Below, in pieces: positions 1 to 64,000 of a stretch of DNA of 64,000 bases. Numbering within the stretch: the first letter of the stretch is position 1; every line of letters begins with the position of its first letter. The DNA comes from a bacterium (lineage in GTDB: Bacteria > Actinomycetota > Acidimicrobiia > Acidimicrobiales > Bin134). The notes under the pieces were generated by a model. The model worked only from the letters and a program-made list of their open reading frames with translations, did no database searches and was not told the origin of the DNA. The DNA lies in assembly GCA_026709025.1 (NCBI GenBank), contig JAPOTT010000010.1, forward strand, positions 20,658 through 84,657, written 5' to 3'. Position numbers and translations under genes: made by a program.

Positions 1-21
1 CTGAGCCGCTACGCTGGAATT

Positions 22-675
22 ATGATCGCTACAGTTGCTTCGCAGTCAACTCAGTACGTTTCTTACCTAGGGCGGGGCATCTATGACATAGCTGAGGTAG
101 CGCGTCTCATCAAGCGCACCAAGAGACGGGTTGAGGGCTGGACCCAAACGGGGGCGAAGAAGGAACCACTGTTGTCGGGGGAGCTAGACGGTCTTTTTAG
201 CTTTTGGGACTTGCTAAGCCTGCGTGTGATTGATGAGCTTGTGAAGAGGGGAGTCCCAAGACATGAGATCGCCCGTGGGGCTAGGTATTTGGCTGGAGAA
301 CTTGTAACTCACAGGCCGTTTGCGCATGAGGGATTGGCTACGGTTGGACGAGGGTTCTTTGCTGACATCGGGAGTTGGGTAGATGTGGGAATGGGTGGTC
401 AGCAGGCATTTCAGGTTGTTATAGAGCCTTTGATTAAACCGATAACGTTCAACGACTTGGGCATGGCGGCTATTTGGCGGCCTCATGCAAATGTGTGGGT
501 GAATCCCGCAGTACAGGCAGGAACTCCCTGTGTGGACGGTACTCGTGTTCCGACCGCCACGCTTGCCGATCAATACAATTCTGGGTTGGTGGTTGATGAC
601 CTATCGGATGATTACCGGCTCTCATCAGAGCAGGTACGAACTGCTATCGCTTATGAGGCAAGTCTGGCTGCGTGA
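22..675 (+). CDS. DUF433-like domain protein with N-terminal HTH-like region (antitoxin-like half of a DUF433/DUF5615-type pair)
   Basis: 217-aa ORF. The C-terminal segment 'VNPAVQAGTPCVDGTRVPTATLADQY...SSEQVRTAIAYE' resembles the DUF433 core as I recall it. Its stop overlaps the next start in GTGA (672-675). Confidence 0.5.
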   Translation: MIATVASQSTQYVSYLGRGIYDIAEVARLIKRTKRRVEGWTQTGAKKEPLLSGELDGLFSFWDLLSLRVIDELVKRGVPRHEIARGARYLAGELVTHRPFAHEGLATVGRGFFADIGSWVDVGMGGQQAFQVVIEPLIKPITFNDLGMAAIWRPHANVWVNPAVQAGTPCVDGTRVPTATLADQYNSGLVVDDLSDDYRLSSEQVRTAIAYEASLAA

Positions 676-1202
676 CCTCTCAACCGGTAACATCTAGGCA
701 GCGCCCTTCAATACGGTTTATTTTTGACGAGAATTTGCCATGGAGAGTGGCTGCGGCCCTAGATATTCTCCAGTTTAAAACTACGTATGTGGGGAATCAG
801 CACCACTCCAATATTCCATCTAGGGGTTCATCTGACGAAGAAGTTCTCGCTTTTGCTCAGAGAACTAGCCAGGTGATTGTGACTTCTAATCTTGACATGA
901 TCTTGCTTTGCGCTGAACGTTGTCAAACAGTGATATGGATTGACCCAAGAGGTCGCCAATTTCGGCGCGAAGATTTGGTGCTACTGGTGTTCAAGAACAT
1001 TGCCGACTGGAGTGGAAGGCTACAAGTAGCAGGCGGACCAGTGTGTATACGAGCTTTGCGGACGAAAACCGACACATTGAGTTTGGATGAGGCACGCGGT
1101 CATGCATATCGGCGTATGCGTCGCATTGCTGCTGCGTTGACACGCAAGAAGCTCCAGAATCCTCTCGACCCAGTCATGTCGCTTGAGGAAAATCCAAAAT
1201 GA
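672..1202 (+). CDS. DUF5615/PIN-like (Mut7-C-like) putative toxin/RNase
   Basis: 176-aa ORF translationally coupled to the DUF433-like gene. The N-terminal 'IRFIFDENLPWRVAAAL' acidic PIN-like motif is typical of the DUF433 partner family. Confidence 0.45.
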   Translation: MTSQPVTSRQRPSIRFIFDENLPWRVAAALDILQFKTTYVGNQHHSNIPSRGSSDEEVLAFAQRTSQVIVTSNLDMILLCAERCQTVIWIDPRGRQFRREDLVLLVFKNIADWSGRLQVAGGPVCIRALRTKTDTLSLDEARGHAYRRMRRIAAALTRKKLQNPLDPVMSLEENPK

Positions 1203-1275
1203 GTGTCTTTTTTCGTTAGCTCTTGCGTGGTGGTTTGTGGGTTTTGGCTTAGGTTTGGTTTGTTTTTGTTGGGTT

Positions 1276-1351
1276 TGGTACCCCCCCTGGGATTCGAACC
1301 CAGAACCTGCGGATTAAGAGTCCGTTGCTCTGCCAGTTGAGCTAGAGGGGC
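1276..1351 (-). tRNA. tRNA-Lys (anticodon CTT)
   Basis: The reverse complement folds as a cloverleaf. Acceptor GCCCCTC pairs with GGGGGGT, the D-arm is GCTC..GAGC, the anticodon loop is CTCTTAA, the T-arm is CTGGGTTCGAATCCCAG, and CCA is encoded. Confidence 0.9.
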
Positions 1352-1372
1352 CAGTTGAACCAACAGACCTAT

Positions 1373-1451
1373 TGGGCGGACCGAGGGGACTTGAACCCCC
1401 GACCTCCGGGACCACAACCCGGCGCTCTAACCAGACTGAGCTACGGCCCGC
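1373..1451 (-). tRNA. tRNA-His (anticodon GTG) with encoded G-1
   Basis: The reverse complement is GCGGGCCGTAGCTCAG...CCGGGTTGTGGTCCCGG...GGGGGTTCAAGTCCCCTCGGTCCGCCCA. The extra 5' G pairs with C73, which is the His identity element. The anticodon loop is TTGTGGT and CCA is encoded. Confidence 0.9.
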
Positions 1452-1567
1452 AAGGCTCTTGTAGTCTAGAGGGCCAAGTACCAAGTGGAGAAACTGTTTT
1501 GTGTGGATGTGGTTTAATTCTTGGTTGTGAGGTGAGCTTAGCCAACCGGTGGCAATACGCTTGAAGC

Positions 1568-1981
1568 GTGGAACAGTCGGTGTATGAGCAGGTTGGGGGT
1601 CAGGCTTTCTTTGATGAGTTGGTAAGCCGCTTCTACGACGGAGTAGCCAACGATCCCCTGCTTCGGTCGATGTATCCAGCAGATCTAGGCCCGTCACGTA
1701 AGCATCTAGCGCAGTTTTTAGCTCAGTATTGGGGAGGCCCGCCCAACTACAGTGCGCTACGAGGGCACCCCCGGTTGCGGATGCGTCATGGGCCGTTTGT
1801 GATTGGAGTAGCCGAAAGAGATGCCTGGATGTACCACATGGGTGAGGCATTAGCCGCTACAGAGATGCCTACAGATGTGCGAACCTCCATGCTGGAGTAT
1901 TTTGAGTCTGCTGCCACCCACCTCATCAACAAGCGCCATCCCGAACCACCAGAAGGCACTCGTCGTTTGCCGCTTCGATAG
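1568..1981 (+). CDS. glbO: group II truncated haemoglobin
   Basis: 'YEQVGGQAFFDELVSRFY...FLAQYWGGPPNYSALRGHPRLRMRHGPFVIGVAERDAWMYHM' closely parallels mycobacterial GlbO (QYWGGP..RGHPRLRMRH motif). The start codon is GTG. Confidence 0.88.
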   Translation: MEQSVYEQVGGQAFFDELVSRFYDGVANDPLLRSMYPADLGPSRKHLAQFLAQYWGGPPNYSALRGHPRLRMRHGPFVIGVAERDAWMYHMGEALAATEMPTDVRTSMLEYFESAATHLINKRHPEPPEGTRRLPLR

Positions 1982-2003
1982 CTCAACGGCTGTGGCTAGG
2001 CAG

Positions 2004-2585
2004 CTAGATAGTCTTTGTGCCGTCCACCCCGAGGGCTATGGCCAGCACCACAGCTGCGCCTCCTAGCAATCTAGCCAATACGGCAAGCAAAGGAGTTGGC
2101 ACCGAGCGCAGCCACAGCAAAGTTGCGGTGGCACCGGCTGCCAGAGCCACACCCGCCAGGGTACGCCACACTCCGTCGTGGGCGGCTGTGGCTAACACCG
2201 TTGCCACCAACTGTGGTGCCAACAACCCGGTTAGGGCGATGAGGGCAACCTGAATCCCGGCGCGAGGTTCGTCTGTAACTGCTTTGGCGGGCCAGAGCAT
2301 CCAGCGCAGGCCCGCTACAGCTACGGGCAACGCTGTGGCTAGGCGCCAGGTTCCAGTGGTTACCGACAAGCCTTCCAATATAGGATCGGCCAGCGCTGCG
2401 ATAAGCCACAACATAGCCACACCTATAGTGGTAGCCAGCACAACCCGAGGTCGCCAGTGATCCCAATTAGATGGCCGCCATGTGAGGGATAGGGCTATTG
2501 CCGCAGGGTTAGCTGCCACCAACACCAGTGCCATTGTTGGCCCTAAGCCGTTCATGTACATGCTCTCATGGTTTGTTGCCTCCAA
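2004..2585 (-). CDS. polytopic integral membrane protein, possibly MarC/UPF0056-like
   Basis: 193-aa ORF that is almost entirely hydrophobic (about 6 TM segments). 'VLVAANPAAIALSL' recalls the N-terminal NP motif of MarC. It overlaps the upstream gene by 20 nt. Confidence 0.4.
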   Translation of the reverse strand: MEATNHESMYMNGLGPTMALVLVAANPAAIALSLTWRPSNWDHWRPRVVLATTIGVAMLWLIAALADPILEGLSVTTGTWRLATALPVAVAGLRWMLWPAKAVTDEPRAGIQVALIALTGLLAPQLVATVLATAAHDGVWRTLAGVALAAGATATLLWLRSVPTPLLAVLARLLGGAAVVLAIALGVDGTKTI

Positions 2586-3882
2586 GGTTGAATTCGAAGT
2601 CGGCCATCAACAGCGCAGAGACGGCGTGCTGTTGATCGTCCACTCTGGTTTGTTGATGGTAGTACCACGCGCCATCTGAAGCTTGGGCTTCAATGAGCCG
2701 CGCAGCACCGCATCGCAAGCGCTGCGTGATAGCGCTCTGGTGCTCACCGAGACGGGGTTCATTGGCCCACAACCATTCCAGCGCGCCTAAGCCCTCCAAA
2801 ATTGTGCCGTAGCCTCCACCCCGAGGCATGGGCAGGTGGGTAGCTTTAGCCAACCCTTCTCGTTGTGAATCCCAGCGGATCATCTGACTGAACCTGCCTG
2901 CCAAACTCTGGGCATAATCCAGATGGTGCTGCGCCAGCCCCCATTCCACCATCTCCGCTAAGCCATAAGCTGCCCACTGATCGGGCCAGGGTGGGGGCCA
3001 CAGTTCCTCTAGGCTGTCGCGTTGGGTGGCCAGGTAGTCCATAATGGCCCAAGTGGGTTCGTCCCAGCCTTCTTCTGGAAAAGCCTCATGCAACAGAGCT
3101 AGCCCCCAAGCTGCCTCACCGGTAGCAAAGCGGGATCTGATTTCTGGCACCACAGCATTGGTGTGGGGATCCCAGAAGTTAGCCATGCCGCCGTCGGGCA
3201 ATTGTTGGCCCACCAAAAACCGCCCTAATGCTCGCATCTCGGGGTCGTAAGCGGTGTCTTTGGTTGCGATGCGACGATGAGCCAGCGACACCAAAGTAAG
3301 CGCCGCTGTGCCGGTTTTGGCTGGGCCAGAGGGCGAAAGCGCGGGTGCGAGGCCGCCGTTGTAGGTGGGAAGCCCGCGCTCTAGGAGGTAGGTAATGCCT
3401 TTGTCGGCTGCCTGTAGCACCTCAGGTTGGCTGTGACGTTGGCTGTTACGTTGACTGTTGCGTTGGCCGTTGGGTGGTTGGGTTTGCTGAGCGCTGTGAG
3501 CAATCGCAAGCTGATATAGCGCCATTGTGGCACCAGCGTGGCGCACCAAGTTGTAGCCCGGGCGTGGCCCACCGATGCGCTGATCGTAGTGATACAGGTA
3601 CCTGCCAGCTGCACTTTGGTTGTTGACGATCCAGTTGCTGGCCGCTTCAATCCCAGCCTGCCCATCTCCCGGAGAGTATTCGGGGCAAACCTCCGGCGCA
3701 GCTAGGGTTACCCGCAGCACTCCCACAACAACCACCCACACCACTAACCAACCAACCAGCCGCCTGTTGGCTGAAGATTTGAACACTCTTAAACCCGCGC
3801 CCGCGCCAACCCAAGTTTTTGTTGCCCAAGCCACGATTTTTGCCGCTGGCTTGGGAGCAACCTCTTTCTGCCCAGAGTTCAT
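2566..3882 (-). CDS. N-terminally anchored extracytoplasmic protein with alpha/alpha-toroid-like repeats (prenyltransferase/terpene-cyclase-like or six-hairpin fold); function unknown
   Basis: 438-aa ORF with a TM segment 'LVGWLVVWVVVVGVL'. Aromatic/Gly-rich repeat motifs follow (GRYLYHYD, DGGMANFWDP, DGAWYYHQ, TGEAAWGLALL). It contains the QRNSQRNSQRHSQ repeat. Confidence 0.35.
   Translation of the reverse strand: MNSGQKEVAPKPAAKIVAWATKTWVGAGAGLRVFKSSANRRLVGWLVVWVVVVGVLRVTLAAPEVCPEYSPGDGQAGIEAASNWIVNNQSAAGRYLYHYDQRIGGPRPGYNLVRHAGATMALYQLAIAHSAQQTQPPNGQRNSQRNSQRHSQPEVLQAADKGITYLLERGLPTYNGGLAPALSPSGPAKTGTAALTLVSLAHRRIATKDTAYDPEMRALGRFLVGQQLPDGGMANFWDPHTNAVVPEIRSRFATGEAAWGLALLHEAFPEEGWDEPTWAIMDYLATQRDSLEELWPPPWPDQWAAYGLAEMVEWGLAQHHLDYAQSLAGRFSQMIRWDSQREGLAKATHLPMPRGGGYGTILEGLGALEWLWANEPRLGEHQSAITQRLRCGAARLIEAQASDGAWYYHQQTRVDDQQHAVSALLMADFEFNLGGNKP
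3426..3473. repeat. imperfect 12-nt tandem repeat x4 (in-frame, encodes QRNSQRNSQRHSQ on the minus strand)
   Basis: gttggctgtgac / gttggctgttac / gttgactgttgc / gttggccgttgg read directly. Confidence 0.85.
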
Positions 3883-3892
3883 GGCGTGAAGC

Positions 3893-5050
3893 TCACCTGA
3901 AGCGCCAGAAGCGGGAGAACAAGAAGGTGGCAGGCAGGCGGCTGAACACGAAGCTGCGAGCTGCGGAGCCTTCTAGTTGGGTGTTGTTGCGGTCTGTTAC
4001 GCACCATGATGATCCTGGCACAACGGTGATGTTGAAACGGGCTGTCCAGTCCAACCATTTCACCCAGCGATGAGGGGTGATGAGGTTGCGGTCTCGGGTA
4101 GATGGGGTGACCCAGATTACAAGAGCACCAATGGCGATAGCACTAAACACCTCCACTTGAGCACTTATCTCGATACCCAGATGGAAGGCTACTGCCACCC
4201 ATACAGCAAACAAGCGAGTGCGGCGAAACCATAGCCCGCAGGCAATGAACAGCTCCGTGGCGACAGCCATCGGTGAGAGTACCCAGTGGAAGGTTCGTGA
4301 GGTGAGCACCTCCAAGATAGGGTTGCCCAGAGTTTCCCCTAGCACGCTCATAGCATCGTCTTGGTAACGCAGGGTTCGATCATGCAGAACTCGCCCGCTT
4401 ACCCAGTCGGGGTCGATCAGCTTGGAAAAACCTGAGGCAAAGGAGATGGCTGCTGCCTCAAAGCGAAGCAACCAGATGGGCCATACGAATCCTTGATCGT
4501 TTGGGTCTGGCCTCACAGCGCCCAGATCCACAGCGCCTAGCCCCACAGCGCCCAGACCCACAGCGCCTAGCCCCAAAGCGCCCTGGTGTAGACGATCTGC
4601 GCTCCGTTGGTTGTGGCGACGGCGCAAGCGTAGCGCATCCACAGAAAGCACCTTGGCGTTGTTGCTGAGTGCTACGCCAGCCAACAAGATAATTAAGAAG
4701 GCTCTGTTATGCCGGAAGTGGGTTTCAGACAAAAAGAAGTTGTAAGCCACCACTGTTAGCGTTACCCAAGTTGCAGGCCGAGCCCACAGCCCCACAGTCA
4801 TCAAAACCGCGCAAGCCACTCCCACCCATAAAATCGCCACATACAACCCGGCGGGCACGTTGGGCACCCACGGCCACCACTTTTGTTGGAAAACGTCCAG
4901 ATAGGTGGTTCCAGCTAGGGCATCTTGGAGGAAAGGGCGCAGGTGCCAGATAGCCGCCGGGCCCAACACGATGCGTAAAATTGCCATAGAACGCAAGCTG
5001 GCTGGCTGATCAAAGATCGTATCTAGCCACTTCGCAGGGGTGGCCAGCAC
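3893..5050 (-). CDS. HTTM domain (vitamin K-dependent gamma-carboxylase-like) integral membrane protein
   Basis: 385 aa. The N-terminal 'ASLRSMAILRIVLGPAAIWHLRPFL' is the typical HTTM opening helix, and multiple TM segments follow. The GTG start overlaps the upstream TAG stop by 1 nt (TAGTG). Confidence 0.7.
   Translation of the reverse strand: MLATPAKWLDTIFDQPASLRSMAILRIVLGPAAIWHLRPFLQDALAGTTYLDVFQQKWWPWVPNVPAGLYVAILWVGVACAVLMTVGLWARPATWVTLTVVAYNFFLSETHFRHNRAFLIILLAGVALSNNAKVLSVDALRLRRRHNQRSADRLHQGALGLGAVGLGAVGLGAVDLGAVRPDPNDQGFVWPIWLLRFEAAAISFASGFSKLIDPDWVSGRVLHDRTLRYQDDAMSVLGETLGNPILEVLTSRTFHWVLSPMAVATELFIACGLWFRRTRLFAVWVAVAFHLGIEISAQVEVFSAIAIGALVIWVTPSTRDRNLITPHRWVKWLDWTARFNITVVPGSSWCVTDRNNTQLEGSAARSFVFSRLPATFLFSRFWRFR
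4514..4588. repeat. imperfect 15-nt tandem repeat x5 (in-frame, encodes GALGLGAVGLGAVGLGAVDLGAV on the minus strand)
   Basis: cacagcgcccagatc / cacagcgcctagccc / cacagcgcccagacc / cacagcgcctagccc / caaagcgccctggtg read directly. Confidence 0.85.
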
Positions 5051-5601
5051 TAGTTGGCCCTGCTTTGGGTGTGAGGTGGATCAGCAGATGGCAGGGTTCG
5101 GGGGTTGCTGCGCAGTACCTTTATGTATGGGCCGCGGGCGTTGCGGTAGTAGGTGACGGTGGCTTCAAGGTAGCGGGTTCGGGTGTCACCGGGGGTGTTG
5201 TCGGCTATCCAATTTAGGGCGTTTTCTAGGTAGTCCAGCACCGCATCTACTCCTGAGAAGGCATGGCGCTGGTGCCACGGGCCTTGTAATGCACGCCAGC
5301 CCACCAAGTCATCCCAGCGGTAGCCCTCCCAATGTCCGTTTGGCGCCTCAATTCGCTGTCCGTTGTTTAGCACCCGCTCTAGGGTGAGCGCGTAGGTGCT
5401 GGATTCGTTGAAGGGTTGAAACGCAAAGTAGTTGTGCGGGTCTCGGTAGCCGTTGATCACCAGCGCAACTTGGGTAATCACCACAACGCTAGCTAGCAGC
5501 CTCACCCCCCTGCGCCGCCATGCAGGGCGGCGACGCACCTCCAGCGGGGTGTTGGTGAGGTTGGATTCTTGTGGGCTAGCTGCTGTGGTGGTTGGTTTCA
5601 C
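5050..5601 (-). CDS. N-terminally anchored hypothetical protein coupled to the HTTM gene
   Basis: 183-aa ORF with an Arg-rich N-terminus, one TM segment ('LLASVVVITQVALVI') and a Trp/Tyr-rich soluble domain. It overlaps the HTTM start by 1 nt. Confidence 0.5.
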   Translation of the reverse strand: MKPTTTAASPQESNLTNTPLEVRRRPAWRRRGVRLLASVVVITQVALVINGYRDPHNYFAFQPFNESSTYALTLERVLNNGQRIEAPNGHWEGYRWDDLVGWRALQGPWHQRHAFSGVDAVLDYLENALNWIADNTPGDTRTRYLEATVTYYRNARGPYIKVLRSNPRTLPSADPPHTQSRAN

Positions 5602-5640
5602 CGAACATGCACACAGAGATCCAGCACATCCACACAGGCA

Positions 5641-6354
5641 TTAGCTGTTGTTTTCGAGTCTGCGCCTGTAGGACTCCAGGTTGGGGGGTAGGCGGTCGCG
5701 CTTTAGCTCTGAGAAGTTGTCGTAAGCGGTGAGCCAGCGCACATGCTGCCATAACTCCACAGCCTCTTTGGTGCTAGCAGGTGGGTTGCTGATTACCGGG
5801 CCAAACAAGGCTGGCCTTGTTTGGCTAGCTGCGCTATCTGAGGAGGGGCCATCGGCTGTGCTGGCTGCGTCGTTTGCGCCATCTGTGGGGTTGGCTATAT
5901 CTAGGCGAATGGTGGGCACCCCAAAGCTACGGGTTTCGTCGCACAACACAGTGTGTTCGGATTTGAGTGCTTCCCAGGTTGCAGGGTTTGCCAACGCATC
6001 GTCCACCAAGCTGCTAGAAAAACCAGCATCGGTAGCTGCAGCCTTGAGGGTGTTGATGTCATTCACAGATTCCACTAGGTCAAACGCCCGATGTCCGACA
6101 GCCTCATAGTAGGCACCTATCCCGGCATTGCCACCCACGTTGCGTGCTTCGATAGCAGTGCGAAGCGAATGCACTCCAGCACCCTTGCTTGGATCAAACT
6201 CAGATAGGGGTTTATCCCAGTTGACGATGGCCAACGAGAACAGTCCCCAAGTGGTGTGTACCTCTCCAGCGGCTTCTATCTGACGAACCCAACGGGATGT
6301 CTGCCAGCACCATGGTCAAAGAGGATCAAAGTAGAAGGTGATAGGTTCGCCCAT
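5641..6354 (-). CDS. DsbA-like thiol oxidoreductase of the Rv2466c (CPWC) type, interrupted by an in-frame TGA at the first redox Cys position (candidate selenoprotein, UPWC)
   Basis: ATG at 6354 gives [29 protein letters not shown]..., continuous in frame with the track ORF 5641..6234. Compare mycobacterial Rv2466c '[20 protein letters not shown]' and its C-terminal 'FFGPV...ELKRTR' with 'LFGPV...ELKRDR' here. Confidence 0.6.
6280..6307 (-). promoter_or_regulatory. candidate bacterial SECIS-like hairpin (hand-folded)
   Basis: The mRNA from +9 to +36 after UGA is CUGGCAGACAUCCCGUUGGGUUCGUCAG. CUGGC pairs with GUCAG, GAC with GUU, and CC with GG. The apical loop is CGUU, placing G-U about 23-24 nt after UGA. 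No folding program was used. Confidence 0.3.
6316..6318 (-). other. in-frame TGA codon replacing the N-terminal Cys of the CxxC motif (candidate Sec codon)
   Basis: Plus-strand 'tca' at 6316-6318 lies 12 codons after the ATG at 6354, in the same frame as the downstream 197-aa ORF. Confidence 0.55.
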
Positions 6355-6494
6355 GCGGGGATTATCTTAGTGCGGATGCTCTAGTGCAAGTACCCCAAAC
6401 GAACAATTCAGGTGTGCTTACAGATGCTAAGAGCCGTGTGGAGAGTTTATTTTGTTTGTGCAACTCATGGCTACACCGGGTATGGTTGTGGCTT

Positions 6495-6731
6495 ATGTCC
6501 AGTGTCTGTCAGGTGACCGGTCGTCGCCCATCTTTTGGCAATAATGTGTCCCACTCCCATCGCAAAACCAGACGTCGGTGGAACCCCAACGTACACAAGC
6601 ATCGCTTCTGGTTGCCTTCAGAAAAGCGCTGGGTGGTGCTCAACGTGTCTACTAAGGGCCTGAAAACAATCAACAAACATGGCATTGAGAAGGTGGTTGC
6701 TCAGATGCGTCGCCGGGGAGAGAAGGTGTGA
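6495..6731 (+). CDS. rpmB: 50S ribosomal protein L28
   Basis: '[63 protein letters not shown]' is collinear with E. coli L28. The track ORF start (6384) is an upstream extension. Confidence 0.9.
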
Positions 6732-6734
6732 GGC

Positions 6735-6896
6735 ATGGCTAGTGATAAACGCCCTATTGTGAAGCTGAAGTCCACCGCTGGCACCGGTTACACCTATGTG
6801 ACCACCAAGAATCGCATCAACGACCGTGAGCGCATTGAGTTGAAGAAGTTTGATCCAGTGGTTCGCAAGCATGTGATCTTTAAGGAGGAGCGGTAG
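6735..6896 (+). CDS. rpmG: 50S ribosomal protein L33
   Basis: Not in the ORF track (53 aa). Hand translation gives [53 protein letters not shown], a classic L33. It starts 3 nt after the rpmB stop. Confidence 0.9.
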
Positions 6897-6922
6897 TCGC
6901 CGATGTTGGCGAGAGCCGGGAG

Positions 6923-7675
6923 ATGCTCACTGCCGCTTTGTTGGCAGACGATCCCGCACCGCCCTTATGGCACCTAGTCGACTCTGGTCTCGCCCACGAT
7001 ATTGTTCCCGAACTGCCTGCGCTTCGCCTAGAACAAGACCCAATTCACCGTCACAAAGACGTACTAGCTCACACCATTGCGGTGGTTGCCAAAACCCGTG
7101 TGGACTTGATTTTGCGTTTGGCTACCCTGTTTCACGATGTGGGCAAGCCTAAAACCCGCTCTTACGAAAAGGGTACCGTTACCTTCTATCACCATGAAGC
7201 GGTTGGGGCGCGGATGACAAAAAAGCGGCTCTCAGCATTGGCCTATTCGCCAGCTGTGGTGCAAGACGTAACAGAGTTGGTGCGATTGTCGGGGCGTTTC
7301 AAGGGGTATGCAGATGGTTGGAGTGATACTGCTGTGCGTCGTTACGCCCGTGAGGCTGGTCACCTGTTGGGCTATCTCAACGAGTTGGTGCGCGCAGATT
7401 GCACTACGCGCAATCGCCAAAAAGCTGCCGATCTGCAACATCACGTGGATCACTTGGAAGCTCGCATCGCCCAGCTAGCTGAAGCCGACCGCCGAGCCGC
7501 AGAGCGCCCTTTGATCAACGGTAACGAGGTGATGGCCCGCTACAAGCTAGCTCCTGGGCCCGAGGTGGGTGCAGCACTGAAGTTTTTGTTGGCTTTGAAG
7601 CGAGCCGAACCTGACCTGGATCGCGCAGAAACTGAGGCGCGCTTAGATAAATGGTGGGCAGAATTGAAGCAATGA
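6923..7675 (+). CDS. stand-alone HD-domain protein resembling the C-terminal half of CCA-adding enzyme/poly(A) polymerase family
   Basis: 'HRHKDVLAHTIAVV', 'LATLFHDVGKPKT' and 'FYHHEAVGARMTKKRL' are the HD motifs of actinobacterial CCA-adding enzymes. No nucleotidyltransferase head is encoded upstream, since rpmG ends at 6896. Confidence 0.6.
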   Translation: MLTAALLADDPAPPLWHLVDSGLAHDIVPELPALRLEQDPIHRHKDVLAHTIAVVAKTRVDLILRLATLFHDVGKPKTRSYEKGTVTFYHHEAVGARMTKKRLSALAYSPAVVQDVTELVRLSGRFKGYADGWSDTAVRRYAREAGHLLGYLNELVRADCTTRNRQKAADLQHHVDHLEARIAQLAEADRRAAERPLINGNEVMARYKLAPGPEVGAALKFLLALKRAEPDLDRAETEARLDKWWAELKQ

Positions 7676-7714
7676 CATAAGACAGGGGAACCTACCCGCT
7701 AGCGTGAGACTTGA

Positions 7715-9601
7715 ATGTCTAAGTGCGTTAAACAGCGTGTTCAGCAAGGCCGATTGCACCCAAAACGTGGCGGTTTTGTATGTCTGATTGGCGTTGCATT
7801 TGTTGTTGTGTTTGGGCTTTTGGCCTCGGGTTGTAGCACAAATGGTGCTGCTGTAGATACTCTGGATTCTGTTGTAACGTCTTCTGCTGCAACTAGCACC
7901 CCTGAAGGATTGGCTAATGGTTCGCCTGAGTACGGCAACGGGGAGTTCCAAGCTGCTGACAGCGCCACGTCGCAAGCCGTCCGTAGCAACCTAGAAGTAC
8001 TTGACCCTTCGCCCGCTCCTGATGTGTCTGCATCACCGCCTAGTGTGTCTGTTCTCTCAACTGCTACCCCGCTGCTACCAGCACGTGACTGTACGTGGGA
8101 GTTGCCTGATTTCTTGGAGTTGACTTACGAATCGCTGGCAGATGCAAGCATGCAGATGTCTCAAGCTGGCTTTGAGTGCGCCGATGAGGTAGGACTGGCA
8201 TTGGCAGCAGATGATGCAGCCATTGCTGCTTTGCGGGAGCTTGGCATTGCTGGTCCGCTGTTGTTGGTGGATGAGTTGATGGATTCCACCTTTAGGGCAG
8301 AAGTTGAGCGCTTAGCCCCACAGCGTATTTTGGTATCGGGTTTTGCTGCACCAGAGGTTCGAAAGGCTTTGGGCGGCATGGATTTAGACGTGCTCTCAGT
8401 GCAACGTACGGAAACGTATCCACCAGCCACAGCAGAGCCAGCCCCCACCCAGGAAGCTCAAGCAAGCTCGCAAGAAACAGACGGCTCACAAGCAGCAGAA
8501 ACAGATGGGGTAACAAACCTGCAGGCAGCCCCAGAAGACTCAGCCGCGCCAGCGGAGCAACAAGGGCCCGAACAAGCACCTGTTGATGCTCAGCCTGTTT
8601 GGATAATCGGCACCCCAGAGCTAGAGCCAATTCTTGAGGCTTCGTTTCGGCACATGGGTGAGGCTTTGATGATTTCAGCTAGCGATTTTCGTGCCGCATC
8701 ATCAACAGAACAAGCAGCGTTGCTGTCGGCCAGCGAACTAAAGGTGATTTGGACTGCCCACAGCCCTCTAGCCTGGCCTATTGGGGCCATGCGCGAGGGC
8801 CTTGAGATACCCGGGGGCGGTTTGTTTATGTTCGACGGTGGTGTGGACAGGCGCATGGTTGCTATGTATGGTCACCCCTCGGGGCCAGCGTTAGGGGTGT
8901 TGGGCGAACAAGGTATTGAAGCGGGCATTGAACGCCTCAACACGGTTACACAGGGCTATGAGGCCGATGGTTCTGTGGTGTTGCCCACCTTTGAGATCAT
9001 TGCTACTGTGGCTTCAGCCCACGCTGGGGCAGACGGCGATTACTCCGCCGAAACCCCGCTAGATGATTTGCGGCCCTGGGTGGCTGCAGCTGCCGAAAAC
9101 GATGTTTATGTGGTGTTGGATTTGCAGCCCGGGCGCAACGACTACCTTTCGCAAGCCAAGATATACGAAGAGTTTCTGCGCCTGCCCCATGTTGGCTTGG
9201 CCCTAGATCCTGAATGGCGGCTCAAGCCCGATCAGCGTCACCTCCGTCAGATTGGTACGGTGGATGCCGCAGAGATCAACACGGTTGTGGAATGGTTGGC
9301 CGATATCGTGCGCCAAGAGAACCTGCCGCAAAAGTTGTTGATCCTGCATCAGTTCAGCACACACATGATCACCAACCCCCACCTCATCCAGATTCCACCA
9401 GAGTTGGCCGTGCTAATCCACATGGACGGTCAGGGATACATAAACGAAAAATACGGTACATGGAACAGGTTGACCAGCAAACCTAGCGCTAGCCGGTTCC
9501 ACTGGGGCTGGAAGAACTTCTACGATGAAGACAGCCCAACCCCAACCCCAGCCCAAGTTCTAGCCCTAGAACCCAAAGCCGTTTACGTCTCCTACCAGTA
9601 A
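7715..9601 (+). CDS. secreted lipoprotein, function unknown
   Basis: 628-aa ORF with a signal peptide and lipobox 'LLASGC'. A Ser/Pro/Ala-rich linker and a conserved-looking C-terminal domain ('VVLDLQPGRNDY...GLALDPEWRL...LHQF') follow. Confidence 0.6.
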   Translation: MSKCVKQRVQQGRLHPKRGGFVCLIGVAFVVVFGLLASGCSTNGAAVDTLDSVVTSSAATSTPEGLANGSPEYGNGEFQAADSATSQAVRSNLEVLDPSPAPDVSASPPSVSVLSTATPLLPARDCTWELPDFLELTYESLADASMQMSQAGFECADEVGLALAADDAAIAALRELGIAGPLLLVDELMDSTFRAEVERLAPQRILVSGFAAPEVRKALGGMDLDVLSVQRTETYPPATAEPAPTQEAQASSQETDGSQAAETDGVTNLQAAPEDSAAPAEQQGPEQAPVDAQPVWIIGTPELEPILEASFRHMGEALMISASDFRAASSTEQAALLSASELKVIWTAHSPLAWPIGAMREGLEIPGGGLFMFDGGVDRRMVAMYGHPSGPALGVLGEQGIEAGIERLNTVTQGYEADGSVVLPTFEIIATVASAHAGADGDYSAETPLDDLRPWVAAAAENDVYVVLDLQPGRNDYLSQAKIYEEFLRLPHVGLALDPEWRLKPDQRHLRQIGTVDAAEINTVVEWLADIVRQENLPQKLLILHQFSTHMITNPHLIQIPPELAVLIHMDGQGYINEKYGTWNRLTSKPSASRFHWGWKNFYDEDSPTPTPAQVLALEPKAVYVSYQ

Positions 9602-9713
9602 CGCAGGTGCTGGTGCTAGGCAGGGTGGGGGTGAGCGCTGGTGGGGTTAGTTGGGTGGGTTGTGGCTTGTACTAGAGTGCTACCACAAGCTGAAACCCAC
9701 TAGGGGGGACACG

Positions 9714-10175
9714 ATGGAAGTGGCAGTTACAATCAACGGGCAGACCTACAGCCATGATGTAGAGCCCCGCACTTTGTTGGTGCATTACATCCGCGACACG
9801 GCAGGGCTTACGGGCACCAACATTGGCTGTGACACCTCTTCTTGTGGGGCCTGCACCGTTCACATCAACGGTGAGTCTGTAAAGTCTTGCACGATGCTGG
9901 CTGTGCAGGCCGACGGGCAGACCCTAACCACCATCGAGGGTTTAGCTGATGGTGATGTGCTGCACCCCATGCAGGAGTCCTTTCGTCAGTGCCACGCTTT
10001 GCAATGCGGCTACTGCACTCCGGGCATGGTTATGGCAGCAATCTCTTTGCTAGATGAGAACCCCTCGCCTACTGAGCGGGAGGTTCGCATCGGGCTAGAA
10101 GGCAACCTTTGTCGCTGCACTGGTTATCACAACATAGTTAAGGCTGTTTTGCACTGCGCGGAGGCATCGGCATGA
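9714..10175 (+). CDS. (2Fe-2S)-binding small subunit of a xanthine dehydrogenase/CO dehydrogenase-family molybdoenzyme (CoxS-like)
   Basis: '[22 protein letters not shown]' and '[10 protein letters not shown]...NLCRCTGY' are the two Fe-S cysteine clusters. ATG 9714 is preceded by GGGGGGA; the track start at 9651 is an extension. Confidence 0.9.
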
Positions 10176-10996
10176 TTCCATTAGGTTTTGATTACATTCG
10201 CGCCGAATCAACTGACGAAGCACTTGCGGCTCTAGCCGATCACGGCGATGAGGCAAAGCTGCTAGCGGGGGGCCATTCGCTGTTGCCCTTGATGAAGTTG
10301 CGTCTTGCTACCCCCGCAGTGCTAGTAGACATTGGTCGCCTAGATAATCTCAGTTACATAACTGATGCTGGCGATCACCTAGCAATCGGGGCGCTTACGC
10401 GTCATAGGGCTGTAGAAACCAGTGATTTGGTGCGTTCTTTTGCCGGGTTGCTGGCCGAGGCTACCAGTCACGTGGGTGATCCACAGGTGCGTCACATCGG
10501 CACTATCGGCGGTTCAATAGCTCATGGCGATCCAGCATCAGACCTGCCTTCGGTGCTTGTTGCCATGCGCGCCACGTTGGTTGCCCAAGGCCCCTCTGGG
10601 AAGCGTGAAATAGCGGTGGACGACTTCTTCACCGGCTTTTTGGAGACATCATTAGCAGATAATGAGATGCTCACCGAGATACGGGTGCCTAAGATGCCTG
10701 ATGCAACCTGGGGGTTTCAGAAGTTCAACCGCCGGGCTCAAGATTGGGCAATAGTGGGCGTGGCTGCGGTTGTAAACAACGCAAGCTCTGGTGTTGGCTT
10801 GGTGAACATGGACAGCCTGCCGGTTCGTGCCGCTGGCGTGGAGGCGGCTCTTGATGCAGGAGCGTCGGCTAGTGATGCAGCCGCAGTTGCCGCTGATGGC
10901 ACCAACCCGCCGTCTGATCTGAATGCTGGCCCTGAGTATCGTGAGCATCTAGCTCGTGTGCTAACTCGCCGAGCGCTTGAAGCCGCTGGTCGCTAA
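10172..10996 (+). CDS. FAD-binding medium subunit (CoxM-like)
   Basis: '[21 protein letters not shown]' and '[15 protein letters not shown]' are FAD-binding motifs of molybdopterin dehydrogenases. It overlaps the S gene by 4 nt. Confidence 0.88.
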
Positions 10997-11025
10997 ATCT
11001 GTGTGGAAATTTGGCTTGTTAAGGT

Positions 11026-11952
11026 ATGGGATCAGTCCGTAGCACCGAGCCCACGTCTGTATCCGAGGTGGCCGAAGGGTTAGGCGAGGCAGACTACCTA
11101 GCCGATGAGGGCTTGGCCACGGCTGTGTTCTTGGCGATGAAGCTGGCGCGTCCGTTGTTGCTTGAAGGCGAACCCGGAGTGGGCAAGACCGAAACAGCTC
11201 GGGCACTAGCAACTTGGACTGGTGCCGAGTTGATTCGCTTGCAGTGCTATGAGGGCATCGACGTAGCCCAAGCAGTGTATGAGTGGGATTACTCCCGTCA
11301 ACTATTGCACTTGCGGACAGCAGAAGCCACCGGTGCTGCAACCCTACAGACTGACGGTGCATTAGAAGACGAGATGTATTCTGAGCGTTTTTTGATCAAG
11401 CGCCCCTTGTTGGAGGCCATCTCTGCTACACAAGGCCCGCCGCCGGTGTTGTTGATAGATGAAGTAGACCGCGCAGATGACGAGTTTGAGGCATTCTTGT
11501 TGGAGATACTGTCGGATTATGCGATAACGGTGCCCGAGGTGGGCCGTTTTGTGGCTACCACCCCGCCTCGGGTGATCATCACCTCTAATCGCACCCGCGA
11601 TGTTCACGATGCTCTCAAGCGGCGTTGCTTGTATCACTGGGTTGAGCATCCTGATTTTGAGCGGGAGGTGTCTATCATTTGTCGGCGCGCACCGCAGGTT
11701 AGCGAGCGCCTAGCCACACAGGTGGCAGCTGCGGTGGCAGCATTTCGGGAGTTGGGCTTGTACAAGCCTCCCGGTGTGGCCGAGAGCATCGATTGGAGCT
11801 TGGCGCTAGGTCGGCTTGGAGCAGCTGAACTGAACCCTGAAATAACTCAGGCCAGCTTGGGGGCGGTGCTCAAGTACCGAGAAGATCAGCAGCGGGTGGC
11901 CGACCATGGCATCGACATGCTCATCCAACAAGCCACGGCTCGGGCAGTTTAA
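11026..11952 (+). CDS. coxD: MoxR-type AAA+ ATPase (CoxD-like maturation factor)
   Basis: Walker A 'LLEGEPGVGKTETARALA' and Walker B 'VLLIDEVDRA'. The 308-aa length and its position between cox subunit genes and a vWA gene fit CoxD. Confidence 0.8.
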   Translation: MGSVRSTEPTSVSEVAEGLGEADYLADEGLATAVFLAMKLARPLLLEGEPGVGKTETARALATWTGAELIRLQCYEGIDVAQAVYEWDYSRQLLHLRTAEATGAATLQTDGALEDEMYSERFLIKRPLLEAISATQGPPPVLLIDEVDRADDEFEAFLLEILSDYAITVPEVGRFVATTPPRVIITSNRTRDVHDALKRRCLYHWVEHPDFEREVSIICRRAPQVSERLATQVAAAVAAFRELGLYKPPGVAESIDWSLALGRLGAAELNPEITQASLGAVLKYREDQQRVADHGIDMLIQQATARAV

Positions 11953-11998
11953 CTACATGGCTCGGGTTAACTACATGGCCCGGGCAGTGTGAACAACA

Positions 11999-13111
11999 GT
12001 GCAAGCCGATGAGCTAGCCGTTGGCTTTGTGAACTGCCTACGGGGCGCAGGCGTAGATGTAGCGGTGGGGTCATCTGTGAATTATTGGCAGGCACTCGGT
12101 GCTTTGGGTGTGGCCGAGCGCAGCGCAATGTATTGGGCAGGCCGGGCAACTCTTATAACCAACCCCGAAGATATCCACCTCTACGACAAGGTTTTTGCGG
12201 CTTATTACGAACATGAGGGCCTCGTAGCTACTCCGATTTTGGAGGTAGTGAAACCCCTAGTTTTGGCGGTAGATGATGACGCTGCCGATGATGCAGATCA
12301 AGATAGTCACACCCAAGAGATGCAAACAGATCCATCTGTTACTTTGCGGTGGAGTCGTCAAGAAGTGCTGCGAGATAAGGACTTCAGCGAGTACAGCAAA
12401 ACTGAGCTAGACGAGGCGTACCGTCTTATGGCATCTATGGCCCAGATTGGGGGTACTCGCAAGTCTCGGCGGCTTAAACCTACCCACCGCAGCATCGGCC
12501 ACCCCGATTTGCGGCGTACTGTGAGGGCAGCTCTTCGAACGGGGGGCGAGCCGGTGCGCCGCAGCTTCACGCAACCTGGCCAGCGTTTGCGCCGTGCTGT
12601 GTTGCTGTTGGATATTTCAGGGTCGATGGAGCCGTATGCAAGGGCACTTTTGCGTTTCGTTCACGCTGCGGTAGTTGGTCGCCGCAAGGTTGAGGTGTTC
12701 ACCATCGCCACCCGCCTCACCCGCATAACTAGAGACCTAACTTGGCGAGACCCAGATAGGGCGCTGAGAGCAGCCACCACAAGCGTGAGCGACTGGTCTG
12801 GAGGTACTCGATTAGGTGAAACGTTGGCTGAGTTTAATGAGCTTTGGGGGATTCGGGGCATGGCTCGCGGGGCCACTGTTGTTGTGCTAAGCGATGGCTG
12901 GGATCGCGGCAGCCCCGATGTGATGTGCGAGCAGATGGCTCGATTACACAGGGTGACGCATAAACTCATTTGGGTGAACCCGCTCAAGGCAACTCCCGGC
13001 TATCAGCCGCTAGCACAAGGCATGGCTGCAGCACTGCCTTATGTAGATGATTTCATCGAAGGCCATTCGTTGCGCTCGCTAGAGCGCTTAGCTGAGGTAC
13101 TAGCCCAATGA
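11999..13111 (+). CDS. coxE: vWA domain protein of the CoxE family
   Basis: 370 aa with a C-terminal vWA domain carrying MIDAS 'LLLDISGSM' and '..VVVLSDGWDRG'. It follows the MoxR gene, as in the coxD-coxE order. Confidence 0.78.
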   Translation: MQADELAVGFVNCLRGAGVDVAVGSSVNYWQALGALGVAERSAMYWAGRATLITNPEDIHLYDKVFAAYYEHEGLVATPILEVVKPLVLAVDDDAADDADQDSHTQEMQTDPSVTLRWSRQEVLRDKDFSEYSKTELDEAYRLMASMAQIGGTRKSRRLKPTHRSIGHPDLRRTVRAALRTGGEPVRRSFTQPGQRLRRAVLLLDISGSMEPYARALLRFVHAAVVGRRKVEVFTIATRLTRITRDLTWRDPDRALRAATTSVSDWSGGTRLGETLAEFNELWGIRGMARGATVVVLSDGWDRGSPDVMCEQMARLHRVTHKLIWVNPLKATPGYQPLAQGMAAALPYVDDFIEGHSLRSLERLAEVLAQ

Positions 13112-13422
13112 AGGAGATTCTGGCCGACCTAGACACCTGGCGAGCTCAGGGCCGCAAGGTCGCCATAGCTAGAGTGGTGAACGTGGAGGGTTCTGGCCCG
13201 CGCGATCCGGGCGCGGCCATGGCGGTGAGCGATAGCGGCGATGTAATTGGTTCGGTTTCGGGAGGGTGTGTGGAGGGCGCTGTAGTAACTGAGGCTTTAG
13301 CTATCCTTGAGACAGGTGAGCGCAAGATGGTGAGCTTCGGCTACAGCGATGATGAGGCTTTCGCTGTGGGGCTCACCTGCGGGGGCACCATCCACCTGTT
13401 TATAGAGCCGTTGGACTGGTAG
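13108..13422 (+). CDS. XdhC/CoxI-family N-terminal-domain protein (molybdoenzyme maturation)
   Basis: 'VAIARVVNVEGSGPRDPGAAMAV...GSVSGGCVEGAV' is the XdhC_CoxI motif. It overlaps coxE by 4 nt. Confidence 0.75.
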   Translation: MKEILADLDTWRAQGRKVAIARVVNVEGSGPRDPGAAMAVSDSGDVIGSVSGGCVEGAVVTEALAILETGERKMVSFGYSDDEAFAVGLTCGGTIHLFIEPLDW

Positions 13423-13423
13423 G

Positions 13424-14233
13424 GTGTCGGAGCTTTACGAGCAACTGCGAGATGCCATCACCGATGAACGACCGGTGGTGCTGGCCACCGTAATTGAAGG
13501 CCCGAACGCTGGTGCCAAGCTGGTGTTAGACCCTGAGTGCGCTGATGGTTTTGTAAGCGTGGGTACTTTGGGAAACCCTGGGCTAGATCGGGTGGTGAGC
13601 CGAGATAGCGTAGGCGAGCTAGCCGCCGGGCGTAGCGGGGTGCGCCACTATGGGCCGGAGGGTCAAGCCAATGAGCAACACGTCTCGGTGTTTGTGGAGT
13701 CTTTTGCACCGCCACCCATCATGTTGGTGTTTGGGGCGGTAGATTTCACCGCAGCTCTGGCCCGTGCAGCCAAGCTGTTGGGTTTCAAGGTGGTAGTGGC
13801 CGATGCGCGTTCTATGTTTGCCACCGTCAAGCGTTTCCCAATGGCTGATCAGGTGATGGTGGCTTGGCCGGATGAGGTTTTCGATGTTTACGCCGAGCGC
13901 CTCGGCCATCATGATGCTGTGTGCATTCTTACTCACGATCCAAAGTTTGATGTTCCAGCGGTGCAACGTGCAGTAGCCACCGAGGTGGGCTACATCGGGG
14001 TGATGGGAAGCAGGCGCACCCATGCCACACGTTTGAAGCGATTGGCCGAAGTGGGTGTGCCCCAGCAAGGGATTGACCGCCTCATGGCACCCATCGGGCT
14101 AGACATCGGTTCGCGCACGCCCGAGGAGACAGCGGTGTCGGTGTGCGCGGAGATCATTGCCAACCGTACAGGGCATGCCGCTCCGTCGCTGCGAGATAGC
14201 GATGGCCCTATCCATCGCCAAGCCCCAACCTAA
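13424..14233 (+). CDS. XdhC family protein (XdhC_CoxI-like N-domain plus Rossmann C-domain); occupies the coxF/coxI position
   Basis: 'VVLATVIEGPNAGAKLVL' plus the Rossmann-like 'IMLVFGAVDFTAALARAAKLLGFKVVVADAR' and 'GYIGVMGSRRT'. GTG lies 1 nt after the preceding stop. Confidence 0.75.
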   Translation: MSELYEQLRDAITDERPVVLATVIEGPNAGAKLVLDPECADGFVSVGTLGNPGLDRVVSRDSVGELAAGRSGVRHYGPEGQANEQHVSVFVESFAPPPIMLVFGAVDFTAALARAAKLLGFKVVVADARSMFATVKRFPMADQVMVAWPDEVFDVYAERLGHHDAVCILTHDPKFDVPAVQRAVATEVGYIGVMGSRRTHATRLKRLAEVGVPQQGIDRLMAPIGLDIGSRTPEETAVSVCAEIIANRTGHAAPSLRDSDGPIHRQAPT

Positions 14234-15636
14234 TGAAGCTTCGTGCAACTCCAACAGCTTACATAGCACGTATCACTGGACTTGTTGTGGCTGTGTTGGT
14301 TGTGACTGTGTTGGTTATGACTGTTGTGGCTGGCTGTGGCAGCAATATCAACGGCGATGTGGCAACCGACCCCACAGAGGTGTCGCCCACAAGCCCTGCT
14401 TCCAATCTAGATGCAACCCAGGGTTTGGCCACCTCAACCCAAACGGTTCTTGATGTTGATGATCCTGTAGGCACCCAAGCTGCCACCACACCGGCCACAG
14501 CGCCACCGGATCTCACAAGCGGCTCTGCCACAGTACCCCCGCAGGCGTTGATCACCGATGGTGCTGGCCCTACGGGCCCGCTGGCTGAGGTTACTCGCGG
14601 CTGGGGCACCGATTTTTCTAGACGGATCATCGAGCTAGATGAGCTGTTGATCGGTATTCAGGCCATTCCCATCCGCGATCGTATCCCTCCTATTGATAAC
14701 CCGCAGTTCGTGCCGATAGCAGAGGTAGGTTGGGCTGACCAAGAGCCCGGATTGGTGTTGGTGGATGGCACCGAAGCTCGCTTTTACCCCCTAGCTATGC
14801 TTATCGTGCATGAGATTGTCAACGATGAGATCAACGGTCGGCCCGTAACCGTTACGTACTGCCCATTGTGTAACAGCGCTTTGGTGTTCAACCCCGAAGT
14901 AGAAGGGCAAACTCTGCGGTTTGGCACTTCAGGGTTGCTGCGTAACAGCGATTTAGTGATGTGGGACGATGCCACAGAGTCGTTATGGCAACAAATTGGC
15001 GGGCAGGGCCTAGTGGGGGCTTATGCGGGTTATCGTCTAGAGGTGATCGGGTCGGCAATAGTTTCTTATGGGGATTTCAGCGATAGCTACCCCCAAGGCA
15101 CGGTGCTTACCGCGCCGGGACGACCCGCAAGCACTTACGGCAACAACCCGTATGTGCTTTACTCTTCGCGCGATGTTCCGTATCAAGGATTTTTTGATGC
15201 CTCACAGCTTGATGAGCGTTACCCGGCTTTGGAACGTACCGTGGGGGTAACCATTAACGGCATCGCCAAGGCTTACCCCTTCACTACAGTGCAAGCCGCG
15301 CAAGCCGTCAACGACACTGTAGCCGATGTGCCGGTGGTGGTTTGGTGGTCGGCTGGCACTGCTGATGCCCTAGATGCTGCCCAAACAGCGCAAGGTGCCG
15401 ATATAGGTGCTGCGCTGGCCTTTGAGCGTCGCTTAGCCGATGGAACCGTTTTGGGGTTTTCTCCATCTGGCGATGCCCAGTTCAGCGATGATGTAACTGG
15501 GTCGGTGTGGAACCTGTTGGGTCATGCTATTTCTGGTGAGCTGTCGGGCAGTCGGCTCACTCCGGTGGTACACACCAATGAGTTTTGGTTTGCTTGGTCG
15601 GCATTTAACCCACAAGGCGAGGTGTATACCCCGTGA
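14233..15636 (+). CDS. DUF3179-domain lipoprotein
   Basis: Lipobox 'VVAGC', a Thr/Pro/Ala linker, then 'VTVTYCPLCNSALVF...RFGTSGLLRNSDLVMWDDATESLWQQIGG', which matches the DUF3179 signature as I recall it. Confidence 0.7.
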   Translation: MKLRATPTAYIARITGLVVAVLVVTVLVMTVVAGCGSNINGDVATDPTEVSPTSPASNLDATQGLATSTQTVLDVDDPVGTQAATTPATAPPDLTSGSATVPPQALITDGAGPTGPLAEVTRGWGTDFSRRIIELDELLIGIQAIPIRDRIPPIDNPQFVPIAEVGWADQEPGLVLVDGTEARFYPLAMLIVHEIVNDEINGRPVTVTYCPLCNSALVFNPEVEGQTLRFGTSGLLRNSDLVMWDDATESLWQQIGGQGLVGAYAGYRLEVIGSAIVSYGDFSDSYPQGTVLTAPGRPASTYGNNPYVLYSSRDVPYQGFFDASQLDERYPALERTVGVTINGIAKAYPFTTVQAAQAVNDTVADVPVVVWWSAGTADALDAAQTAQGADIGAALAFERRLADGTVLGFSPSGDAQFSDDVTGSVWNLLGHAISGELSGSRLTPVVHTNEFWFAWSAFNPQGEVYTP

Positions 15637-16190
15637 GCATCGCTGCCGTGTTGCTAGCCGCAGGTGCTGGTAGTCGTTTTTTGGGTGAAACCCACAAGCT
15701 AAGGGCTCCTTTTCGCGGTTCTACGGTGGTGCAACATGCTCTAGCGGGGGCTCTGCAAGCTGAGCTAGATGCCACCTACATCGTAACTGGCGCAGTGGAG
15801 TTGCGCGACCTTATCGGCTCAGATGTGATCTTGGTACAAAATCATTCTTGGGAGTTGGGTCAGGCTAGTTCTTTGCGCGCTGGGGTGTTTGTAGCCGAAA
15901 ACGATGGTCACGAAGCGGTGGTAGTAGGTTTGGGCGATCAACCCCTTATCGGCAAACAGGCATGGCAGGCAGTCTCGGAGTGCTCGGGCGATTTGGTTAC
16001 CGCAACCTTTGGAGGTCGCCGCAGCCCGCCAGTAAAGCTGGGGGCCGCTGTGTGGCCGCTGCTTCCTATTAGCGGCGATGCAGGCGCTCGAGTGCTGATG
16101 CAAATGAGCCCAGAGAGGGTTACCGAAGTATCATGTACAGGAGAGCCGGTTGATTTAGATACTCTAAAAGATTTGAAGTCTTGGAGTTGA
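15633..16190 (+). CDS. mocA: MobA/MocA-like nucleotidyltransferase (molybdenum cofactor cytidylyltransferase-like)
   Basis: 'AAVLLAAGAGSRF' is the N-terminal NTP-binding loop. The 185-aa size, 4-nt overlap with the upstream gene and Mo-enzyme maturation context fit MocA. Confidence 0.7.
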   Translation: MSIAAVLLAAGAGSRFLGETHKLRAPFRGSTVVQHALAGALQAELDATYIVTGAVELRDLIGSDVILVQNHSWELGQASSLRAGVFVAENDGHEAVVVGLGDQPLIGKQAWQAVSECSGDLVTATFGGRRSPPVKLGAAVWPLLPISGDAGARVLMQMSPERVTEVSCTGEPVDLDTLKDLKSWS

Positions 16191-16252
16191 CCGGCAACTG
16201 GCCCGGTATCGTTTCTGTTGACACCTGAGAGCACCTGAGAGGAACAGCCAAT

Positions 16253-16960
16253 ATGGAGATGAGCAACGAGATTGAGGTAAATGCCTCTGTCAGCGATGTA
16301 TGGCAAGCCTTTAACGATGTGGAGCGTATTGCACCCTGTTTGCCCGGGGCACAGCTCACCGAGATTGAAGATGAGGAGTATCGCGGGGTTGTCAAGGTTA
16401 AGGTAGGCCCTGTAAATGCTCAGTACAAGGGCAAGGCCACCTTTGTGGAGCGAGACGAGGATACCTTGAAGGTGGTGATTTTGGCTGAAGGGCGTGAAAC
16501 CCGCGGTCAGGGTAACGCCAGCGCGCAGATTACTGCTGTTTTGGAAGATCTAGGTGATGAGCGCACAAAGGTACGCGTGGACACAGACCTTAAGATAACT
16601 GGCAAGGTGGCGCAGATAGGGCGCAATCTCATACCCGATGTGAGCGCCAAGATAATGGGGCAGTTTGCAGAGAACCTAGAGGCACTGCTGTCTGATACCG
16701 ATGGTGCTAATGGTAGCGAAGTTCCCGTTGATGATGTGGCTTCTGATCCTGCAACAGCAGCCAATGCCAATGGTGATAGCAGTCAAGCCCAATCTGAATC
16801 TGGGTTGCGTTCGGTTACATCACCTGAGCCCGAAGCGGTAGACCTACTAGGTGTGGCAGGAGCACCGGTGGCTAAGCGGGCGGCCCCTGTGGCTGCAGGT
16901 ATGGTTTTTTTGTGGTTGCTGCGCAGAATCTTCAAGAGAAGGAACAAAAAGAGCGCCTAG
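16253..16960 (+). CDS. coxG: CoxG-family SRPBCC protein with C-terminal membrane anchor
   Basis: 'VWQAFNDVERIAPCLPGAQLTEIEDEEYRGVVKVKVGPVNAQYKGKATF' is typical of CoxG. The C-terminal 'AAPVAAGMVFLWLLRRIFKRR' is hydrophobic. Confidence 0.8.
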   Translation: MEMSNEIEVNASVSDVWQAFNDVERIAPCLPGAQLTEIEDEEYRGVVKVKVGPVNAQYKGKATFVERDEDTLKVVILAEGRETRGQGNASAQITAVLEDLGDERTKVRVDTDLKITGKVAQIGRNLIPDVSAKIMGQFAENLEALLSDTDGANGSEVPVDDVASDPATAANANGDSSQAQSESGLRSVTSPEPEAVDLLGVAGAPVAKRAAPVAAGMVFLWLLRRIFKRRNKKSA

Positions 16961-16965
16961 CTGAT

Positions 16966-17418
16966 GTGACAGACCATGAGATGGTAAAGACCCTGTTGGG
17001 AAGGGAACCTCAGGGTGCTTATGAGGTGGTAGTTCGCAGCAGCGATGGGACACCCCGGGTGTTGTGCAATTCCCCTATTTTGGATGATGGCACGCCTATG
17101 CCCACTCGCTACTGGTTGCTCGGACCTCAAGATGTGTTGCGGGTAAGCCGCCTAGAATCAGCAGGTGGGGTTAGCCAAGCTACCGCTGCGGTGAACCCTC
17201 AAGAACTAGCAGAAGCACATCGGCAGTATGCTGCCGAGCGGGATGTTGCCATTGCAAAGACCCATAGCGGGCATCGTCCCAGCGGCGGTGTTGCGGGCAC
17301 ACGCCGAGGGGTGAAATGCTTGCACGCTCACTATGCCTGGCACTTGGCTGGGGGTGACGACCCGGTAGGTCGTTGGGTTGCCCAGCAGCTTGCAGTGCGC
17401 TACGGGCCGCAGCAATGA
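16966..17418 (+). CDS. DUF501 domain protein
   Basis: 'LLGREPQGAYEVVVRSSDGTPRVLCNSPILDDGTPMPTRYWLLGP' resembles DUF501, and it sits immediately upstream of ppx as in many actinobacteria. The start is uncertain: GTG 16966, or ATG 16981. Confidence 0.65.
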   Translation: MTDHEMVKTLLGREPQGAYEVVVRSSDGTPRVLCNSPILDDGTPMPTRYWLLGPQDVLRVSRLESAGGVSQATAAVNPQELAEAHRQYAAERDVAIAKTHSGHRPSGGVAGTRRGVKCLHAHYAWHLAGGDDPVGRWVAQQLAVRYGPQQ

Positions 17419-17442
17419 GATTGCTTGTGAGCGAATTGCCTA

Positions 17443-18393
17443 ATGAGTGAGCTACCACCCGATGCCGCAGCTACGGGCGCAGATGAGCCGGTGGTGGCTG
17501 CCATAGACTGTGGCACCAACTCCACCCGCTTGCTGGTGAGCTGTGGTGGAACCCAAACCCTAGAGCGGCTGATGACAATAACCCGGCTAGGTGAGGGGGT
17601 AGACAGCACTGGCAACTTGTCTGCAGCAGCCATCAAGCGCACGGTGGCATGCCTAGAACACTACCGAAGCGTGATGGACAGCTATGGAGTTGGCGCAGTG
17701 CGAATAACCGCCACCTCTGCTGCAAGGGACGCAGCCAACCGCCAAGTGTTCTTTGATGCGGCCACCCAAGCTGTAGGGGTATCACCAGAGCTGCTAAGTG
17801 GCCTAGAGGAGGCTCAGCTTTCATTTAGGGGTGCTACTGCGGAGCTAGACCCCGCACAGGGGCCGTTTTTGGTGGTAGACCTTGGCGGTGGATCAACCGA
17901 GCTGTGTGTGGGCATCACAGATTGTGAGGTTGCCATGTCGCTAGATATTGGCTGTGTACGGCTAACCGAAAAGTACCTTCACCAAGACCCGCCCTTGCCC
18001 GAGGAACTGCATGCTTGTTTGTCGGTTGCCGGCGCTCATCTAGATGATGTGGATAGGGAGATGCCTCAGGTTCGAAACGCTCGTACTTTCGTGGGGTTAG
18101 CTGGCACCATCTCCACCGCAGCAGCAGTAGAACAAGGCTTGAACGAATATGAGCGAGACAAGGTGCATCACTTTCGCCTCACCAAGCAGGCTGCTGAGGA
18201 TGTGTTCCGAACCCTAGCCACCGAGAGTCGAGCCGATCGGGCTTGCAACCCTGGCCTTGATGCGGGACGGGTGGATGTGATCGTGGGCGGTATGGCTATT
18301 TTGGTTAAGATCATGCGCCATTTTGATTTTGATTCTTGCCTTGTATCGGAGTCAGACATTTTAGACGGGCTTGTGGCTAGTCTCGTTGAGTAG
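17443..18393 (+). CDS. ppx: Ppx/GppA family exopolyphosphatase
   Basis: 'VAAIDCGTNSTRLLV', 'VVDLGGGSTEL' and 'GLAGTIST' are ASKHA phosphatase motifs. Confidence 0.85.
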   Translation: MSELPPDAAATGADEPVVAAIDCGTNSTRLLVSCGGTQTLERLMTITRLGEGVDSTGNLSAAAIKRTVACLEHYRSVMDSYGVGAVRITATSAARDAANRQVFFDAATQAVGVSPELLSGLEEAQLSFRGATAELDPAQGPFLVVDLGGGSTELCVGITDCEVAMSLDIGCVRLTEKYLHQDPPLPEELHACLSVAGAHLDDVDREMPQVRNARTFVGLAGTISTAAAVEQGLNEYERDKVHHFRLTKQAAEDVFRTLATESRADRACNPGLDAGRVDVIVGGMAILVKIMRHFDFDSCLVSESDILDGLVASLVE

Positions 18394-18444
18394 GTTCATT
18401 CAGTCGACTCATTCAGTGGGTTAATTTAGTAGGTTATATGGCTG

Positions 18445-19071
18445 GTGCGTACTTGGTCGCGGTTTCGGAACTCTCCTAAGCGCAGTGTTCTGCGGGGTGC
18501 TCGCTTGGAGCTAAGGCCCTTAGCTGAGGCCGATTTTTTGGAGTGGCAGGCAGTTCGCAGGGCTAACCATGATTGGCTTCTCCCCTGGGAGCTGTTGGCA
18601 TCGCCACAACAGCCAGACATTGTTGAGGATCGTCTTGCTTTTGCCAACCAGTGCAGTGCCCGCGATCGCGAGCGTGACATGGATACCGGATACGGGTTCG
18701 GGGTGTTTGTGGATCACAAGTTGGTGGGGGAGATGAACATTTCGAGCGTGCAACGCGGCCCATTTCAAACCGGACATGTGGGCTATTGGATAGATCAACG
18801 CTTTGCGGGACGCGGGTACGCACCAGAAGCGTTGGTGTTGATCTTAGATTTTGCTTTTGAAGCCTTGGAGTTGCACCGTATGCAGGTGAGCATAATCCCC
18901 CGCAATCACGCCAGTCGTAGGGTGGTGGAAAAGCTTGGTTTGCGTAACGAGGGAGTAGCGTTGCGCTACTTGGAGATAAATGGCCGCTGGGAGGATCATG
19001 TGCGCTATGCCATCACCTATGAGGAATGGCGGGTACGTGGCCCAGAACTACAAGCAAGCTGGATCGCCTAG
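18445..19071 (+). CDS. GNAT family N-acetyltransferase (RimJ/RimL-like)
   Basis: 'LELRPLAEADF', 'HVGYWIDQRFAGRGYAPEAL' and 'LHRMQVSIIPRNHASRRVVEKLGLRNEG' are typical of the RimJ-like acetyltransferase core. Confidence 0.8.
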   Translation: MRTWSRFRNSPKRSVLRGARLELRPLAEADFLEWQAVRRANHDWLLPWELLASPQQPDIVEDRLAFANQCSARDRERDMDTGYGFGVFVDHKLVGEMNISSVQRGPFQTGHVGYWIDQRFAGRGYAPEALVLILDFAFEALELHRMQVSIIPRNHASRRVVEKLGLRNEGVALRYLEINGRWEDHVRYAITYEEWRVRGPELQASWIA

Positions 19072-19101
19072 CATCAGCTATTTTGTTTGGTTTAGAGCCA
19101 A

Positions 19102-19860
19102 CTATTTGGATTTCGTGATGGCCTGTTTGAGGGATTGTATCTTTTCGTTGAAGATTGGTTGGTTGATCGACCAAACCTGAGGTTCTAGTTCTCGGGCTAC
19201 TGCTTCTTGGCTGTTGGTTACATCGGCCATGTCTGTAATGGTTTGTTTCATGGCCATCGTGAGGGTTCGCGGTGCGCGTGCAGTGCGGTTGGCCAAACGT
19301 TGGGCCTCGCTAAGCAGTGCCTCATCTTCTACGCACTTCCAAGCTAAGCCGATTTGGGCGGCCCGGTGGCCATCTAAGCGTTCTCCGAAAACCACCATAG
19401 CCATAGCGGTTTGGCGGTTGCAGATGTTGCGAAGTCGCCAAGTGTGGCCTCCTCCCGGGTGGGCTGCAATCTGTAGGAAGCGACTTTCAAACATGGCGCT
19501 GTGTCCGGCCAAGATCAGATCGCAGGCCAAGGCGAAGTTCATGCCCGCGCCAACCGCAGCCCCGTTCACCGCAGCTATGGTGGGCAGCGGGCTGTGTGCC
19601 ACCCGCAAAAACCCCGAGTAGATGGCACTGAGGCTTTCTGGGGTATTGGCAGCTAGCAGCTCGTCTAAGTTAGCTCCAGCAGAAAACGCTGGAGCAGCAC
19701 CGGTTAGTACCACTGCAGCAACGCTGGTGTCGTTTTCTAGCCGATCCCATGTTTTGTTGAGTTGCTGGTTCATCTGCAGGCTCACAGCGTTACGCACCTC
19801 AGGAGCGTTGAGGGTTACCGTAGCCACCCCGTTTTGTGTTTCGCATAGCACTAGTGTCAT
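19102..19860 (-). CDS. enoyl-CoA hydratase/isomerase (crotonase) family protein
   Basis: 'VVLTGAAPAFSAGANLDEL' and 'IAAVNGAAVGAGMNFALACD' are crotonase oxyanion-hole motifs. Confidence 0.85.
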   Translation of the reverse strand: MTLVLCETQNGVATVTLNAPEVRNAVSLQMNQQLNKTWDRLENDTSVAAVVLTGAAPAFSAGANLDELLAANTPESLSAIYSGFLRVAHSPLPTIAAVNGAAVGAGMNFALACDLILAGHSAMFESRFLQIAAHPGGGHTWRLRNICNRQTAMAMVVFGERLDGHRAAQIGLAWKCVEDEALLSEAQRLANRTARAPRTLTMAMKQTITDMADVTNSQEAVARELEPQVWSINQPIFNEKIQSLKQAITKSK

Positions 19861-20000
19861 GTTGTGAGCTTAGTAGTGGTGTGTGGTGGGTTTGGTTGCG
19901 CGTGTTTTGTCAGGCATCGATGCCTTGTGCTGTGTTGGCTATGGGTGTGCAGGAATTGGTCGTATGGTAATTCTGTGAAGTGTCCCCTAAGCTAGTGGCC

Positions 20001-20402
20001 ATGTTGCTAACAGAAATAGATCATGTTGCCATTGCTGTTTTCGACCTAGAAGCCGCAGTGTCGTTTTATGAGACTGCGTTTGGTGCAACCGTAGAACACC
20101 GTGAGGTGGTAGACAGCGACGGGGTGGAAGAGGCTCTGCTAAAGGTGGCCGACTCATATATTCAGCTCACTGCTGCTACCCATGATGAATCGCCTATTGC
20201 TAAGTATTTAGCAAAACGAGGCGAAGGCATACATCACGTGGGCTATCGGGTGGACGACTGCGCTGTGGCCCTACAATCCATGGTGGCCGCAGGTGCTAAG
20301 CCAATTGATGAAGCCCCCCGCCCTGGTTCGCGTGGCACCACCGTAGCCTTCGTACACCCCAAAGGTGCCTTCGGCACCCTAATTGAGCTAGTCCAAGAGT
20401 AG
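20001..20402 (+). CDS. mce: methylmalonyl-CoA epimerase (VOC superfamily)
   Basis: 'IDHVAIAVFDLEAAVSFYETAFG...EGIHHVGYRVDD...GTLIELVQE' matches the epimerase pattern. ATG 20001 is preferred over the track start at 19980. Confidence 0.8.
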   Translation: MLLTEIDHVAIAVFDLEAAVSFYETAFGATVEHREVVDSDGVEEALLKVADSYIQLTAATHDESPIAKYLAKRGEGIHHVGYRVDDCAVALQSMVAAGAKPIDEAPRPGSRGTTVAFVHPKGAFGTLIELVQE

Positions 20403-20504
20403 CGCTTTTTCTAAGTGTCACACCCCTCGTGTAACTTGTCCGACCATGACTGACGAACTTCATAGTCGGAGAGATTATTCCTGTGAGCCGGGTGTAACAG
20501 CGCG

Positions 20505-20891
20505 ATGAGCGGAGATCCCTGGGGCGATACGGAAAACGATCTTTTTGCCGGTGGCGCAATCTCAGATAATCCCCTAGCGGGTGCGCGCACTGCACCGCAG
20601 CGCTGGTGGCAGCAGCGGCAGGGGATTTTGGCTCTTGCAGCCAGCTTGGTCTCGGTGGTGGCACTGGTGGTGGTACTGGCTGGTATAGACGGCTACGTCA
20701 TGGTTGGTGTTGCAGCGGGGGGCTATTTGCTGGCGGTTCTGGCTGATGTTGAGGCACGTAGGGTGCGCTACAACAACAAGAACTATGTAAGGCCGAAGTT
20801 CATGGGCATACCGTTGTTGCGGGTGGTTACGTTCGCTTTGGCGGTATGGGTGGCATGGCTGGTGGCTTCGTCTTTGGCAGGTACCACATGA
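20505..20891 (+). CDS. small 3-TM membrane protein with N-terminal DPWGD motif; first gene of the tubulin-like/vWA operon
   Basis: 128 aa opening 'MSGDPWGDTENDLF', followed by three hydrophobic segments. The TGA stop overlaps ATG 20888 of the next gene (ATGA). Confidence 0.6.
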   Translation: MSGDPWGDTENDLFAGGAISDNPLAGARTAPQRWWQQRQGILALAASLVSVVALVVVLAGIDGYVMVGVAAGGYLLAVLADVEARRVRYNNKNYVRPKFMGIPLLRVVTFALAVWVAWLVASSLAGTT

Positions 20892-23800
20892 GGCGACTTT
20901 TTTGTGTAGCTGCGCTATCGGCCCTTATGGTTGGCTTGGTGATCTCTCTGGCTTCGCCTGTGCAGCGCACGGCTTTAGCCGACACTGGGGTAGAAGTGAC
21001 CGATAAGTGCAGGCTGTCGTCAGACGAACTACGTATTAACGTTCTCGTGTTGTTGGATGCCTCCAAGAGCTTGGTGCGAACTGATCCGCAAAATGCTCGG
21101 CGTGATGGCCTTGAAGCTGCCGTGAGGAACCTGGCTGATTTGGCTGAGAGCAGTCCAGATGTAGGTATATACGTGGCTGTAGATACCTTTGCCACTAGAT
21201 ATGAGCGCCGCCACGGTTGGTTAGACGCGGCGGGCACCAAACAAGCATTGCAGGGTAGCTATGCGAGCATCACCGCGCTGCCCGGCGCGGGTGTCCGTAC
21301 CTTAACGGACTATCGCCAAGCCATGCAGGGTGCTGCTGAGCGGTTCGGTAGCGCTGAGGGCAGTTGCAACCTTTTGTTGTGGTTCACAGATGGTGAGCAT
21401 GCAACATGGGGAACCAGTTCTGATGTGTCTGAAGCAGAATGGGAGGAGCTCAGGGAATTGTGCATGTCTTCGGATATGGCACAACTTGCCGAGCAAGGAA
21501 TATGGACTTTGGCCGTGCTCTTGGACTCGGATTCTTCGCCTGTTAGCGCTGATCCCTTGCGGCAGCTGTTTGGAGAAGGCAGCACTTCTTGTCGCCATGC
21601 GCTAAACGGAGACATTCGTTCAGACATCAGCGCCGCGGATCTGAGCAACGCTTTAGGTGAGCTGACCGCCGAAATCGTTTGGGAGTCGGAGACACAGGCC
21701 AACACCGCAGACGACCTACCCAACGAAATTGACGGCCCTCCTGCTAAAGAAGATTACCAACCCTGTTCGGGTGGCGATGCAACCGTTGAGCGGCCGTGTG
21801 AGTACCAATTCAGATTGGATAACGAGATAGACAGTTTCAGGGTGTTTGTAGATATGACCTATCTCAACCAAAACATTAATAACCCTGAGGCCATAAACAT
21901 GGTCTTGCGGGCACCATCAGGGCAGATGAGCGAGCCAATACTGTCTGCGGGCACTGCTGGCACCGCTGAAGCAATCCGCTACAGCCCCGTTTTGCCGTTT
22001 TGGTTTTTGTCGCACAGGCCCTACGACAGCCGTTGGGAGATCATCGGCCATCAGGCTGCTAGCCAGCTTGCATCGGAAACAGGCTGGGAGTGGGATGGGG
22101 ACTGGAGCTTGTTGTTTTGGGGGGAAACCCCCGAGGCGGTTAGTGATGCTCGCAAGGTTGCAGCAGCATTTAGGGATGTAAACTCTGTTGCTCCCTCAGC
22201 GGATATGTCTGTTAGCTCAGAGGATCTGGTTGGGTACATTGCGAATTTTCCCCAAGAGTACGCTTCAGCTGAGCTGCGCTTGAGGCTAGATGACAGCAAT
22301 GCCAACCCTGTTTATCCAACCCGGCCATACCTGCGCTGTCAGCAGGTGCAGTGTGATCCTTTACTAGTGAGTGCTGCCGATGAGGGCCGCCGTTTCGGCG
22401 TTTCAGAGGTGTACGAAGAGATTTTCTGGTGGGACAGTGCCACAGCTGGAGGTAATGAGTCGGCGCGTGATGCAGCGCGCGCCGGGGGTGGGCCGGTGGT
22501 GGCGGTAGCTGTGTTGGAACAGGAGTTTTTCTATGGGGGTGCTGATGGCTATGGCCCAGAAGGCCAACAGGGTCAGCCGCTGAGCTGGGTGAGAGACATC
22601 GGGCAGGTCGAGTTAGATCTCCAAGGCCCTATCGCAGATGCCGCAGGGATTTCAGATGCTAAAGATAAGTGGGAAGCGCTACAAGACGATGTGGAGCAGT
22701 TGCAATCTGGGCAGATAGCCCTGCTTGCAGGTGGTTTGGAGTTACACGAACCCCCTTACGATACCGATGAGAACCGGGTTGTTTTTCGAGTGCGGGTTGA
22801 ACCCGGCTATTTCCCTTCCATAATCACCCTGTCAGGTGCAAGGCTGCGGAGCGAGGGGGAGCGGGAGTTTGCGGGGATGCCTCGATATGACCGTGCTTGG
22901 CTGTGTTCGGTTTCTGGTACTTGGGATGAGTCAAGCGAACCAAGCCAACCGGCAGATTGCAGGGCGATCAGTATGGACTTGGGATTGTCTGAGGATTCTA
23001 CAGTTCTGGTGGAGATAGATTTTGGCATCGCCTTGGATGGAGATTGGCAAGAGTTGGAACAACAAATGCGCTCTAGCATTGGCTACTCGGGTACATGGGA
23101 TGAATGGAGCCCGCCACCCGAGGAGTGGGCTGAGTTGTGGGAGGCAATTCGTTCTGTTGCATCACCGCAGAAGATGGAATCTGTTCAGTCGCAGCCGTTT
23201 GATGTGGATTTGCCCACCACAGGCGACAAGCTGAGCAAGTTCTGGCCCATCTTGTTTGGTTTGGTGGGGCTCGCGTTGTTGCTAAGGGCGCTTGCTGCTT
23301 GGCGATTGCGCCCGTGGGCTCCATTGTCATCGCCTGATTACATTGTTAGGTATTTCAACTCTAGCGATGAGCAACTGCTGGATTCTGTCTCAGTTACAGA
23401 ACCTGGGCGTGAGCTTTGTATGGACCTCAACAGGCGTTCGGCTTCGGCACAAGTTGGCGGGGTGCTGTTGTTTTCAATGTGGAAGCCTTTGTTGTTGGGC
23501 GGCCCTCCGCGGCTGGCAGCGAAGTCATCGGGTAGCCGTTGCATGGGCGCTTCGGGTGCTATGCGAACTCGTCGTCAAGCTAGAAGAAACGAAGGGACTG
23601 GCTTAGGTGGTCATGGCCTAGAAGATGGCTGGATGGTGGAGATTTCGGCCACTGGAGATCGGCTCATCGTGTGGGATTTGCCCAACGATGAATTAGAGGC
23701 CCGCGAGCGTTTGTTGAAGGCGGAAGGTGAGGCTAACTATCAAATGGAGCAACTAGCCGCAGAAGCGTCGGCACAGGATTCCGCAGCAGGCCCGAACGTT

Positions 23801-23905
23801 GCCGATGCCACTCCCAAAGCATCTGGTGGTACTACAGCAGCTGGTGGTGCTGCTGTAGATCCGTTTGGCGATACGACCCGCTCCGACCCCTTTGGTGACT
23901 TATAG
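20888..23905 (+). CDS. signal-peptide vWA/MIDAS protein with a large extracytoplasmic region, one C-terminal TM helix and a cytoplasmic tail ending in two DPFGD motifs
   Basis: Signal-like 'MRRLFCVAALSALMVGLVISLASP'. MIDAS residues are 'LLDASKS' (DxSxS, nt 21056-21070), 'TLTDY' and 'WFTDGEH'. The TM helix is 'FWPILFGLVGLALLLRALAAW' and the tail ends 'VDPFGDTTRSDPFGDL'. ATG 20888 is preferred because of the ATGA coupling; the track start is 20846. Confidence 0.7.
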   Translation: MRRLFCVAALSALMVGLVISLASPVQRTALADTGVEVTDKCRLSSDELRINVLVLLDASKSLVRTDPQNARRDGLEAAVRNLADLAESSPDVGIYVAVDTFATRYERRHGWLDAAGTKQALQGSYASITALPGAGVRTLTDYRQAMQGAAERFGSAEGSCNLLLWFTDGEHATWGTSSDVSEAEWEELRELCMSSDMAQLAEQGIWTLAVLLDSDSSPVSADPLRQLFGEGSTSCRHALNGDIRSDISAADLSNALGELTAEIVWESETQANTADDLPNEIDGPPAKEDYQPCSGGDATVERPCEYQFRLDNEIDSFRVFVDMTYLNQNINNPEAINMVLRAPSGQMSEPILSAGTAGTAEAIRYSPVLPFWFLSHRPYDSRWEIIGHQAASQLASETGWEWDGDWSLLFWGETPEAVSDARKVAAAFRDVNSVAPSADMSVSSEDLVGYIANFPQEYASAELRLRLDDSNANPVYPTRPYLRCQQVQCDPLLVSAADEGRRFGVSEVYEEIFWWDSATAGGNESARDAARAGGGPVVAVAVLEQEFFYGGADGYGPEGQQGQPLSWVRDIGQVELDLQGPIADAAGISDAKDKWEALQDDVEQLQSGQIALLAGGLELHEPPYDTDENRVVFRVRVEPGYFPSIITLSGARLRSEGEREFAGMPRYDRAWLCSVSGTWDESSEPSQPADCRAISMDLGLSEDSTVLVEIDFGIALDGDWQELEQQMRSSIGYSGTWDEWSPPPEEWAELWEAIRSVASPQKMESVQSQPFDVDLPTTGDKLSKFWPILFGLVGLALLLRALAAWRLRPWAPLSSPDYIVRYFNSSDEQLLDSVSVTEPGRELCMDLNRRSASAQVGGVLLFSMWKPLLLGGPPRLAAKSSGSRCMGASGAMRTRRQARRNEGTGLGGHGLEDGWMVEISATGDRLIVWDLPNDELEARERLLKAEGEANYQMEQLAAEASAQDSAAGPNVADATPKASGGTTAAGGAAVDPFGDTTRSDPFGDL

Positions 23906-23974
23906 AGGTGGTTGGCGTGAGTAGTCGTTTTATGAGAACAAACAAATCAGATATGAAAAGAAGGGTAGCTAGCA

Positions 23975-26900
23975 ATGCTTAGACCGGTGATTTTTATTGG
24001 CTGTGGTGGCTCTGGGGAGAAGGCCGTCCGCTACGTGCGGGATGCGGTACGGCGTCGGCTGGAGCACGCTGGATGGGAACGCGAGATGCCAGATGCGTGG
24101 CAGTTTATCGGCCTAGATACCTTAACTACCCAAGAGTCGCCCACCGAGATTCCCACCATTCCGGCACAGGACTTCCTAACGCTCTCTGCCGAACATGATT
24201 CCTACGATGCTCTACATCGTTCCTTGCTGGCTAGCCATAATGCCGAACAAGGGCACCCCGATTTGTTCTGTGGTTGGCTGCCGCAACCTGGGCAGGCACG
24301 TATTCCCCTAAAGGATGGGGCAGGTCAGAACCGGGCTATCGGTCGGGCTTCAGGTTTGCGATCCTTAGAGAGGGTGCTGCTCCCTCGTCTCAAGGTAGCA
24401 TTTGAGCGTTCCAAATCTGGTAACCAAGTTCTTTATGAGGTCGGCCAACGGTTGGGAGTTCAAGCTGAGTTGGGGTCTAATACTCCTGGGCCTTTGGTAG
24501 TGGTTTGTTCCTCTATGGCTGGTGGCACTGGTGCTGGTGTGGCGCTAGATGTGATTGATTTGGTGAGAAGATGCGATTCCCAAGGGGCACATCCAACGTT
24601 GGTTCTTTTTGCTAATGATATTTTTGATCAGGCAGGTGACAGCGACGCGATGGCGGCCAATTCTTTGGGATTGATGTCGGAGTTGCTGGCGGCTTATTGG
24701 TCTGAGCATGGTGAAATTGATTCGCCGCTTTCTTCCGGGAGTGTGCAGACACCGGGAGTAGGCCCACACTCGGTATTTATTGTGAGCAAGTACGGCTATA
24801 GCGGCGCAGATCTTGGAAACACTGTCGAGGTGTATCAAGCAGCTGGAGAGGCATTAGCTACCTGGGTGACCTCAGACATCGTGCAGGAGCAAATTCATAC
24901 CTTCATTAACGTCAACTGGCGTAACTCAGCCGGGGTTAATTTAGGCGGTTATCCCTTCGGCGAACGATATCAGTTCGGGGCTGTTTCATCTTTTGGGGCG
25001 GCTAAGGTCACTGTAGGCAGAGACCGCTTTTCTCATTGGGCCGAAGACAAACTGGGTCGGGCGGTGCTGGAGCAATTATTGCAAGGTCATCTGCGCTTTG
25101 GTAACAAAGAACACAGCGAAACCGAAGAAGAGCTAGTGAAGAGATTGGCTAACAATCACGCCGAACGGGTTCATAAGGCCTGGCAATTTGGTGCTGGAGC
25201 AGACGACGCAATACTTGGCTGTGTTGGCGCATCCGATCATTTTGCCCCCGCAGATGAAGTTCGTGCTATTGCAGCAGAGGTGGAAAAGAAGTTGCAGCAG
25301 CCTGCCGAGCAGCAGGCATCTGGTAAGCAATGGTATGACCGACTCAAAAGCATTGGAAGAGACCAAACAGATTTTGTTGAGCGCCAGGTCAACGCGGCTC
25401 AAGATAGCAAGTGGTATCAAGATATGGTAGATGCCACCTGTAAGGCAGCTTCAGAGGTGGCAGCGGTGTCTTCTCTTGCGGTAGCAGCGGCTGCTTTGGA
25501 GGTAGCGGCCAAGGAGCTGAACCCGGTTGAGATCAATCGGGTTCGCCAGACCGCCTCAAGTGCTGAGAGCAAGTATGAAGAGAGCGCCGCAAGAGGCTTG
25601 TCGAGCATCGAGACTGCCAGCGGGCAGATTAGCGGTTCAGATCAGCGGCTACGCGATGCGGTGAGCCAAATAGCCCGGGGAGTGGCTTATCGGTGGCAAT
25701 CACTGCGGTTGAACGCAGCGGCTGATGTTATGCAAAGCGCAGCCGATGAGGTTTTGGTGGTAATGGCTAACGCTTTGAGGGGGGCAGCAAAGCAGGTTGA
25801 GATTGCGCTTGGTGACGACGAGGTGCAGGTGTGGCCAAAAGAAGGTAGCGGTGTGTCGCAGCGGTATCTGCCATCTCAGGTGGAGTTTCCCTTAGAGAGC
25901 CACGGGGATTGGGAACAGATGCTAGCTGATCTATGTGCTGAGGCGAGCAACAAGAACGTTTCCTACGGTAGTAAGCACACAGATCCAGTTCGCTACCGCC
26001 TAGTGGCAGGAACACCGCTTAGCACTGCTGAGGAGCATATTTTGCCCTTAGTGTATCCTTCATCAACGGGGCAGTGGATTCCTGGGCATAGTGCCAATCT
26101 GGTTTGCAAAGCTAATAAGGAGGATATCCAAGAGCGGGTTCGTCAATGGACTCGTGCGTCGGGTGGTAGGTTTCAGCGGTTTGTGGGCGAGGGCCTAGCC
26201 GGTTACTTACAGGAGACCGATCCTAGCACAGAAGAGCGCAGGGTGGATCATGCGGATCGGTTAGAGCAGTTTCGTTTCCAGTTAGGAGCTGCCAAGACGC
26301 GGGCGCAGCCTCTGGTGAGCATTGATCAAGATCTGTATGCCGAAAGCTTCCGCGCGAAGATTGAGTTGCTCACGGTTTGTTCGCCGTTTCCATTTCCTGA
26401 GGGTCATCCAGCTGCTAAGGATGCAGAGAAGATTATTGGTGAAGACAAGTACACAACTGGGAACCAAGATACAGCTTCGGTGCTGGTATCGCAGTACATC
26501 GAGACTCCTCTGCATCCTCTGGCAGTACGGTCTTTTACTCGCCCAGTTATCGATGCTTTAAGCGAACATGCAACCTCAGAGCGTCGAGAAGGGCATTTTT
26601 GGAGGTGGCGCCGGGGTAGGCGCTTGGATGCGTTCGTGCCCATGCCGCGCGAAGTGCTTAAGGCAACTATCAGGGGTTTTGCGGTGGCCCGTCTGTGCGG
26701 GTACGTAACCGCTGCCATAGATCGTCAGGTTTTGATCACAGCTGCCCCCGATGTGGTGGCTTTCCCATGGCCATTGCTAAGCGGATTGAAAGACCCTAAT
26801 GACGTTCTCGCCAATCTCTTGGAGGGCTTTTCGCTCACATTTGGCATGGTTAGCAGAGACGGTTTTGCAGCTTATGAGCCATATCGAAGGTTACATGATT

Positions 26901-27241
26901 TGGGTGAGAGCTTAGGTAACGGTAGGCCGCAGCCAGATTTGGCAAAGGTCATATCTACGGGCAGCCCGATTTACCCCACGGTGGCTGATGAGAGTCCTAA
27001 GGCCTCTGGAGAGACCCAAGAGCAGCGCTTGGACAGCGCTCGCAGGTATCTGGCTGACAACATTGCCTGGTTTGAAGAACAAAAAACCAAACGAAGCAAG
27101 GAACTGCCCTGTCGGGGAACTGACGGAATCGCAGATGCAGGAGTCCCGACAATGGAACTGGCCGAGCTATACATAGAGTGCTACAGCGAGTTGAGAGAGC
27201 AGCAGCTTCACGGCGAGCAGCAAACAGGCAGCTTAGTATGA
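23975..27241 (+). CDS. 1088-aa FtsZ/tubulin-superfamily-like GTPase with a long unique C-terminal extension
   Basis: 'VIFIGCGGSGEKAV' vs FtsZ 'IKVIGVGGGGGNAV'. 'FIGLDT' vs 'FFAVNTD'. 'DGAGQNRAIGRA' (nt 24314-) vs 'GLGAGANPEVGR'. 'VVVCSSMAGGTGAGVALDVIDLV' (GGTGAG at nt 24521-24538) vs 'FIAAGMGGGTGTGAAPVVAEV'. No signal peptide or TM segment. Confidence 0.65.
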   Translation: MLRPVIFIGCGGSGEKAVRYVRDAVRRRLEHAGWEREMPDAWQFIGLDTLTTQESPTEIPTIPAQDFLTLSAEHDSYDALHRSLLASHNAEQGHPDLFCGWLPQPGQARIPLKDGAGQNRAIGRASGLRSLERVLLPRLKVAFERSKSGNQVLYEVGQRLGVQAELGSNTPGPLVVVCSSMAGGTGAGVALDVIDLVRRCDSQGAHPTLVLFANDIFDQAGDSDAMAANSLGLMSELLAAYWSEHGEIDSPLSSGSVQTPGVGPHSVFIVSKYGYSGADLGNTVEVYQAAGEALATWVTSDIVQEQIHTFINVNWRNSAGVNLGGYPFGERYQFGAVSSFGAAKVTVGRDRFSHWAEDKLGRAVLEQLLQGHLRFGNKEHSETEEELVKRLANNHAERVHKAWQFGAGADDAILGCVGASDHFAPADEVRAIAAEVEKKLQQPAEQQASGKQWYDRLKSIGRDQTDFVERQVNAAQDSKWYQDMVDATCKAASEVAAVSSLAVAAAALEVAAKELNPVEINRVRQTASSAESKYEESAARGLSSIETASGQISGSDQRLRDAVSQIARGVAYRWQSLRLNAAADVMQSAADEVLVVMANALRGAAKQVEIALGDDEVQVWPKEGSGVSQRYLPSQVEFPLESHGDWEQMLADLCAEASNKNVSYGSKHTDPVRYRLVAGTPLSTAEEHILPLVYPSSTGQWIPGHSANLVCKANKEDIQERVRQWTRASGGRFQRFVGEGLAGYLQETDPSTEERRVDHADRLEQFRFQLGAAKTRAQPLVSIDQDLYAESFRAKIELLTVCSPFPFPEGHPAAKDAEKIIGEDKYTTGNQDTASVLVSQYIETPLHPLAVRSFTRPVIDALSEHATSERREGHFWRWRRGRRLDAFVPMPREVLKATIRGFAVARLCGYVTAAIDRQVLITAAPDVVAFPWPLLSGLKDPNDVLANLLEGFSLTFGMVSRDGFAAYEPYRRLHDLGESLGNGRPQPDLAKVISTGSPIYPTVADESPKASGETQEQRLDSARRYLADNIAWFEEQKTKRSKELPCRGTDGIADAGVPTMELAELYIECYSELREQQLHGEQQTGSLV

Positions 27242-27296
27242 CCCACCGTGTTTGTGGTTTGTGTACTGCTGTTGGTGAGGTGAGGGAGCTGTCAGC

Positions 27297-29993
27297 ATGA
27301 CCGAAGGTGGGCGGTTGGTGGTTTTGACCTCGGCTGATTCCTATGAACTTACTGCTTCGCTGATTACGAGCTTGGCTGAATGGTGCGAAGCAGGGCTGCT
27401 GGGCTCTGTGGCTTGGGCCCCAGCTAGCGAGCTTGCAGCCGCGGGAGGGGATGCTCCATGTCATGTGAACATAGACGGGGAGTGGAGGCAGGCCACGCTT
27501 AGGCAAGCTATGGAGCGCCAACCTTTGGCGGAATTATGGCTGGCTGTCTTGCGTCACCCTCAGGGACACGGCATTGGCAGTGATGTGGTTGAGGCTCGCC
27601 GCACAGAAGAAGCTGCCCATGAAGCGGTAGGCGCTTTGCTTGCGGCAGGGATTACGTTTCGGTCATGTTCTGTAAGCATTGCGGGCAAAGGCCGTCAGAT
27701 CACCATCGCCGATTGCGCGCCCGTGTGGGATTTTCACTTGGTACACGACCTAGTTGCTATGGCCCATAGTTCTGCACCCGTGGAAGCAGCTGAGCGCAAG
27801 GCCCCGCTGGAGCTTTGTGCGATGGTGGCTTTAGGTGCGGGCGGTGGCTGGCGTGGCAGTCAACCACAACTAGATTTGCCTTCAGACAGAACTGACGGCC
27901 CCGTCAAGCCAGTGCGCTTTGTGCATTGCCAATTTCGCGTGTTGCAAGCACCCTCGTTGGCGAGCTTCGCTGTGCCAACATCGTTGCCCACAGCAGCCCC
28001 TTGGCCATTGCCGCATGAATCAGGCGTGCAGCGGGCGCTTCCGAGCACGGTTCCATCTCTGGTTGTGGCTGAATCTTTAGCTAAGGCATGTGGCTTTTTG
28101 TGCAAGCCATCTCCATATCGGCCCAATTCTGATTCCAGATGGGTGTTCACCCGCTGGTGGCGGGGTTTGCTGCGTCCTATTCCTAAGCCTGCCCCGCCTT
28201 CTGAATATGAACAGGCCCTTTTGCGGCTTGCCGAACGAACCGGGGGCGTGAAACCACAAAACTACAATCAAGAACTCAGCGAGCTTGTGCTACAAGGGGC
28301 TGCAGATCTGACTGGTTTGGTTTACCATGTTCGGCGCAGCGACTTTCCGTTGCCAAGTGGATCTTCTGGCGTAGCGCCTTCCTCACAGGAAACATGGCAA
28401 ACGCTTCGCTCCGCGATGTTTGGTTTGGTGGATGGTTCTACAATGCCATCTGGCATCCCCCACCCTTCAAAGGGTACGGGAAACGATGCTGTGCGCCTTG
28501 TGTGGACCGATCCAACAGCGTTGGCCCCACGCTGGGCACCAGCTAATGCCGCAGATATTCTGCTTGATGCTGCTGCTCCACTTGAAGATTATTTTCCCGA
28601 GGATTATTGGCCAGAAAATGAGGAGAAGCTAGGCGAGGAAAACGACGTTTTGATGACGCGGATGACCGGTTACATCCGCCAAGCTATTAGATCAGCAAAA
28701 CGCGGTTTTGTTGAGAATGCTGTGCTGCGGTCGGTCGGGAAGGAGTATAGCCAAGCGGTGCGAGCGCAGAGGGCTGTCCGTTTTGTGATAGCGGGCATGG
28801 GAGTATTGCTAGCGCTGATTTGCGTGTTTGCATTGGATCAGCGTTGGCCTTTTTTGGGTAACGCCTGGGAGTTCATCACCCGAACGCAGGCAAGGCGCAC
28901 CTATGATCCGCTTATATGGCCTGTTGGCTGGTTTGTGGTAGCGGGTTTGGTGCTTGCGGTGGGCGCAATTCTGATTGCCTATGCCTCTTGGTGGCTGTTG
29001 GTCAATCTTCGTCGTCTTGAGGAGGGAAATACACAGCGGGCGAGGTTTGGTTTCAACGCTTCTTACTACGCGTCTGAGATGTTGCGCTTGAATATGGTTA
29101 CCGAGCAATTTGTGGATCACAGGCTCATCATCACTGAGTTCTTGCATCGACCGTTTGGCAGGAAAAAGCATGGTGAAGAGGACGGACTCACAGCATCAGC
29201 AATGCAATGTACTGAACCCCCGCCGCCGGTGATGCTGGTGGCCTGCGCTGAGGCTGATCCAGCAGAGGTGGATGCTCGCCATCGACAACACTATGGAGAG
29301 GTAATAGAACAAGGCTGGCTAACCGGTGTGTACCAAGATGTGCTAGCAACATGGCATGAGAAGTATCGCCAGCGAATTCTGGGAGACTATGACGACCCAG
29401 ACAACGACACTTCTTCACCGGGTTTGGTGTTCCAAAAAGACCGCCATGATGGGAGTGATGTGTTTGGGGCTCGTTTTGACTTCACGGAGAGCGTGGTAGG
29501 TAGTGAGCGAGATTGGGAAGGCGGTTGGGTGGTTAGCTTTGACGGCACTGTGGAGTTGCCTACGGACGAAGATAATGAGCGAGACGGGAGAAGCGGTTGG
29601 GCGGTGCGTAGTGCTTATGAGGAGCGATTGAAAAGGCTTATAGAAAGTTCTAGTGGTGGTGTGGACGATATTTTGAAGCTGCTTTTGCCCCTTGAGCGGG
29701 TTTACGGCGCGTTTGGCAGCATCGGACACGATGCCGCTCAATTCTTGGATTTGAACGGGTTGTCCCACTGGTTCCATTGGAACGACTTGCTTTCTCCCGG
29801 GGCTAACGCTCCAGACATCCTTGAGCCTGTTATTTGTGAGCCGTGGTTGGTGTCGCAAACGGTGGGGGGAAGGTCGCTGGTTTTGGCTGCGCGCTTGGAT
29901 ATATCTGAGCCACTAAGACCCCAAGACCAAGTCGGCTGGCAGGGCAGCGGAGAAGGAAGAAGTGCTGATGTGTCAACTAGGCAGGTTGTGTGA
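27297..29993 (+). CDS. 898-aa membrane protein of unknown function (two central TM helices)
   Basis: Long ORF with GAGGGAG upstream of the ATG. Hydrophobic segments are 'FVIAGMGVLLALICVFAL' and 'WFVVAGLVLAVGAILIAYASWWLLV'. I recognise no domain. Confidence 0.55.
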   Translation: MTEGGRLVVLTSADSYELTASLITSLAEWCEAGLLGSVAWAPASELAAAGGDAPCHVNIDGEWRQATLRQAMERQPLAELWLAVLRHPQGHGIGSDVVEARRTEEAAHEAVGALLAAGITFRSCSVSIAGKGRQITIADCAPVWDFHLVHDLVAMAHSSAPVEAAERKAPLELCAMVALGAGGGWRGSQPQLDLPSDRTDGPVKPVRFVHCQFRVLQAPSLASFAVPTSLPTAAPWPLPHESGVQRALPSTVPSLVVAESLAKACGFLCKPSPYRPNSDSRWVFTRWWRGLLRPIPKPAPPSEYEQALLRLAERTGGVKPQNYNQELSELVLQGAADLTGLVYHVRRSDFPLPSGSSGVAPSSQETWQTLRSAMFGLVDGSTMPSGIPHPSKGTGNDAVRLVWTDPTALAPRWAPANAADILLDAAAPLEDYFPEDYWPENEEKLGEENDVLMTRMTGYIRQAIRSAKRGFVENAVLRSVGKEYSQAVRAQRAVRFVIAGMGVLLALICVFALDQRWPFLGNAWEFITRTQARRTYDPLIWPVGWFVVAGLVLAVGAILIAYASWWLLVNLRRLEEGNTQRARFGFNASYYASEMLRLNMVTEQFVDHRLIITEFLHRPFGRKKHGEEDGLTASAMQCTEPPPPVMLVACAEADPAEVDARHRQHYGEVIEQGWLTGVYQDVLATWHEKYRQRILGDYDDPDNDTSSPGLVFQKDRHDGSDVFGARFDFTESVVGSERDWEGGWVVSFDGTVELPTDEDNERDGRSGWAVRSAYEERLKRLIESSSGGVDDILKLLLPLERVYGAFGSIGHDAAQFLDLNGLSHWFHWNDLLSPGANAPDILEPVICEPWLVSQTVGGRSLVLAARLDISEPLRPQDQVGWQGSGEGRSADVSTRQVV

Positions 29994-30013
29994 GATTTCA
30001 GGAGGTACCACCG

Positions 30014-30709
30014 ATGCGTAATGTGTTAGCTGTTTTCCCCAGAGCCAGGTTAACCAGAGTTGTTGTGGCGCTGATTGTTATGGCGTTAGCGGTAGCAGGA
30101 TGTGCCCGGAATTGGCCCGAAGCATTCCCAGAGCCCTACACATGGCAGCAGCGTTCGGCCCCGCTTAACCTTTTGGGCGACCGGGATGAAGGCGTTGCGT
30201 ATGCGGTTTCGGCATACGCAATTGATCGGCCACCTCCTCCAGCAAGCGAGCAGGCCAAGTACCGTGACGATCGCAGAACGCCGTCACGCTTAGATGTCAT
30301 TTGCGTGGATGATGACAGCGACGGTTACGGACGGTTGTCCATAAGCCTGAGCTTGTCGGAGCCGGTGCTGCGCTTGTGGCATCCCCGCGAATGGGAGAGA
30401 TGGGTTTTGAGCTTTCCAGATGCTACCGAGATTTCTGTGCCGTTAGGCCCCTCAGAGGAGTTGGAAGAAAATGAGGATGGGCTGGATTTTGGTTTTGTCC
30501 CCTACATTCACAGTGAGCAACGGGTGGGACAGGTCATGGATGAGTTTCGGCGTGCTTCGGGCCGTGAAAACACTGAGTTGACGGTTCGGGCCGATTTTCT
30601 ATCTGGAGAAGATAAGCCACCGTTGGAGTGGAGGTTTGATCTGGGGCCATCTTCTGGAGCTGACGAACTGCTGAAGAACCTAGTGGAAGTATGCGGAGGG
30701 GTGTGGTGA
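30014..30709 (+). CDS. lipoprotein, unknown function (paralogue 1)
   Basis: GGAGG lies 8 nt upstream of ATG 30014. Signal and lipobox 'ALIVMALAVAGC'. It shares 'L-x-VIC-x-D' and C-terminal 'L-x-E-x-CG' blocks with the next gene. The track start at 29990 would give a GTGA overlap. Confidence 0.6.
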   Translation: MRNVLAVFPRARLTRVVVALIVMALAVAGCARNWPEAFPEPYTWQQRSAPLNLLGDRDEGVAYAVSAYAIDRPPPPASEQAKYRDDRRTPSRLDVICVDDDSDGYGRLSISLSLSEPVLRLWHPREWERWVLSFPDATEISVPLGPSEELEENEDGLDFGFVPYIHSEQRVGQVMDEFRRASGRENTELTVRADFLSGEDKPPLEWRFDLGPSSGADELLKNLVEVCGGVW

Positions 30710-31440
30710 GACGTTTTGTAGTTGTATTCTGCGGGTTAGCTCTTGTTGTTTTTATGGCTACGGGCTGTGCTCTGTTCAATGACACCGCTAGGTCTGAGTC
30801 TAAAGATGGTCGCCCTGCTCGTGTGGCGATAGAGCCGCAGGGCATCTTCGTTGAAACCTCGTGTGTGGGATACCGCGGTGAAGGAGGATCTGTGTTCTAC
30901 AATAAGTATGAACACACAAGTTCAATTGCCGCACGCAGCCAGCTATGCCCCATTAGCAATGACAGCAGTGGCAGTTGGCGGGTGTCAGAGGACATCAGCA
31001 TAGATGCTGATGTGGACACCCTCAGGCTAATCGCCGATTTGGAAGCCGCTAGGTATAGCATCAGCAGGTCCTGGCCAGTGCCGCCGAAGTTGAGGGTGAT
31101 CTGTTGGGACCGAACCGATAATGCTCCCGGATCTTTGGGTGTTGGTCTTTCTCACTACGGCCCACCCCACAATTTTGCGGGCACAGTTGCATCTATGTAT
31201 AGCTTCAATGGCGGGCAATGGCATTCCGTGGAAATGTTTGCTAGTGACCTAGAAGCAGAGGCGGTTTGGTTTTCCTCCGAATCGTCCGCCCGTAAGTTCC
31301 TTAGAGAGATGATGAAAACCAACGAAGAAACCGGTTTTGGGTTAGCCTTTGAGATTGAAGATGGCAGCATCCAATTTGATGTCTCCGGCTGGGAAAAAGC
31401 AGTCAAACCACTACTAGAAGAATGCGGCCACACCTTCTAA
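30691..31440 (+). CDS. lipoprotein, unknown function (paralogue 2)
   Basis: Signal and lipobox 'LALVVFMATGC'. 'KLRVICWDRTD..GSLGVGLSH' and 'VKPLLEECGHTF' align with 'RLDVICVDDDS..GRLSISLSL' and 'LKNLVEVCGGVW' of the preceding gene. Confidence 0.6.
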   Translation: MRRGVVRRFVVVFCGLALVVFMATGCALFNDTARSESKDGRPARVAIEPQGIFVETSCVGYRGEGGSVFYNKYEHTSSIAARSQLCPISNDSSGSWRVSEDISIDADVDTLRLIADLEAARYSISRSWPVPPKLRVICWDRTDNAPGSLGVGLSHYGPPHNFAGTVASMYSFNGGQWHSVEMFASDLEAEAVWFSSESSARKFLREMMKTNEETGFGLAFEIEDGSIQFDVSGWEKAVKPLLEECGHTF

Positions 31441-31479
31441 AAATCGACAATTAACTAACCCTCCGAAAGGAAATGAAAA

Positions 31480-31824
31480 ATGACCAACGAGGAACTTGCG
31501 AGCCTACCTGCAGATTTTAGCAAGCTGTCTCCTACGGTGGCGATGGCGATAGGGAACATGAGCGCAGGTCAGCGTGATGTGTTCGACCATGAGTACCGTC
31601 GCGCTAAGCGTAGTACCGTAGTTATGGTTCTTTTGGCGGTGCTCTTCCCGATTCAGTTCTTCCTTTTGGATAAGACTGGACTAGGTGTCATCTATTGGTT
31701 GACGTTCGGGTTCTTAGGAATCGGATGGGTTGTGTTCTGGTTTGTGACACCTAGCATGGTCAAGGAGTATAATGAGCAGAAGGCCAATGAAATCATCCGC
31801 AACATTCGCTATGCCGCTGGCTGA
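31480..31824 (+). CDS. TM2-like domain membrane protein
   Basis: 114 aa. 'VVMVLLAVLFPIQFFLLDKTGLGVIYWLTFGFLGIGWVVFWFV' has the two-helix TM2 architecture, but the usual GxHxFY core is diverged. Confidence 0.45.
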   Translation: MTNEELASLPADFSKLSPTVAMAIGNMSAGQRDVFDHEYRRAKRSTVVMVLLAVLFPIQFFLLDKTGLGVIYWLTFGFLGIGWVVFWFVTPSMVKEYNEQKANEIIRNIRYAAG

Positions 31825-31837
31825 ACTAAACAGTTGG

Positions 31838-32335
31838 TTAGATGATGTGGTCGCCGAGGGCTTCTAGCATGTCTTCGCGGGATTCTTCTAGTAGTTCGGC
31901 TTTGGCTGAGCTTGCGTAACGGACAGCCGCAGCGAGGCGTTTTGCTACACGCTTGCTGAACTGTCCACCATGGCTGAGGCTGATTACGTCGGCATACATG
32001 ACGGTGCCTGCGGCCCACCAGTTTTCGCAGTTTTTGTACTCCTTAATTGCTATTTGGGCATTGCGACGAGCTTTTACGATGTCATACAGATCGTATGTGG
32101 CAGATTCCTCGGCCATCTCCTTTGGCGCATCCCATGCAAAGAGCATCAACTCAAAGAGCCTTACCTGTTCCCATCCCTCAGCAGGGCGGGGTAAAGGACT
32201 CAACATCACATCTATTAGTTCTGTGTCGCGGTTCAAAATTTCGCGTAGAACCTGTAGGTTTTTCCTCATCAGCCAGATGGTCGTGGGTATCAAAACAACC
32301 ATATAGCAGATCACCATCAACAAAGTTGCATCCAT
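31838..32335 (-). CDS. hypothetical protein with N-terminal TM helix
   Basis: 165-aa ORF convergent with the operon. It has an AT-rich upstream region (32336-32455). No family recognised. Confidence 0.4.
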   Translation of the reverse strand: MDATLLMVICYMVVLIPTTIWLMRKNLQVLREILNRDTELIDVMLSPLPRPAEGWEQVRLFELMLFAWDAPKEMAEESATYDLYDIVKARRNAQIAIKEYKNCENWWAAGTVMYADVISLSHGGQFSKRVAKRLAAAVRYASSAKAELLEESREDMLEALGDHII

Positions 32336-32455
32336 TGGACTTCCTCCATTTATTCGGGATAAATCAAGTTGTTGAAACGGGGGAAGCTTCGATTAGGAAT
32401 GTAACGGAGTTTTCTGTGGCTGTCAATACCCAATTTTATCTATTTGAAAAGCTGA

Positions 32456-33766
32456 TCATCTAGATTTGCTCAGAGCTGGAGCTTGGGTTTCTTGCTTGTG
32501 CTGCGTGGTCATGTTCTTCCATAAGTTGGTGTCGCGCTCATCAGCAGGGCGCCCGACGTATGTTCTTACATCCACATCGGGCGATTCAGCCCGCAGTGCC
32601 GCCACGGTACACTTTTTGGGTGACCGGTAGGCGAAGGGGTCAAACTGGTAGTGGTGCATGGCATTGAGGTGGGTGATCTTGGCCACAGTTTCTTCGGGCA
32701 AGCCGTCAAATAGCTCAGCTGCTGCCTCTGGTGATTTGGGCCAGCTGCCATCGGAGTGGGGGTAATCCGACTCCCAGAACAGGTTGTCAACGTTGAACTC
32801 GTCTAAGAGCTTCACCCCAATGCGGTCGTTGATAAAGCAACACAAGATGTGCTTTTTGAATACATCAGTAGGCCCACTGTTGATGCCAAAATCATGCTTT
32901 GTCCAGCCCGAATGGCGTTCTTGGACATGCTCGGCTCGCCATAAGAAGTAGGGGATCCAGCCAATGTCGCCCTCGGTGAGGGATATACGCAGATTGGGGA
33001 AGCGCTCCCAAAAATCAGCCCATACCAGCTCTACCAGCGTGGAGGTGGTGAGAATTGACGAGAGGGTTAAACCTACGCTAACTGGGGCATCGGTTGAGAA
33101 GTCTATCGACCGCGACGAAGACCCGAGGTGGCAGCACAACACGGTGCCCAAATCGCTACAAGTAGCAAAGAGCGGATCCCAAGCTCCCGAGTGGATTGAT
33201 GGCATCCCTAGCATGGATGGGTTCTCGGAGAAGGTAATTGCATGGCAGCCCTTGTTGGCCAACCGTTTCACCTCAGCTACTGCCCGATCTATGTCAAACA
33301 CCGGCAGGATGCCACACGGGATGAAGCGGTCGGGATAGGCCCCGGCCCACTCGTCCACATGCCAATCGTTGTAGGCCTTGATCATGATGTCGTTGATTTT
33401 GGGATCGGGGCCTTCGTTTAGCACTTGGCCAGAGAATCCGGTCCAGTTGGGGAAGTTTAAGCTGCCAAGCTGCCCACCAGCGTTCATATCCCGCACTCGT
33501 TCATGTACGTTGTAGCAGCCGGGTCGCATCTCGTCGTAGCGGCTAGCATCTACGTTGTAGTTCTCCCGGGGCTTGCCAGCTACTGCGTTCAGTCCCAAGT
33601 TTCGCCCCGGCAGCGCACCGTACACCCACTTTTCGCGCCCGTTTTCGTCTGTAATCACCTTAGGGGCGTATTTTTTGTACTTCTCTGGCACATGGCTCTC
33701 AAACATGTCTGCTGGTTCAGCGATATGGTCGTCCACGCTGATCAAGATGAGGTTGTTGGGATCCAT
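32456..33766 (-). CDS. amidohydrolase family protein (amidohydrolase_2/ACMSD-like metal-dependent hydrolase)
   Basis: 'LISVDDHIAEPADMFESHVPEKY', '..AITFSENP', 'LCCHLGSS' and 'WESDYPHSDGSWP' are typical of this TIM-barrel hydrolase family. Confidence 0.75.
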   Translation of the reverse strand: MDPNNLILISVDDHIAEPADMFESHVPEKYKKYAPKVITDENGREKWVYGALPGRNLGLNAVAGKPRENYNVDASRYDEMRPGCYNVHERVRDMNAGGQLGSLNFPNWTGFSGQVLNEGPDPKINDIMIKAYNDWHVDEWAGAYPDRFIPCGILPVFDIDRAVAEVKRLANKGCHAITFSENPSMLGMPSIHSGAWDPLFATCSDLGTVLCCHLGSSSRSIDFSTDAPVSVGLTLSSILTTSTLVELVWADFWERFPNLRISLTEGDIGWIPYFLWRAEHVQERHSGWTKHDFGINSGPTDVFKKHILCCFINDRIGVKLLDEFNVDNLFWESDYPHSDGSWPKSPEAAAELFDGLPEETVAKITHLNAMHHYQFDPFAYRSPKKCTVAALRAESPDVDVRTYVGRPADERDTNLWKNMTTQHKQETQAPALSKSR

Positions 33767-33869
33767 GGTGCTCCTTACAGATTGTTGGGCAGCGATGGTA
33801 TGAGCAATGACCGTAGCAGGTAGGGCTTTTTCAGCGGCAAAAATGTCGGCAATTTAGAGGTGTGGATGG

Positions 33870-34760
33870 TTAGAGGTTGAGTTGGGCTTGGCGTAGGTCG
33901 GCGAAGCTGAACAGTTGTGCCCCGCTTTTAGCGATAGCATTTGGCAGCCACTCATCGTGGGCTAGCAACAGGTATTGCTCTACCCGCTGTAGCCAGCCTG
34001 GGCCCATCTCGCGCAGCTCTGGGGTGTCTAGCGCGGGCGACAGCACGATTTCAGTTACTTGGGTTTCTAGGTTTTCTAAGAGATATTCTAGGTTTTGGCG
34101 AATCGCAGTGGTGCCTATGTTTACAGAATGGTCGGGGGCGAGCACTCCTGCTTCAGCGGCCAAGCGGCGAAATGGGAATCCCGCACGACGTTCTTGGCTA
34201 GCGCTGCCTAAACGCACGGGCAAGCGCATCTCTATAGCCAAATCTAGGTAAGCGCCAAAGAACTCAGGGCGCATAAGCAAAGTGTTCATGTGAGTGCCGA
34301 GGTGGGTGATGGTGCAACCCCACCCAGCGGCCCGTTCAATTTGGGCGCGGCATTCTCTTAGCACTTCATCAGTGTCACAGTGTTCCCAAGAGTCCTCTGG
34401 CGTGCGGGGGAAGCCACCATCGCCATCTAAAAGCGAGGGTGCCTGGGTAATTGGGCCCCAGCGATAGTTGTCAAACTCGGCGTTGAGGGTGAGGCACACA
34501 CCCATTGGATAGCCCGTAAATCTGGCAGCCGCATCACGAGACCAAGCGCAAGGCACCATCAGTTCCGCAGATGTGGGTACTGCAGATTGAAAGCACTCAG
34601 CTATGGCAGCATTAGCAGCATGCGATTGCCCTAGCTTGGTGCAGGTCAAGATAATCGCCGGGATATTAGTTTTCCCACCTAGTGTCTCTAGCAGTTCGCT
34701 CACCTGCAACAAGCTACCGCTTAGATGGTGCAGAGGTAACCTTTGAGGGCTTTGATTCAA
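33870..34760 (-). CDS. ChbG/YdjC-like family protein with substituted catalytic positions (putative)
   Basis: Collinear by eye with E. coli ChbG: 'IILTCTKLGQSHAANAAIAECF..VPTSAELMVP' vs '[32 protein letters not shown]', and 'THLGTHMNTL' vs 'THLDSHHHVH'. The TTG start overlaps the nuclease stop. Confidence 0.35.
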   Translation of the reverse strand: MNQSPQRLPLHHLSGSLLQVSELLETLGGKTNIPAIILTCTKLGQSHAANAAIAECFQSAVPTSAELMVPCAWSRDAAARFTGYPMGVCLTLNAEFDNYRWGPITQAPSLLDGDGGFPRTPEDSWEHCDTDEVLRECRAQIERAAGWGCTITHLGTHMNTLLMRPEFFGAYLDLAIEMRLPVRLGSASQERRAGFPFRRLAAEAGVLAPDHSVNIGTTAIRQNLEYLLENLETQVTEIVLSPALDTPELREMGPGWLQRVEQYLLLAHDEWLPNAIAKSGAQLFSFADLRQAQLNL

Positions 34761-35398
34761 ATTCGAACATCAGCATTTCCGCAGCTACTCCAAAGGCCCA
34801 ACCCTTCTTGGCGGGCAGTGTGGGCCGCCGTGTAGAAGTGATCGGCATAGATATTGTTGGGTTCAATGATCAGGGCTTCGGCATAACCCTGAGAAACGAT
34901 CTCTAGGTTAACAAACAAACCGTCTGTGGCACGGTGGATGTATACCAAAAGACGCCCGTAGCGGTCGCGGGGTTGTTGATCGCGGGTTAAAAGCACTTGT
35001 GTGCCCACAGGTAGTAGTAATTTGGTGAACACGCTGGCTTCATCGCCAAAGCACTCTGCGGGCAAGATGCCACCGGTGGCTTCGGGTGTGTCTATGCCGA
35101 TAAGCCGCACCCGTTCGGTATTACCGGACAGCTTTACATCTACCGTATCGCCGTCTAGCACCTCAACTATGGTGGCAACAGCACCAGAAACCTCTGCGCT
35201 AGCTGTGGGCTCGACCTCATCTGTGGCTTTGCCTGTGAGGCTGTTGTTTCCTAAACCGCATCCAGTTAGCACCAAACATCCCAGCACTACCACCGCTATC
35301 ACCGCTATGTGCTGTGCTATAGGCACAGGTAGCAGCAGCAGCTTTTTGGGAGGGCTCACGCAGCTTGGGGATAGTTGGTGTTGGACGATGCGATGCAT
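34757..35398 (-). CDS. thermonuclease (staphylococcal nuclease-like) lipoprotein
   Basis: Lipobox 'LVLTGC' and the SNase core 'VLDGDTVDVKLSGNTERVRLIGIDTPE...RDRYGRLLVYI'. Confidence 0.8.
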   Translation of the reverse strand: MHRIVQHQLSPSCVSPPKKLLLLPVPIAQHIAVIAVVVLGCLVLTGCGLGNNSLTGKATDEVEPTASAEVSGAVATIVEVLDGDTVDVKLSGNTERVRLIGIDTPEATGGILPAECFGDEASVFTKLLLPVGTQVLLTRDQQPRDRYGRLLVYIHRATDGLFVNLEIVSQGYAEALIIEPNNIYADHFYTAAHTARQEGLGLWSSCGNADVRI

Positions 35399-35615
35399 GC
35401 TGTGCTGTATGTGCTGTCTGGGTTGTCTGGTGCAGACACCGGACGATGTTGTTTTAGCGCGGCACGAGCCTGAGCAAGCCCACGGCGACCAATTTGTTTG
35501 GTGAGGTCGTCAATGCGCCAATCTTGATGCCATGTTTGGCTGGGTTCGGGTACTTCGATAAGGGTGAGTTGTATGTTCATGTCACCATTGTCCCGAAGGG
35601 AGTGACAGTTTGGGT

Positions 35616-35990
35616 CTAGCTAAGACGATTGGTGCCCTTCATGGAGCGATAAACCTCTAGAAGCGCTGCTTTTTGCTCATCAGAGAGGCTCACGTCGGCC
35701 CGTATAGAGGCTTCGGTGTCGTTGCTGTCATCGCTGAAGTGGCCGTTTTGTTCGCTGATGCCTGCTGCTTGGGCTAGGAGCGTTTCAGCTGACAGGTTGA
35801 GGGCTTTGGCTAAAGATTTGATCACCCGCACCGATGGCTGATGCAAACCTCTCTCTAGTTGGCTCAGGTAAGGGTTAGACACCTGTGCTAGGTCGGAGAG
35901 TTCCCGAAGGGTGAGTTGAGCCAGCTTGCGTTGGCTACGCAAGTAGGCCCCGAAAGCCTCAAATGCGGCTTCGTTCATGGACATTGTCAT
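35616..35990 (-). CDS. XRE-family helix-turn-helix transcriptional regulator
   Basis: 'LTLRELSDLAQVSNPYLSQLERGLHQPSVRVIKSLAKALN' is a canonical Cro/C1 HTH. It overlaps the upstream dehydrogenase gene by 4 nt. Confidence 0.8.
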   Translation of the reverse strand: MTMSMNEAAFEAFGAYLRSQRKLAQLTLRELSDLAQVSNPYLSQLERGLHQPSVRVIKSLAKALNLSAETLLAQAAGISEQNGHFSDDSNDTEASIRADVSLSDEQKAALLEVYRSMKGTNRLS

Positions 35991-36904
35991 ACGTACTCGT
36001 AGAAGCCTCGGCCAGATTTGCGCCCTAGATGGCCTGCAGCAACCATGCGTCGCAAAAGAGGCGGGGGAGCGTTGTGGGTGCCCTTGAACTCTTCATAAAG
36101 CACATCGGCTACTGCCTCAACCGTATCTAGGCCGATTAGATCGCATAGCGACAGGGGGCCCATTGGGTGGCCGCAGCCGTACATCATGCCGCTGTCTATG
36201 TCGGCAGCACTCACCTTGCCCTCATCAAACATTCTGATTGCATCTAAAAGATAGGGTATCAGCAGTCGGTTCACCACGAAGCCTGCTCTGTCACGACACC
36301 GGATTACCCGTTTGCCTAGTACCTCTACGACAAAACGGTCGGCCCGCTCCATAGTGGCAGAGGTTGTGCTGAGCGAGCGAACCAACTCCACCAAAGGTTG
36401 TACTGGTGCGGGGTTGAAGAAATGCATGCCCAACACCATGTCAGATCTGCTGGTGATGGAGGCCAAGGTGATGATGGGGATGGACGAGGTGTTGGTGGCC
36501 AAAACAGCGTCGGACTGCATTACCTTGTCCATAGCCCTGAACACGGAGAGCTTTTCTTCTAGGGATTCCACCACGGCTTCTATGGCTAGGTCTCGATCTC
36601 CCAAATCGCCGAGGTCGGTGCTGTAGTTGATGCTGTCTAGGGCTAGGTCGCGGGTTTCTGCATCTAGTTTGTTGCGAGCCACAGCTTTGTTGAGCGATCC
36701 TTGGATTTTGTCTCTAGCGTGGGCTATGGCCATCTCATCCACTTCCACTATCAGGGTGTCTAGGCCAGAGCGGGCACACACTTCGGCTATGCCAGAACCC
36801 ATGGTGCCGCCTCCGATTATGCCCACACGATGGATGGGGGCAGGTTGCGCTAAGGTTTCTTCTGTGTGCGCAGCAACTGCTGAGGTCGTAGTGTCTGTGG
36901 ACAT
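35987..36904 (-). CDS. 3-hydroxybutyryl-CoA / 3-hydroxyacyl-CoA dehydrogenase (NAD-binding)
   Basis: 'VGIIGGGTMGSGIAEV' Rossmann loop, 'LATNTSSIPI', 'GMHFFNPAP' and 'GFVVNRLL' motifs. Confidence 0.88.
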   Translation of the reverse strand: MSTDTTTSAVAAHTEETLAQPAPIHRVGIIGGGTMGSGIAEVCARSGLDTLIVEVDEMAIAHARDKIQGSLNKAVARNKLDAETRDLALDSINYSTDLGDLGDRDLAIEAVVESLEEKLSVFRAMDKVMQSDAVLATNTSSIPIITLASITSRSDMVLGMHFFNPAPVQPLVELVRSLSTTSATMERADRFVVEVLGKRVIRCRDRAGFVVNRLLIPYLLDAIRMFDEGKVSAADIDSGMMYGCGHPMGPLSLCDLIGLDTVEAVADVLYEEFKGTHNAPPPLLRRMVAAGHLGRKSGRGFYEYV

Positions 36905-36990
36905 GGTTTCCCTCCTATTGCCCTATTGGGGCTAGCTGACATGCCACAGTAGTAAACGGTTGGTAAACAATACTAGGCAAGTGCAAGAAA

Positions 36991-37024
36991 TATAAAACGG
37001 GGCCGGTCGAACGACCGGCCCCGT
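36991..37024 (-). terminator. rho-independent terminator downstream of the phasin-like gene
   Basis: A perfect GC-rich hairpin, acggggccggtcg/cgaccggccccgt. On the minus-strand transcript it is followed by UUUUAUAUUU. Confidence 0.8.
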
Positions 37025-37048
37025 TTGCAGGAAAGAGCTGAGGGGGGA

Positions 37049-37360
37049 TCAGCTCTTCTTGACAGCTGGCTTGGCTGGTGCCGAGCCATTAGATGTTGCT
37101 GCTGCTAGGAGGTTCTCTGCGAACTCCTTTTGAGTGTTGAGCAGCGCCTCTGCGAAGCCAAAGCTGACGTTCATCAGTTCCTTAGCATCAGGGAGGTTTT
37201 CAAGGCCCGGCAAGGCTTCTGCCTTTAGGGCATCTGGGGTTATGTTGCCGACAGTGTCAGACCAAGTCCGCACGCCTTCAATGATGGCGGTCTGACCAAC
37301 CTTTAGGGCGCTCAGAACCTGGTCTTGTACGGCTTCGGTGATTTCTTTTACATCAGTCAT
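37049..37360 (-). CDS. small alpha-helical protein, putative phasin (PHA granule-associated)
   Basis: About 103 aa and Ala/Glu/Lys-rich. It lies directly downstream of phaC on the same strand, with its own AT-rich promoter region and terminator. ATG 37360 is preferred over TTG 37396. Confidence 0.45.
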   Translation of the reverse strand: MTDVKEITEAVQDQVLSALKVGQTAIIEGVRTWSDTVGNITPDALKAEALPGLENLPDAKELMNVSFGFAEALLNTQKEFAENLLAAATSNGSAPAKPAVKKS

Positions 37361-37457
37361 GTTGCTAACTATACTTAGCAAAAGTTTGAAAAGCAACTCA
37401 ATTTTAGATTTTTTTCAAAATATTTTTTTGTGCTGCTAGCACGCCAAGCGCTTGGCC

Positions 37458-39212
37458 TCAATCGCCGGGGCGCAGCAGAACATACTGACCTGGGGCATCT
37501 TGTATGGGTGGGTGGTCTTTGCTGCCAAGCTGTTGTGGTGCGGCTGTTTTGTCTCCAGCGCGTTGGCTAATCCACGTTGCCCAGTCTTCCCACCAAGTTT
37601 GGGAATGCTTGGTTGCACCCTCTAACCATCCATGGGGAGAGTCGGAGATGTGGTCGTTTGTCCAGTGCCGGGCCTTAGGGCTAGGTGGGTTGACGATGCC
37701 AGCTATGTGCCCAGAAGAACTCAGCACAAAGCGGTTGTTACCGCCTAAAAGCGTGGTGGTTCGGTAAGAGGAAGTCCACGGAACGATGTGGTCGCCAATG
37801 GCCGACAGCACATAGGTATCTTGTTTGACATCGCCGGGGTGCAGCACTTTACCGTCTACTTTGAAAGCATTATTGGCAAACTGGTTTTGAAGGTAACAGC
37901 GACGCAGGTAACTGCTGTGCATGCGAGCAGGCATGCGCGTGCTGTCGTTGTTCCACGCTAGAAGATCAAATGCAGGCGGATCTTCACCCATAAGCCAGTT
38001 GTTCACCACGTACTGGAAGATGAGGTCGTTAGCGCGGATGGCATCGAAGGTAAGAGCCATTTCGTTAGCCTCCAAAAACCCTTTTTCAGCCATCTTGCGT
38101 TCTAGTCCAGCCACGGTGGGTTCATCGGTAAACGCGCCTAGAACACCTGGATCGGAAAAGTCGGTGAGGGTGTTTAAGAAGGTGGCCGAACCAATGGGCT
38201 GGTTGCCGTTGGTTGCACCGTAGGCCATTGCGATGGCTGTGAGCGTTCCGCCTAAGCAGACGTTGACGGTGTTTACCTTTTTTTGTCCCGTAATCTCCTG
38301 TATAATCCGCAGTGCCGTTAGCGGGCCCTGGTGGAGGTAATCCTCAAAGGTGGTTTCGCGCATGGTCTCATCTGGGTTGCGGTAGCTGATGGCAAAGCAG
38401 GTGTGACCGTGCTGCACTGCCCACTCAATCAGGCTTTTTTGGGGGGCTAAGTCCATGATGTAATACTTGTTTATCCACGGTGGACAGAACAGCAACGGGA
38501 TTGTGTAGGTCTGTTCGGTTTGGGCTTCGTATTGGATTACCTCGATGAGGTCGCTGCGAAATACCACCTTGCCTGGAGTGAGGGCCATGTTGACACCTGG
38601 GGCAAAGCCCGAGTCGTCCACCTTAGATGGCCAACCATTGTTGTGCTGAAGATCGTGGAGCATGTTGGAAGCTCCCTTGATCACGCTGGCACCCCCGGTG
38701 GCAGCGGCTTTTTCTAGAGCATCGGGATTGGTTAGCAATCCGTTGGTGGGGGCTAAGGCATCAAATGCAAAGGAGGCTGCAAAAGTAGCTTTGCGATGTT
38801 CGGCTTCGTCTAGGCCAGCGGCATCGATGATATCTGTAGCTAGGTTGCGGGTAAGCAGGTAGGTTTGTTGCATTCCAAAGAAGTAGGGGCTTTGTTGCCA
38901 TGCTTTGGATGTCCAGCGTTGATCGTTGGCGGCTGGGGCAATGGGTGGTGGGGCATCAGGCTCAGCGGTGTTGGTGGCCTTGCCAAGCGTGGCAACGCCA
39001 ATCTTCATGGCACCTGTGGCTGCTTTTAGTAGTGCAGTGCCCACCCCCACAGGGTTGGATGCGGCTTTAATGCCGGTGCCGATAAGGGTTCGGGCAAAAT
39101 GCACTGGATCTAGGGTGTCTAGAATCTGTTGGCCCACCCATGTTGGGTCTAACACATCCGATTCACCTGCATTGGTGCCTATGGTGCTTGCGTTGGTGTT
39201 GTTGCTGCTCAC
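37458..39212 (-). CDS. phaC: class I poly(R)-hydroxyalkanoate synthase
   Basis: 584 aa with the lipase-box-like 'VNVCLGGTL' and conserved 'FCPPWINKYYIMDL' and 'AWNNDSTRMPARMH' blocks. Confidence 0.85.
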   Translation of the reverse strand: MSSNNTNASTIGTNAGESDVLDPTWVGQQILDTLDPVHFARTLIGTGIKAASNPVGVGTALLKAATGAMKIGVATLGKATNTAEPDAPPPIAPAANDQRWTSKAWQQSPYFFGMQQTYLLTRNLATDIIDAAGLDEAEHRKATFAASFAFDALAPTNGLLTNPDALEKAAATGGASVIKGASNMLHDLQHNNGWPSKVDDSGFAPGVNMALTPGKVVFRSDLIEVIQYEAQTEQTYTIPLLFCPPWINKYYIMDLAPQKSLIEWAVQHGHTCFAISYRNPDETMRETTFEDYLHQGPLTALRIIQEITGQKKVNTVNVCLGGTLTAIAMAYGATNGNQPIGSATFLNTLTDFSDPGVLGAFTDEPTVAGLERKMAEKGFLEANEMALTFDAIRANDLIFQYVVNNWLMGEDPPAFDLLAWNNDSTRMPARMHSSYLRRCYLQNQFANNAFKVDGKVLHPGDVKQDTYVLSAIGDHIVPWTSSYRTTTLLGGNNRFVLSSSGHIAGIVNPPSPKARHWTNDHISDSPHGWLEGATKHSQTWWEDWATWISQRAGDKTAAPQQLGSKDHPPIQDAPGQYVLLRPGD

Positions 39213-39277
39213 AGTTGGGAACTATATCAAGCAGAGGGCTGTAGCCAAGCAGCGAAACCGCAATGGTTCAACTTTGC

Positions 39278-39805
39278 TTAGCGTATGGGCCAAAGCCTTT
39301 TGATTTGTTTGGCGATCACGATGCCCACGCACACCCCTACTGCCACATCTGAAGCGTGGTGGATACGCACATGTATTCGGCTAGCTGCCACGATCGTAGC
39401 TATCACTCGTAAGGGCCAACTTCGCTTTTGCGTTTCTGCCAACAAAACTGTAGCTACAGCAGCAGCGCTGGCGTGTCCGCTGGGGAAGCTGCTAGTAAGG
39501 GGCTGACGTAGTCGGTGGGGGTGTTCGTGTTCTGCAATAGGGCGGGAGCGATTGAAGGCTGCTTTGATGGGTCCGTTAACCAAAGCCGCTTCTACCAACA
39601 ATGCAGTAGACACTCGCAGGGCATTGCGTCGCTTGCGAGGCGATGTGGCCGTAGCCCAAGTCAACACATGCCACAACAAGCTGAAGTTAGCCGCCTCTGA
39701 AGCAGAGTAGAACAACCTGTCGGCTATGGGGTTGCCACGCAGTTTGGCAAAGATCTGCTCGGTGCGCTGATCGAAGGCTGCTATGGCCGCCTCCATTTGA
39801 TCCAT
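39278..39805 (-). CDS. PAP2 family phosphatase
   Basis: 'KAAFNRSRP', 'SFPSGHASAA' and 'SRIHVRIHHASDV' are the three PAP2 motifs. Confidence 0.85.
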   Translation of the reverse strand: MDQMEAAIAAFDQRTEQIFAKLRGNPIADRLFYSASEAANFSLLWHVLTWATATSPRKRRNALRVSTALLVEAALVNGPIKAAFNRSRPIAEHEHPHRLRQPLTSSFPSGHASAAAVATVLLAETQKRSWPLRVIATIVAASRIHVRIHHASDVAVGVCVGIVIAKQIKRLWPIR

Positions 39806-40752
39806 CAGCTAGCGTCTCGGATTTTCTCGTAGGTCATCCGCACCTCTTGGAGGGCATCGTTGAGCACCTTGTAGCCGGTCTCGTCGCGGATTTTTTCTAA
39901 GTTGGCTGCAACATCTTCCACAGTGAGGTTGGGGTTGCGGTAGCCATCGGTGAGCCCTATAAAGAAGCGAGCCACCGAACCTCCTGCTGCGGAGTAGACC
40001 TCGCCAGACACGGGGCATTGTTCGTGTGCCAAAAAGCACACCACCGGCGCTACAAGTGCCGGGTTCATGGTGTCGCCTATATCGCCGCTAAAGATGGCCT
40101 CGGTCATACGAGTGGTAGCCATTGGAGCAATGCAGTTGGCCTTGATGTTGTGCTTAGCACCTTCAATGGCCAAGGTGTTGGTGAGCCCTACCAACCCCAT
40201 CTTGGCGGCGCTGTAGTGAGATTGCCCAAAGTTGCCCAGCAAACCTGCATTGGAGGTGGTACATACGATGCGGCCATAACCCTGCTCGCGCATGTGAATA
40301 AATGCCGGTCGGGTGACGTTGAAGGCTCCTTGCAGATGCACAGCTAGCACGGAGTGGAGCTGTTCATCATCAAGCTTGTGGAAGCTCTTGTCGCGCAAGA
40401 TTCCAGCGTTGTTGATAACGATGTCCACCGTGCCGAAGGCTTCTAGTGCGGTGTTTACGATGCCAGCGCCACCTTCGGTGGTAGCAACTGAGTTGGTATC
40501 GGCCACGGCTTCGCTACCTAGTTTGGCAATCTCTTCAACCACAGTTTGAGCCGGGCCAGCACTGCCGCCAGTGCCGTCAGAGGCACCACCTATATCGTTC
40601 ACCACCACTCTGGCTCCCCTGCGGGCTAGTTCAAGGGCATGGAGCCTGCCCAAACCGCCGCCAGCGCCGGTAACGATGGCAACTCGGTTGTCGAAGCTCA
40701 AAGGCAGAGCAGTTGGTGGTTGATGATTGTCTTTAGGAATAGCTGTAGTCAT
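39805..40752 (-). CDS. SDR family oxidoreductase (hydroxyacyl-CoA dehydrogenase-like)
   Basis: 'VAIVTGAGGGLGR', 'NNAGI' and 'YSAAKMG' are the classical SDR TGxxxGxG, NNAG and YxxxK motifs. Confidence 0.85.
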   Translation of the reverse strand: MTTAIPKDNHQPPTALPLSFDNRVAIVTGAGGGLGRLHALELARRGARVVVNDIGGASDGTGGSAGPAQTVVEEIAKLGSEAVADTNSVATTEGGAGIVNTALEAFGTVDIVINNAGILRDKSFHKLDDEQLHSVLAVHLQGAFNVTRPAFIHMREQGYGRIVCTTSNAGLLGNFGQSHYSAAKMGLVGLTNTLAIEGAKHNIKANCIAPMATTRMTEAIFSGDIGDTMNPALVAPVVCFLAHEQCPVSGEVYSAAGGSVARFFIGLTDGYRNPNLTVEDVAANLEKIRDETGYKVLNDALQEVRMTYEKIRDAS

Positions 40753-40763
40753 AGCTGATGAGG

Positions 40764-41987
40764 TTAGGAGGTTGCTGCTGCTTTTTTGAAAGCGCCAGGT
40801 GTGGTAAACGGATTACGAGACCAACGCCTAGGTGTGGTGAGGATGGAGCGGGGGTAGTCCTCAAACAGCCATCGGGCGAAGTTGCGACGGGTCCAGTCGC
40901 TGAGTCCAGCTATGCGGAGGGCTGCTGTTGCACCTGTGCGAGTATGCATTATTCGGCCTAAGCGGCGGGCCATACGGTGATCGGCAAACAGCTCACGGCG
41001 CACAAAGTTGAGGTAGTTGTCCATTACGTTTTCAGCGCTACCACCGGTTACCACAGCGTTGGCTGCACCGATGCCGGTTATCAGGGCCTGGGCAATGCCC
41101 TCTCCGCTCATTGGGTCGGTGGCCGCAGCGGCATCTCCCGTGAACATAGTGCGTGTGCCGGTGAGGGCGATCTTGTCGATGCGAGCAGGAATTGGCCATG
41201 CTCTGTGGTTGGCATCTGGCGTAGCATCATGGCCGATTACCGAACGGATATGGTCTCGGTCTAGCAGCGTTTGCCACAAGCTGCCCATGTCGCCGATTGC
41301 CACTTGACCGCCGCGTTGCACGCCGAAGCCTATGTTGGCTCGGCCGTTTGGGAGAGGAAACAGCCACATATAACCTGGCAGGATTTCCTCTTCAAACCAC
41401 ACCCATAAAGAGCGGCTAGCTTCGGGAGAGACGTTGTCCCAGTACTGACAAAAAGCGTGCCACTCGCCGCGATAGCCATCTTGGTTCAGCCCCAAGAACT
41501 TGCGAGTGGGCGACCACATGCCGTCGGCTGCAATAAGGTAGCTAGCCCGTACACTGGGATTTTCTTGAAGTTGGATTTCTATGTGGTCATCTTGTTCTGA
41601 CACACCCTGACAAGCTGCTCCTTCAATCACCTCAGCGCCCGCGGCTTTAGTGTGTTGCAGCAGGGCGTGATCTAAATCCATGCGGGGTACCACGGCGGCA
41701 AACTGCCCACCGCTATGCGGTAGCACAAAGTGTACTTGACGCCCAGAAGGAGAGCGAAGATGTACTTCTTTGGCTGGCATCCAAGAGCCGATGGGGGCGG
41801 GGTCTAATCCGAGGCTTTCTAGCAATCGCAGAGCGCTGGTTGTTAGTCCGTCACCGCAAGTTTTGGGACGGGGAAAACGTGCCCTGTCCATCACTATCAC
41901 CTTGTGTCCAGCACGGGCCAAGGTGATAGCCGCAGCGCACCCCGCCGGACCTGCTCCCACTATTGCTGCGTCCCATAGAGGCTTCAT
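40764..41987 (-). CDS. geranylgeranyl reductase family FAD-dependent oxidoreductase
   Basis: 'DAAIVGAGPAGCAAAITLARAGHKVIVMDRARFPRPKTCGDGLT' and 'FTGDAAAATDPMSGEGI'. Confidence 0.8.
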   Translation of the reverse strand: MKPLWDAAIVGAGPAGCAAAITLARAGHKVIVMDRARFPRPKTCGDGLTTSALRLLESLGLDPAPIGSWMPAKEVHLRSPSGRQVHFVLPHSGGQFAAVVPRMDLDHALLQHTKAAGAEVIEGAACQGVSEQDDHIEIQLQENPSVRASYLIAADGMWSPTRKFLGLNQDGYRGEWHAFCQYWDNVSPEASRSLWVWFEEEILPGYMWLFPLPNGRANIGFGVQRGGQVAIGDMGSLWQTLLDRDHIRSVIGHDATPDANHRAWPIPARIDKIALTGTRTMFTGDAAAATDPMSGEGIAQALITGIGAANAVVTGGSAENVMDNYLNFVRRELFADHRMARRLGRIMHTRTGATAALRIAGLSDWTRRNFARWLFEDYPRSILTTPRRWSRNPFTTPGAFKKAAATS

Positions 41988-41999
41988 CTGAATTGTAGG

Positions 42000-43715
42000 T
42001 TATCGGGGCAGATGGGCGTTGTTGTGGTTGGAGGTAGTGCAGGGTTGTTCTACAGACAGATGATAAAGCGCTACTACGGCATCTGCGGTTACCGTGCCAT
42101 CGGCGTAAGTGCGCGAGCGCTCGGTGGTTCGCTTTATGCATGAACCCTCTACTTCGTCGTAGCGATTGGTCCATTCCACCTCGGCATGTTTGGTGGAGTA
42201 GAGCCTTACGGTAACGCTGCGAGGGGTGACGGTGGGCCAAATCAGCATTGCATAGGGGTTGGGGTTGCTGAACTTAAAATCGGGTTCGGGCCAAGCAATT
42301 GTGGCATCTAAACCCCGGCGGTAGCGAGGGTGGTCGATGCTGTGCGATTGATATTCACCGAAGTCCATCCCTGCGTTGAATGCGGCGGTAAACAAGGTGG
42401 ACACAACCTGAGACACCCCTTCGCCATCGGCAACGAAGCCGTTTTCTACAGTGCGCTCCCCAACAAAGTTGTTTACAGAGAAGGTTTCGCCGGGGTAGAT
42501 GATGGCACCCTGAAGTGCCTCGGCCATGCGCCGGGTGTTGGATGCCCGCGTGGGATCTGCGGCGAAGAAGGTGGTGAAGTTGCCAGTTAGCTCAACTATG
42601 CCTCGGTTTTTCAGCCAGCTTTGGTCGACAGGGTCATCTGCTGCACGCAGCTCTAAGGTTACGTGGGTCTGTGTATCGCGTAGGGCAGACAAAATCTTCT
42701 GGCGAGCCTCAGCTTCACAGCACAGCATTGCGGGCATGTCCACAACTAGTGTTGGGATGTTGTTTTTGATCGTGATAACAGGCGCACCCGCTGGTGAAGC
42801 AAGCTCGCTAAACAACTCGGCTAGATGGTTTTGGAGGCGCTGTTGGCTGATTCCGTATTCCCAACGACCAACTTCTAAGCCATCTTCAAAGCCATCATGA
42901 AAGCGCAAGAAAACCCAGCTTCTAAGCTCAGCTGAGGGTATTTGCTTGGTTACATCCTCAACGGTGATTGCTAGGCCTTGATCGGTGATCTGGTTGATCT
43001 GTTCTGTTTGTTGAGCCACAAAAGCATCGCTTTGTTGAGGAGCTATGGGCCGCACAATCGCGCTCAACTCTAGGGAGGCTTGGCCAGCGTTGGCTGCTGT
43101 TAGCAGTTCTGGTAAGGCAGATGTGATATCGGCACTTTGGCCTGCTGAGCCACCGATAAGTTGGAAGGCACCATCAGCTAGGGTGATGGAGGGTTCACTA
43201 GGTGGTTGGATAAGGCTTTCTTGCAACTGTTGTATTTGGTTTGGGTCAGGTTCAAGCACAAACCTTAAGCCCACCTGTGAACTTCTAAAGACCGAGCTAA
43301 ACAGGTTGGTAGTCCATCTAATTGGGTTGGAGCTAGCGCTGTGGTTGGCCATGATCTGGGCCACTGTTTCTGCCACATCCACCTTTAGTCCAGCTGTGGC
43401 AGCGGTGGTATCTAGGTTGTGGTGAGGCGTGATTATCCGAATAGGTGTGCTTTGGAATTGCTCAGCCACTTGGGTTACAACCTGAGTTACCTGTTCTTGG
43501 TTCTTATGGCCGATGTTGGCGGCTAGATGAGCCGCAGCGGGGTGTTGGATTTTGAGACCCCGTGCGGTTGTGTTGTCGCCAGCTTCTAGCAACCACCAAG
43601 CTAACCAAGCACAGATGAACAAGGTGGCGGCCAGCCCGAACAGCCAAACTCGCAGGGGCCGGGGGGCTCTGCGTAAGTCTATGGGGGTAAGGTTGGTAGG
43701 TGTTGGCGGGGTCAC
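42000..43715 (-). CDS. VanW family protein (N-terminal TM anchor)
   Basis: C-terminal VanW-like region ('YPGETFSVNNFVGERTVENGF...') and TM segment 'LFGLAATLFICAWLAWWLL'. The start is set at GTG 43715 to avoid a 122-nt overlap with nucS; the track start is 43883. Confidence 0.65.
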   Translation of the reverse strand: MTPPTPTNLTPIDLRRAPRPLRVWLFGLAATLFICAWLAWWLLEAGDNTTARGLKIQHPAAAHLAANIGHKNQEQVTQVVTQVAEQFQSTPIRIITPHHNLDTTAATAGLKVDVAETVAQIMANHSASSNPIRWTTNLFSSVFRSSQVGLRFVLEPDPNQIQQLQESLIQPPSEPSITLADGAFQLIGGSAGQSADITSALPELLTAANAGQASLELSAIVRPIAPQQSDAFVAQQTEQINQITDQGLAITVEDVTKQIPSAELRSWVFLRFHDGFEDGLEVGRWEYGISQQRLQNHLAELFSELASPAGAPVITIKNNIPTLVVDMPAMLCCEAEARQKILSALRDTQTHVTLELRAADDPVDQSWLKNRGIVELTGNFTTFFAADPTRASNTRRMAEALQGAIIYPGETFSVNNFVGERTVENGFVADGEGVSQVVSTLFTAAFNAGMDFGEYQSHSIDHPRYRRGLDATIAWPEPDFKFSNPNPYAMLIWPTVTPRSVTVRLYSTKHAEVEWTNRYDEVEGSCIKRTTERSRTYADGTVTADAVVALYHLSVEQPCTTSNHNNAHLPR

Positions 43716-43761
43716 AGCACTATGAGCTGTGGGGTCACAGCACCTAGAGGGGGCATGGCAC

Positions 43762-44421
43762 CTAGAACAGCTTGGGTTGTTTGGGTTGGATGCCGCGCAG
43801 CAGGTCGTAGTCGATTTCTTGGCATCTGATACCACGTTCGGCGCTGAGCGTTCGGGCTTGGGGGCGGATTTCTTGTGCTGCAAAGATGCCTTGCACGGGT
43901 GCCAGTGCGGGATCCTTGTTGAGAAACTCCAGATAACGGGTGAGTTGATCTACTCCAGCTAGCTCTCCTTTGCGTTTGATTTCTACTGCCACCGCTCTGC
44001 CTTGCGCGTCGCGACACAAAAGATCTACTGGGCCAACATCGGTGTGGTACTCGCGTTGTACCAAGCGAAACCCCTCTCCCAATACTTCGGGGTTTGCAGC
44101 TAACAACTCTTGTAGGTGAGCTTCCACGCCGTCTTTGTTGAGGCCCGGATCTAAGCCGAGGTCGTGCGAAGAGTCGGCTATGAGTTCGTGAATGGTAATG
44201 GTGAGCTTTTCGCCCTTGGGATTGGTAATAGCCCAAACCCCATCTAGCTCTGAGAGTTGATTAGGAGCGTTCATCCAGTTAAGTGGCTTATAAGCTCCGC
44301 CATCGGCATGGATGGCTACACACCCGTCAGCTTTAACCATGATGAGCCTTGTTGCTTCGGGCAGATGCGCGCCCAAACGACCCTCATAGTCCACCGAACA
44401 CCTAGCAATGATTAGCCTCAC
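43762..44421 (-). CDS. nucS: endonuclease NucS (EndoMS mismatch-specific nuclease)
   Basis: '[50 protein letters not shown]' and the C-terminal RecB-like '[18 protein letters not shown]'. Confidence 0.9.
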
Positions 44422-44450
44422 CGTGCTCCCAAACCTACTTCTGTTCCTAC

Positions 44451-45290
44451 CTACTCCCAGAGCAGTTCTAGCACTGGTTGATAGAGGGCGGGCGCGGTAG
44501 CCACAAAGCCATCTAGGCGGGTGTTGGGTTTATTGAAGCCCACCAAACCACCACGAGTGCCGCACACCCGCCCGCCTGCGGCTAATACCAGCGCAGCACC
44601 ACCGGCTATGTCCCATTCATTTTTGGGTGTGAGCGTCCATGTGGCATCGGCCAGACCAGCGGCTACCAGAGCAAGCTTGTAGGCAACTGAACCAAGCGGG
44701 CGTATTGATATAGAGGTGTTGGCGAAGCGATTCCATTCGCCGCGCCTAACCTCACTGCGCGAAGCCAACACCAGTGCCCCGGCAAGCTCTGATGTGTTGG
44801 TTGTGTGAACATCAACCCCGTTAAGCTGCACGCCGGTTAGGTCTGAACCCACGATGAGATGGTTGTTGGGAGGGCTCAACACCCCACCTGCTACCGGCAC
44901 CCCGTTTTCGATGAGCCCTACCGATACGCACCATTCTGGCACGCCGTTGATGAACTCTTTGGTGCCATCAATCGGGTCTACCACCCAAACCCGCGATTTG
45001 GTTAGGCGTTCTTCGGAATCCACGCTCTCTTCAGATAGCCAACCATCTTGTTGGTTGCGTAGCACTTCGGCCAATGTTTTATTGACTGCGGTGTCGGCTT
45101 CGGTTAGGGGGCCACCTTGGTTTTTTTGTACAGCAGCTATGGCACCGGGGGTAAATCGTTGCAACGTTTCGTTTGCAGCGTTCAGGGCTTGGGAGATGCG
45201 TGCCAGATCTTCTAAGCGAGACACTTGAACCAGCCAGACATAACTAGCAGCATAAGCCGCATCACTAGTGGTTGTTATGATACCAAGCAT
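44451..45290 (-). CDS. inositol monophosphatase / CysQ-family phosphatase
   Basis: 'WLSEES' and '[12 protein letters not shown]' metal-binding motifs and '[10 protein letters not shown]'. The start is uncertain because it overlaps the divergent ogt start. Confidence 0.8.
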
Positions 45291-45792
45291 TAGCTCTTTA
45301 AATGTGGAGATAGCTTACGGCACCCTAGAGACCCCCATTGGCTGCTTGCACGTAGCAGCTACCTGTTTAGGGCTGGCCCATGTGGGGTTTGCTTCTATGG
45401 GTTCTGGAACAGATTGGGGGGTGGGAGATCAGCTCAGAGGCGACCCGAGGTGGGTGGAACAGCCCATCTTGCAGCTAGAGGAGTACTTTGAGGGGTGTCG
45501 ACAGCGCTTTGAGCTCAAGCTGGACTGGCGGCTGAGCCAGGGCTTTTATCTCAGTGTGCTAAAGGAGTTGGTGATGCTGCAATACGGCACAACTATGTCT
45601 TATGGAGAGTTGGCTCGCGCAGTGGGTTCTCCCAAAGCCGCTAGAGCTGTGGGTACGGCTATGGCTACCAATCCTTTGGCCTTAGTGGTGCCCTGTCATC
45701 GGGTAGTTCGCAGCGACGGATCTATTGGTGGGTATGCAGGCAGACCAGAGATGAAGGCTTGGCTTCTAGACCATGAGTTGGCCAATCGCTAG
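45268..45792 (+). CDS. ogt: methylated-DNA--protein-cysteine methyltransferase
   Basis: 'VVPCHRVV' active-site PCHR motif and 'YGELARAVGSPKAARAVGTAMATNP'. The true start is probably downstream of 45268. Confidence 0.85.
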   Translation: MVVMIPSISSLNVEIAYGTLETPIGCLHVAATCLGLAHVGFASMGSGTDWGVGDQLRGDPRWVEQPILQLEEYFEGCRQRFELKLDWRLSQGFYLSVLKELVMLQYGTTMSYGELARAVGSPKAARAVGTAMATNPLALVVPCHRVVRSDGSIGGYAGRPEMKAWLLDHELANR

Positions 45793-45833
45793 CTAACCGT
45801 TAGGTAAAGCTGTGCGGTGGGGTAAAGATAAGT

Positions 45834-46100
45834 TCAAGCTGCTCGGCGCTTGTCCTCATTCCAGAACATGGCATGTACCTGAACATCATCCATGTCCTGC
45901 ATATCGTCTGCTTCGCTAGTTTCCCAAAAGGTGTGTGTCTCCATGAAAGCCATAAAGGCATCTGTCAACCGAGGTTCGGGCACATCTGGTACATTGCGGT
46001 ACCGTCCAAATAGGTCTTGAGCCACTCCTGAGGCGTGTAGAAGGTAAGCACCGAGCACATGCACGGCGATATAAACCCCTACTACGATGCCTACTGTCAT
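45834..46100 (-). CDS. small hypothetical membrane-anchored protein
   Basis: 88-aa ORF with the N-terminal TM segment 'VGIVVGVYIAVHVLGAYLL' and an acidic C-terminus. No family recognised. Confidence 0.35.
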   Translation of the reverse strand: MTVGIVVGVYIAVHVLGAYLLHASGVAQDLFGRYRNVPDVPEPRLTDAFMAFMETHTFWETSEADDMQDMDDVQVHAMFWNEDKRRAA

Positions 46101-46193
46101 GGCAAAGCTACACCTACGCCTCCTACTCGTACCCGCTGCTTTAGCGGTGACCTTACTAGATCGCGTTTAACTTTGCTAAAAAAAACTGCACTA

Positions 46194-47663
46194 ATGATTC
46201 AAGGCACGGCTTCGGGGGTAGGAAAGTCGCTGCTGGTGGCTGGCTTGTGCAGGCTCCTTAGCCGCTCGGGAATTAGCGTTGCACCGTTCAAACCACAAAA
46301 CATGAGCAATGCTTCGGCTGCTTGTTCAACTGGCGGGGAGATCGGTCGGGCACAGGCTTTACAAGCATTTGCGTGCGGATTAGAACCTCACGTGGATATG
46401 AACCCGGTGCTGCTCAAACCCGAAGCAGATCACCGAGCTCAACTAGTGGTGTCGGGTGAGGTGCGGGGCACGCTCATGGCCAGTCGCTTTCGTGAAGATC
46501 GGTTGGTGCTTATGCCCGAGGTGCTTGCCGCGTTTGATCGCTTAGCGGCTAGTTCCGACTTTGTTGTAGTTGAGGGAGCCGGGTCGCCAGCCGAACCTAA
46601 TCTGCGTAAGGGAGACATCGCCAACATGGGTTTTGCTCAAGCAGCGGACGTGCCGGTTTGGTTGGTGGGCGACATCGACCGAGGTGGCGTGTTTGCTTCT
46701 CTGCTGGGCACGCTGCAAGCGCTAGATGAGCCAGATCGTCAACTGGTGGAGGCCATGGTGATCAACCGCTTCAGGGGCACTCGCACGCTTTTGGGTGAGG
46801 CTTGTGAGTGGTTAGAGCAAAGATCGCAGCTGAATGTTTTGGGCTGTGTGCCTTATCTGACGGATTTGGCTTTGCCTGAAGAAGACGCGCCTTATTCTTT
46901 TCGCTACGGACGTGGTCGCACAGAGGTTGAAGATGGTGGGGTCAGCTTGGCTGTGGGGGCTATTCATTATCCGCGAGCATCAAACACCACAGATCTGGAT
47001 CCCTTCGCATCTGATCCCAAGATTGACTTTCGCTGGTTATCTGAGCCGGACTCTATGGTTGGCTTGGATTTGGTGGTGTTATGTGGGTCTAAGGCTGTGG
47101 TGGCCGATTTGGAATGGCTGCGCGCCAATGGCTGGGTGGAAGCCTTACAGCGTCATTTGCGTTACGGCGGGAAGTTGCTGGGGGTGTGCGGTGGGTTACA
47201 AATGTTGGGCGAGCGCATATTAGACCCTTTGGGCATTGAGGGCCCTACAGCTGCTGAGGGTTTGGGGTGGTTGCCCATAGAGGTTGAGATGGAAGCCGAC
47301 AAGCTGGTTCGCACTGTGTCTGGGCAGGCTAGATGGCCAAGCTGTGTTGATTTTTCGGGCTATGAGATACGTCATGGCCGCAGTTCAGCCGATGAAGCTT
47401 TGTATCCCTTTGTGGCAGCTTCGTCTGATGGTCAGGTGATGGGCACTTATGTGCATGGCTTGTTCGATCGAGCGCAATACCGCTCAGCAGTGCTTGAGCA
47501 CTGGCTAGAGCACAAGGCCGCGCCTAGCCAAGCTCAACAAGATCAACACTTAATCTGGCAACAAGATCTAGATCGCCTAGCAGATGCCCTCCAAGACCAC
47601 TTAGATCTGTCCTTACTCCAATCCCGCCTATCTGTTGCTTTGTCTGGCGCGTCGGGCAGTTGA
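46194..47663 (+). CDS. cobQ: cobyric acid synthase
   Basis: 'MIQGTASGVGKSLLVAGLCRLL' and the C-terminal glutamine amidotransferase domain ('LGVCGGLQMLG', 'TYVHGLFD'). TTG 46173 is a possible alternative start. Confidence 0.88.
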   Translation: MIQGTASGVGKSLLVAGLCRLLSRSGISVAPFKPQNMSNASAACSTGGEIGRAQALQAFACGLEPHVDMNPVLLKPEADHRAQLVVSGEVRGTLMASRFREDRLVLMPEVLAAFDRLAASSDFVVVEGAGSPAEPNLRKGDIANMGFAQAADVPVWLVGDIDRGGVFASLLGTLQALDEPDRQLVEAMVINRFRGTRTLLGEACEWLEQRSQLNVLGCVPYLTDLALPEEDAPYSFRYGRGRTEVEDGGVSLAVGAIHYPRASNTTDLDPFASDPKIDFRWLSEPDSMVGLDLVVLCGSKAVVADLEWLRANGWVEALQRHLRYGGKLLGVCGGLQMLGERILDPLGIEGPTAAEGLGWLPIEVEMEADKLVRTVSGQARWPSCVDFSGYEIRHGRSSADEALYPFVAASSDGQVMGTYVHGLFDRAQYRSAVLEHWLEHKAAPSQAQQDQHLIWQQDLDRLADALQDHLDLSLLQSRLSVALSGASGS

Positions 47664-47739
47664 TTAAGGGTTGTTGATTAAAGTTTGGGGTGGTTTTTAT
47701 GGGGGCGGTTATGTGTGGAGTTGTTTGATGTAGGCACGC

Positions 47740-49146
47740 TTAGGTGTTTAGGGCTGTTTTGTAGGCGGTGATGGTGCGTTGGCGGGCTTGGGCATGATCC
47801 ACAATGGGCATGGGGTAGGTGTGGCCTAAGGTTACGTTGGCCGCGGCTAGGTCTAAAGGAGAAGCCTGCCATGGTGCGTGAATATCGCTGTTGTTGAGTT
47901 GGGCTAGTTCTGGTAACCAGCGTCGCAAGTACTCGCCTTGAGGGTCAAAGCGCTTGCTTTGGGTGATGGGGTTGAAGATGCGGAAGTAGGGGGCCGCATC
48001 GGGCCCTGTGCCTGCCACCCACTGCCAGTTCCCCGCGTTTTGAGCGATCTCTCCATCGGTCAACATGTGCCGGAACCAGCGTTCGCCTTGCCGCCAGTCT
48101 ACGAGGAGGTCTTTCACCAGAAATGAAGCTGTAATCATCCGCACGCGGTTATGCATCCAGCCCGTTGCAGCTAGCTGACGCATGCCTGCATCCACGATGG
48201 GGTAGCCGGTTTGGCCATCTCGCCATGCAACGAAATCGGCATCGGCAGAGGCCCCCGACCGCCAAGCTATTTGGTCGTAGCTAGGTCGAAGGGCCACCTC
48301 AGCGATGTTTGGATGCTCGGCGGTGAGGTGGGCATACCAGTCGCGCCATGCCAGTTGGCGCACGAAACCTGAGCGGCCTGGGGTGCGGGTGCCGATTTGG
48401 GCCATCACATAGCGGGGCGACAGCAACCCAAAGCGCAGCGCAGTAGACAGCTCAGATGTGCCAGCTATGGCTGGCAGATTGCGGTTTTCTTGGTAGTTGT
48501 CTACCTCTTGTTGCCAACCGTTGAGCTGGCCGAGGGCATCTTGTTCGCTCCACGGGGCAGGTACATCTGAGCCCAGGCAGCCCAGTACGTGGACTAAGGT
48601 GCGTTCTTTGGGTGGGGTGAGCACCTCTGTAGGTGTGGGTTGTGTTTCATCGGGCAAAGGGATTTGAGCCCAAGTTTTGTAAAAGGGTGTGAATACCCTA
48701 GATAGCGTGCCCTGTGCTGTGAGCACCCTGCCCGGGGGATGCACCATCGTCCCCCAGTGGGCTGTAAGCGGCACCGGTAGTGAAGCAGCCACCTGTTGGT
48801 CTCGGTTAGTAGACCATCTAGTAACATCGGCATTGGTTGTAACCTGTTGTGCATCAACCTCATGGACAATCTGCCTTAGCACTTCTGTAGGGTTGCCCAC
48901 CTCCACCCACAAACCGCCTCCAACGGTGGTTAGCGATTGCTCCAATCCCGCCAATGCCTGCAAATAAGCTTGCTTCCGCCAAGGCCCGGCGGCATTGAGC
49001 AGGGCTGGCTGGATCACAACTATGGGCACAACCTGCTTGCTGGCCGTAGCGGTAGCCCACGCGGGGTTATCCATCAGGCGCAGATCGCGGCGAAACCAAG
49101 CCAAGCTCACAGAACTCACTGCTACAGAACTTACTGCGATCGCCAT
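47740..49146 (-). CDS. phr: deoxyribodipyrimidine photolyase (cryptochrome/photolyase family)
   Basis: 'LAWFRRDLRLMDNPAW', 'TSELSTALRFG', 'WRDWY' and 'GWMHNRVRMITASFL...NAGNWQW' motifs. Confidence 0.88.
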   Translation of the reverse strand: MAIAVSSVAVSSVSLAWFRRDLRLMDNPAWATATASKQVVPIVVIQPALLNAAGPWRKQAYLQALAGLEQSLTTVGGGLWVEVGNPTEVLRQIVHEVDAQQVTTNADVTRWSTNRDQQVAASLPVPLTAHWGTMVHPPGRVLTAQGTLSRVFTPFYKTWAQIPLPDETQPTPTEVLTPPKERTLVHVLGCLGSDVPAPWSEQDALGQLNGWQQEVDNYQENRNLPAIAGTSELSTALRFGLLSPRYVMAQIGTRTPGRSGFVRQLAWRDWYAHLTAEHPNIAEVALRPSYDQIAWRSGASADADFVAWRDGQTGYPIVDAGMRQLAATGWMHNRVRMITASFLVKDLLVDWRQGERWFRHMLTDGEIAQNAGNWQWVAGTGPDAAPYFRIFNPITQSKRFDPQGEYLRRWLPELAQLNNSDIHAPWQASPLDLAAANVTLGHTYPMPIVDHAQARQRTITAYKTALNT

Positions 49147-49179
49147 GGTTTTGCGGCTCTGTGGCCGTAGTCTAAAGCA

Positions 49180-49887
49180 GTGATTTTTTGTGGCCGCTTG
49201 CTTTGTATTTTCCAGTGGGTTTTGGCTGCTTTGTTGGTGCTGGGGTTGGTGGTTGCTTGCGGCAATAATGATGACTCCGCCGTTCTCACTGAGCCTCCAA
49301 CCGCAACTGAGCTTTCAGCTACACCCACACCAACAGTCGCAACAGAGCCTCCAGCCATAACTGAGCCTCCGGCCACACCCATAACAGCAGTCGCAACAGA
49401 GACAGCACCGGTTAGGTTTGCGGGGTACCAAGCTGGCCAACTGATAGCTCTGCTGGAAGGGCAGCCGGTTCCAGCTATCTCAGGCACCACAATCAGCGGC
49501 CACCCATTTGAGTGGGTGCCCGGTTTAGCCCCCACCGTGATCGTGTTTTTGGCGCACTGGTGCCCGGCATGCCAAAACGAGATAGCCGAGTTCAGCCGTT
49601 GGCTAAATGAGGGGAACAGCCTGCCTGAGGGTGTGGACTTTTTCGGTGTATCCACCTTAGTAAACTCCGAACGAGGCAATTACCCACCTAGTCGGTGGCT
49701 AGCAGATGCTCGCTGGCCGTATACGGTGTTGGCAGACGACACGCAAAGCACCGTGGCTAACACCTTCGGGCTCACTGGCACACCGTTTTGGGCTGTTATC
49801 GACAGCAATGGTCTGTTGGTGAGCCGTAACAGTGGACAAGTATCGCCAGAAAGTTTGGCCATGCTCTTTGAGCAGCTTACGGCTTAA
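49180..49887 (+). CDS. TlpA/ResA-like thiol:disulfide oxidoreductase lipoprotein
   Basis: Lipobox 'LVVACG', a Thr/Pro/Glu repeat linker and the thioredoxin motif 'VFLAHWCPACQNE'. Confidence 0.8.
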   Translation: MIFCGRLLCIFQWVLAALLVLGLVVACGNNDDSAVLTEPPTATELSATPTPTVATEPPAITEPPATPITAVATETAPVRFAGYQAGQLIALLEGQPVPAISGTTISGHPFEWVPGLAPTVIVFLAHWCPACQNEIAEFSRWLNEGNSLPEGVDFFGVSTLVNSERGNYPPSRWLADARWPYTVLADDTQSTVANTFGLTGTPFWAVIDSNGLLVSRNSGQVSPESLAMLFEQLTA

Positions 49888-49961
49888 GCGTGGTAACAGC
49901 GTTGCGTTCTGATGGTTGTGTAGTTGTGTGGCGTAGCTGATCGCGTAGTCTTTGGTACCTG

Positions 49962-50414
49962 ATGCAAACCATTTCTTTATCCACTCATCTAGAGGCCTCC
50001 CAACAAGTGGCATGGGATGTCATAAGCGATCATTCGCTTTATGGCAGCTTTACGGGCACTTCGCAGGTGACGCTTGAGAAGCAGGGAACTCCACACACCA
50101 ACGGTGTGGGCGCGATACGGGTTTTTCATGTCGGCCCGATACGCATCCGCGAGGAGATAACCACCTTTGAGCCGCCCAAGCAGATGGCATATAGGGTGCT
50201 GAGCTTGCCGCTGCCCCTGCGTAACTGCCGCTCCGATCTGCTGTTGGTGCCTTGCGAAGATGGTGGTAGTTGCACTTTGCACTGGGATAGCTGGTTTGAG
50301 TTAGCAATCCCGTTTACTGGCGGGGTGCTGCGTAGGGTAGTTGCCGTGCAAATCAACAAGATTGTCGCTGGGATTGCTGCCGAGGTTGCCCGGCGAGCTG
50401 ATTCAGCGAGCTAG
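49962..50414 (+). CDS. SRPBCC (polyketide cyclase/START-like) family protein
   Basis: 150 aa. The 'VAWDVISDHSLYGSF' N-terminus and overall size and pattern are typical of SRPBCC proteins. The assignment is weak. Confidence 0.45.
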   Translation: MQTISLSTHLEASQQVAWDVISDHSLYGSFTGTSQVTLEKQGTPHTNGVGAIRVFHVGPIRIREEITTFEPPKQMAYRVLSLPLPLRNCRSDLLLVPCEDGGSCTLHWDSWFELAIPFTGGVLRRVVAVQINKIVAGIAAEVARRADSAS

Positions 50415-50446
50415 TTCAGCTTAACCACCCCTACACACACTCCGAC

Positions 50447-51025
50447 ATGCCCCGCTGGGTTGAGCGACTTCCTCCCCACCTAGACCCAGAGTTGGTTACA
50501 AATGGCGACACGCGCAACGTGGTGGATGGCTATCGCTTCTGGCGTCATGAGGCAATTGTTGCCGATTTGGATTCGCGCCGACACGGGTTTCATGTGGCAG
50601 TAGAGAACTGGCAGCACGATCTCAACATCGGCACGATGGTGCGCAACGCAAATGCCTTTGGTGCTGCGGCGGTTCACATTGTGGGTCGCCGTCGCTGGAA
50701 TCGCCGTGGGGCCATGGTTACAGATCGTTACTTACACGTGCTGCACCATCCCACGGTGGCAGACCTAATAGCTTGGGCTACAGAGGCCAACTTGGCGATT
50801 ATGGGTATAGACAATGGCCCGGGCACAGAGCCTATCGAGGGCTCCATTTTGCCCGAACGTTGTGTTTTGCTGTTCGGACAAGAAGGCCCCGGCTTGTCTG
50901 CAGAGGCTCAAGCAGCCTGTGAGGTTGTGCTGGCCATCACCCAGTTTGGTTCCACCCGTTCCATCAACTCCGGTGTGGCTTCAGGAATAGCCATGCATCG
51001 CTGGGTTTGCCAGCACGTTCTTTAG
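50447..51025 (+). CDS. TrmH/SpoU family RNA 2'-O-methyltransferase
   Basis: 'NIGTMVRNANAFGA', 'LLFGQEGPGLS' and 'SINSGVASGIAMH' are SPOUT motifs 1-3. Confidence 0.82.
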   Translation: MPRWVERLPPHLDPELVTNGDTRNVVDGYRFWRHEAIVADLDSRRHGFHVAVENWQHDLNIGTMVRNANAFGAAAVHIVGRRRWNRRGAMVTDRYLHVLHHPTVADLIAWATEANLAIMGIDNGPGTEPIEGSILPERCVLLFGQEGPGLSAEAQAACEVVLAITQFGSTRSINSGVASGIAMHRWVCQHVL

Positions 51026-51048
51026 CTTGAGTGTGTTACTGCCAACTG

Positions 51049-52317
51049 TTAGCGATTGGCTATGGGCACGTAGTCGCGTTTTTCAGAACCGGTGTATACC
51101 TGCCGAGGACGGGCAATGCGACTGTCTTGTTCTAGCAGTTCCACCCAGTGAGCTAGCCAGCCTGCGGTGCGGGCGATGGCAAACAACACGGTGAACATGT
51201 CGGTAGGGAACCCCATAGATTGGTAGATGAGCCCCGAATAGAAGTCCACATTGGGATACAGCTTGCGACGTACGAAGTAGTCGTCACCTAGCGCAACCTC
51301 TTCTAGCTTGAGCGCAATATCTAGTAGCGGGTTGGAGCCGGTTAGGGCAAACACATCGTGGGCAGCATCTTTGATGATCTTGGCCCGAGGGTCGTAGTTT
51401 TTGTAAACCCGATGCCCAAACCCCATAAGTCTGGTTTCGCCAGCCTTAACTGCCTTGATGAACGGGTCGATGTTCTCGTAGCTGCCTATGGCGTTCAGCA
51501 TCTCCACAACAGCTTGGTTAGCCCCGCCATGTCTTGGCCCATACAAGGCACAAGCTGCCGCAGCGATGACCGAGTAGGGGTCTGTGTGGGCGCTACCAAC
51601 CACACGAGCGGTGCTGGTGGAACAGTTTTGCCCGTGGTCTGCGTGCGTGATCAGCAGCAGATCTAGCGCCCGAGACATCGCTGGATGGCATTCGTAGGTG
51701 GGCTCGGCGATCTTGAACATCATCGACAAGAAGTTGGAGGCAAAATCTAGGTTGTTGTCTGGGTACACAAACGGGAGGCCCAAGTTGAACCTGGCACCAG
51801 CGGCAGCCACGGTGGGTACCTTGGCGATAAGACGCACTATCTGATGCATCCGGTTATTGGGGTCTTCAATATCTTTAGCCTCTGGATAGAAGGTAGACAG
51901 CGCAGCAATGGTGGATACGAACATGCCCATGGGGTGAGCATCGTGCAAGAACGATTCCATAAACCGCTTACGAAAGCGCTCGTGGATGAAGGTGTGGTGG
52001 GTGATGTCGTATACCCAGCTTTCGTATTCAGCAGCCGATGGCAACTCGCCGTGAAGCAAAAGGTAGGCCACCTCCAAAAAGGTGGAGTGCTCAGCAAGCT
52101 GCTCGATGGGGTAGCCCCGGTAGCGCAAGATGCCATTCTCGCCATCCACCTCGCTAACTGCGGATTTGGTAGCCGCAGTGGTGCTAAAGGAAGGGTCTAG
52201 GAACCATGTGTTCCCCAAGAGCTTGCTCCATTGTGAGGCATCCACACCGCCTTGAACAATCGGAACCTCTATGGACTCACCAGACCGATTGTCGGTGATC
52301 GTTATGGATTCAGTCAC
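51049..52317 (-). CDS. gltA: citrate synthase
   Basis: 'GILRYRGYPIEQL', 'HADHGQNCSTST' and 'GFGHRVYKNYDPRA' motifs. 422 aa. Confidence 0.9.
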   Translation of the reverse strand: MTESITITDNRSGESIEVPIVQGGVDASQWSKLLGNTWFLDPSFSTTAATKSAVSEVDGENGILRYRGYPIEQLAEHSTFLEVAYLLLHGELPSAAEYESWVYDITHHTFIHERFRKRFMESFLHDAHPMGMFVSTIAALSTFYPEAKDIEDPNNRMHQIVRLIAKVPTVAAAGARFNLGLPFVYPDNNLDFASNFLSMMFKIAEPTYECHPAMSRALDLLLITHADHGQNCSTSTARVVGSAHTDPYSVIAAAACALYGPRHGGANQAVVEMLNAIGSYENIDPFIKAVKAGETRLMGFGHRVYKNYDPRAKIIKDAAHDVFALTGSNPLLDIALKLEEVALGDDYFVRRKLYPNVDFYSGLIYQSMGFPTDMFTVLFAIARTAGWLAHWVELLEQDSRIARPRQVYTGSEKRDYVPIANR

Positions 52318-52516
52318 TCAGGGCTCCTTTGGTGTGATATGGGTTATGTCTGCCAAATTAGGTGCATCCGTGCAGATGACCCTGTTGTGGCTGATTGCGC
52401 GTTGTCTGTATGTGACATAGTTGGCGCAGCAGAGCTTATCGCGATGTGATGGTGCGCTGCTGTGGCAAGCATCTCATAGCACCTCCGATAGCACCCTATA
52501 GAACCCTTAAAGAACA

Positions 52517-53887
52517 CTATAGGGGGGTGTTGTCGTGTCGGCGGTGTGGTAGAGCTTCTCGTTTGGATTCCAAAATCTCTAGAGCTGCGGCTATCTCAAT
52601 ACGGGTTTGGGCGGGGTCTATCACCGCATCTATAGAGCCCCGTTCGGCGGCAATGTAGGGGTTGAGGTAGCGCTTTTCGTAGTTGTTCTCTAGGTCTTGG
52701 CGCTCTTTTGGAGTGGCTTGGCGATGCAGTATCCCAACAGCGCCGCGGGCACCCATCACGGCAATCTCAGCGCTGGGCCAAGCAAGGGCGATGTCGTTGC
52801 CCATTGGCCGGGAGTCCATCACGATGTAGGCACCACCGTAAGATTTACGCAAGGTCACGTTGATGCGTGGCACGGTAGCGCGGGCGTAAGCAAAAGCAAG
52901 CTGCGCTCCGTGACGGATGATGCCACGCCACTCTAAGTCTTTACCCGGTTGAAACCCTGAGGTATCTACGAAGGTAATCAGAGGCAGGTTGAAAGCATCG
53001 CAAAACGAGACAAACCGTGCTCCTTTTTGACTGCACGCAATGTCTAAGGTGCCCGCGAGGCTTTGGGGTTGGTTGGCTAAGATTCCAACTGGGCGTCCTG
53101 CCACGGTTGCAAAAGCGCACACCAGATTGGTGGCCCAGTCGGCTTTGTATTCCAGCAGATCGTTTTCATCGGCCACCGTTCGAGCCACGTCACGCACGTC
53201 GTAGCTGCCTAAAGCAGAGGTGGGCAGCAGGTCTCGCAATTCGGGGGTAGGGCGCTTGGCGGGATCGAGTGTGTCACGGTGCGGTGGGAGTTCGTCGGCG
53301 TTGGCAGGCAAGAGGTTCAACAGGGTGGACACAAGGTGGGCAGCAGCGGCTTGATCTTGCACCATGAAGGCCGACACTCCGCTGCGCCGTGCCAGTTGAG
53401 CAGCTCCGCCTAGGGTTTCGTTGCTGATGACCTCTCCTGTGAACTGCGCTACCATACGCGGCCCGGTTACAAAGGCATAGCTAGCTTCGGTGGTTATGGC
53501 GATGTCGGCTAGGCCCAGCAGCAACGCAGGCCCTGAAACAGCTGGGCCGGTTGCACAGAAGATGATGGGCACCTGACCCGAACATTGCACCACAGCTTTA
53601 GCTAGCCGACCCCACCCAACTGTGGCTGCAATGCCAGAGTCTACATCGGCTCCTGAAGAAGCCATGTAGCCCACTAAGGGGATGCGGCGGGCAAGGGCTG
53701 CGTTAGCCGCGCACTCTAAGGTTTCACTGTCGGTGGGGCTAAGCGCACCATGGTTGTTGTCGTTGTCTTGTACCTCAAACACAACACAGCTACGCCCTTC
53801 GTAACAGTCCAGCCATGCTTGGGCCGCGCCGAGGGTGCCAGCGCGCAGTGACACTCGGGTTGAACTGTTGGTAGCAACTTTAGACAT
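52517..53887 (-). CDS. acyl-CoA carboxylase carboxyltransferase (beta) subunit family protein
   Basis: Two crotonase-like carboxyltransferase halves ('GPAVSGPALLLGLAD', 'GGAYIVMDS..LAWPSAEIAVMG'). At 456 aa it is shorter than typical PccB. Confidence 0.75.
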   Translation of the reverse strand: MSKVATNSSTRVSLRAGTLGAAQAWLDCYEGRSCVVFEVQDNDNNHGALSPTDSETLECAANAALARRIPLVGYMASSGADVDSGIAATVGWGRLAKAVVQCSGQVPIIFCATGPAVSGPALLLGLADIAITTEASYAFVTGPRMVAQFTGEVISNETLGGAAQLARRSGVSAFMVQDQAAAAHLVSTLLNLLPANADELPPHRDTLDPAKRPTPELRDLLPTSALGSYDVRDVARTVADENDLLEYKADWATNLVCAFATVAGRPVGILANQPQSLAGTLDIACSQKGARFVSFCDAFNLPLITFVDTSGFQPGKDLEWRGIIRHGAQLAFAYARATVPRINVTLRKSYGGAYIVMDSRPMGNDIALAWPSAEIAVMGARGAVGILHRQATPKERQDLENNYEKRYLNPYIAAERGSIDAVIDPAQTRIEIAAALEILESKREALPHRRHDNTPL

Positions 53888-53900
53888 CAGCTGGGGCGCA

Positions 53901-54812
53901 TCAGCTGGGGTAAACCCCGGGCTGGTCGGAGCCGTGGGTGGTTACAACGTCAGCTATCACCTCATGCACTGCGCGGGTGACGGCCGAAGGTGCTACCTGT
54001 CGACTAAATATCATGCCCACCGAGCGCTGTAGCAGGCCGCTTATGGGAACTCTGCTCAAGGGGTTGTCGTCATCTAGGACGGCGGTGGCGGGCAAGATAG
54101 CTGCGCCGAAACCGGTTTGTACCAGCGTGGCGATCATTCGCATCCCGTCAATCTCCACACGGGTGGTGAGGGTTACCCCTTGGTGTTTGAACTCCGAATC
54201 GATTTCGTCCCTAAAGGCGGTTCCTTTGGGAGGCAACAGCAGCTCGTGACGGGCTAGTTCTTCAGGGGTGACCGTAGATTTGGCAGCTAGGGGGTGGTCT
54301 AGGGGAGCGATGAGCAGGCGGTCTTCGGCGAACAGTTCTTGGCTGCGGATGTCGGGATCATTGATGGGCAGGTTTACCACCGCAGCGTGCAGGTCGCCCG
54401 ACACCACTAGGGGTAATATGCTGGTGGTTGTGGCGGTCAGCACTTCAAGGCGCACCTTGGAGTACTGGGCTTCTACAGCGGGCAACACCTTGGGGATGAG
54501 CCATTGGGCTGTGGAGTCTATGATGCCGATGCGGGTGAGACCTGAAATGTTGTCGCGCATGGCGGCCATATCTAGGGCGATGGCATTGGTTTCGGCTCGG
54601 ATACGCCGGGCCCTTGCCACCACTGCTTCGCCTTCTTCGGTGAGCATGGCAGCGTCTCGATCCACAAGGCGGGTGCCAAGCTCCGACTCTAGGCGGGCAA
54701 TATGTTTGGACACGTTGGATTGAACCGTGTGCAACGATCTAGCTGCCTTGGAGAAGGTTTTGTGCTCGGCTATCGCCAACAGGGCATCAAGTTGGCGGAT
54801 GTCCACACCCAC
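53901..54812 (-). CDS. LysR family transcriptional regulator
   Basis: The N-terminal wHTH 'LDALLAIAEHKTFSKAARSLHTVQSNVSKHIARLE' plus a substrate-binding domain. It is divergent from the kinase-mutase fusion gene. Confidence 0.88.
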   Translation of the reverse strand: MGVDIRQLDALLAIAEHKTFSKAARSLHTVQSNVSKHIARLESELGTRLVDRDAAMLTEEGEAVVARARRIRAETNAIALDMAAMRDNISGLTRIGIIDSTAQWLIPKVLPAVEAQYSKVRLEVLTATTTSILPLVVSGDLHAAVVNLPINDPDIRSQELFAEDRLLIAPLDHPLAAKSTVTPEELARHELLLPPKGTAFRDEIDSEFKHQGVTLTTRVEIDGMRMIATLVQTGFGAAILPATAVLDDDNPLSRVPISGLLQRSVGMIFSRQVAPSAVTRAVHEVIADVVTTHGSDQPGVYPS

Positions 54813-54946
54813 TAATCTACTTGCATCTAACCTGCTTCACAGCAATCAAGCTGCCAAGACCGGTTGCACTTGCGGTTGCATACGCAGTTCCATACGCAGT
54901 AGCACACGCAGGCCAAGTAGTAGGGTAGCTACACCACTCATAAAAA

Positions 54947-57673
54947 GTGCCGGGAGGATATTTGGCAGGCAAAAATTTGGATGTGGTGGGCATCGGCAAC
55001 GCCATAGTAGATGTAATCAGCACCGAGCCTCACGGCTTTATTGCAGATCACCATTTGGTGAAAGGGGCCATGACGCTGATTGACGGTGATCGGGCCCGCC
55101 ACCTCTATGAGGTGATGTCGCCCGCTATCGAAACCTCAGGGGGCTCGGCTGCCAACACCATGGCTGGGGTGGCAGCGTTTGGTGGTGCTGCGGGGTATAT
55201 CGGCAAGGTGCGAGACGATCAGTTTGGCGAGGTTTTTTGCCATGATATGCGGGCTTTGGGAGTACGATTTGAGGTGCCAGCTGCGGTAGACGGCCCTCCA
55301 ACGGCTCGCTGCCTCATCATCGTCACGCCTGATGCCGCCCGCACGATGAACACCTATCTGGGCGCTAGCATCGAGCTTCATCCCGATGATATCGATCCCA
55401 CCCTAGTAGGCGCAGCGAAGGTGCTGTACTGCGAGGGTTACATCTGGGATGTGGAGATCACCAAAGAGGCTATTCGCAAGGCCATCAGAATATGTTCGGC
55501 ACAAGGGGGTGCGATTTCTTTCACCCTCTCAGACAGCTTTTGTGTGCAGCGACATCACGCCGAGTGGTTGGAGTTGGTGGATGGGCCGATTGACTTGCTG
55601 TTTGGCAATGAACAGGAAATATGTGCGCTGTACGACACCGGCGATGATTTTGCAGCGGCTGTGGCCGCAGTGCAGGGACGTTGTGCGGTTGCTGCGCTCA
55701 CACGAGGTGCTGCTGGCTCGGTGATTGTTACCCCTGATGAGGTGATTGAGGTGCCTCCCGCACCGCTAGCTGAGGTTGTGGATACCACAGGAGCGGGCGA
55801 CCTGTACGCATCGGGGTTCTTGTGCGGCTACACCCGTGGGATGGAACTAGCACAGTGCGGTTGGCTGGGTTCGCTAGCTGCATCTGAGGTGATTAGCAGT
55901 TTTGGGGCTCGCCCATCTGGGTCGCTGGCCCACTTGTTGCAAAACTTCAGCAGAATCCCAGCATCCATAGCAGCAGGTACCACAGTAGGTACTACAGCAG
56001 CCACCGAACCAATCGCGTGGCAGGCCCCTAGCGTGGAGGAATGGTTAGCTGCCGATCCCGACCCAGAGACCCGCGCTGAACTAGAGGGTTTGATTGCCGC
56101 CAACGATCAGGTTGGTATTCAAGATCGCTTTGGAGATCGCCTGCGTTTTGGCACAGCTGGTATTCGCGGGCCGATGGGGGCTGGGCCTAACCGCATGAAC
56201 CGCGTGGTGGTGCGTCAGTTTGCCAACGCTTTGGTGCAACAGCTTACCCCTTCGGCCAAGGTTGTGGTGGCCCATGATGCGCGCCACAACTCCGATGTGT
56301 TTGCCAACGATGTGGCCGAGGTTCTGGCAGCCGTAGGTTGTCGCCCGATACTGCTCACTCCCAACACACCCACCCCCGTGTTGGCGTTTGCTGTAAGGTA
56401 CCTGAAGGCAGAAGCTGGGGTGATGATCACTGCAAGCCACAACCCGGTGGGCGATAACGGCTTGAAGCTGTATCTCAAAGACGGCGCTCAGGTGATCCCG
56501 CCCCACGATGCAGCTATAGAGGCGCAGATGGCTACCCTGGGTTTGTTGCCTAGAGATTTGGTATGGAGTGCGCCCAACCCCGGCTGGCCTATGCATCTGC
56601 ACAAGCAGGGCGATAAGGGTGCCATGCTGGAGATGCAGTATCTGACTGACATCTTGGCCGATGTGCCCCGCTTGCCTGGTTATATGCCGGTGGCTTACAC
56701 GCCCCTGCAAGGGGTTGGAGGCAGGTTTGTTAGTTGGGCTCTGGAGATGTTGGAGAACGGCAAGCCTTTCGTAGTGAAAGATGAAGTCGACCCCGATCCT
56801 GCGTTTAGCAACGTGGTGTCTCCCAATCCTGAGGATCACAGCACCTTAGAAAAGGTGATAGCCGAAGCCACGCGGATCGATACCTGGCTGGCTATTGCCA
56901 ACGACCCCGATGCCGACCGCATGGCTGCAGCAGTTTGGGCTTATGAGAATGAGTGGCGGGTGCTAAGTGGCGACGAGATCGGTGCGTTGTTGTGCGACTG
57001 GGTGTTGGGTTTGCCAACCGTTAGAAACCACGGTGCAGAGCGTGTGGTGGCTAGCAGCATCGTGTCTGGCAGGCTTGTGGGACGCATCGCTGAGGCCCGA
57101 GGTGCTACCCATGTTGAGACGCTCACCGGGTTCAAGTGGATTTCTAGGGCAACAGATAGGCTGCCCCCACGAGGCGCAGATGAGCTGCCGTGGCGGTTTG
57201 TGTTTGGTTATGAGGAGGCGCTGGGCTTTGCCTGCAACGACCGGATACGAGACAAAGACGGCATTAGTGCGGCGGTGCATTTCACCATGATGTGTCGTTC
57301 GTTGCGCCGTGAAGGGCTTACTCCCATAGATCGCTTAGCTGAGTTGAACTCCGAGTTTGGCTTGCATCGCACAGCGCAGGTAACCCAAGAGCTGCAAGGC
57401 CGCAGTGGTGTCGATGCTATGGCTGCTATTCGGAGCAGGTTGCCACAGCAGGTTGGAGGCATTGAGGTGACACAGATAACCGATTTTGCCCCCGGTGCGT
57501 TGGGTTTGCCCCCTGCTGATGTGTTGCGATTGGACTTGGCCGATGGGAGCCGCGTGTCGTTGCGCCCTAGTGGAACAGAGCCCTTGATTAAGGCTTACAT
57601 AGAGGTGGTAGGCCCTTTAGAGTTCCCCGATCCCTTAGGTGCATTAACGCAGGTCGCTAGGGATTTGCTCTAG
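54947..57673 (+). CDS. fusion protein: PfkB-family (adenosine/ribokinase-like) kinase joined to an alpha-D-phosphohexomutase-superfamily phospho-sugar mutase
   Basis: N-terminal half: 'VVGIGNAIVDV', 'GGSAANT' and 'DTTGAGDLYASGF' (PfkB). C-terminal half, from about nt 56020: 'FGTAGIRG', 'ITASHNPVGDNGLKLY' (phosphoserine loop), 'ANDPDADR' and 'GYEEALG'. The reading frame is uninterrupted for 908 aa. Confidence 0.8.
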   Translation: MPGGYLAGKNLDVVGIGNAIVDVISTEPHGFIADHHLVKGAMTLIDGDRARHLYEVMSPAIETSGGSAANTMAGVAAFGGAAGYIGKVRDDQFGEVFCHDMRALGVRFEVPAAVDGPPTARCLIIVTPDAARTMNTYLGASIELHPDDIDPTLVGAAKVLYCEGYIWDVEITKEAIRKAIRICSAQGGAISFTLSDSFCVQRHHAEWLELVDGPIDLLFGNEQEICALYDTGDDFAAAVAAVQGRCAVAALTRGAAGSVIVTPDEVIEVPPAPLAEVVDTTGAGDLYASGFLCGYTRGMELAQCGWLGSLAASEVISSFGARPSGSLAHLLQNFSRIPASIAAGTTVGTTAATEPIAWQAPSVEEWLAADPDPETRAELEGLIAANDQVGIQDRFGDRLRFGTAGIRGPMGAGPNRMNRVVVRQFANALVQQLTPSAKVVVAHDARHNSDVFANDVAEVLAAVGCRPILLTPNTPTPVLAFAVRYLKAEAGVMITASHNPVGDNGLKLYLKDGAQVIPPHDAAIEAQMATLGLLPRDLVWSAPNPGWPMHLHKQGDKGAMLEMQYLTDILADVPRLPGYMPVAYTPLQGVGGRFVSWALEMLENGKPFVVKDEVDPDPAFSNVVSPNPEDHSTLEKVIAEATRIDTWLAIANDPDADRMAAAVWAYENEWRVLSGDEIGALLCDWVLGLPTVRNHGAERVVASSIVSGRLVGRIAEARGATHVETLTGFKWISRATDRLPPRGADELPWRFVFGYEEALGFACNDRIRDKDGISAAVHFTMMCRSLRREGLTPIDRLAELNSEFGLHRTAQVTQELQGRSGVDAMAAIRSRLPQQVGGIEVTQITDFAPGALGLPPADVLRLDLADGSRVSLRPSGTEPLIKAYIEVVGPLEFPDPLGALTQVARDLL

Positions 57674-57752
57674 GCAGGATTTGTGCTAGGTAGCCGGGGC
57701 TTTGGGTTACAAGGGTTCCGCGAGTCGCCCTGAGTTTAGGTAGTTTGGGGTC

Positions 57753-58340
57753 TTAGCTGCTAGCTAAGTTTTGGGCTGCGAAGTCCCAGTTGATGAGGTG
57801 GTCTAAGAACGCTTCTACATAAGCAGGACGAGCGTTTTGGTAGTCCAAGTAGTAGGCGTGTTCCCAAACGTCGGCAACCAACAAAGGCGTTTGGCCGTGC
57901 AGCAGGGGCAGGTCGGCATTGGAGGTTTGTGTTATCTCCAAACCGCCGTTGCTGTTAGCCACCAGCCATGCCCAGCCTGAGCCAAAAAGGGTGGTAGCTG
58001 CTGTAGCAAACTTGCTGCGGAACTCATCATAAGAGCCAAAAGCAGCGTCGATAGCTGCGGCAATGGCACCCGAGGGGGTGCCGCCCCCGTCGGGGCTCAT
58101 AGAGTTCCAGTAAAAGGTGTGGTTCCATATTTGCGCGGCATTGTTGAAGATAGGCCCGCTAGCACCGGTTACCACCTGTTCAAGGTCAGCGGTTTCCCAC
58201 TCGGTGCTTTCAGCTAGGCGGTTCAGGTTTGCGACGTAGCCAGCATGGTGACGGTCATAATGAAAGCTCAAGGTGTTAGCGCTGATGTGGGGCTCCAGAG
58301 CACTTTGGCTGTACGGAAGGGGTGGTAGTTCAAAAGTCAT
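57753..58340 (-). CDS. sodB: Fe-type superoxide dismutase
   Basis: 'FELPPLPY', 'FNNAAQIWNHTFYW' (as in E. coli SodB) and 'DVWEHAYYLDYQNARP'. Confidence 0.88.
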   Translation of the reverse strand: MTFELPPLPYSQSALEPHISANTLSFHYDRHHAGYVANLNRLAESTEWETADLEQVVTGASGPIFNNAAQIWNHTFYWNSMSPDGGGTPSGAIAAAIDAAFGSYDEFRSKFATAATTLFGSGWAWLVANSNGGLEITQTSNADLPLLHGQTPLLVADVWEHAYYLDYQNARPAYVEAFLDHLINWDFAAQNLASS

Positions 58341-58474
58341 AGCGCAGCAAAGGCTACCAGCTTCGCACCCTCATCAATAACCCAACAGTAGTTGGAACCG
58401 GGGGGGTGTTGGTTATAGGGCGGGTCAAAGCACGCAAGATCGAAGTCGTCTATGTCTGAGATTAGCTTGTGGGG

Positions 58475-58888
58475 TTAGTCTAGGCCGGCTGCGCGGAAGG
58501 CTCGGCTTAGCATTGGAGTGGCATCTGTGGTTTCGGAGGTATCTTCGGGTTGGATGGCCGGTTTCGTTGGTGCTGCTATCTCATGGTTAGGAAACTCTAG
58601 AGGGTGCAGCTCTGCGGTGGGTTCAGCGTCAAACTCAGGCTCATCAGCGTCAAACTCAGGCTCATCAGCGTCAAACTCAGGCTCAAACGCGGGGGTGCGA
58701 AGGTCTCGTAGTTCCCAGCCCTGAGGTACCACAACGGCATCTGCATGGGCTTTACATAATGGCACTCCACCCACGTCAGAGGTTACATCTAGGTCTACAA
58801 GCTGTACCGTGAGCTCTCGGGCGTTGATGAACAAAACCGCAGATGCTGTGGCGCTGCATAGAGTACGAGCGCAAAAAATTTGCTGCAC
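58475..58888 (-). CDS. DUF3499 domain protein with an acidic repeat insertion
   Basis: 'CSATASAVLFINARELTVQLVDLD...VPLCKAHADAVVVPQGWELRDLR' matches the actinobacterial DUF3499 pattern. It is followed by (EPEFDAD)x3. Confidence 0.65.
   Translation of the reverse strand: MQQIFCARTLCSATASAVLFINARELTVQLVDLDVTSDVGGVPLCKAHADAVVVPQGWELRDLRTPAFEPEFDADEPEFDADEPEFDAEPTAELHPLEFPNHEIAAPTKPAIQPEDTSETTDATPMLSRAFRAAGLD
58624..58686. repeat. 21-nt tandem repeat x3 (in-frame, encodes EPEFDAD repeats)
   Basis: cagcgtcaaactcaggctcat appears twice exactly, plus a third copy with one substitution. Confidence 0.9.
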
Positions 58889-59162
58889 GGCTAAAAGGTA
58901 GCGCTACTTGGTGAAGATGTAGTGGATGCTCGCGGTTGTACCTGGGCATCTAGCACGCTCAATCACCGATGGAGTTCACCGTTGACAAAACAAACTAGGG
59001 GTTCAGAGTCAGCAATCTGGAAAGTTAATTTTTGTTTTACCTGTGGGCAAGCTGAAGTAATTCTGGCGTTTAATTGGCTGCTTTATAGTAATCACCGGTG
59101 GTTCAATATCCATCAAAACGGCGCATTTGCTATCCCACGTAAGCATTGCGTCTAGCTGAACG

Positions 59163-59204
59163 CCGGCAGGATGCAGATGCAACCCCTCCTCTGCATCCTG
59201 CCGG
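59163..59204. promoter_or_regulatory. perfect 15-bp inverted repeat (12-nt spacer) upstream of the MIP channel gene
   Basis: ccggcaggatgcaga-N12-tctgcatcctgccgg. There is no flanking U-tract on either strand. TGCAGA recurs at about 59232. Confidence 0.5.
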
Positions 59205-59303
59205 AGTTCTCAGCCCTATGTGCATCTAAGGTGCAGATTCTTGGCGGTTCGCAATCCTGGCTTACTGTTTATGTAATGAGTCGGCTAGGTATCGTGCTTT
59301 TGT

Positions 59304-59996
59304 GTGGAGGTTGGGGCGTTGAGTCGGAAAATGTTGGCTGAGGCCGTAGGAACGGCCTTGTTGCTTATAGGCGTGGTTGGCTCTGGCATCATGGCAGAGC
59401 GGCTGTCGCCCGGTGATGAGGGTTTGCAACTCTTGCAGAACGCGGCGGCAACCGCCGGGGTGTTGTTTGCCATCATATTGATGATGAGTCCGGTGTCGGG
59501 CGCGCACTTCAACCCTGTGGTAACTGTGGCCGATTGGGCGCTGGGTGGCTTGCAGGCTCGTAGCGTTGCTCCTTATGTGGCAGCACAGGTGGTTGGAGCT
59601 GTGTTGGGCACCGTGCTGGCCAACCTGATGTTCGATTTGGATGCTGTGGCGTGGTCTAGCAAAGACCGCTCAGCAGGTCATTTGTGGCTAGGCGAGGTGA
59701 TTGCCACCTTTGGGCTGATCACACTAATCTTTGCGCTCGTGCGGGCTGGTCGGGCGCGCTATGTGGCTTCCGCAGTGGCTGCTTATATTGGCGGGGCCTA
59801 CTACTTCACCTCCTCTACGAGTTTTGCCAACCCTGCAGTAACGGTGGGGCGAATGTTCTCCGATACCTTTGCGGGGATTGAACCATCATCTGCACCTATG
59901 TTCATCGTGATGCAGATTGTTGGGCTTGGGGTTGCTCTGCTGCTAATTCGCTACTTGTACCCCAAGAACAAACCAGAAGAGCACTCTGTCTCCTAA
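59304..59996 (+). CDS. MIP/aquaporin family channel
   Basis: 'SGAHFNPVVTV' (first NPA-type box, here NPV) and 'SFANPAVTVGR' (second NPA box), with six hydrophobic segments. The start is uncertain (59304-59331). Confidence 0.85.
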   Translation: MEVGALSRKMLAEAVGTALLLIGVVGSGIMAERLSPGDEGLQLLQNAAATAGVLFAIILMMSPVSGAHFNPVVTVADWALGGLQARSVAPYVAAQVVGAVLGTVLANLMFDLDAVAWSSKDRSAGHLWLGEVIATFGLITLIFALVRAGRARYVASAVAAYIGGAYYFTSSTSFANPAVTVGRMFSDTFAGIEPSSAPMFIVMQIVGLGVALLLIRYLYPKNKPEEHSVS

Positions 59997-60005
59997 CCTG
60001 AGTAG

Positions 60006-60893
60006 ATGGACATAGCGCTTGACGGCCCCGTATTGGGAATAGATATTGGCGGCACCAAGGTGGCAGCAGGTGTGATAGATCTTGCGGGCAAGGTTCTATG
60101 TCGTGGTCAGGTGGCAAGCGACGCACCCGATGCAGAGGCGCTTTTTGGGCGTGTTGTGAAGTTAGCCCGAGATATGTTGGCCCAACACGGCAGGCCTGTG
60201 GTTGGCTGTGGCGTGGGCAGTGGTGGGCCATCTAGACAGAACCACCGCTTGCTCTCTCCGTTGAACATTGCTGTCTGGCGGGATTTCCCCCTACAGGATC
60301 GTCTTAGCGAAGCGCTGCAACTTGAGGTGGCCGTGAACAACGACGCCAAAGCCTTAGCTCTAGCCGAAGGATGGGTAGGCGCAGCCGTAGGTGAAGACAA
60401 CTACCTAGCCATGGTGGTTTCCACTGGCATTGGGGGTGGCATCGTGCTCAACGGGCGGTTGCTAGACGGGGCCGATGGCAATGCTGGACACATTGGCCAT
60501 GTGTTTGTAACAGAGGGCGGGCGGGCTGATGCCGCAGGTGCGGTGGGCTTGTTGGAAGGACAAGCCTCAGGGTCTGCTTTAGCAGACCTGCTAGGCGATG
60601 TTGCTCCAGCCGATGCCCCTGGCGAGGTGCGTCAGCGCGTGGGTACCTTGGTGGGTCGGGGCGTTGGCTCGGTAGCAAACTTGTTGGATTTACGCCTAGC
60701 AGTTGTAGGTGGGTCGGTGGCACTGGGCTACGGGGATGATTTCTTTACCGCAGCTCAAACCGAGATTAACCGTATCTGTCGTCTGCTGCACTCTAGGGGT
60801 ACTCGCATAATCCCCAGCCCGCTAGGCCCAAACGGTGGCATCATAGGCGCTGCCGCAGTATCTGCTTTGTCTAAGTTAGGTGGGTCACGGTGA
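60006..60893 (+). CDS. ROK family sugar kinase (glucokinase-like)
   Basis: 'VLGIDIGGTKVAAGVIDLAGKV', 'NDAKALALAE' and 'GIGGGIVLNGRLLDGADGNAGHIGH'. Confidence 0.82.
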   Translation: MDIALDGPVLGIDIGGTKVAAGVIDLAGKVLCRGQVASDAPDAEALFGRVVKLARDMLAQHGRPVVGCGVGSGGPSRQNHRLLSPLNIAVWRDFPLQDRLSEALQLEVAVNNDAKALALAEGWVGAAVGEDNYLAMVVSTGIGGGIVLNGRLLDGADGNAGHIGHVFVTEGGRADAAGAVGLLEGQASGSALADLLGDVAPADAPGEVRQRVGTLVGRGVGSVANLLDLRLAVVGGSVALGYGDDFFTAAQTEINRICRLLHSRGTRIIPSPLGPNGGIIGAAAVSALSKLGGSR

Positions 60894-61270
60894 TAGTGGT
60901 TGATGCCATGAACGTGATTGGCTGTCGTCCTGATGGCTGGTGGAAGGATCGCGACGGCGCGTTAGTTCAACTTGTTGAAGACATGCAAGATGCTGGTGTG
61001 GCAGCCCTTGTGGTGGCCGACGGTGCTCCAGTGAGGGGGTTTCCTGCGGGAACCTATGGCTCCGTGAGGTTGGCTTATGCCACCCGCCGAGGCCCCAACG
61101 CTGCCGATGACTCTATTGCCAGCCAAGTAGCTGCAATGCAAGACCCAACACGTGCCACGGTTGTAACCTCCGACAAAGACTTAGCCAACAGGGTGAGCCA
61201 GCACGGTGCGGTGGTAATAGGTGCGAGGGCCTTTAGGAATAGCCTAGAAAGTCGCCTCAGCTATTTGTGA
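60890..61270 (+). CDS. NYN/YacP-like domain protein (putative RNase)
   Basis: 'MIVVDAMNVIG...' and 'VVTSDKDLANR' are typical of YacP-like NYN proteins. It overlaps the ROK gene by 4 nt. Confidence 0.6.
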   Translation: MIVVDAMNVIGCRPDGWWKDRDGALVQLVEDMQDAGVAALVVADGAPVRGFPAGTYGSVRLAYATRRGPNAADDSIASQVAAMQDPTRATVVTSDKDLANRVSQHGAVVIGARAFRNSLESRLSYL

Positions 61271-61353
61271 CCTGTTTCACGAACTGCTGCGCCGTCGCGG
61301 TCAGCGGCACCGGCGCAGAGAACTAACATAACCCCATTTCTGTTGGCGGATTT

Positions 61354-61379
61354 TTTTTGAACAAGCTTTTTGAACAAGC
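61354..61379. repeat. 13-nt tandem direct repeat x2 (tttttgaacaagc) in the coxMSL upstream region
   Basis: Read directly. It lies about 180 nt upstream of the coxM start. Confidence 0.8.
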
Positions 61380-61502
61380 TGTCGCAGGTAGCGACTAAGG
61401 TACGGGCTGGCAATCTTGATGAGTTAACAATTAGCTGATTTGTTAGTTGATCTGCCAGCTGATCAGGAGCGCCAACGATGTCAACTTAGGCAGGCAGAGA
61501 GA

Positions 61503-61549
61503 TACCAATCCAAGAAAAGGCAAATCTCAGAAGGTACCAATCCAAGAAA
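61503..61549. repeat. 15-nt direct repeat (taccaatccaagaaa) x2, spaced 32 nt, abutting the coxM ribosome-binding site
   Basis: Copies at 61503-61517 and 61535-61549. The second is followed by GGGGGGA and GTG 61560. Confidence 0.8.
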
Positions 61550-61559
61550 GGGGGGATAG

Positions 61560-62423
61560 GTGTTTCCATCGGAATTCAATTTTGTTGCGGTTAGCAGCGT
61601 GGCTGAGGCTGTGCAGGCCAAGGTGGTCGCAGGGGAAGATGGCAGGTTCCTAGCAGGGGGCCAAAGCCTCATCCCAATGATGAAGCTGCGGGTGGCCGCA
61701 CCCGAAACGTTGATAGACATCAACGGCATCATGGGGCTTAGCGGTATCAGCCGCTCCAACGGCCACCTTAACGTGGGGGCTCTGGTACGCCACGGCGATG
61801 TAGTGGCCTCCGAAGTCACCTTTGGGGCTATTGCTGCGGCGGCCAAATGGGTGGCTGATCCGCTAGTTCGTAACCGGGGCACCATGTGCGGCTCGGTGGC
61901 CCACTGCGATCCAGAGGGAGATTGGAACTCAGTGTTGTTAGCAACGGGTGCCGCTGTGGTGGCTGCTGGGCCTCAAGGCGAGCGTGAGATACCCATCGGC
62001 GATTTCATTGCTGGGGCGTTTACCTCCACCTTGGGCGAGGATGAGTTGGTGGTGGGCCTGCGGATTCCAGTGCCCACAGGCAGATCGGGTGGTGCTTACC
62101 TCAAGCTAGAGCGCAAAATTGGCGATTACGCAACCGTAGCTGTGGCTACACACCTTGAGCTAGATGCTGCGGGCACCATCTCAGCAGCTGGCTTAGCGCT
62201 CACCTCGGTAAACCCCATCAACACCAAGGTGGCCGCTGCGGAAGCCATATTGGTGGGCCAGCAGCCATCGGAGGAGTTGTTTGCTGAGGCTGCCGAGATA
62301 GCAGCAGCTGCCGCGGAACCTAGAGACGATGTGCGCGGCAGTGCCGTATGGAAACGTCAAGTTGTAAGAACTTATACCAAGCGGGGTTTAGCTGCGGCTG
62401 CCTCACAGGCTCAAGGGAGCTAA
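61560..62423 (+). CDS. coxM: CO dehydrogenase-type FAD-binding medium subunit
   Basis: '[21 protein letters not shown]' and '[15 protein letters not shown]'. It is first in an M-S-L gene order. Confidence 0.85.
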
Positions 62424-62425
62424 CA

Positions 62426-62923
62426 ATGGATATCAACGTAACCCTCAACGGGGCCGAACACAGCGCCGATGTGGCTCCCCGCACCCTGCTAGTGGATTAC
62501 ATTCGCCGCACCGCAGGGCTTACAGGCACCCACATTGGTTGCGACACCACAAGCTGTGGTGCTTGCACCGTGTTGTTGGATGGCAAGCCGGTGAAATCCT
62601 GCACGATGTTGGCCGCCCAAGCCCAAGGCGCAGAAGTGACCACCGTGGAGGGCCTAAAAACTGCTGCTGGGCTGCACCCGATACAGTCTGCCTTCACCGA
62701 TGATCACGGCTTGCAATGTGGGTTCTGCACTCCGGGCATGATGCTGGTTGGTGCTGCGCTGATTACCGAAAATCCCAACCCCACCGAAGAAGAGGTGCGC
62801 TGGGCCATTTCTGGCAACCTGTGTCGCTGTACGGGGTACATCAACATCGTCAAAGCCATTCAGACTGCTGCGGCCCGAAGCTCCGCAGCTAGCGAATCTA
62901 CTAGTGAAACTAACGGAAGCTGA
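62426..62923 (+). CDS. coxS: CO dehydrogenase-type (2Fe-2S) small subunit
   Basis: '[22 protein letters not shown]' and '[18 protein letters not shown]'. ATG 62426 is preceded by AAGGGAG; the track start at 62348 is an extension. Confidence 0.9.
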
Positions 62924-62932
62924 GGAGTCGAC

Positions 62933-64000
62933 ATGACAGCACCCACCACACCCGCAGAGATTGGCGGCATCGGCCATAGCGTGCAGCGCAAAGAAGATGC
63001 GCGGCTCATTGAAGGTCAAGGCAACTTCTTAGACGATATTGAGCTGCCCAATATGTTGCACATGGCAATTTTGCGCTCACCGTTCGCGCACGCTCGCATC
63101 AATGGCATTGACACCGCAGCTGCGGCGGCCACCGATGGTGTTGTGGCGGTGGTGACTGGTGAGTTGATGGATCAGCACGGTTTGGCTTGGATGCCAACCT
63201 TGTCGGGCGACACTCAAGCTGTGCTAGCAACAGACAAGGTGCGCTATCAAGGCCAAGAGGTGGCAGCCGTGATTGCCACCGACCCCTATATCGCTACTGA
63301 TGCTTTGGAGCTGATAGAGGTGGATTACTCTGAGCTGCCTCCTGTAACCACCCCGCAGCAGTCCCTCACCACAGACGCACCACTAATCAGAGATGAAAAA
63401 GAAGGCCAGCAGGATAATTTGGTATACACATGGGAAACCGGCGACAAGGCTGCAACAGATGCAGCCTTTGCTGCTGCAGATCGGGTGGTGTCGTTGGAAA
63501 CTCACTACCCCCGCTCGCATCCTGCTCCGTTGGAAACCTGTGGGGTTGTGGCCGATGTGAATTCGGTAACAGGTCAGGCCACCATTTATATGACATCGCA
63601 AGCCCCGCATGCCCACCGCACGCTGTTTGCAATGGTTGCAGGGCTGCCAGAGCAAAACATTCGCATCGTCAGCCCCGACATTGGTGGTGGTTTTGGCAAC
63701 AAGGTGCCCATTTATCCGGGCTATGTGGTGGCCACTGCTGCCTCGCTGTTGCTTGGTCAACCAGTGAAGTGGGTGGAAAGTCGTACCGAGAACCTCATCT
63801 CTACCGGTTTTGCACGCGACTACTATATGAAGGGCGAGCTAGCGGTTACTGATGAGGGTCGTATTTTGGGTTTACGGGTAGACATGCTCTCCGATCAGGG
63901 TGCTTTTTACTCCGATGCTCAGCCCAGCCAGTTCAAGGCCGGGCTGTTTCACGTGGTAACCGGCAGTTACGATTTTGGTGCTGCACACGTGAACTGCAAG
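62933..64000 (+). CDS. coxL: CO dehydrogenase-type molybdopterin large subunit, 5' portion (runs off the window)
   Basis: Not in the ORF track because no stop falls inside the window. Hand translation from ATG 62933 (GAGGAG upstream) is open for 356 codons. 'WMPTLSGDTQAVLATDKVRYQGQEVAAVIA', 'DIGGGFGNK' and 'FARDYYMKGELAVTDEGRILG' closely parallel Oligotropha CoxL as I recall it. Confidence 0.85.
   Translation, partial: MTAPTTPAEIGGIGHSVQRKEDARLIEGQGNFLDDIELPNMLHMAILRSPFAHARINGIDTAAAAATDGVVAVVTGELMDQHGLAWMPTLSGDTQAVLATDKVRYQGQEVAAVIATDPYIATDALELIEVDYSELPPVTTPQQSLTTDAPLIRDEKEGQQDNLVYTWETGDKAATDAAFAAADRVVSLETHYPRSHPAPLETCGVVADVNSVTGQATIYMTSQAPHAHRTLFAMVAGLPEQNIRIVSPDIGGGFGNKVPIYPGYVVATAASLLLGQPVKWVESRTENLISTGFARDYYMKGELAVTDEGRILGLRVDMLSDQGAFYSDAQPSQFKAGLFHVVTGSYDFGAAHVNCK

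What the first reader, a model, noticed from the sequence alone, without database searches (positions are those of the whole stretch)
2004..6354. Five-gene minus-strand string linking a CPWC redox protein to an HTTM (vitamin-K-carboxylase-like) membrane protein and a toroid-repeat exoprotein
Read on the minus strand, the order is as follows:
- DsbA-like UPWC/CPWC protein (6354-5641)
- 39-nt gap
- anchored 183-aa protein (5601-5050)
- HTTM protein, start overlapping the previous stop by 1 nt (TAGTG)
- 10-nt gap
- 438-aa anchored protein with aromatic/Gly repeat motifs
- 20-nt overlap
- 6-TM protein

The spacing implies co-translation. HTTM is the membrane domain shared with eukaryotic gamma-glutamyl carboxylase and with B. 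subtilis SdpB, where a small partner (SdpA) precedes it and a secreted substrate follows. The same small-protein, HTTM, exported-protein order is seen here, with an added thiol/selenol oxidoreductase. No bacterial HTTM system of this composition is functionally described to my knowledge.
Basis: partly seen in the sequence, partly recalled or inferred. Interest (0 to 1): 0.55.

Follow-up and report, generated by a model that had tools for sequence, protein, structure and literature searches.

The report
Split HTTM enzyme beside toroid–MarC pair
The five-gene string is real, but it is built from three separable units: a selenocysteine-containing thiol reductase found in one clade only, a conserved pair of a small membrane protein and a vitamin-K-carboxylase-like enzyme, and a conserved pair of an anchored barrel-shaped protein and a MarC-type membrane protein; what the last four do is unknown.

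Summary
In detail: five minus-strand genes at the stated coordinates with the stated spacing.

Comparison with about 90 related loci splits the string into three units.

1. **Rv2466c-like reductase.** Its first active-site Cys is a conserved in-frame TGA, probably selenocysteine (U-P-W-C). It sits next to the cluster only in the sponge-associated Poriferisocius clade, and it stays there when the HTTM gene is deleted.
2. **Small single-pass protein plus HTTM protein.** They were adjacent wherever both were sampled. The HTTM protein keeps the equivalents of human carboxylase Lys218, Asn159 and Trp223. This looks like a two-gene version of the carboxylase architecture.
3. **Anchored (α/α)6 toroid plus divergent MarC-family 6-TM protein.** They were adjacent in every locus with enough flank, and fused into one protein in two loci.

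Units 2 and 3 lie together in 49 of 75 assessable toroid loci, but each also occurs alone. The toroid is therefore unlikely to be an obligate SdpC-like substrate.

The small-protein and toroid families have no Pfam or NCBIfam model. I rate this a new variant of a known kind (HTTM plus single-pass partner). Its chemistry is untested.

The parts
5641..6354 (-). Rv2466c-like, DsbA-fold thiol reductase gene (237 codons). Its active site reads U-P-W-C if the TGA is decoded as selenocysteine. No signal peptide or TM segment.
   Evidence: PF22234 78.8 bits (cut-off 27) and PF01323 34 bits. Translation. Orthologues sit in the same position in 35 related loci.
6316..6318 (-). In-frame TGA at the position of the first Cys of the CPWC motif; a candidate selenocysteine codon.
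   Evidence: The codon is TGA in the window and in 34 of 35 orthologous loci, and TGC (Cys) in L003. The 12 codons upstream keep their amino acids while their third positions vary. TGA is an ordinary stop elsewhere in the window (15 of 37 long ORFs).
6280..6307 (-). SECIS-like hairpin starting 11 nt after the TGA, with G/U in the apical loop. Support is weak.
   Evidence: ViennaRNA folds. Third codon positions +7 to +12 are invariant or nearly so in 34 distinct orthologues. However, the fold is no more stable than shuffled sequence (z +0.55), and no Rfam model matches.
5050..5601 (-). 183-aa single-pass membrane protein: basic N-terminus, a TM helix at residues 27-49, then an alpha/beta domain of about 130 aa. 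The partner of the HTTM protein, from a family with no curated model.
   Evidence: No Pfam or NCBIfam hit. AF2 pLDDT 83.4. No PDB fold match. Invariant juxtamembrane motif NGYRDPHxFFAFQPFNESST. 208 cluster representatives among 1.84 billion proteins. Directly upstream of an HTTM gene in every locus examined.
3893..5050 (-). 385-aa HTTM-domain membrane protein (fold of the vitamin-K-dependent carboxylase membrane domain) with a short C-terminal tail.
   Evidence: PF05090 68.9 bits. The family profile hits human GGCX at E 2e-7. Invariant K210, N115 and W216 align with GGCX K218, N159 and W223, and invariant R116 aligns with H160 (residue roles from PMC12647623).
2566..3882 (-). 438-aa protein: an N-terminal hydrophobic segment (anchor or signal peptide) followed by an (alpha/alpha)6 toroid. 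From a family with no curated model.
   Evidence: AF2 pLDDT 88.7, pTM 0.85. Best PDB matches are AGE/YihS/cellobiose 2-epimerase, GH76 and MmpH, at E about 1e-5 and TM about 0.5 only. No significant Pfam or PDB sequence hit. 62 invariant columns, including C66, C391, R114-H115, D301-Q302-W303 and R413/D415/Q417-Q418-H419. 440 loci in GTDB species genomes.
2004..2585 (-). 6-TM membrane protein, a divergent MarC-family (UPF0056) member. The probable true start is at 2555.
   Evidence: The window protein gives no Pfam hit on its own, but 9 of 25 aligned family members hit PF01914 MarC, best E 9.5e-12. It lies directly downstream of the toroid gene in all loci with enough flank. It is fused to the toroid in L085 and L089.

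Best explanation
The string is a composite of three units.

**Unit A (5641-6354).** A cytoplasmic Rv2466c-like thiol reductase. It is probably a selenoprotein (U-P-W-C). It joined this neighbourhood only in the Poriferisocius-type sponge-symbiont clade.

**Unit B (3893-5601).** A two-gene 'split carboxylase': an HTTM membrane protein plus a single-pass partner.
- The HTTM protein keeps the lysine that, in human GGCX, deprotonates vitamin K hydroquinone.
- The partner's conserved juxtamembrane motif and outward-facing domain probably cap the HTTM active site. They would play the role of the luminal domain that is fused in GGCX and MloH.
- I infer that this pair uses menaquinol and O2 at the outer face of the membrane to generate a strong base, and that the base modifies a carboxylate-bearing substrate. 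An invariant Arg replaces the substrate-binding His160.

**Unit C (2004-3882).** An outward-facing (alpha/alpha)6-toroid enzyme that works physically with a MarC-type 6-TM protein. The two are fused in some genomes.

**Coupling.** In many Acidimicrobiia, B and C are translationally coupled into one four-gene operon. They therefore probably act on the same envelope or membrane substrate or pathway. C can also work without B, and B without C.

**Shown versus inferred.** Shown: gene identities, modularity, residue conservation, the fusions. Inferred: topology, the physical B complex, quinol chemistry, a shared substrate.
For: **Modularity**
- Of 75 toroid loci with at least 1.7 kb of upstream flank, 49 carry small+HTTM directly upstream. 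Of those 49, 32 also carry the Rv2466c-like gene.
- 23 carry neither gene, 2 keep only the Rv2466c-like gene, and 1 has an HTTM remnant.
- The 6-TM gene follows the toroid gene throughout.
- Toroid and MarC-like parts form one ORF in L085 (647 aa) and L089 (590 aa).

**Small+HTTM pairing**
- The pair is adjacent, usually with a 4-nt overlap, in L001, L002, L083-L086 and L088-L091. Several of these lack a toroid.

**Catalytic residues**
- Family-invariant K210, N115 and W216 align with GGCX K218, N159 and W223.

**Precedent for a split architecture**
- A DUF5819 single-pass protein plus an HTTM protein is predicted to rebuild the whole GGCX shape. MloH is the fused bacterial form (bioRxiv 10.64898/2026.08.19.745780).

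**Coupling of B and C**
- The start of the HTTM gene overlaps the preceding stop by 1 nt, and the next gap is 10 nt.
- The same order recurs in both HTTM subgroups and down to about 45% identity.

**Outward orientation**
- Basic residues precede each single TM helix.
- The toroid has two invariant cysteines.
Against: - No biochemical or expression data exist for any member.
- No complex prediction could be run, so the B complex and any B-C contact are inferred.
- The small protein shows no sequence or fold similarity to DUF5819, SdpA or the GGCX luminal domain.
- GGCX H160 is Arg here. F299 and Y395 could not be aligned.
- The independence of B and C shows that the link is facultative and could be partly inherited synteny.
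- The toroid's best structural matches are weak (TM about 0.5), so its chemistry is open.
- The 80 loci analysed are the most similar of 440, so they are not an unbiased sample.
Confidence: 0.55

Rival explanations
1. This is one five-gene SdpABC-like maturation system. The small protein and HTTM process or export the downstream toroid protein as their substrate, and the selenol/thiol oxidoreductase acts as their redox partner, for example by recycling an oxidised quinone.
For: - The gene order (small, HTTM, exported protein) and the tight spacing fit.
- All five genes are kept in 32 genomes.
- The toroid's juxtamembrane motif A-P-E-V-C-P is strictly kept in HTTM-linked loci and is relaxed in HTTM-less ones.
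- DsbA-fold CxxC enzymes can plausibly reduce quinone-type compounds (inference).
Against: - The toroid+6-TM pair exists without HTTM in 23 of 75 loci and in Chloroflexota.
- HTTM+small exists without the toroid in L083, L084 and L088.
- The Rv2466c-like gene is linked in one clade only and stays when HTTM is deleted (L012, L052).
- SdpB scores 26.4 bits against a cut-off of 178.4, and there are no SdpA or SdpC hits.
- The reductase lacks an export signal, while the HTTM active site faces outward by homology with GGCX.
Confidence: 0.15
2. The adjacency has no shared function. Two or three independent units simply sit side by side and are inherited together in related Acidimicrobiia.
For: - Each unit occurs alone in some genomes.
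- The contexts around lone toroid+6-TM pairs vary: sigma factor and epimerase, GGDEF-EAL, CoA-transferase and SGL.
- Most five-gene loci come from one closely related clade.
Against: - The order and the near-zero spacing persist between lineages whose proteins are only 43-50% identical and in both HTTM subgroups.
- HTTM and toroid genes overlap or abut (for example L090, L091 and L089, with 4-nt overlaps), which indicates co-transcription.
- The link recurs with both the separate and the fused forms of toroid-MarC.
Confidence: 0.2
3. The small+HTTM pair is a quinone-linked thiol oxidase, functionally like DsbB or VKOR, that forms the disulfide between the two invariant cysteines of the exported toroid protein.
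For: - C66 and C391 are invariant in the toroid family.
- Precomputed Pfam hits place many of these HTTM proteins also under DoxX, PF07681.
- Lineages without HTTM could use general disulfide machinery (inference).
Against: - The HTTM protein has no conserved cysteine pair among its invariant columns.
- The residues that are conserved are those of GGCX's quinol-activating and carboxylate-binding site.
- The cysteines remain invariant in HTTM-less lineages.
Confidence: 0.07

Closest known systems
Bacillus subtilis SdpA-SdpB (with SdpC)
   Same: A small partner gene lies immediately upstream of an HTTM-domain membrane protein, followed by a gene for an exported protein.
   Different: The SdpB model scores far below its cut-off (26.4 against 178.4 bits). 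There is no SdpA or SdpC similarity. The downstream protein is a 438-aa toroid that also exists without HTTM. No immunity or regulator genes were seen.
DUF5819 single-pass protein + HTTM(-DCC1-like) pairs (bioRxiv 10.64898/2026.08.19.745780)
   Same: The partner has an N-terminal TM helix followed by a domain of about 130-160 aa. The genes are adjacent. That paper predicts that the pair rebuilds the overall GGCX shape.
   Different: The 183-aa family does not match DUF5819 in Pfam, even among its distant members. The HTTM C-terminal tail gives only one marginal DCC1-like hit (E 0.079) and has no CxxC. No complex model could be made here.
[quoted passage not shown]
   Same: It has the HTTM fold. 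Equivalents of Lys218, Asn159 and Trp223 are invariant.
   Different: It is half the size and has no fused luminal domain or propeptide-binding region. His160 is Arg. The substrate is unknown. MloH sits in a polyketide-peptide biosynthetic cluster, and this one does not.
Mycobacterium tuberculosis Rv2466c (Mrx-2) and the DsbA-like UxxC selenoprotein family (Zhang et al. 2005, PMC1088965)
   Same: It has a DsbA-fold reductase with a C/U-P-W-C motif. UxxC DsbA-like selenoproteins are already described.
   Different: Here it is Sec-containing and sits beside an HTTM operon in one clade. Mycothiol dependence is unknown in this organism.
MarC family (PF01914 / UPF0056)
   Same: It is a 6-TM protein of about 180-200 aa, and relatives in the same gene position match the MarC model.
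   Different: It is very divergent: the window protein itself does not match. It is always paired with, or fused to, an (alpha/alpha)6 toroid. To my knowledge (recalled, not searched exhaustively) that pairing is not a described feature of MarC proteins.

Membership tests
HTTM domain (PF05090) | Score above Pfam's gathering threshold | tested here: met
   68.9 bits against 27.7. All 120 listed homologues carry PF05090.
Vitamin-K-dependent carboxylase (GGCX/MloH type) | Catalytic lysine equivalent to GGCX Lys218 | tested here: met
   Invariant K210 in 'SGFSKLIDPDW' aligns with K218 in 'AGVKKLDADW'.
Vitamin-K-dependent carboxylase (GGCX/MloH type) | Substrate and CO2 site residues Asn159, His160, Trp223, Phe299, Tyr395 (PMC12647623) | tested here: inconclusive
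   N115 = N159 and W216 = W223 are invariant. H160 is an invariant Arg (R116). F299 and Y395 lie outside the region that aligned.
Vitamin-K-dependent carboxylase (GGCX/MloH type) | Large luminal/extracytoplasmic domain fused C-terminal to the HTTM domain | tested here: not met
   The protein is 385 aa and ends about 70 residues after the last TM helix. A separate single-pass protein may supply this domain (inference).
Vitamin-K-dependent carboxylase (GGCX/MloH type) | Quinol- and O2-dependent epoxidase/carboxylase activity | not testable with these tools
   This needs biochemistry.
SdpAB(C) system | HTTM protein belongs to the SdpB subfamily (TIGR04033) | tested here: not met
   26.4 bits against a cut-off of 178.4.
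SdpAB(C) system | Partner belongs to the SdpA family | tested here: not met
   The 183-aa protein, 34 family members and 10 distant members gave no hit in NCBIfam or Pfam.
SdpAB(C) system | Downstream SdpC-type toxin precursor | tested here: not met
   The downstream product is a 438-aa (alpha/alpha)6 toroid with no SdpC hit.
SdpAB(C) system | Small partner gene directly upstream of the HTTM gene | tested here: met
   True in the window and in every locus examined.
DUF5819 + HTTM pairs | Partner matches Pfam DUF5819 | tested here: not met
   No hit, even at E up to 10.
DUF5819 + HTTM pairs | Partner architecture: an N-terminal TM helix followed by a globular domain | tested here: met
   The AF2 model has a helix at 27-49 followed by a four-strand, one-helix domain.
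DUF5819 + HTTM pairs | Confident predicted complex of the partner with HTTM | not tested
Rv2466c-like (PF22234) | Score above the gathering threshold, and a CPWC active site | tested here: met
   78.8 bits against 27, scored with Cys substituted at the TGA. The motif is U/C-P-W-C.
Bacterial UxxC DsbA-like selenoproteins | In-frame UGA aligned with Cys in homologues, with a conserved coding frame on both sides | tested here: met
   The codon is TGA in the window and in 34 of 35 orthologous loci, and TGC in L003. The upstream 12 codons are conserved as protein.
Bacterial UxxC DsbA-like selenoproteins | SECIS hairpin just downstream of the UGA | tested here: inconclusive
   A hairpin 11 nt downstream has G/U in its loop, and synonymous sites are constrained. 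Its stability is not above that of shuffles.
Bacterial UxxC DsbA-like selenoproteins | selA/selB/selD genes and tRNA-Sec in the genome | not testable with these tools
   Only 64 kb is available. There is no tRNA-Sec in the window.
MarC family (PF01914) | Match to the Pfam model | tested here: inconclusive
   The window protein gave no hit. 9 of 25 aligned family members match, best E 9.5e-12.
AGE / six-hairpin (alpha/alpha)6 superfamily | (alpha/alpha)6 barrel fold | tested here: met
   Foldseek probability 1.0 and E about 1e-5 to YihS, cellobiose 2-epimerase and GH76; TM only about 0.5.
AGE / six-hairpin (alpha/alpha)6 superfamily | Sequence membership in, or the catalytic residues of, a specific family | tested here: not met
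   One of 32 members weakly hits PF07221 and three hit SQHop_cyclase_C at E of 0.006 or worse. No PDB sequence hit is better than E 0.3.

The most novel reading that the evidence does not exclude
The small+HTTM pair is a true bacterial, menaquinol-driven GGCX-type carboxylase split over two genes. Its target would be a protein or envelope component handled by the toroid-MarC unit. The most specific version names the invariant Glu of the juxtamembrane A-P-E-V-C-P motif of the toroid protein as the target. That would be the first protein-directed vitamin-K-type carboxylation system in bacteria.
Probability: 0.06. Interest if true: 0.85.

Novelty: new variant of a known kind. Interest (0 to 1): 0.5.

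Why it matters
- The function of bacterial HTTM proteins is unresolved. Outside malonomycin MloH and the genetically defined SdpAB, none has an assigned chemistry.
- This cluster offers a widespread case: hundreds of Acidimicrobiia genomes, with the toroid-MarC pair also in some Chloroflexota.
- The catalytic lysine is kept, the 'missing' luminal domain seems to be supplied by a separate partner gene, and a candidate functional partner (toroid-MarC) is attached.
- Two cultured strains carry the four-gene form: Actinospongicola halichondriae Hal317 and Salinilacustrithrix flava EGI L10123. The question is therefore testable in the laboratory.
- The analysis also defines two protein families with no Pfam or NCBIfam model, a toroid-MarC gene fusion that says something about the poorly understood MarC family, and a clade-wide Sec/Cys switch in an Rv2466c-like reductase.

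Tried and rejected
- **Small protein.** The model found no PDB fold (best E 0.035, to kinesins, which is meaningless). A profile search of 1.84 billion proteins followed by Pfam scans of distant members did not connect it to DUF5819 or SdpA.
- **HTTM C-terminal tail.** I tested it as a DCC1-like domain. Only one of eight tails gave a marginal hit, so I do not claim it.
- **Plasmids.** tblastn of the HTTM protein against plasmids found nothing.
- **RNA.** Rfam has no match for the putative SECIS. The hairpin's energy is unremarkable.
- **Conserved third neighbour.** I looked for one around lone toroid-MarC pairs. The contexts vary and give no functional hint.
- **Architecture script.** My first HMM-based script mis-scored positions because it used stop-to-stop segments. 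I discarded it in favour of the tblastn coordinates.
- **Promoter and terminator scan.** It was uninformative.
- **Rejected readings.** The in-frame TGA is not a pseudogene lesion, given its conservation and the Cys orthologue. It is not a reassigned codon either, because TGA is the commonest stop here.

Full report
**1. What is there**

Five ORFs lie head to tail on the minus strand between 2004 and 6354.
- The first is continuous from ATG 6354 to TAA 5641 only if the TGA at 6318-6316 is read through. The translation is [17 protein letters not shown]....
- Orthologues of that last gene begin at the residue aligned with M11. A start at 2555, which gives a 10-nt gap, is therefore more likely.
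- No terminator-like site lies on the minus strand inside the string. This is weak evidence.
- The organism is an Acidimicrobiia bacterium close to the sponge-associated 'Candidatus Poriferisocius'.

**2. The five products**

*Gene 1 (5641-6354).*
- It matches the Rv2466c-like model (78.8 bits against a cut-off of 27) and DSBA.

*Gene 2 (183 aa).*
- It has no Pfam or NCBIfam match.
- Its AF2 model (pLDDT 83) has a TM helix at 27-49 preceded by an Arg-rich segment and followed by a small alpha/beta domain.
- It has no PDB fold match.
- The motif NGYRDPHxFFAFQPFNESST, directly after the helix, is nearly invariant.

*Gene 3 (385 aa, HTTM).*
- It scores 68.9 bits against a cut-off of 27.7.
- A profile of 26 family members hits human gamma-glutamyl carboxylase at E 2e-7.
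- In that alignment the invariant K210, N115 and W216 fall on GGCX K218, N159 and W223, and the invariant R116 falls on H160.
- PMC12647623 describes K218 as lying next to the vitamin K hydroxyl, N159 and H160 as holding the substrate carboxylate, and W223 as required for activity.

*Gene 4 (438 aa).*
- It has no curated family. It folds confidently (pLDDT 88.7, pTM 0.85) as an N-terminal helix followed by an (alpha/alpha)6 toroid.
- The best PDB matches are YihS/AGE-type epimerases, GH76 and MmpH, at E about 1e-5 but TM only about 0.5.
- Sequence searches give nothing significant.
- Sixty-two columns are invariant among 32 members that share 45-74% identity with the window protein. They include two cysteines and several polar clusters. 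This pattern fits an enzyme rather than a passive substrate.

*Gene 5 (6-TM).*
- It has no hit on its own, but 9 of 25 family members match MarC (PF01914), best E 9.5e-12.

**3. Comparative test of the five-gene idea**

From the toroid side:
- A scan of one genome per GTDB species with the toroid profile found 440 loci. The 80 most similar were fetched.
- tblastn with the five window proteins was assessed on the 75 loci with at least 1.7 kb of upstream flank:

| Genes directly upstream of the toroid | Loci |
|---|---|
| Rv2466c-like + small + HTTM | 32 |
| Small + HTTM, no Rv2466c-like | 17 |
| None of the three | 23 |
| Rv2466c-like only, abutting the toroid gene (L012, L052) | 2 |
| Rv2466c-like + 145-aa HTTM remnant (L025) | 1 |

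- The 6-TM gene follows the toroid gene in all loci with enough downstream sequence.
- The loci without HTTM include Chloroflexota (Tepidiformaceae, Dehalococcoidia). Their flanking genes are unrelated to one another.

From the HTTM side:
- L083 and L084 have small+HTTM only.
- L090 and L091 have all four genes.
- In L085 and L089, small+HTTM is followed by a single ORF (647 and 590 aa). This ORF contains the toroid and then the MarC-like domain.
- Distant members of the small-protein family were found by a profile search of 1.84 billion representatives: 208 hits at E ≤ 0.001.
  - L086 and L088: the small gene sits directly upstream of an HTTM gene (confirmed by the A3 profile).
  - L088: no toroid gene follows; the next gene is convergent.
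  - L087: the contig is cut 69 codons into the unidentified next gene, so this locus is uninformative.

The conclusion is that there are two obligate gene pairs, small+HTTM and toroid+MarC-like. They are frequently but not always joined. A reductase gene is attached in one clade only.

**4. The TGA**
- The window and 34 of 35 orthologous loci have TGA at the first cysteine of the CPWC motif. The closest relative (L003) has TGC.
- The 12 upstream codons keep their amino acids while their third positions vary. The region upstream of the TGA is therefore translated.
- TGA ends 15 of 37 long ORFs in the window, so the codon is not reassigned.
- A hairpin begins 11 nt downstream with G/U in its loop. 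Codons +7 to +12 are invariant or nearly so at synonymous sites.
- The fold is no more stable than shuffled sequence, and no Rfam model matches.
- DsbA-like UxxC selenoproteins are a described family (PMC1088965). I therefore read this gene as a selenoprotein with good but not complete support. The Sec machinery could not be checked.

**5. How it most likely works**

By homology with GGCX, the HTTM active site lies at the outer face of the membrane. By the positive-inside rule, the domains of the small protein and of the toroid also face outward. This topology is inferred.

A recent preprint predicts that DUF5819 single-pass proteins dock on HTTM proteins and together reproduce the whole GGCX shape. 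It also notes that MloH is the fused bacterial form.

The 183-aa family has the same architecture but no detectable sequence relationship to DUF5819. I therefore call it an analogous, and possibly very distant, partner.

The retained Lys, Asn and Trp, and the Arg at the carboxylate-binding position, suggest quinol- and O2-driven base chemistry on a carboxylate-bearing substrate. This step is inferred.

The toroid-MarC unit is autonomous, and the two gene fusions argue that its two parts associate physically. Its coupling to small+HTTM suggests a shared substrate or pathway at the envelope, in the lineages that have both. The evidence for coupling is:
- overlapping or abutting genes;
- the same gene order down to about 45% identity;
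- its presence in both HTTM subgroups.

The reductase lacks any export signal and persists when HTTM is lost.

**6. Comparison with known systems and novelty**
- The arrangement resembles SdpA-SdpB and DUF5819-HTTM in having a small single-pass partner upstream of HTTM. It fails the sequence membership tests for SdpA, SdpB, SdpC and DUF5819.
- It shares the HTTM fold and key residues with GGCX and MloH, but it lacks their fused luminal domain.
- The small-protein and toroid families have no Pfam or NCBIfam model. To my knowledge (recalled, not exhaustively searched), the toroid-MarC pairing and fusion have not been described.
- I rate it a new variant of a known kind, of moderate interest (0.5). 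It does not overturn anything. It gives a widespread, partly cultured system in which to test what bacterial HTTM enzymes do.

**7. Limits**
- No multimer prediction, expression data or biochemistry was available.
- The 80 loci are the most similar of 440 and over-represent the Poriferisocius clade.
- Whole genomes could not be searched for unlinked copies.
- The toroid's chemistry remains open.

Noticed in passing
window 4510-4583 and 3426-3471 (minus-strand genes): There are two in-frame tandem repeats. A 15-nt unit repeated 4.7 times encodes (GLGAV)n in an HTTM loop. A 12-nt unit repeated 3.8 times encodes an NSQR-type insert in a low-confidence loop of the toroid. Neither insert is present in any aligned homologue.
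   Followed up: partly
L085 6125-8068 and L089 5143-6915: The toroid and the MarC-like 6-TM protein are encoded as one ORF (647 and 590 aa). This gene fusion argues that the two proteins work together physically.
   Followed up: yes
L025 6411-6848; L012 and L052 upstream of the toroid gene: Some sponge-symbiont genomes have lost the small+HTTM pair. L025 keeps a 145-aa HTTM remnant. In L012 and L052 the Rv2466c-like gene abuts the toroid gene.
   Followed up: partly
window 3682-3699 (toroid residues 62-67) and the same position in related loci: The juxtamembrane motif A-P-E-V-C-P is strictly kept in all 17 HTTM-linked loci inspected. It is relaxed in HTTM-less loci (APEQCP, AAEICP), and Glu becomes Gln or Asn in some Chloroflexota loci. 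The Cys is invariant. This could reflect phylogeny or a link to HTTM.
   Followed up: partly
L003 4646: The closest sampled relative of the window carries TGC (Cys) where the window and 34 other orthologous loci carry TGA. Synonymous changes have accumulated in the region that forms the putative SECIS in the others.
   Followed up: partly
window 19117-19203 (+): ARAGORN calls an 87-nt tRNA-Thr(CGT) here. Rfam finds no tRNA at this position even at E up to 1, so the call is probably false.
   Followed up: yes
window 1276-1450 (-), 1568-1981 (+), 6384-6731 (+): These are the flanks of the string.
- tRNA-Lys(CTT) and tRNA-His(GTG) lie at 1276-1450.
- A convergent ORF at 1568-1981 looks like a truncated haemoglobin, judged by eye and not tested.
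- A divergent ORF at 6384-6731 looks like ribosomal protein L28, also judged by eye. The matching position in L001 carries L28 and L33 genes.

The promoter of the string should therefore lie in roughly 6355-6440.
   Followed up: no

What the first reader, a model, noticed from the sequence alone, without database searches (positions are those of the whole stretch)
5641..6354. In-frame TGA exactly at the first cysteine of a CPWC redox motif: candidate selenocysteine-containing DsbA-like (Rv2466c-type) oxidoreductase
The ORF track reports only a 197-aa fragment (5641-6234) that lacks any redox motif. Extending the frame upstream gives ATG(6354)[14 protein letters not shown](6318-6316)[14 protein letters not shown]..., fully in frame. 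The mycobacterial homologue Rv2466c reads [16 protein letters not shown] at this position, so the stop codon sits precisely where the nucleophilic Cys belongs. That is the hallmark of Sec/Cys pairs in thioredoxin-fold selenoproteins. A GC-rich imperfect hairpin can be hand-drawn 9-36 nt downstream, with G-U in the apical loop about 23 nt after UGA, roughly where bacterial SECIS elements sit. Selenoprotein use in Actinobacteria is patchy. If real, this implies sel genes elsewhere in the genome and would be missed by standard annotation.
Basis: partly seen in the sequence, partly recalled or inferred. Interest (0 to 1): 0.8.

Follow-up and report, generated by a model that had tools for sequence, protein, structure and literature searches.

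The report
Selenocysteine-type DsbA-like reductase gene
The "stop" codon inside this redox-enzyme gene is kept at the catalytic cysteine position in more than 50 related sponge-associated bacterial species. It is therefore almost certainly read as selenocysteine, and gene callers have truncated the protein in every genome I checked.

Summary
On the minus strand, ATG 6354-6352, 11 more codons, TGA 6318-6316 and 224 further codons up to TAA 5643-5641 form one frame. It encodes an Rv2466c-like DsbA-family protein. The TGA aligns with the first Cys of the CPWC motif.

It is not an error or a pseudogene.
- Three other assemblies of the same species carry the same TGA.
- 35 of 36 species-level "Ca. 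Poriferisocius" genomes carry it, as do 17 genomes of a second sponge-symbiont clade and three further metagenomic lineages.
- More distant Acidimicrobiia have TGC or TGT at this position.
- The 10 codons upstream are under strong purifying selection (pN/pS 0.02).
- TGA is an ordinary stop elsewhere in the window.

Its small G-containing loop sits where published DsbA-like selenoprotein mRNAs place theirs. It is no more stable than controls, but neither are the published examples. Nucleotides specific to the Sec forms support an RNA-level signal.

The weak point is the machinery. I could not show selA, selB or selC in these genomes. One published table for a member genome lists SelD only.

Verdict: a real, unannotated selenoprotein and a new subfamily and lineage member of the known UxxC DsbA-like selenoproteins.

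The parts
5641..6354 (-). Full coding sequence of the Rv2466c-like DsbA-family protein: 12 codons, UGA (Sec), 224 codons, TAA stop.
   Evidence: Pfam PF22234 and PF01323; PDB Rv2466c relatives.
6352..6354 (-). Start codon ATG.
   Evidence: ATG is at the same position in all 35 clade-A sequences.
6319..6351 (-). N-terminal strand [11 protein letters not shown], upstream of the UGA; gene callers discard it.
   Evidence: In clade A, pS is 0.515 and pN 0.010 (pN/pS 0.02) over the 10 codons before the UGA. One search gives the per-codon counts.
6316..6318 (-). In-frame TGA: the proposed selenocysteine codon, at the position of the first (nucleophilic, by homology to Rv2466c) Cys of CPWC.
   Evidence: TGA is kept in 71 related loci, and 87 others have TGC/TGT.
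6307..6318 (-). U-P-W-C redox motif (TGA CCA TGG TGC).
6280..6307 (-). Candidate SECIS hairpin, positions 12-39 counted from the U of UGA. The apical loop CGUU lies at 6291-6294.
   Evidence: MFE fold at -9.0 kcal/mol. The helix is paired in 98% of clade-A cells, and its 6-pair core in 93% of clade B against 68% of Cys forms. It is not more stable than controls.
6319..6321 (-). Codon -1 (CTT): a rare codon that puts a U directly before the UGA.
   Evidence: The base before the TGA is T in 52 of 55 distinct Sec-type sequences but in only 9 of 71 Cys-type ones. CTT makes up 11-12% of Leu codons.
5812..5901 (-). Low-complexity insertion (about residues 152-181, [14 protein letters not shown]...QTRP) specific to this species; most sister species have 6 residues here, and P0002/L037 a shorter insertion.
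2004..5601 (-). Four downstream same-strand genes: 183 aa, HTTM-domain 385 aa, 438 aa and 193 aa, all with predicted membrane segments. They are neighbours in clade A only.
   Evidence: Pfam HTTM. Found within about 0.7-3.5 kb of the gene in 31-34 of 35 clade-A loci and in none of 17 clade-B loci.

Best explanation
The gene encodes a cytoplasmic thioredoxin-fold, DsbA-like reductase of the Rv2466c subfamily. In it, the N-terminal active-site Cys of CPWC (the nucleophile, by homology to Rv2466c) is replaced by selenocysteine (UPWC).

Proposed mechanism. Translation starts at ATG 6354. At UGA 6318-6316, Sec-tRNA(Sec) is delivered by SelB, which is recruited by a small hairpin in the coding sequence 9-36 nt downstream. 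Translation then continues to TAA 5643. The enzyme cycles between a selenolate and a selenenylsulfide formed with Cys16.

Shown here: the in-frame TGA at the Cys position; its long evolutionary maintenance; purifying selection on both flanks; Sec-specific nucleotide conservation around the codon; and normal use of TGA as a stop elsewhere in the window.

Inferred: that the inserted residue is Sec, that the hairpin is the SECIS, that sel genes exist in this genome, and the enzyme's substrate.
For: 1. The TGA aligns with the first Cys of CPWC in Rv2466c.
2. It is not an error: three further independent assemblies carry the identical TGA.
3. Conservation across genomes. TGA is present in 35 of 36 clade-A genomes (66-71% identity), in 17 clade-B genomes (48-50%), and in L088, L129 and L153/154. 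More distant Acidimicrobiia, Nitriliruptoria and Euzebyaceae have TGC/TGT.
4. In a neighbour-joining tree, all sampled TGA forms (L129 and L153/154 were not included) fall in one group. One nested Cys form (L037) fits a reversal.
5. The upstream 10 codons have pN/pS 0.02 in clade A and 0.13 in clade B, so they are translated in this frame.
6. Gene callers choose different internal starts in different species, so there is no conserved alternative start.
7. TGA ends 18 of 45 long ORFs in the window, so there is no genome-wide reassignment.
8. Among 13,188 TGA-spanning peptides from the window and 80 loci, this is the largest conserved cluster. It is the only large one whose sequence looks like real protein rather than an off-frame or ordinary-stop artefact.
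9. RNA-level signal. Codons +7 to +12 are nearly invariant in 35 species even though they use rare CGT and GTT codons. A U precedes the UGA in 52/55 Sec forms against 9/71 Cys forms. Position 24 is C in 52/55 against 15/71. The hairpin core is paired in 93-98% of Sec forms against 68% of Cys forms. The loop position matches the folds of published DsbA-like selenoprotein mRNAs.
10. Sec machinery is common in the order. A full selC-selA-selB-selD island lies next to the Cys-type homologue in L074. Other Acidimicrobiia carry selD-selA-selB in the same arrangement, with tRNA-Sec confirmed in L173. SelA and SelB are enriched in sponge symbionts (PMC5649159).
Against: - No selA, selB, selD or tRNA-Sec was found in the 64-kb window or in any of the roughly 70 Sec-type loci.
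- Supplementary Table S4 of PMC5649159 lists SelD = 1 but SelA = 0 and SelB = 0 for bin134. Bin134 is the MAG that supplies locus L012, which has the TGA form. That MAG is 90% complete, and selA and selB are adjacent in every sel locus I read (L074, L172, L173, L175-L180), so a single missing contig could remove both.
- Two SelB searches, one representative search and 30 cluster look-ups found no SelB on a known Poriferisocius chromosome. This test has low power.
- The hairpin is not more stable than dinucleotide shuffles or synonymous recodings.
- Its detailed pairing differs between clades, and a competing helix that includes the UGA is equally well kept.
- The Cys revertant L037 still folds similarly.
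Confidence: 0.85

Rival explanations
1. The UGA is recoded, but not to selenocysteine. A tRNA reading UGA might insert Cys, as described for tRNA-Sec-like tRNA(Cys) working with SelB. Alternatively, near-cognate readthrough in the leaky U-UGA-C context might insert Trp or Cys, and the lineage may lack SelA/SelB.
For: The bin134 COG table lists SelD only, with no SelA or SelB. No SelB could be traced to these genomes. UGA followed by C is invariant and a U before it is strongly conserved; from my own background knowledge, UGA-C is a leaky stop context. The hairpin is not demonstrably a SECIS.
Against: - The MAG is 90% complete, and other bins in the same table show similar gaps, for example SelA and SelB without SelD.
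- SelD in an actinobacterium points to Sec use, because the selenouridine trait is reported absent from sequenced Actinobacteria (Peng et al. 2016, as cited in bioRxiv 10.64898/2026.04.03.716425).
- If Cys were inserted, a UGA would have no advantage over UGC. A single-base reversal is easy, yet it is seen only once among 36 clade-A species.
- Trp at the catalytic position would destroy the redox motif.
Confidence: 0.07
2. Translation stops at the UGA, and the functional product is an N-terminally truncated protein started downstream (as annotated, 197 aa). The first 12 codons would then be a separate small upstream ORF.
For: This is what every gene caller produced.
Against: - The truncated product lacks the first strand, the redox motif and part of helix 1 of the thioredoxin fold.
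- The called starts differ between species (TTG, GTG and ATG at four different positions), so no start is conserved.
- The 27 codons between the UGA and the window's called start are conserved in frame; pN is 0 for codons +1 to +6.
- The reading frame is continuous across the UGA in all 55 distinct sequences.
Confidence: 0.04
3. It is a point-mutated pseudogene or a sequencing or assembly error.
For: A single TGC-to-TGA change would produce it. The closest relative, L037, has TGC.
Against: - Four independent assemblies agree.
- The TGA is kept in 71 loci spanning down to 38% identity, with no other disruptions apart from one extra in-frame TAG in the single contig L004, and under strong purifying selection.
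Confidence: 0.01
4. TGA is reassigned genome-wide as a sense codon (as in Mycoplasma, or in the SR1 and Gracilibacteria candidate lineages).
For: None beyond the in-frame TGA itself.
Against: TGA terminates 18 of 45 ORFs of at least 200 codons in the window. In the conserved-TGA scan, only this gene stood out as a genuine in-frame TGA.
Confidence: 0.01

Closest known systems
DsbA-like selenoproteins (form 1, UxxC) from the Sargasso Sea survey (Zhang, Fomenko & Gladyshev 2005, PMC1088965), listed in the 2026 review PMC13188914
   Same: - Short N-terminal strand followed directly by U-P-W-C.
- No signal peptide.
- Matches Pfam PF01323.
- The UGA is followed by CC.
- Small hairpin whose apical loop lies about 21-25 nt after the UGA, with comparable low stability of -6.7 to -9.3 kcal/mol.
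   Different: - Similarity to the window protein is limited to 33% identity over 39 residues.
- The Sargasso proteins match PF01323 but not PF22234.
- The original paper files them under COG2761 'DsbA-like'.
- The host lineage here is sponge-associated Acidimicrobiales.
- No paper in the searched library links Rv2466c with selenocysteine.
Rv2466c of Mycobacterium tuberculosis (PDB 4NXI, 4ZIL, 5XUR), named a mycothiol-dependent nitroreductase in the Pfam PF22234 description
   Same: Same Pfam family (78.8 bits). The active-site segment [16 protein letters not shown] is nearly identical, and the alignment covers both domains.
   Different: The first Cys of the motif is encoded by UGA here. The thiol cofactor and substrate in Acidimicrobiales are unknown. 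The window protein carries a low-complexity insertion of about 24 residues.
Bacterial SelB/SECIS recoding as in E. coli fdhF (own background knowledge, plus the background section of PMC1088965)
   Same: In-frame UGA with a stem-loop immediately downstream inside the coding region, and a small apical loop containing G (G-U here) about 23 nt after the UGA.
   Different: No covariation proof. The pairing register differs between the two sponge clades, and a competing helix exists. SelB was not shown in these genomes.

Membership tests
Rv2466c-like DsbA family (Pfam PF22234) | Sequence match above Pfam's gathering score. | tested here: met
   78.8 bits against a cut-off of 27, covering residues 12-219 and all 180 profile positions.
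Rv2466c-like DsbA family (Pfam PF22234) | CPWC active-site motif after the first strand. | tested here: met
   The motif reads U-P-W-C. The printed alignment (to 4ZIL) places the TGA at the first Cys.
Rv2466c-like DsbA family (Pfam PF22234) | Mycothiol-dependent reductase activity. | not testable with these tools
   This needs biochemistry. Whether these bacteria make mycothiol was not examined.
Bacterial selenoprotein | In-frame UGA aligned with Cys in homologues (a Sec/Cys pair). | tested here: met
   71 loci have TGA and 87 have TGC/TGT at the same column.
Bacterial selenoprotein | Coding conservation on both sides of the UGA. | tested here: met
   In clade A, pN/pS is 0.02 upstream and pN is 0 for codons +1 to +6 downstream.
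Bacterial selenoprotein | SECIS stem-loop immediately downstream, with a small apical loop containing G. | tested here: inconclusive
   A hairpin with loop CGUU lies at the expected distance. It is better paired in Sec forms than in Cys forms. It is not more stable than controls, and an alternative helix fits equally well.
Bacterial selenoprotein | selA, selB, selC and selD present in the same genome. | not testable with these tools
   - They are absent from the window and from all Sec-type loci.
- The published COG table for bin134 shows SelD only.
- The machinery is common elsewhere in the order.
Bacterial selenoprotein | Selenium shown in the protein. | not testable with these tools
   Needs 75Se labelling or mass spectrometry.
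DsbA-like selenoprotein form 1 (Sargasso Sea type) | Close sequence relationship to the published members. | tested here: not met
   Only the N-terminal 39 residues align (33% identity, E 2e-4). The published members lack a PF22234 match. Both groups share the same superfamily and the same motif.

The most novel reading that the evidence does not exclude
The Poriferisocius lineage really lacks SelA and SelB, as the bin134 COG table suggests, yet has kept a UGA at a catalytic Cys codon over deep divergence. It would then decode that UGA by a route other than canonical Sec insertion. One possibility is a UGA-reading tRNA charged with Cys or another residue. Another is context-driven readthrough in the conserved U-UGA-C plus hairpin setting.
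Probability: 0.06. Interest if true: 0.85.

Novelty: new member of a known kind. Interest (0 to 1): 0.42.

Why it matters
- Annotation: every database gene call I examined for this protein, in the window's species and its relatives, is truncated and lacks its active site. Functional inference for these abundant sponge symbionts therefore misses a redox enzyme and a selenium requirement.
- Scope of selenoproteins: it extends the known UxxC DsbA-like selenoproteins to the Rv2466c (mycoredoxin-like reductase) subfamily.
- A natural Sec/Cys series: the family offers long-maintained Sec forms, deep Cys outgroups and one recent Sec-to-Cys reversal in the sister species. This is useful for studying why Sec is kept.
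- Ecology: it fits the earlier report that SelA and SelB are enriched in sponge symbionts (PMC5649159).

Tried and rejected
1. Rfam at gathering thresholds found only two tRNAs. A bioRxiv preprint (10.64898/2026.04.03.716425) notes that bacterial SECIS elements are poorly represented in Rfam.
2. Thermodynamic tests did not separate the hairpin from chance. The z-score was +1.0 to +1.1 against shuffles. Between 41% and 83% of synonymous recodings folded at least as well.
3. Covariation gave only between-clade changes (G-U to C-G at 15/36; C-G, U-G and U-A at 23/31). This is too few events, on related sequences, to prove a structure.
4. The hunt for Sec machinery did not reach these genomes.
   - tblastn with E. 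coli and L074 SelA, SelB and SelD against about 1.5 Mb of fetched loci hit only L074.
   - ARAGORN on 74 related loci found tRNA-Sec only in L074; a later scan of two SelB loci found a second in L173.
   - SelB searches from L074 and from an Ilumatobacteraceae-type query listed 120 hits each, none on a contig whose length matches a Poriferisocius chromosome.
   - A representative search plus 30 cluster look-ups gave the same result.
   - Four SelB contigs that I fetched gave no link to these lineages: three proved to be other Acidimicrobiia and the fourth (L172) could not be assigned. L173 is not the window's genome (tetranucleotide r = 0.57, against 0.93-0.98 within the window).
5. A scan for a second selenoprotein gene, looking for conserved TGA-spanning peptides, found none in the window or loci.
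6. I first thought the hairpin had decayed in the Cys revertant L037. It has not: it still folds at -9.0 kcal/mol, so I dropped that argument.
7. A promoter scan of 5500-6500 found nothing.

Full report
**1. What is in the sequence**

On the minus strand an ATG at 6354-6352 opens a frame that reads [12 protein letters not shown]. It then meets TGA at 6318-6316 and continues without any further stop through [14 protein letters not shown]... to TAA at 5643-5641. The mechanical ORF list reports only the part after the TGA, starting at a TTG (5641-6234, 197 aa).

With Cys written at the TGA, the 237-residue protein matches Pfam PF22234 (Rv2466c-like) at 78.8 bits against a cut-off of 27, and PF01323 (DSBA) at E = 3e-8. 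The closest solved structures are 4ZIL, 4NXI, 4WKW and 5XUR; the 5XUR chain is named 'thioredoxin-like reductase Rv2466c' (E 9e-21 to 6e-19). The printed alignment, to 4ZIL, sets [17 protein letters not shown] against [17 protein letters not shown]. The TGA therefore sits at the first Cys of the CPWC motif.

**2. Not an error, not a pseudogene**

The gene as annotated (P0001) occurs in several independent assemblies from different sequencing runs. I read three of them: ENA ERZ27276907, Logan SRR10996923 and Logan ERR5002180. All three have the same TGA, with 0-1 mismatch to the window over 780 nt.

The nearest database proteins (63-68% identity) are all N-terminally truncated gene calls, with one exception. 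For the three whose contigs I fetched, the DNA upstream reads M-[ST][25 protein letters not shown], followed by the rest of the protein.

A scan of one genome per species gave 80 loci:
- 35 of 36 loci of "Candidatus Poriferisocius" and allied sponge-associated Acidimicrobiales (clade A, 66-71% identity) have TGA at this codon. Only L037 has TGC.
- 17 loci of a second clade that includes "Ca. Spongiisocius" (clade B, 48-50% identity, motif FYFDP[TVI]-U-PWCYQTFRW) also have TGA.
- Every more distant homologue has TGC or TGT. These include Ilumatobacteraceae, other Acidimicrobiales, Egibacteraceae, Euzebyaceae and Nitriliruptorales.

Metagenome contigs add three further TGA lineages (L088, L129, L153/154), each with an intact frame across the codon, at 38-48% identity. 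In total there are 71 loci (55 distinct 96-nt regions) with TGA and 87 loci (71 distinct) with TGC/TGT.

A neighbour-joining tree puts all sampled TGA forms in one group (L129 and L153/154 were not included). L037 is nested beside the window's gene. This fits one old Cys-to-Sec change and at least one reversal, although the tree rests on a short protein.

**3. Both sides of the TGA are translated in one frame**

In clade A the ten codons before the TGA show many synonymous differences and almost no amino-acid change:
- TTC/TTT 23:12
- TAC/TAT 18:17
- GAA/GAG 11:24
- four different Pro codons

This gives pS 0.515 and pN 0.010, a ratio of 0.02. In clade B the ratio is 0.13. Codons +1 to +6 have pN = 0 in clade A.

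Gene callers picked different internal starts in different species: a TTG (shown as M) at AIVN, then MRQIE, MSVTWG, MTWG and MDEFDP. No downstream start is conserved.

TGA is an ordinary stop in this genome, ending 18 of 45 ORFs of at least 200 codons in the window. I also compared all 13,188 TGA-spanning peptides from the window and 80 loci. This gene formed the largest conserved cluster (52 partners). It was the only large one whose sequence looks like real protein. The others I read were off-frame shadows of GC-rich genes, or ordinary stops followed by an adjacent gene.

**4. The RNA signal**

It spans positions 12-39 (window 6307-6280) with loop C25-G26-U27-U28, at -9.0 kcal/mol. It is not more stable than controls:
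- dinucleotide shuffles give z = +1.0 to +1.1;
- 41-83% of synonymous recodings drawn from the genome's codon usage fold at least as well.

The same test does not separate the published DsbA-like selenoprotein mRNAs from chance either. Three Sargasso Sea sequences from the supplement of PMC1088965 fold to hairpins at positions 17-35, with loops at 24-28, energies of -6.7 to -9.3 kcal/mol and z between +0.1 and -1.1. Failing the stability test is therefore not evidence against a SECIS. The loop here lies in the same place as theirs. [quoted passage not shown]

Evidence for selection at the nucleotide level:
- Codons +7 to +12 (GCC CGT TGG GTT CGT CAG) are invariant in 34-35 of 35 clade-A sequences. 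Yet CGT and GTT make up only 9% and 14% of Arg and Val codons there.
- The variable third positions (columns 6, 12, 21) fall outside the helix, at its terminal pair where C-G and U-G both pair, or in its internal loop.
- The base before the TGA is T in 52 of 55 Sec forms (CTT, ACT, GTT and ATT, all rare codons) but in 9 of 71 Cys forms.
- Column 24, a third codon position, is C in 52/55 Sec forms against 15/71 Cys forms.
- The six core pairs of the hairpin are formed in 98% of clade-A cells, 93% of clade-B cells and 68% of Cys-form cells.

Limits of this evidence:
- Covariation amounts to a few between-clade changes.
- RNAalifold prefers a different helix (columns 2-9 with 24-33) that includes the UGA itself. 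It is paired in 96-99% of Sec forms against 60% of Cys forms.
- Clade B also has a register-shifted alternative.
- The Cys revertant L037 still folds similarly.

I conclude that a Sec-specific RNA element exists around positions 2-39, but its exact structure is not settled.

**5. Sec machinery: the unresolved point**

The window has no tRNA-Sec and no SelA, SelB or SelD homologue. Neither do any of the TGA-type loci.

By chance, one Cys-type locus (L074, an Actinomycetota MAG) carries a complete island only 1.4 kb from its Rv2466c-like gene: tRNA-Sec 8511-8604, selA 6880-8151, selB 5144-6883 and selD 4135-5127. SelB relatives are abundant in Acidimicrobiales. The contigs I fetched from planktonic members carry selD, selA, selB, a 481-aa gene and UGSC genes in the same arrangement as L074, with tRNA-Sec confirmed in L173. 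An unrelated preprint reports universal Sec machinery in Actinomarina.

Slaby et al. 2017 (PMC5649159) found SelA and SelB in most sponge-symbiont bins. However, their Table S4 lists SelD = 1, SelA = 0 and SelB = 0 for bin134, the MAG that supplies my locus L012. That MAG is 90% complete. selA and selB are adjacent in every sel locus I read (L074, L172, L173, L175-L180), so one missing contig could remove both. Other bins in the table show similar gaps.

My attempts to find a SelB on a Poriferisocius chromosome failed, but they had little power. This remains the decisive open test.

**6. Mechanism proposed**

The protein has no signal peptide, because the motif starts at residue 13. It is homologous across both domains to Rv2466c, which the Pfam family description names a mycothiol-dependent nitroreductase.

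I therefore propose a cytoplasmic thiol-disulfide or mixed-disulfide reductase. Sec13 attacks the substrate and Cys16 resolves the intermediate as a selenenylsulfide. Decoding follows the bacterial SelB/SECIS route.

The substrate and the thiol cofactor are unknown. The four downstream membrane-protein genes, including an HTTM-domain protein, are neighbours in clade A only, so they are not tied to the Sec form as such.

**7. Comparison with what is known**

DsbA-like UxxC selenoproteins have been known since the Sargasso Sea survey and are listed in a 2026 review. Their published sequences share the U-P-W-C start and the hairpin position. Otherwise they align with this protein only over 39 residues (33% identity), and they match PF01323 but not PF22234. 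No paper in the searched library mentions Rv2466c together with selenocysteine, and the review does not mention Rv2466c, mycothiol or actinobacteria.

This is therefore a new subfamily and lineage member of a known kind of selenoprotein, not a new kind of system.

**8. Verdict**

Confidence that the UGA encodes Sec is about 0.85. The remaining doubt comes from the unverified machinery.

Interest is moderate. The biology is expected for thioredoxin-fold proteins. Against that, the gene is mis-annotated in every gene call I examined, it marks selenium use in a dominant sponge-symbiont group, and the published SelD-only profile of one member genome leaves a small chance of something unusual.

Noticed in passing
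L074:4135-10654: In a distant Actinomycetota MAG, the Cys-type homologue (10001-10654, +) lies 1.4 kb from a complete Sec island: tRNA-Sec 8511-8604, selA 6880-8151, selB 5144-6883 and selD 4135-5127, all on the minus strand. Planktonic Acidimicrobiia contigs (L173, L175-L180) carry selD, selA, selB, a 481-aa gene and UGSC genes in the same arrangement, with tRNA-Sec confirmed in L173.
   Followed up: partly
L158:6993-7010; also L159 and L160: Three bog-metagenome contigs carry a Cys-type gene with an in-frame TAG replacing the conserved Gln codon just after the motif (CPWCY-TAG-TSRW). This could be one population's pseudogene or another recoding event; I did not examine it.
   Followed up: no
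L004, about 45 nt after its TGA at 457-459: This sponge-metagenome contig has a second in-frame stop (RQI-TAG-GAG), where the near-identical L003 and L005 have GAG. It is probably an assembly error or a decaying copy.
   Followed up: no
window 6319-6321 and the same column in related loci: The codon before the UGA ends in T in 52 of 55 Sec-type sequences, whichever amino acid it encodes (Leu, Thr, Val or Ile). All are rare codons in these GC-rich genomes. Only 9 of 71 Cys-type sequences have T there.
   Followed up: partly
PMC5649159 Supplementary Table S4, column bin134 (= locus L012): The published COG counts for this Sva0996-group MAG give SelD 1, SelA 0 and SelB 0, although the MAG carries the TGA form of the gene. 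The OM1-clade Acidimicrobiia bin76 has all three.
   Followed up: partly
window 19117-19203: ARAGORN calls an 87-nt tRNA-Thr(cgt) here. The Rfam tRNA model does not confirm it, and it lies inside an enoyl-CoA hydratase ORF (19102-19860, minus strand). It is probably a false positive.
   Followed up: no
window 20846-31440: A same-strand run of large genes: 1019 aa with no Pfam match, 1088 aa with an N-terminal tubulin-like PF13809 domain, 898 aa, 239 aa and 249 aa, the last three with no Pfam match. Function unknown.
   Followed up: no
window 9651-16960: A cluster of molybdenum-hydroxylase small and medium subunit genes plus accessory genes: Fe-S subunit, FAD subunit, MoxR/MadB-type ATPase, VWA protein, XdhC, DUF3179, MobA-like and CoxG. 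No large catalytic subunit was recognised next to it. The adjacent 628-aa ORF 7715-9601 has no Pfam or NCBIfam match.
   Followed up: no
window 5812-5901; whole window: The window's protein has a low-complexity insertion of about 24 residues that most sister species lack (P0002/L037 has a shorter one). The window's G+C content is 55%. Its Cys-type sister L037 has 49%, and the other clade-A loci I sampled have 60-70%.
   Followed up: no
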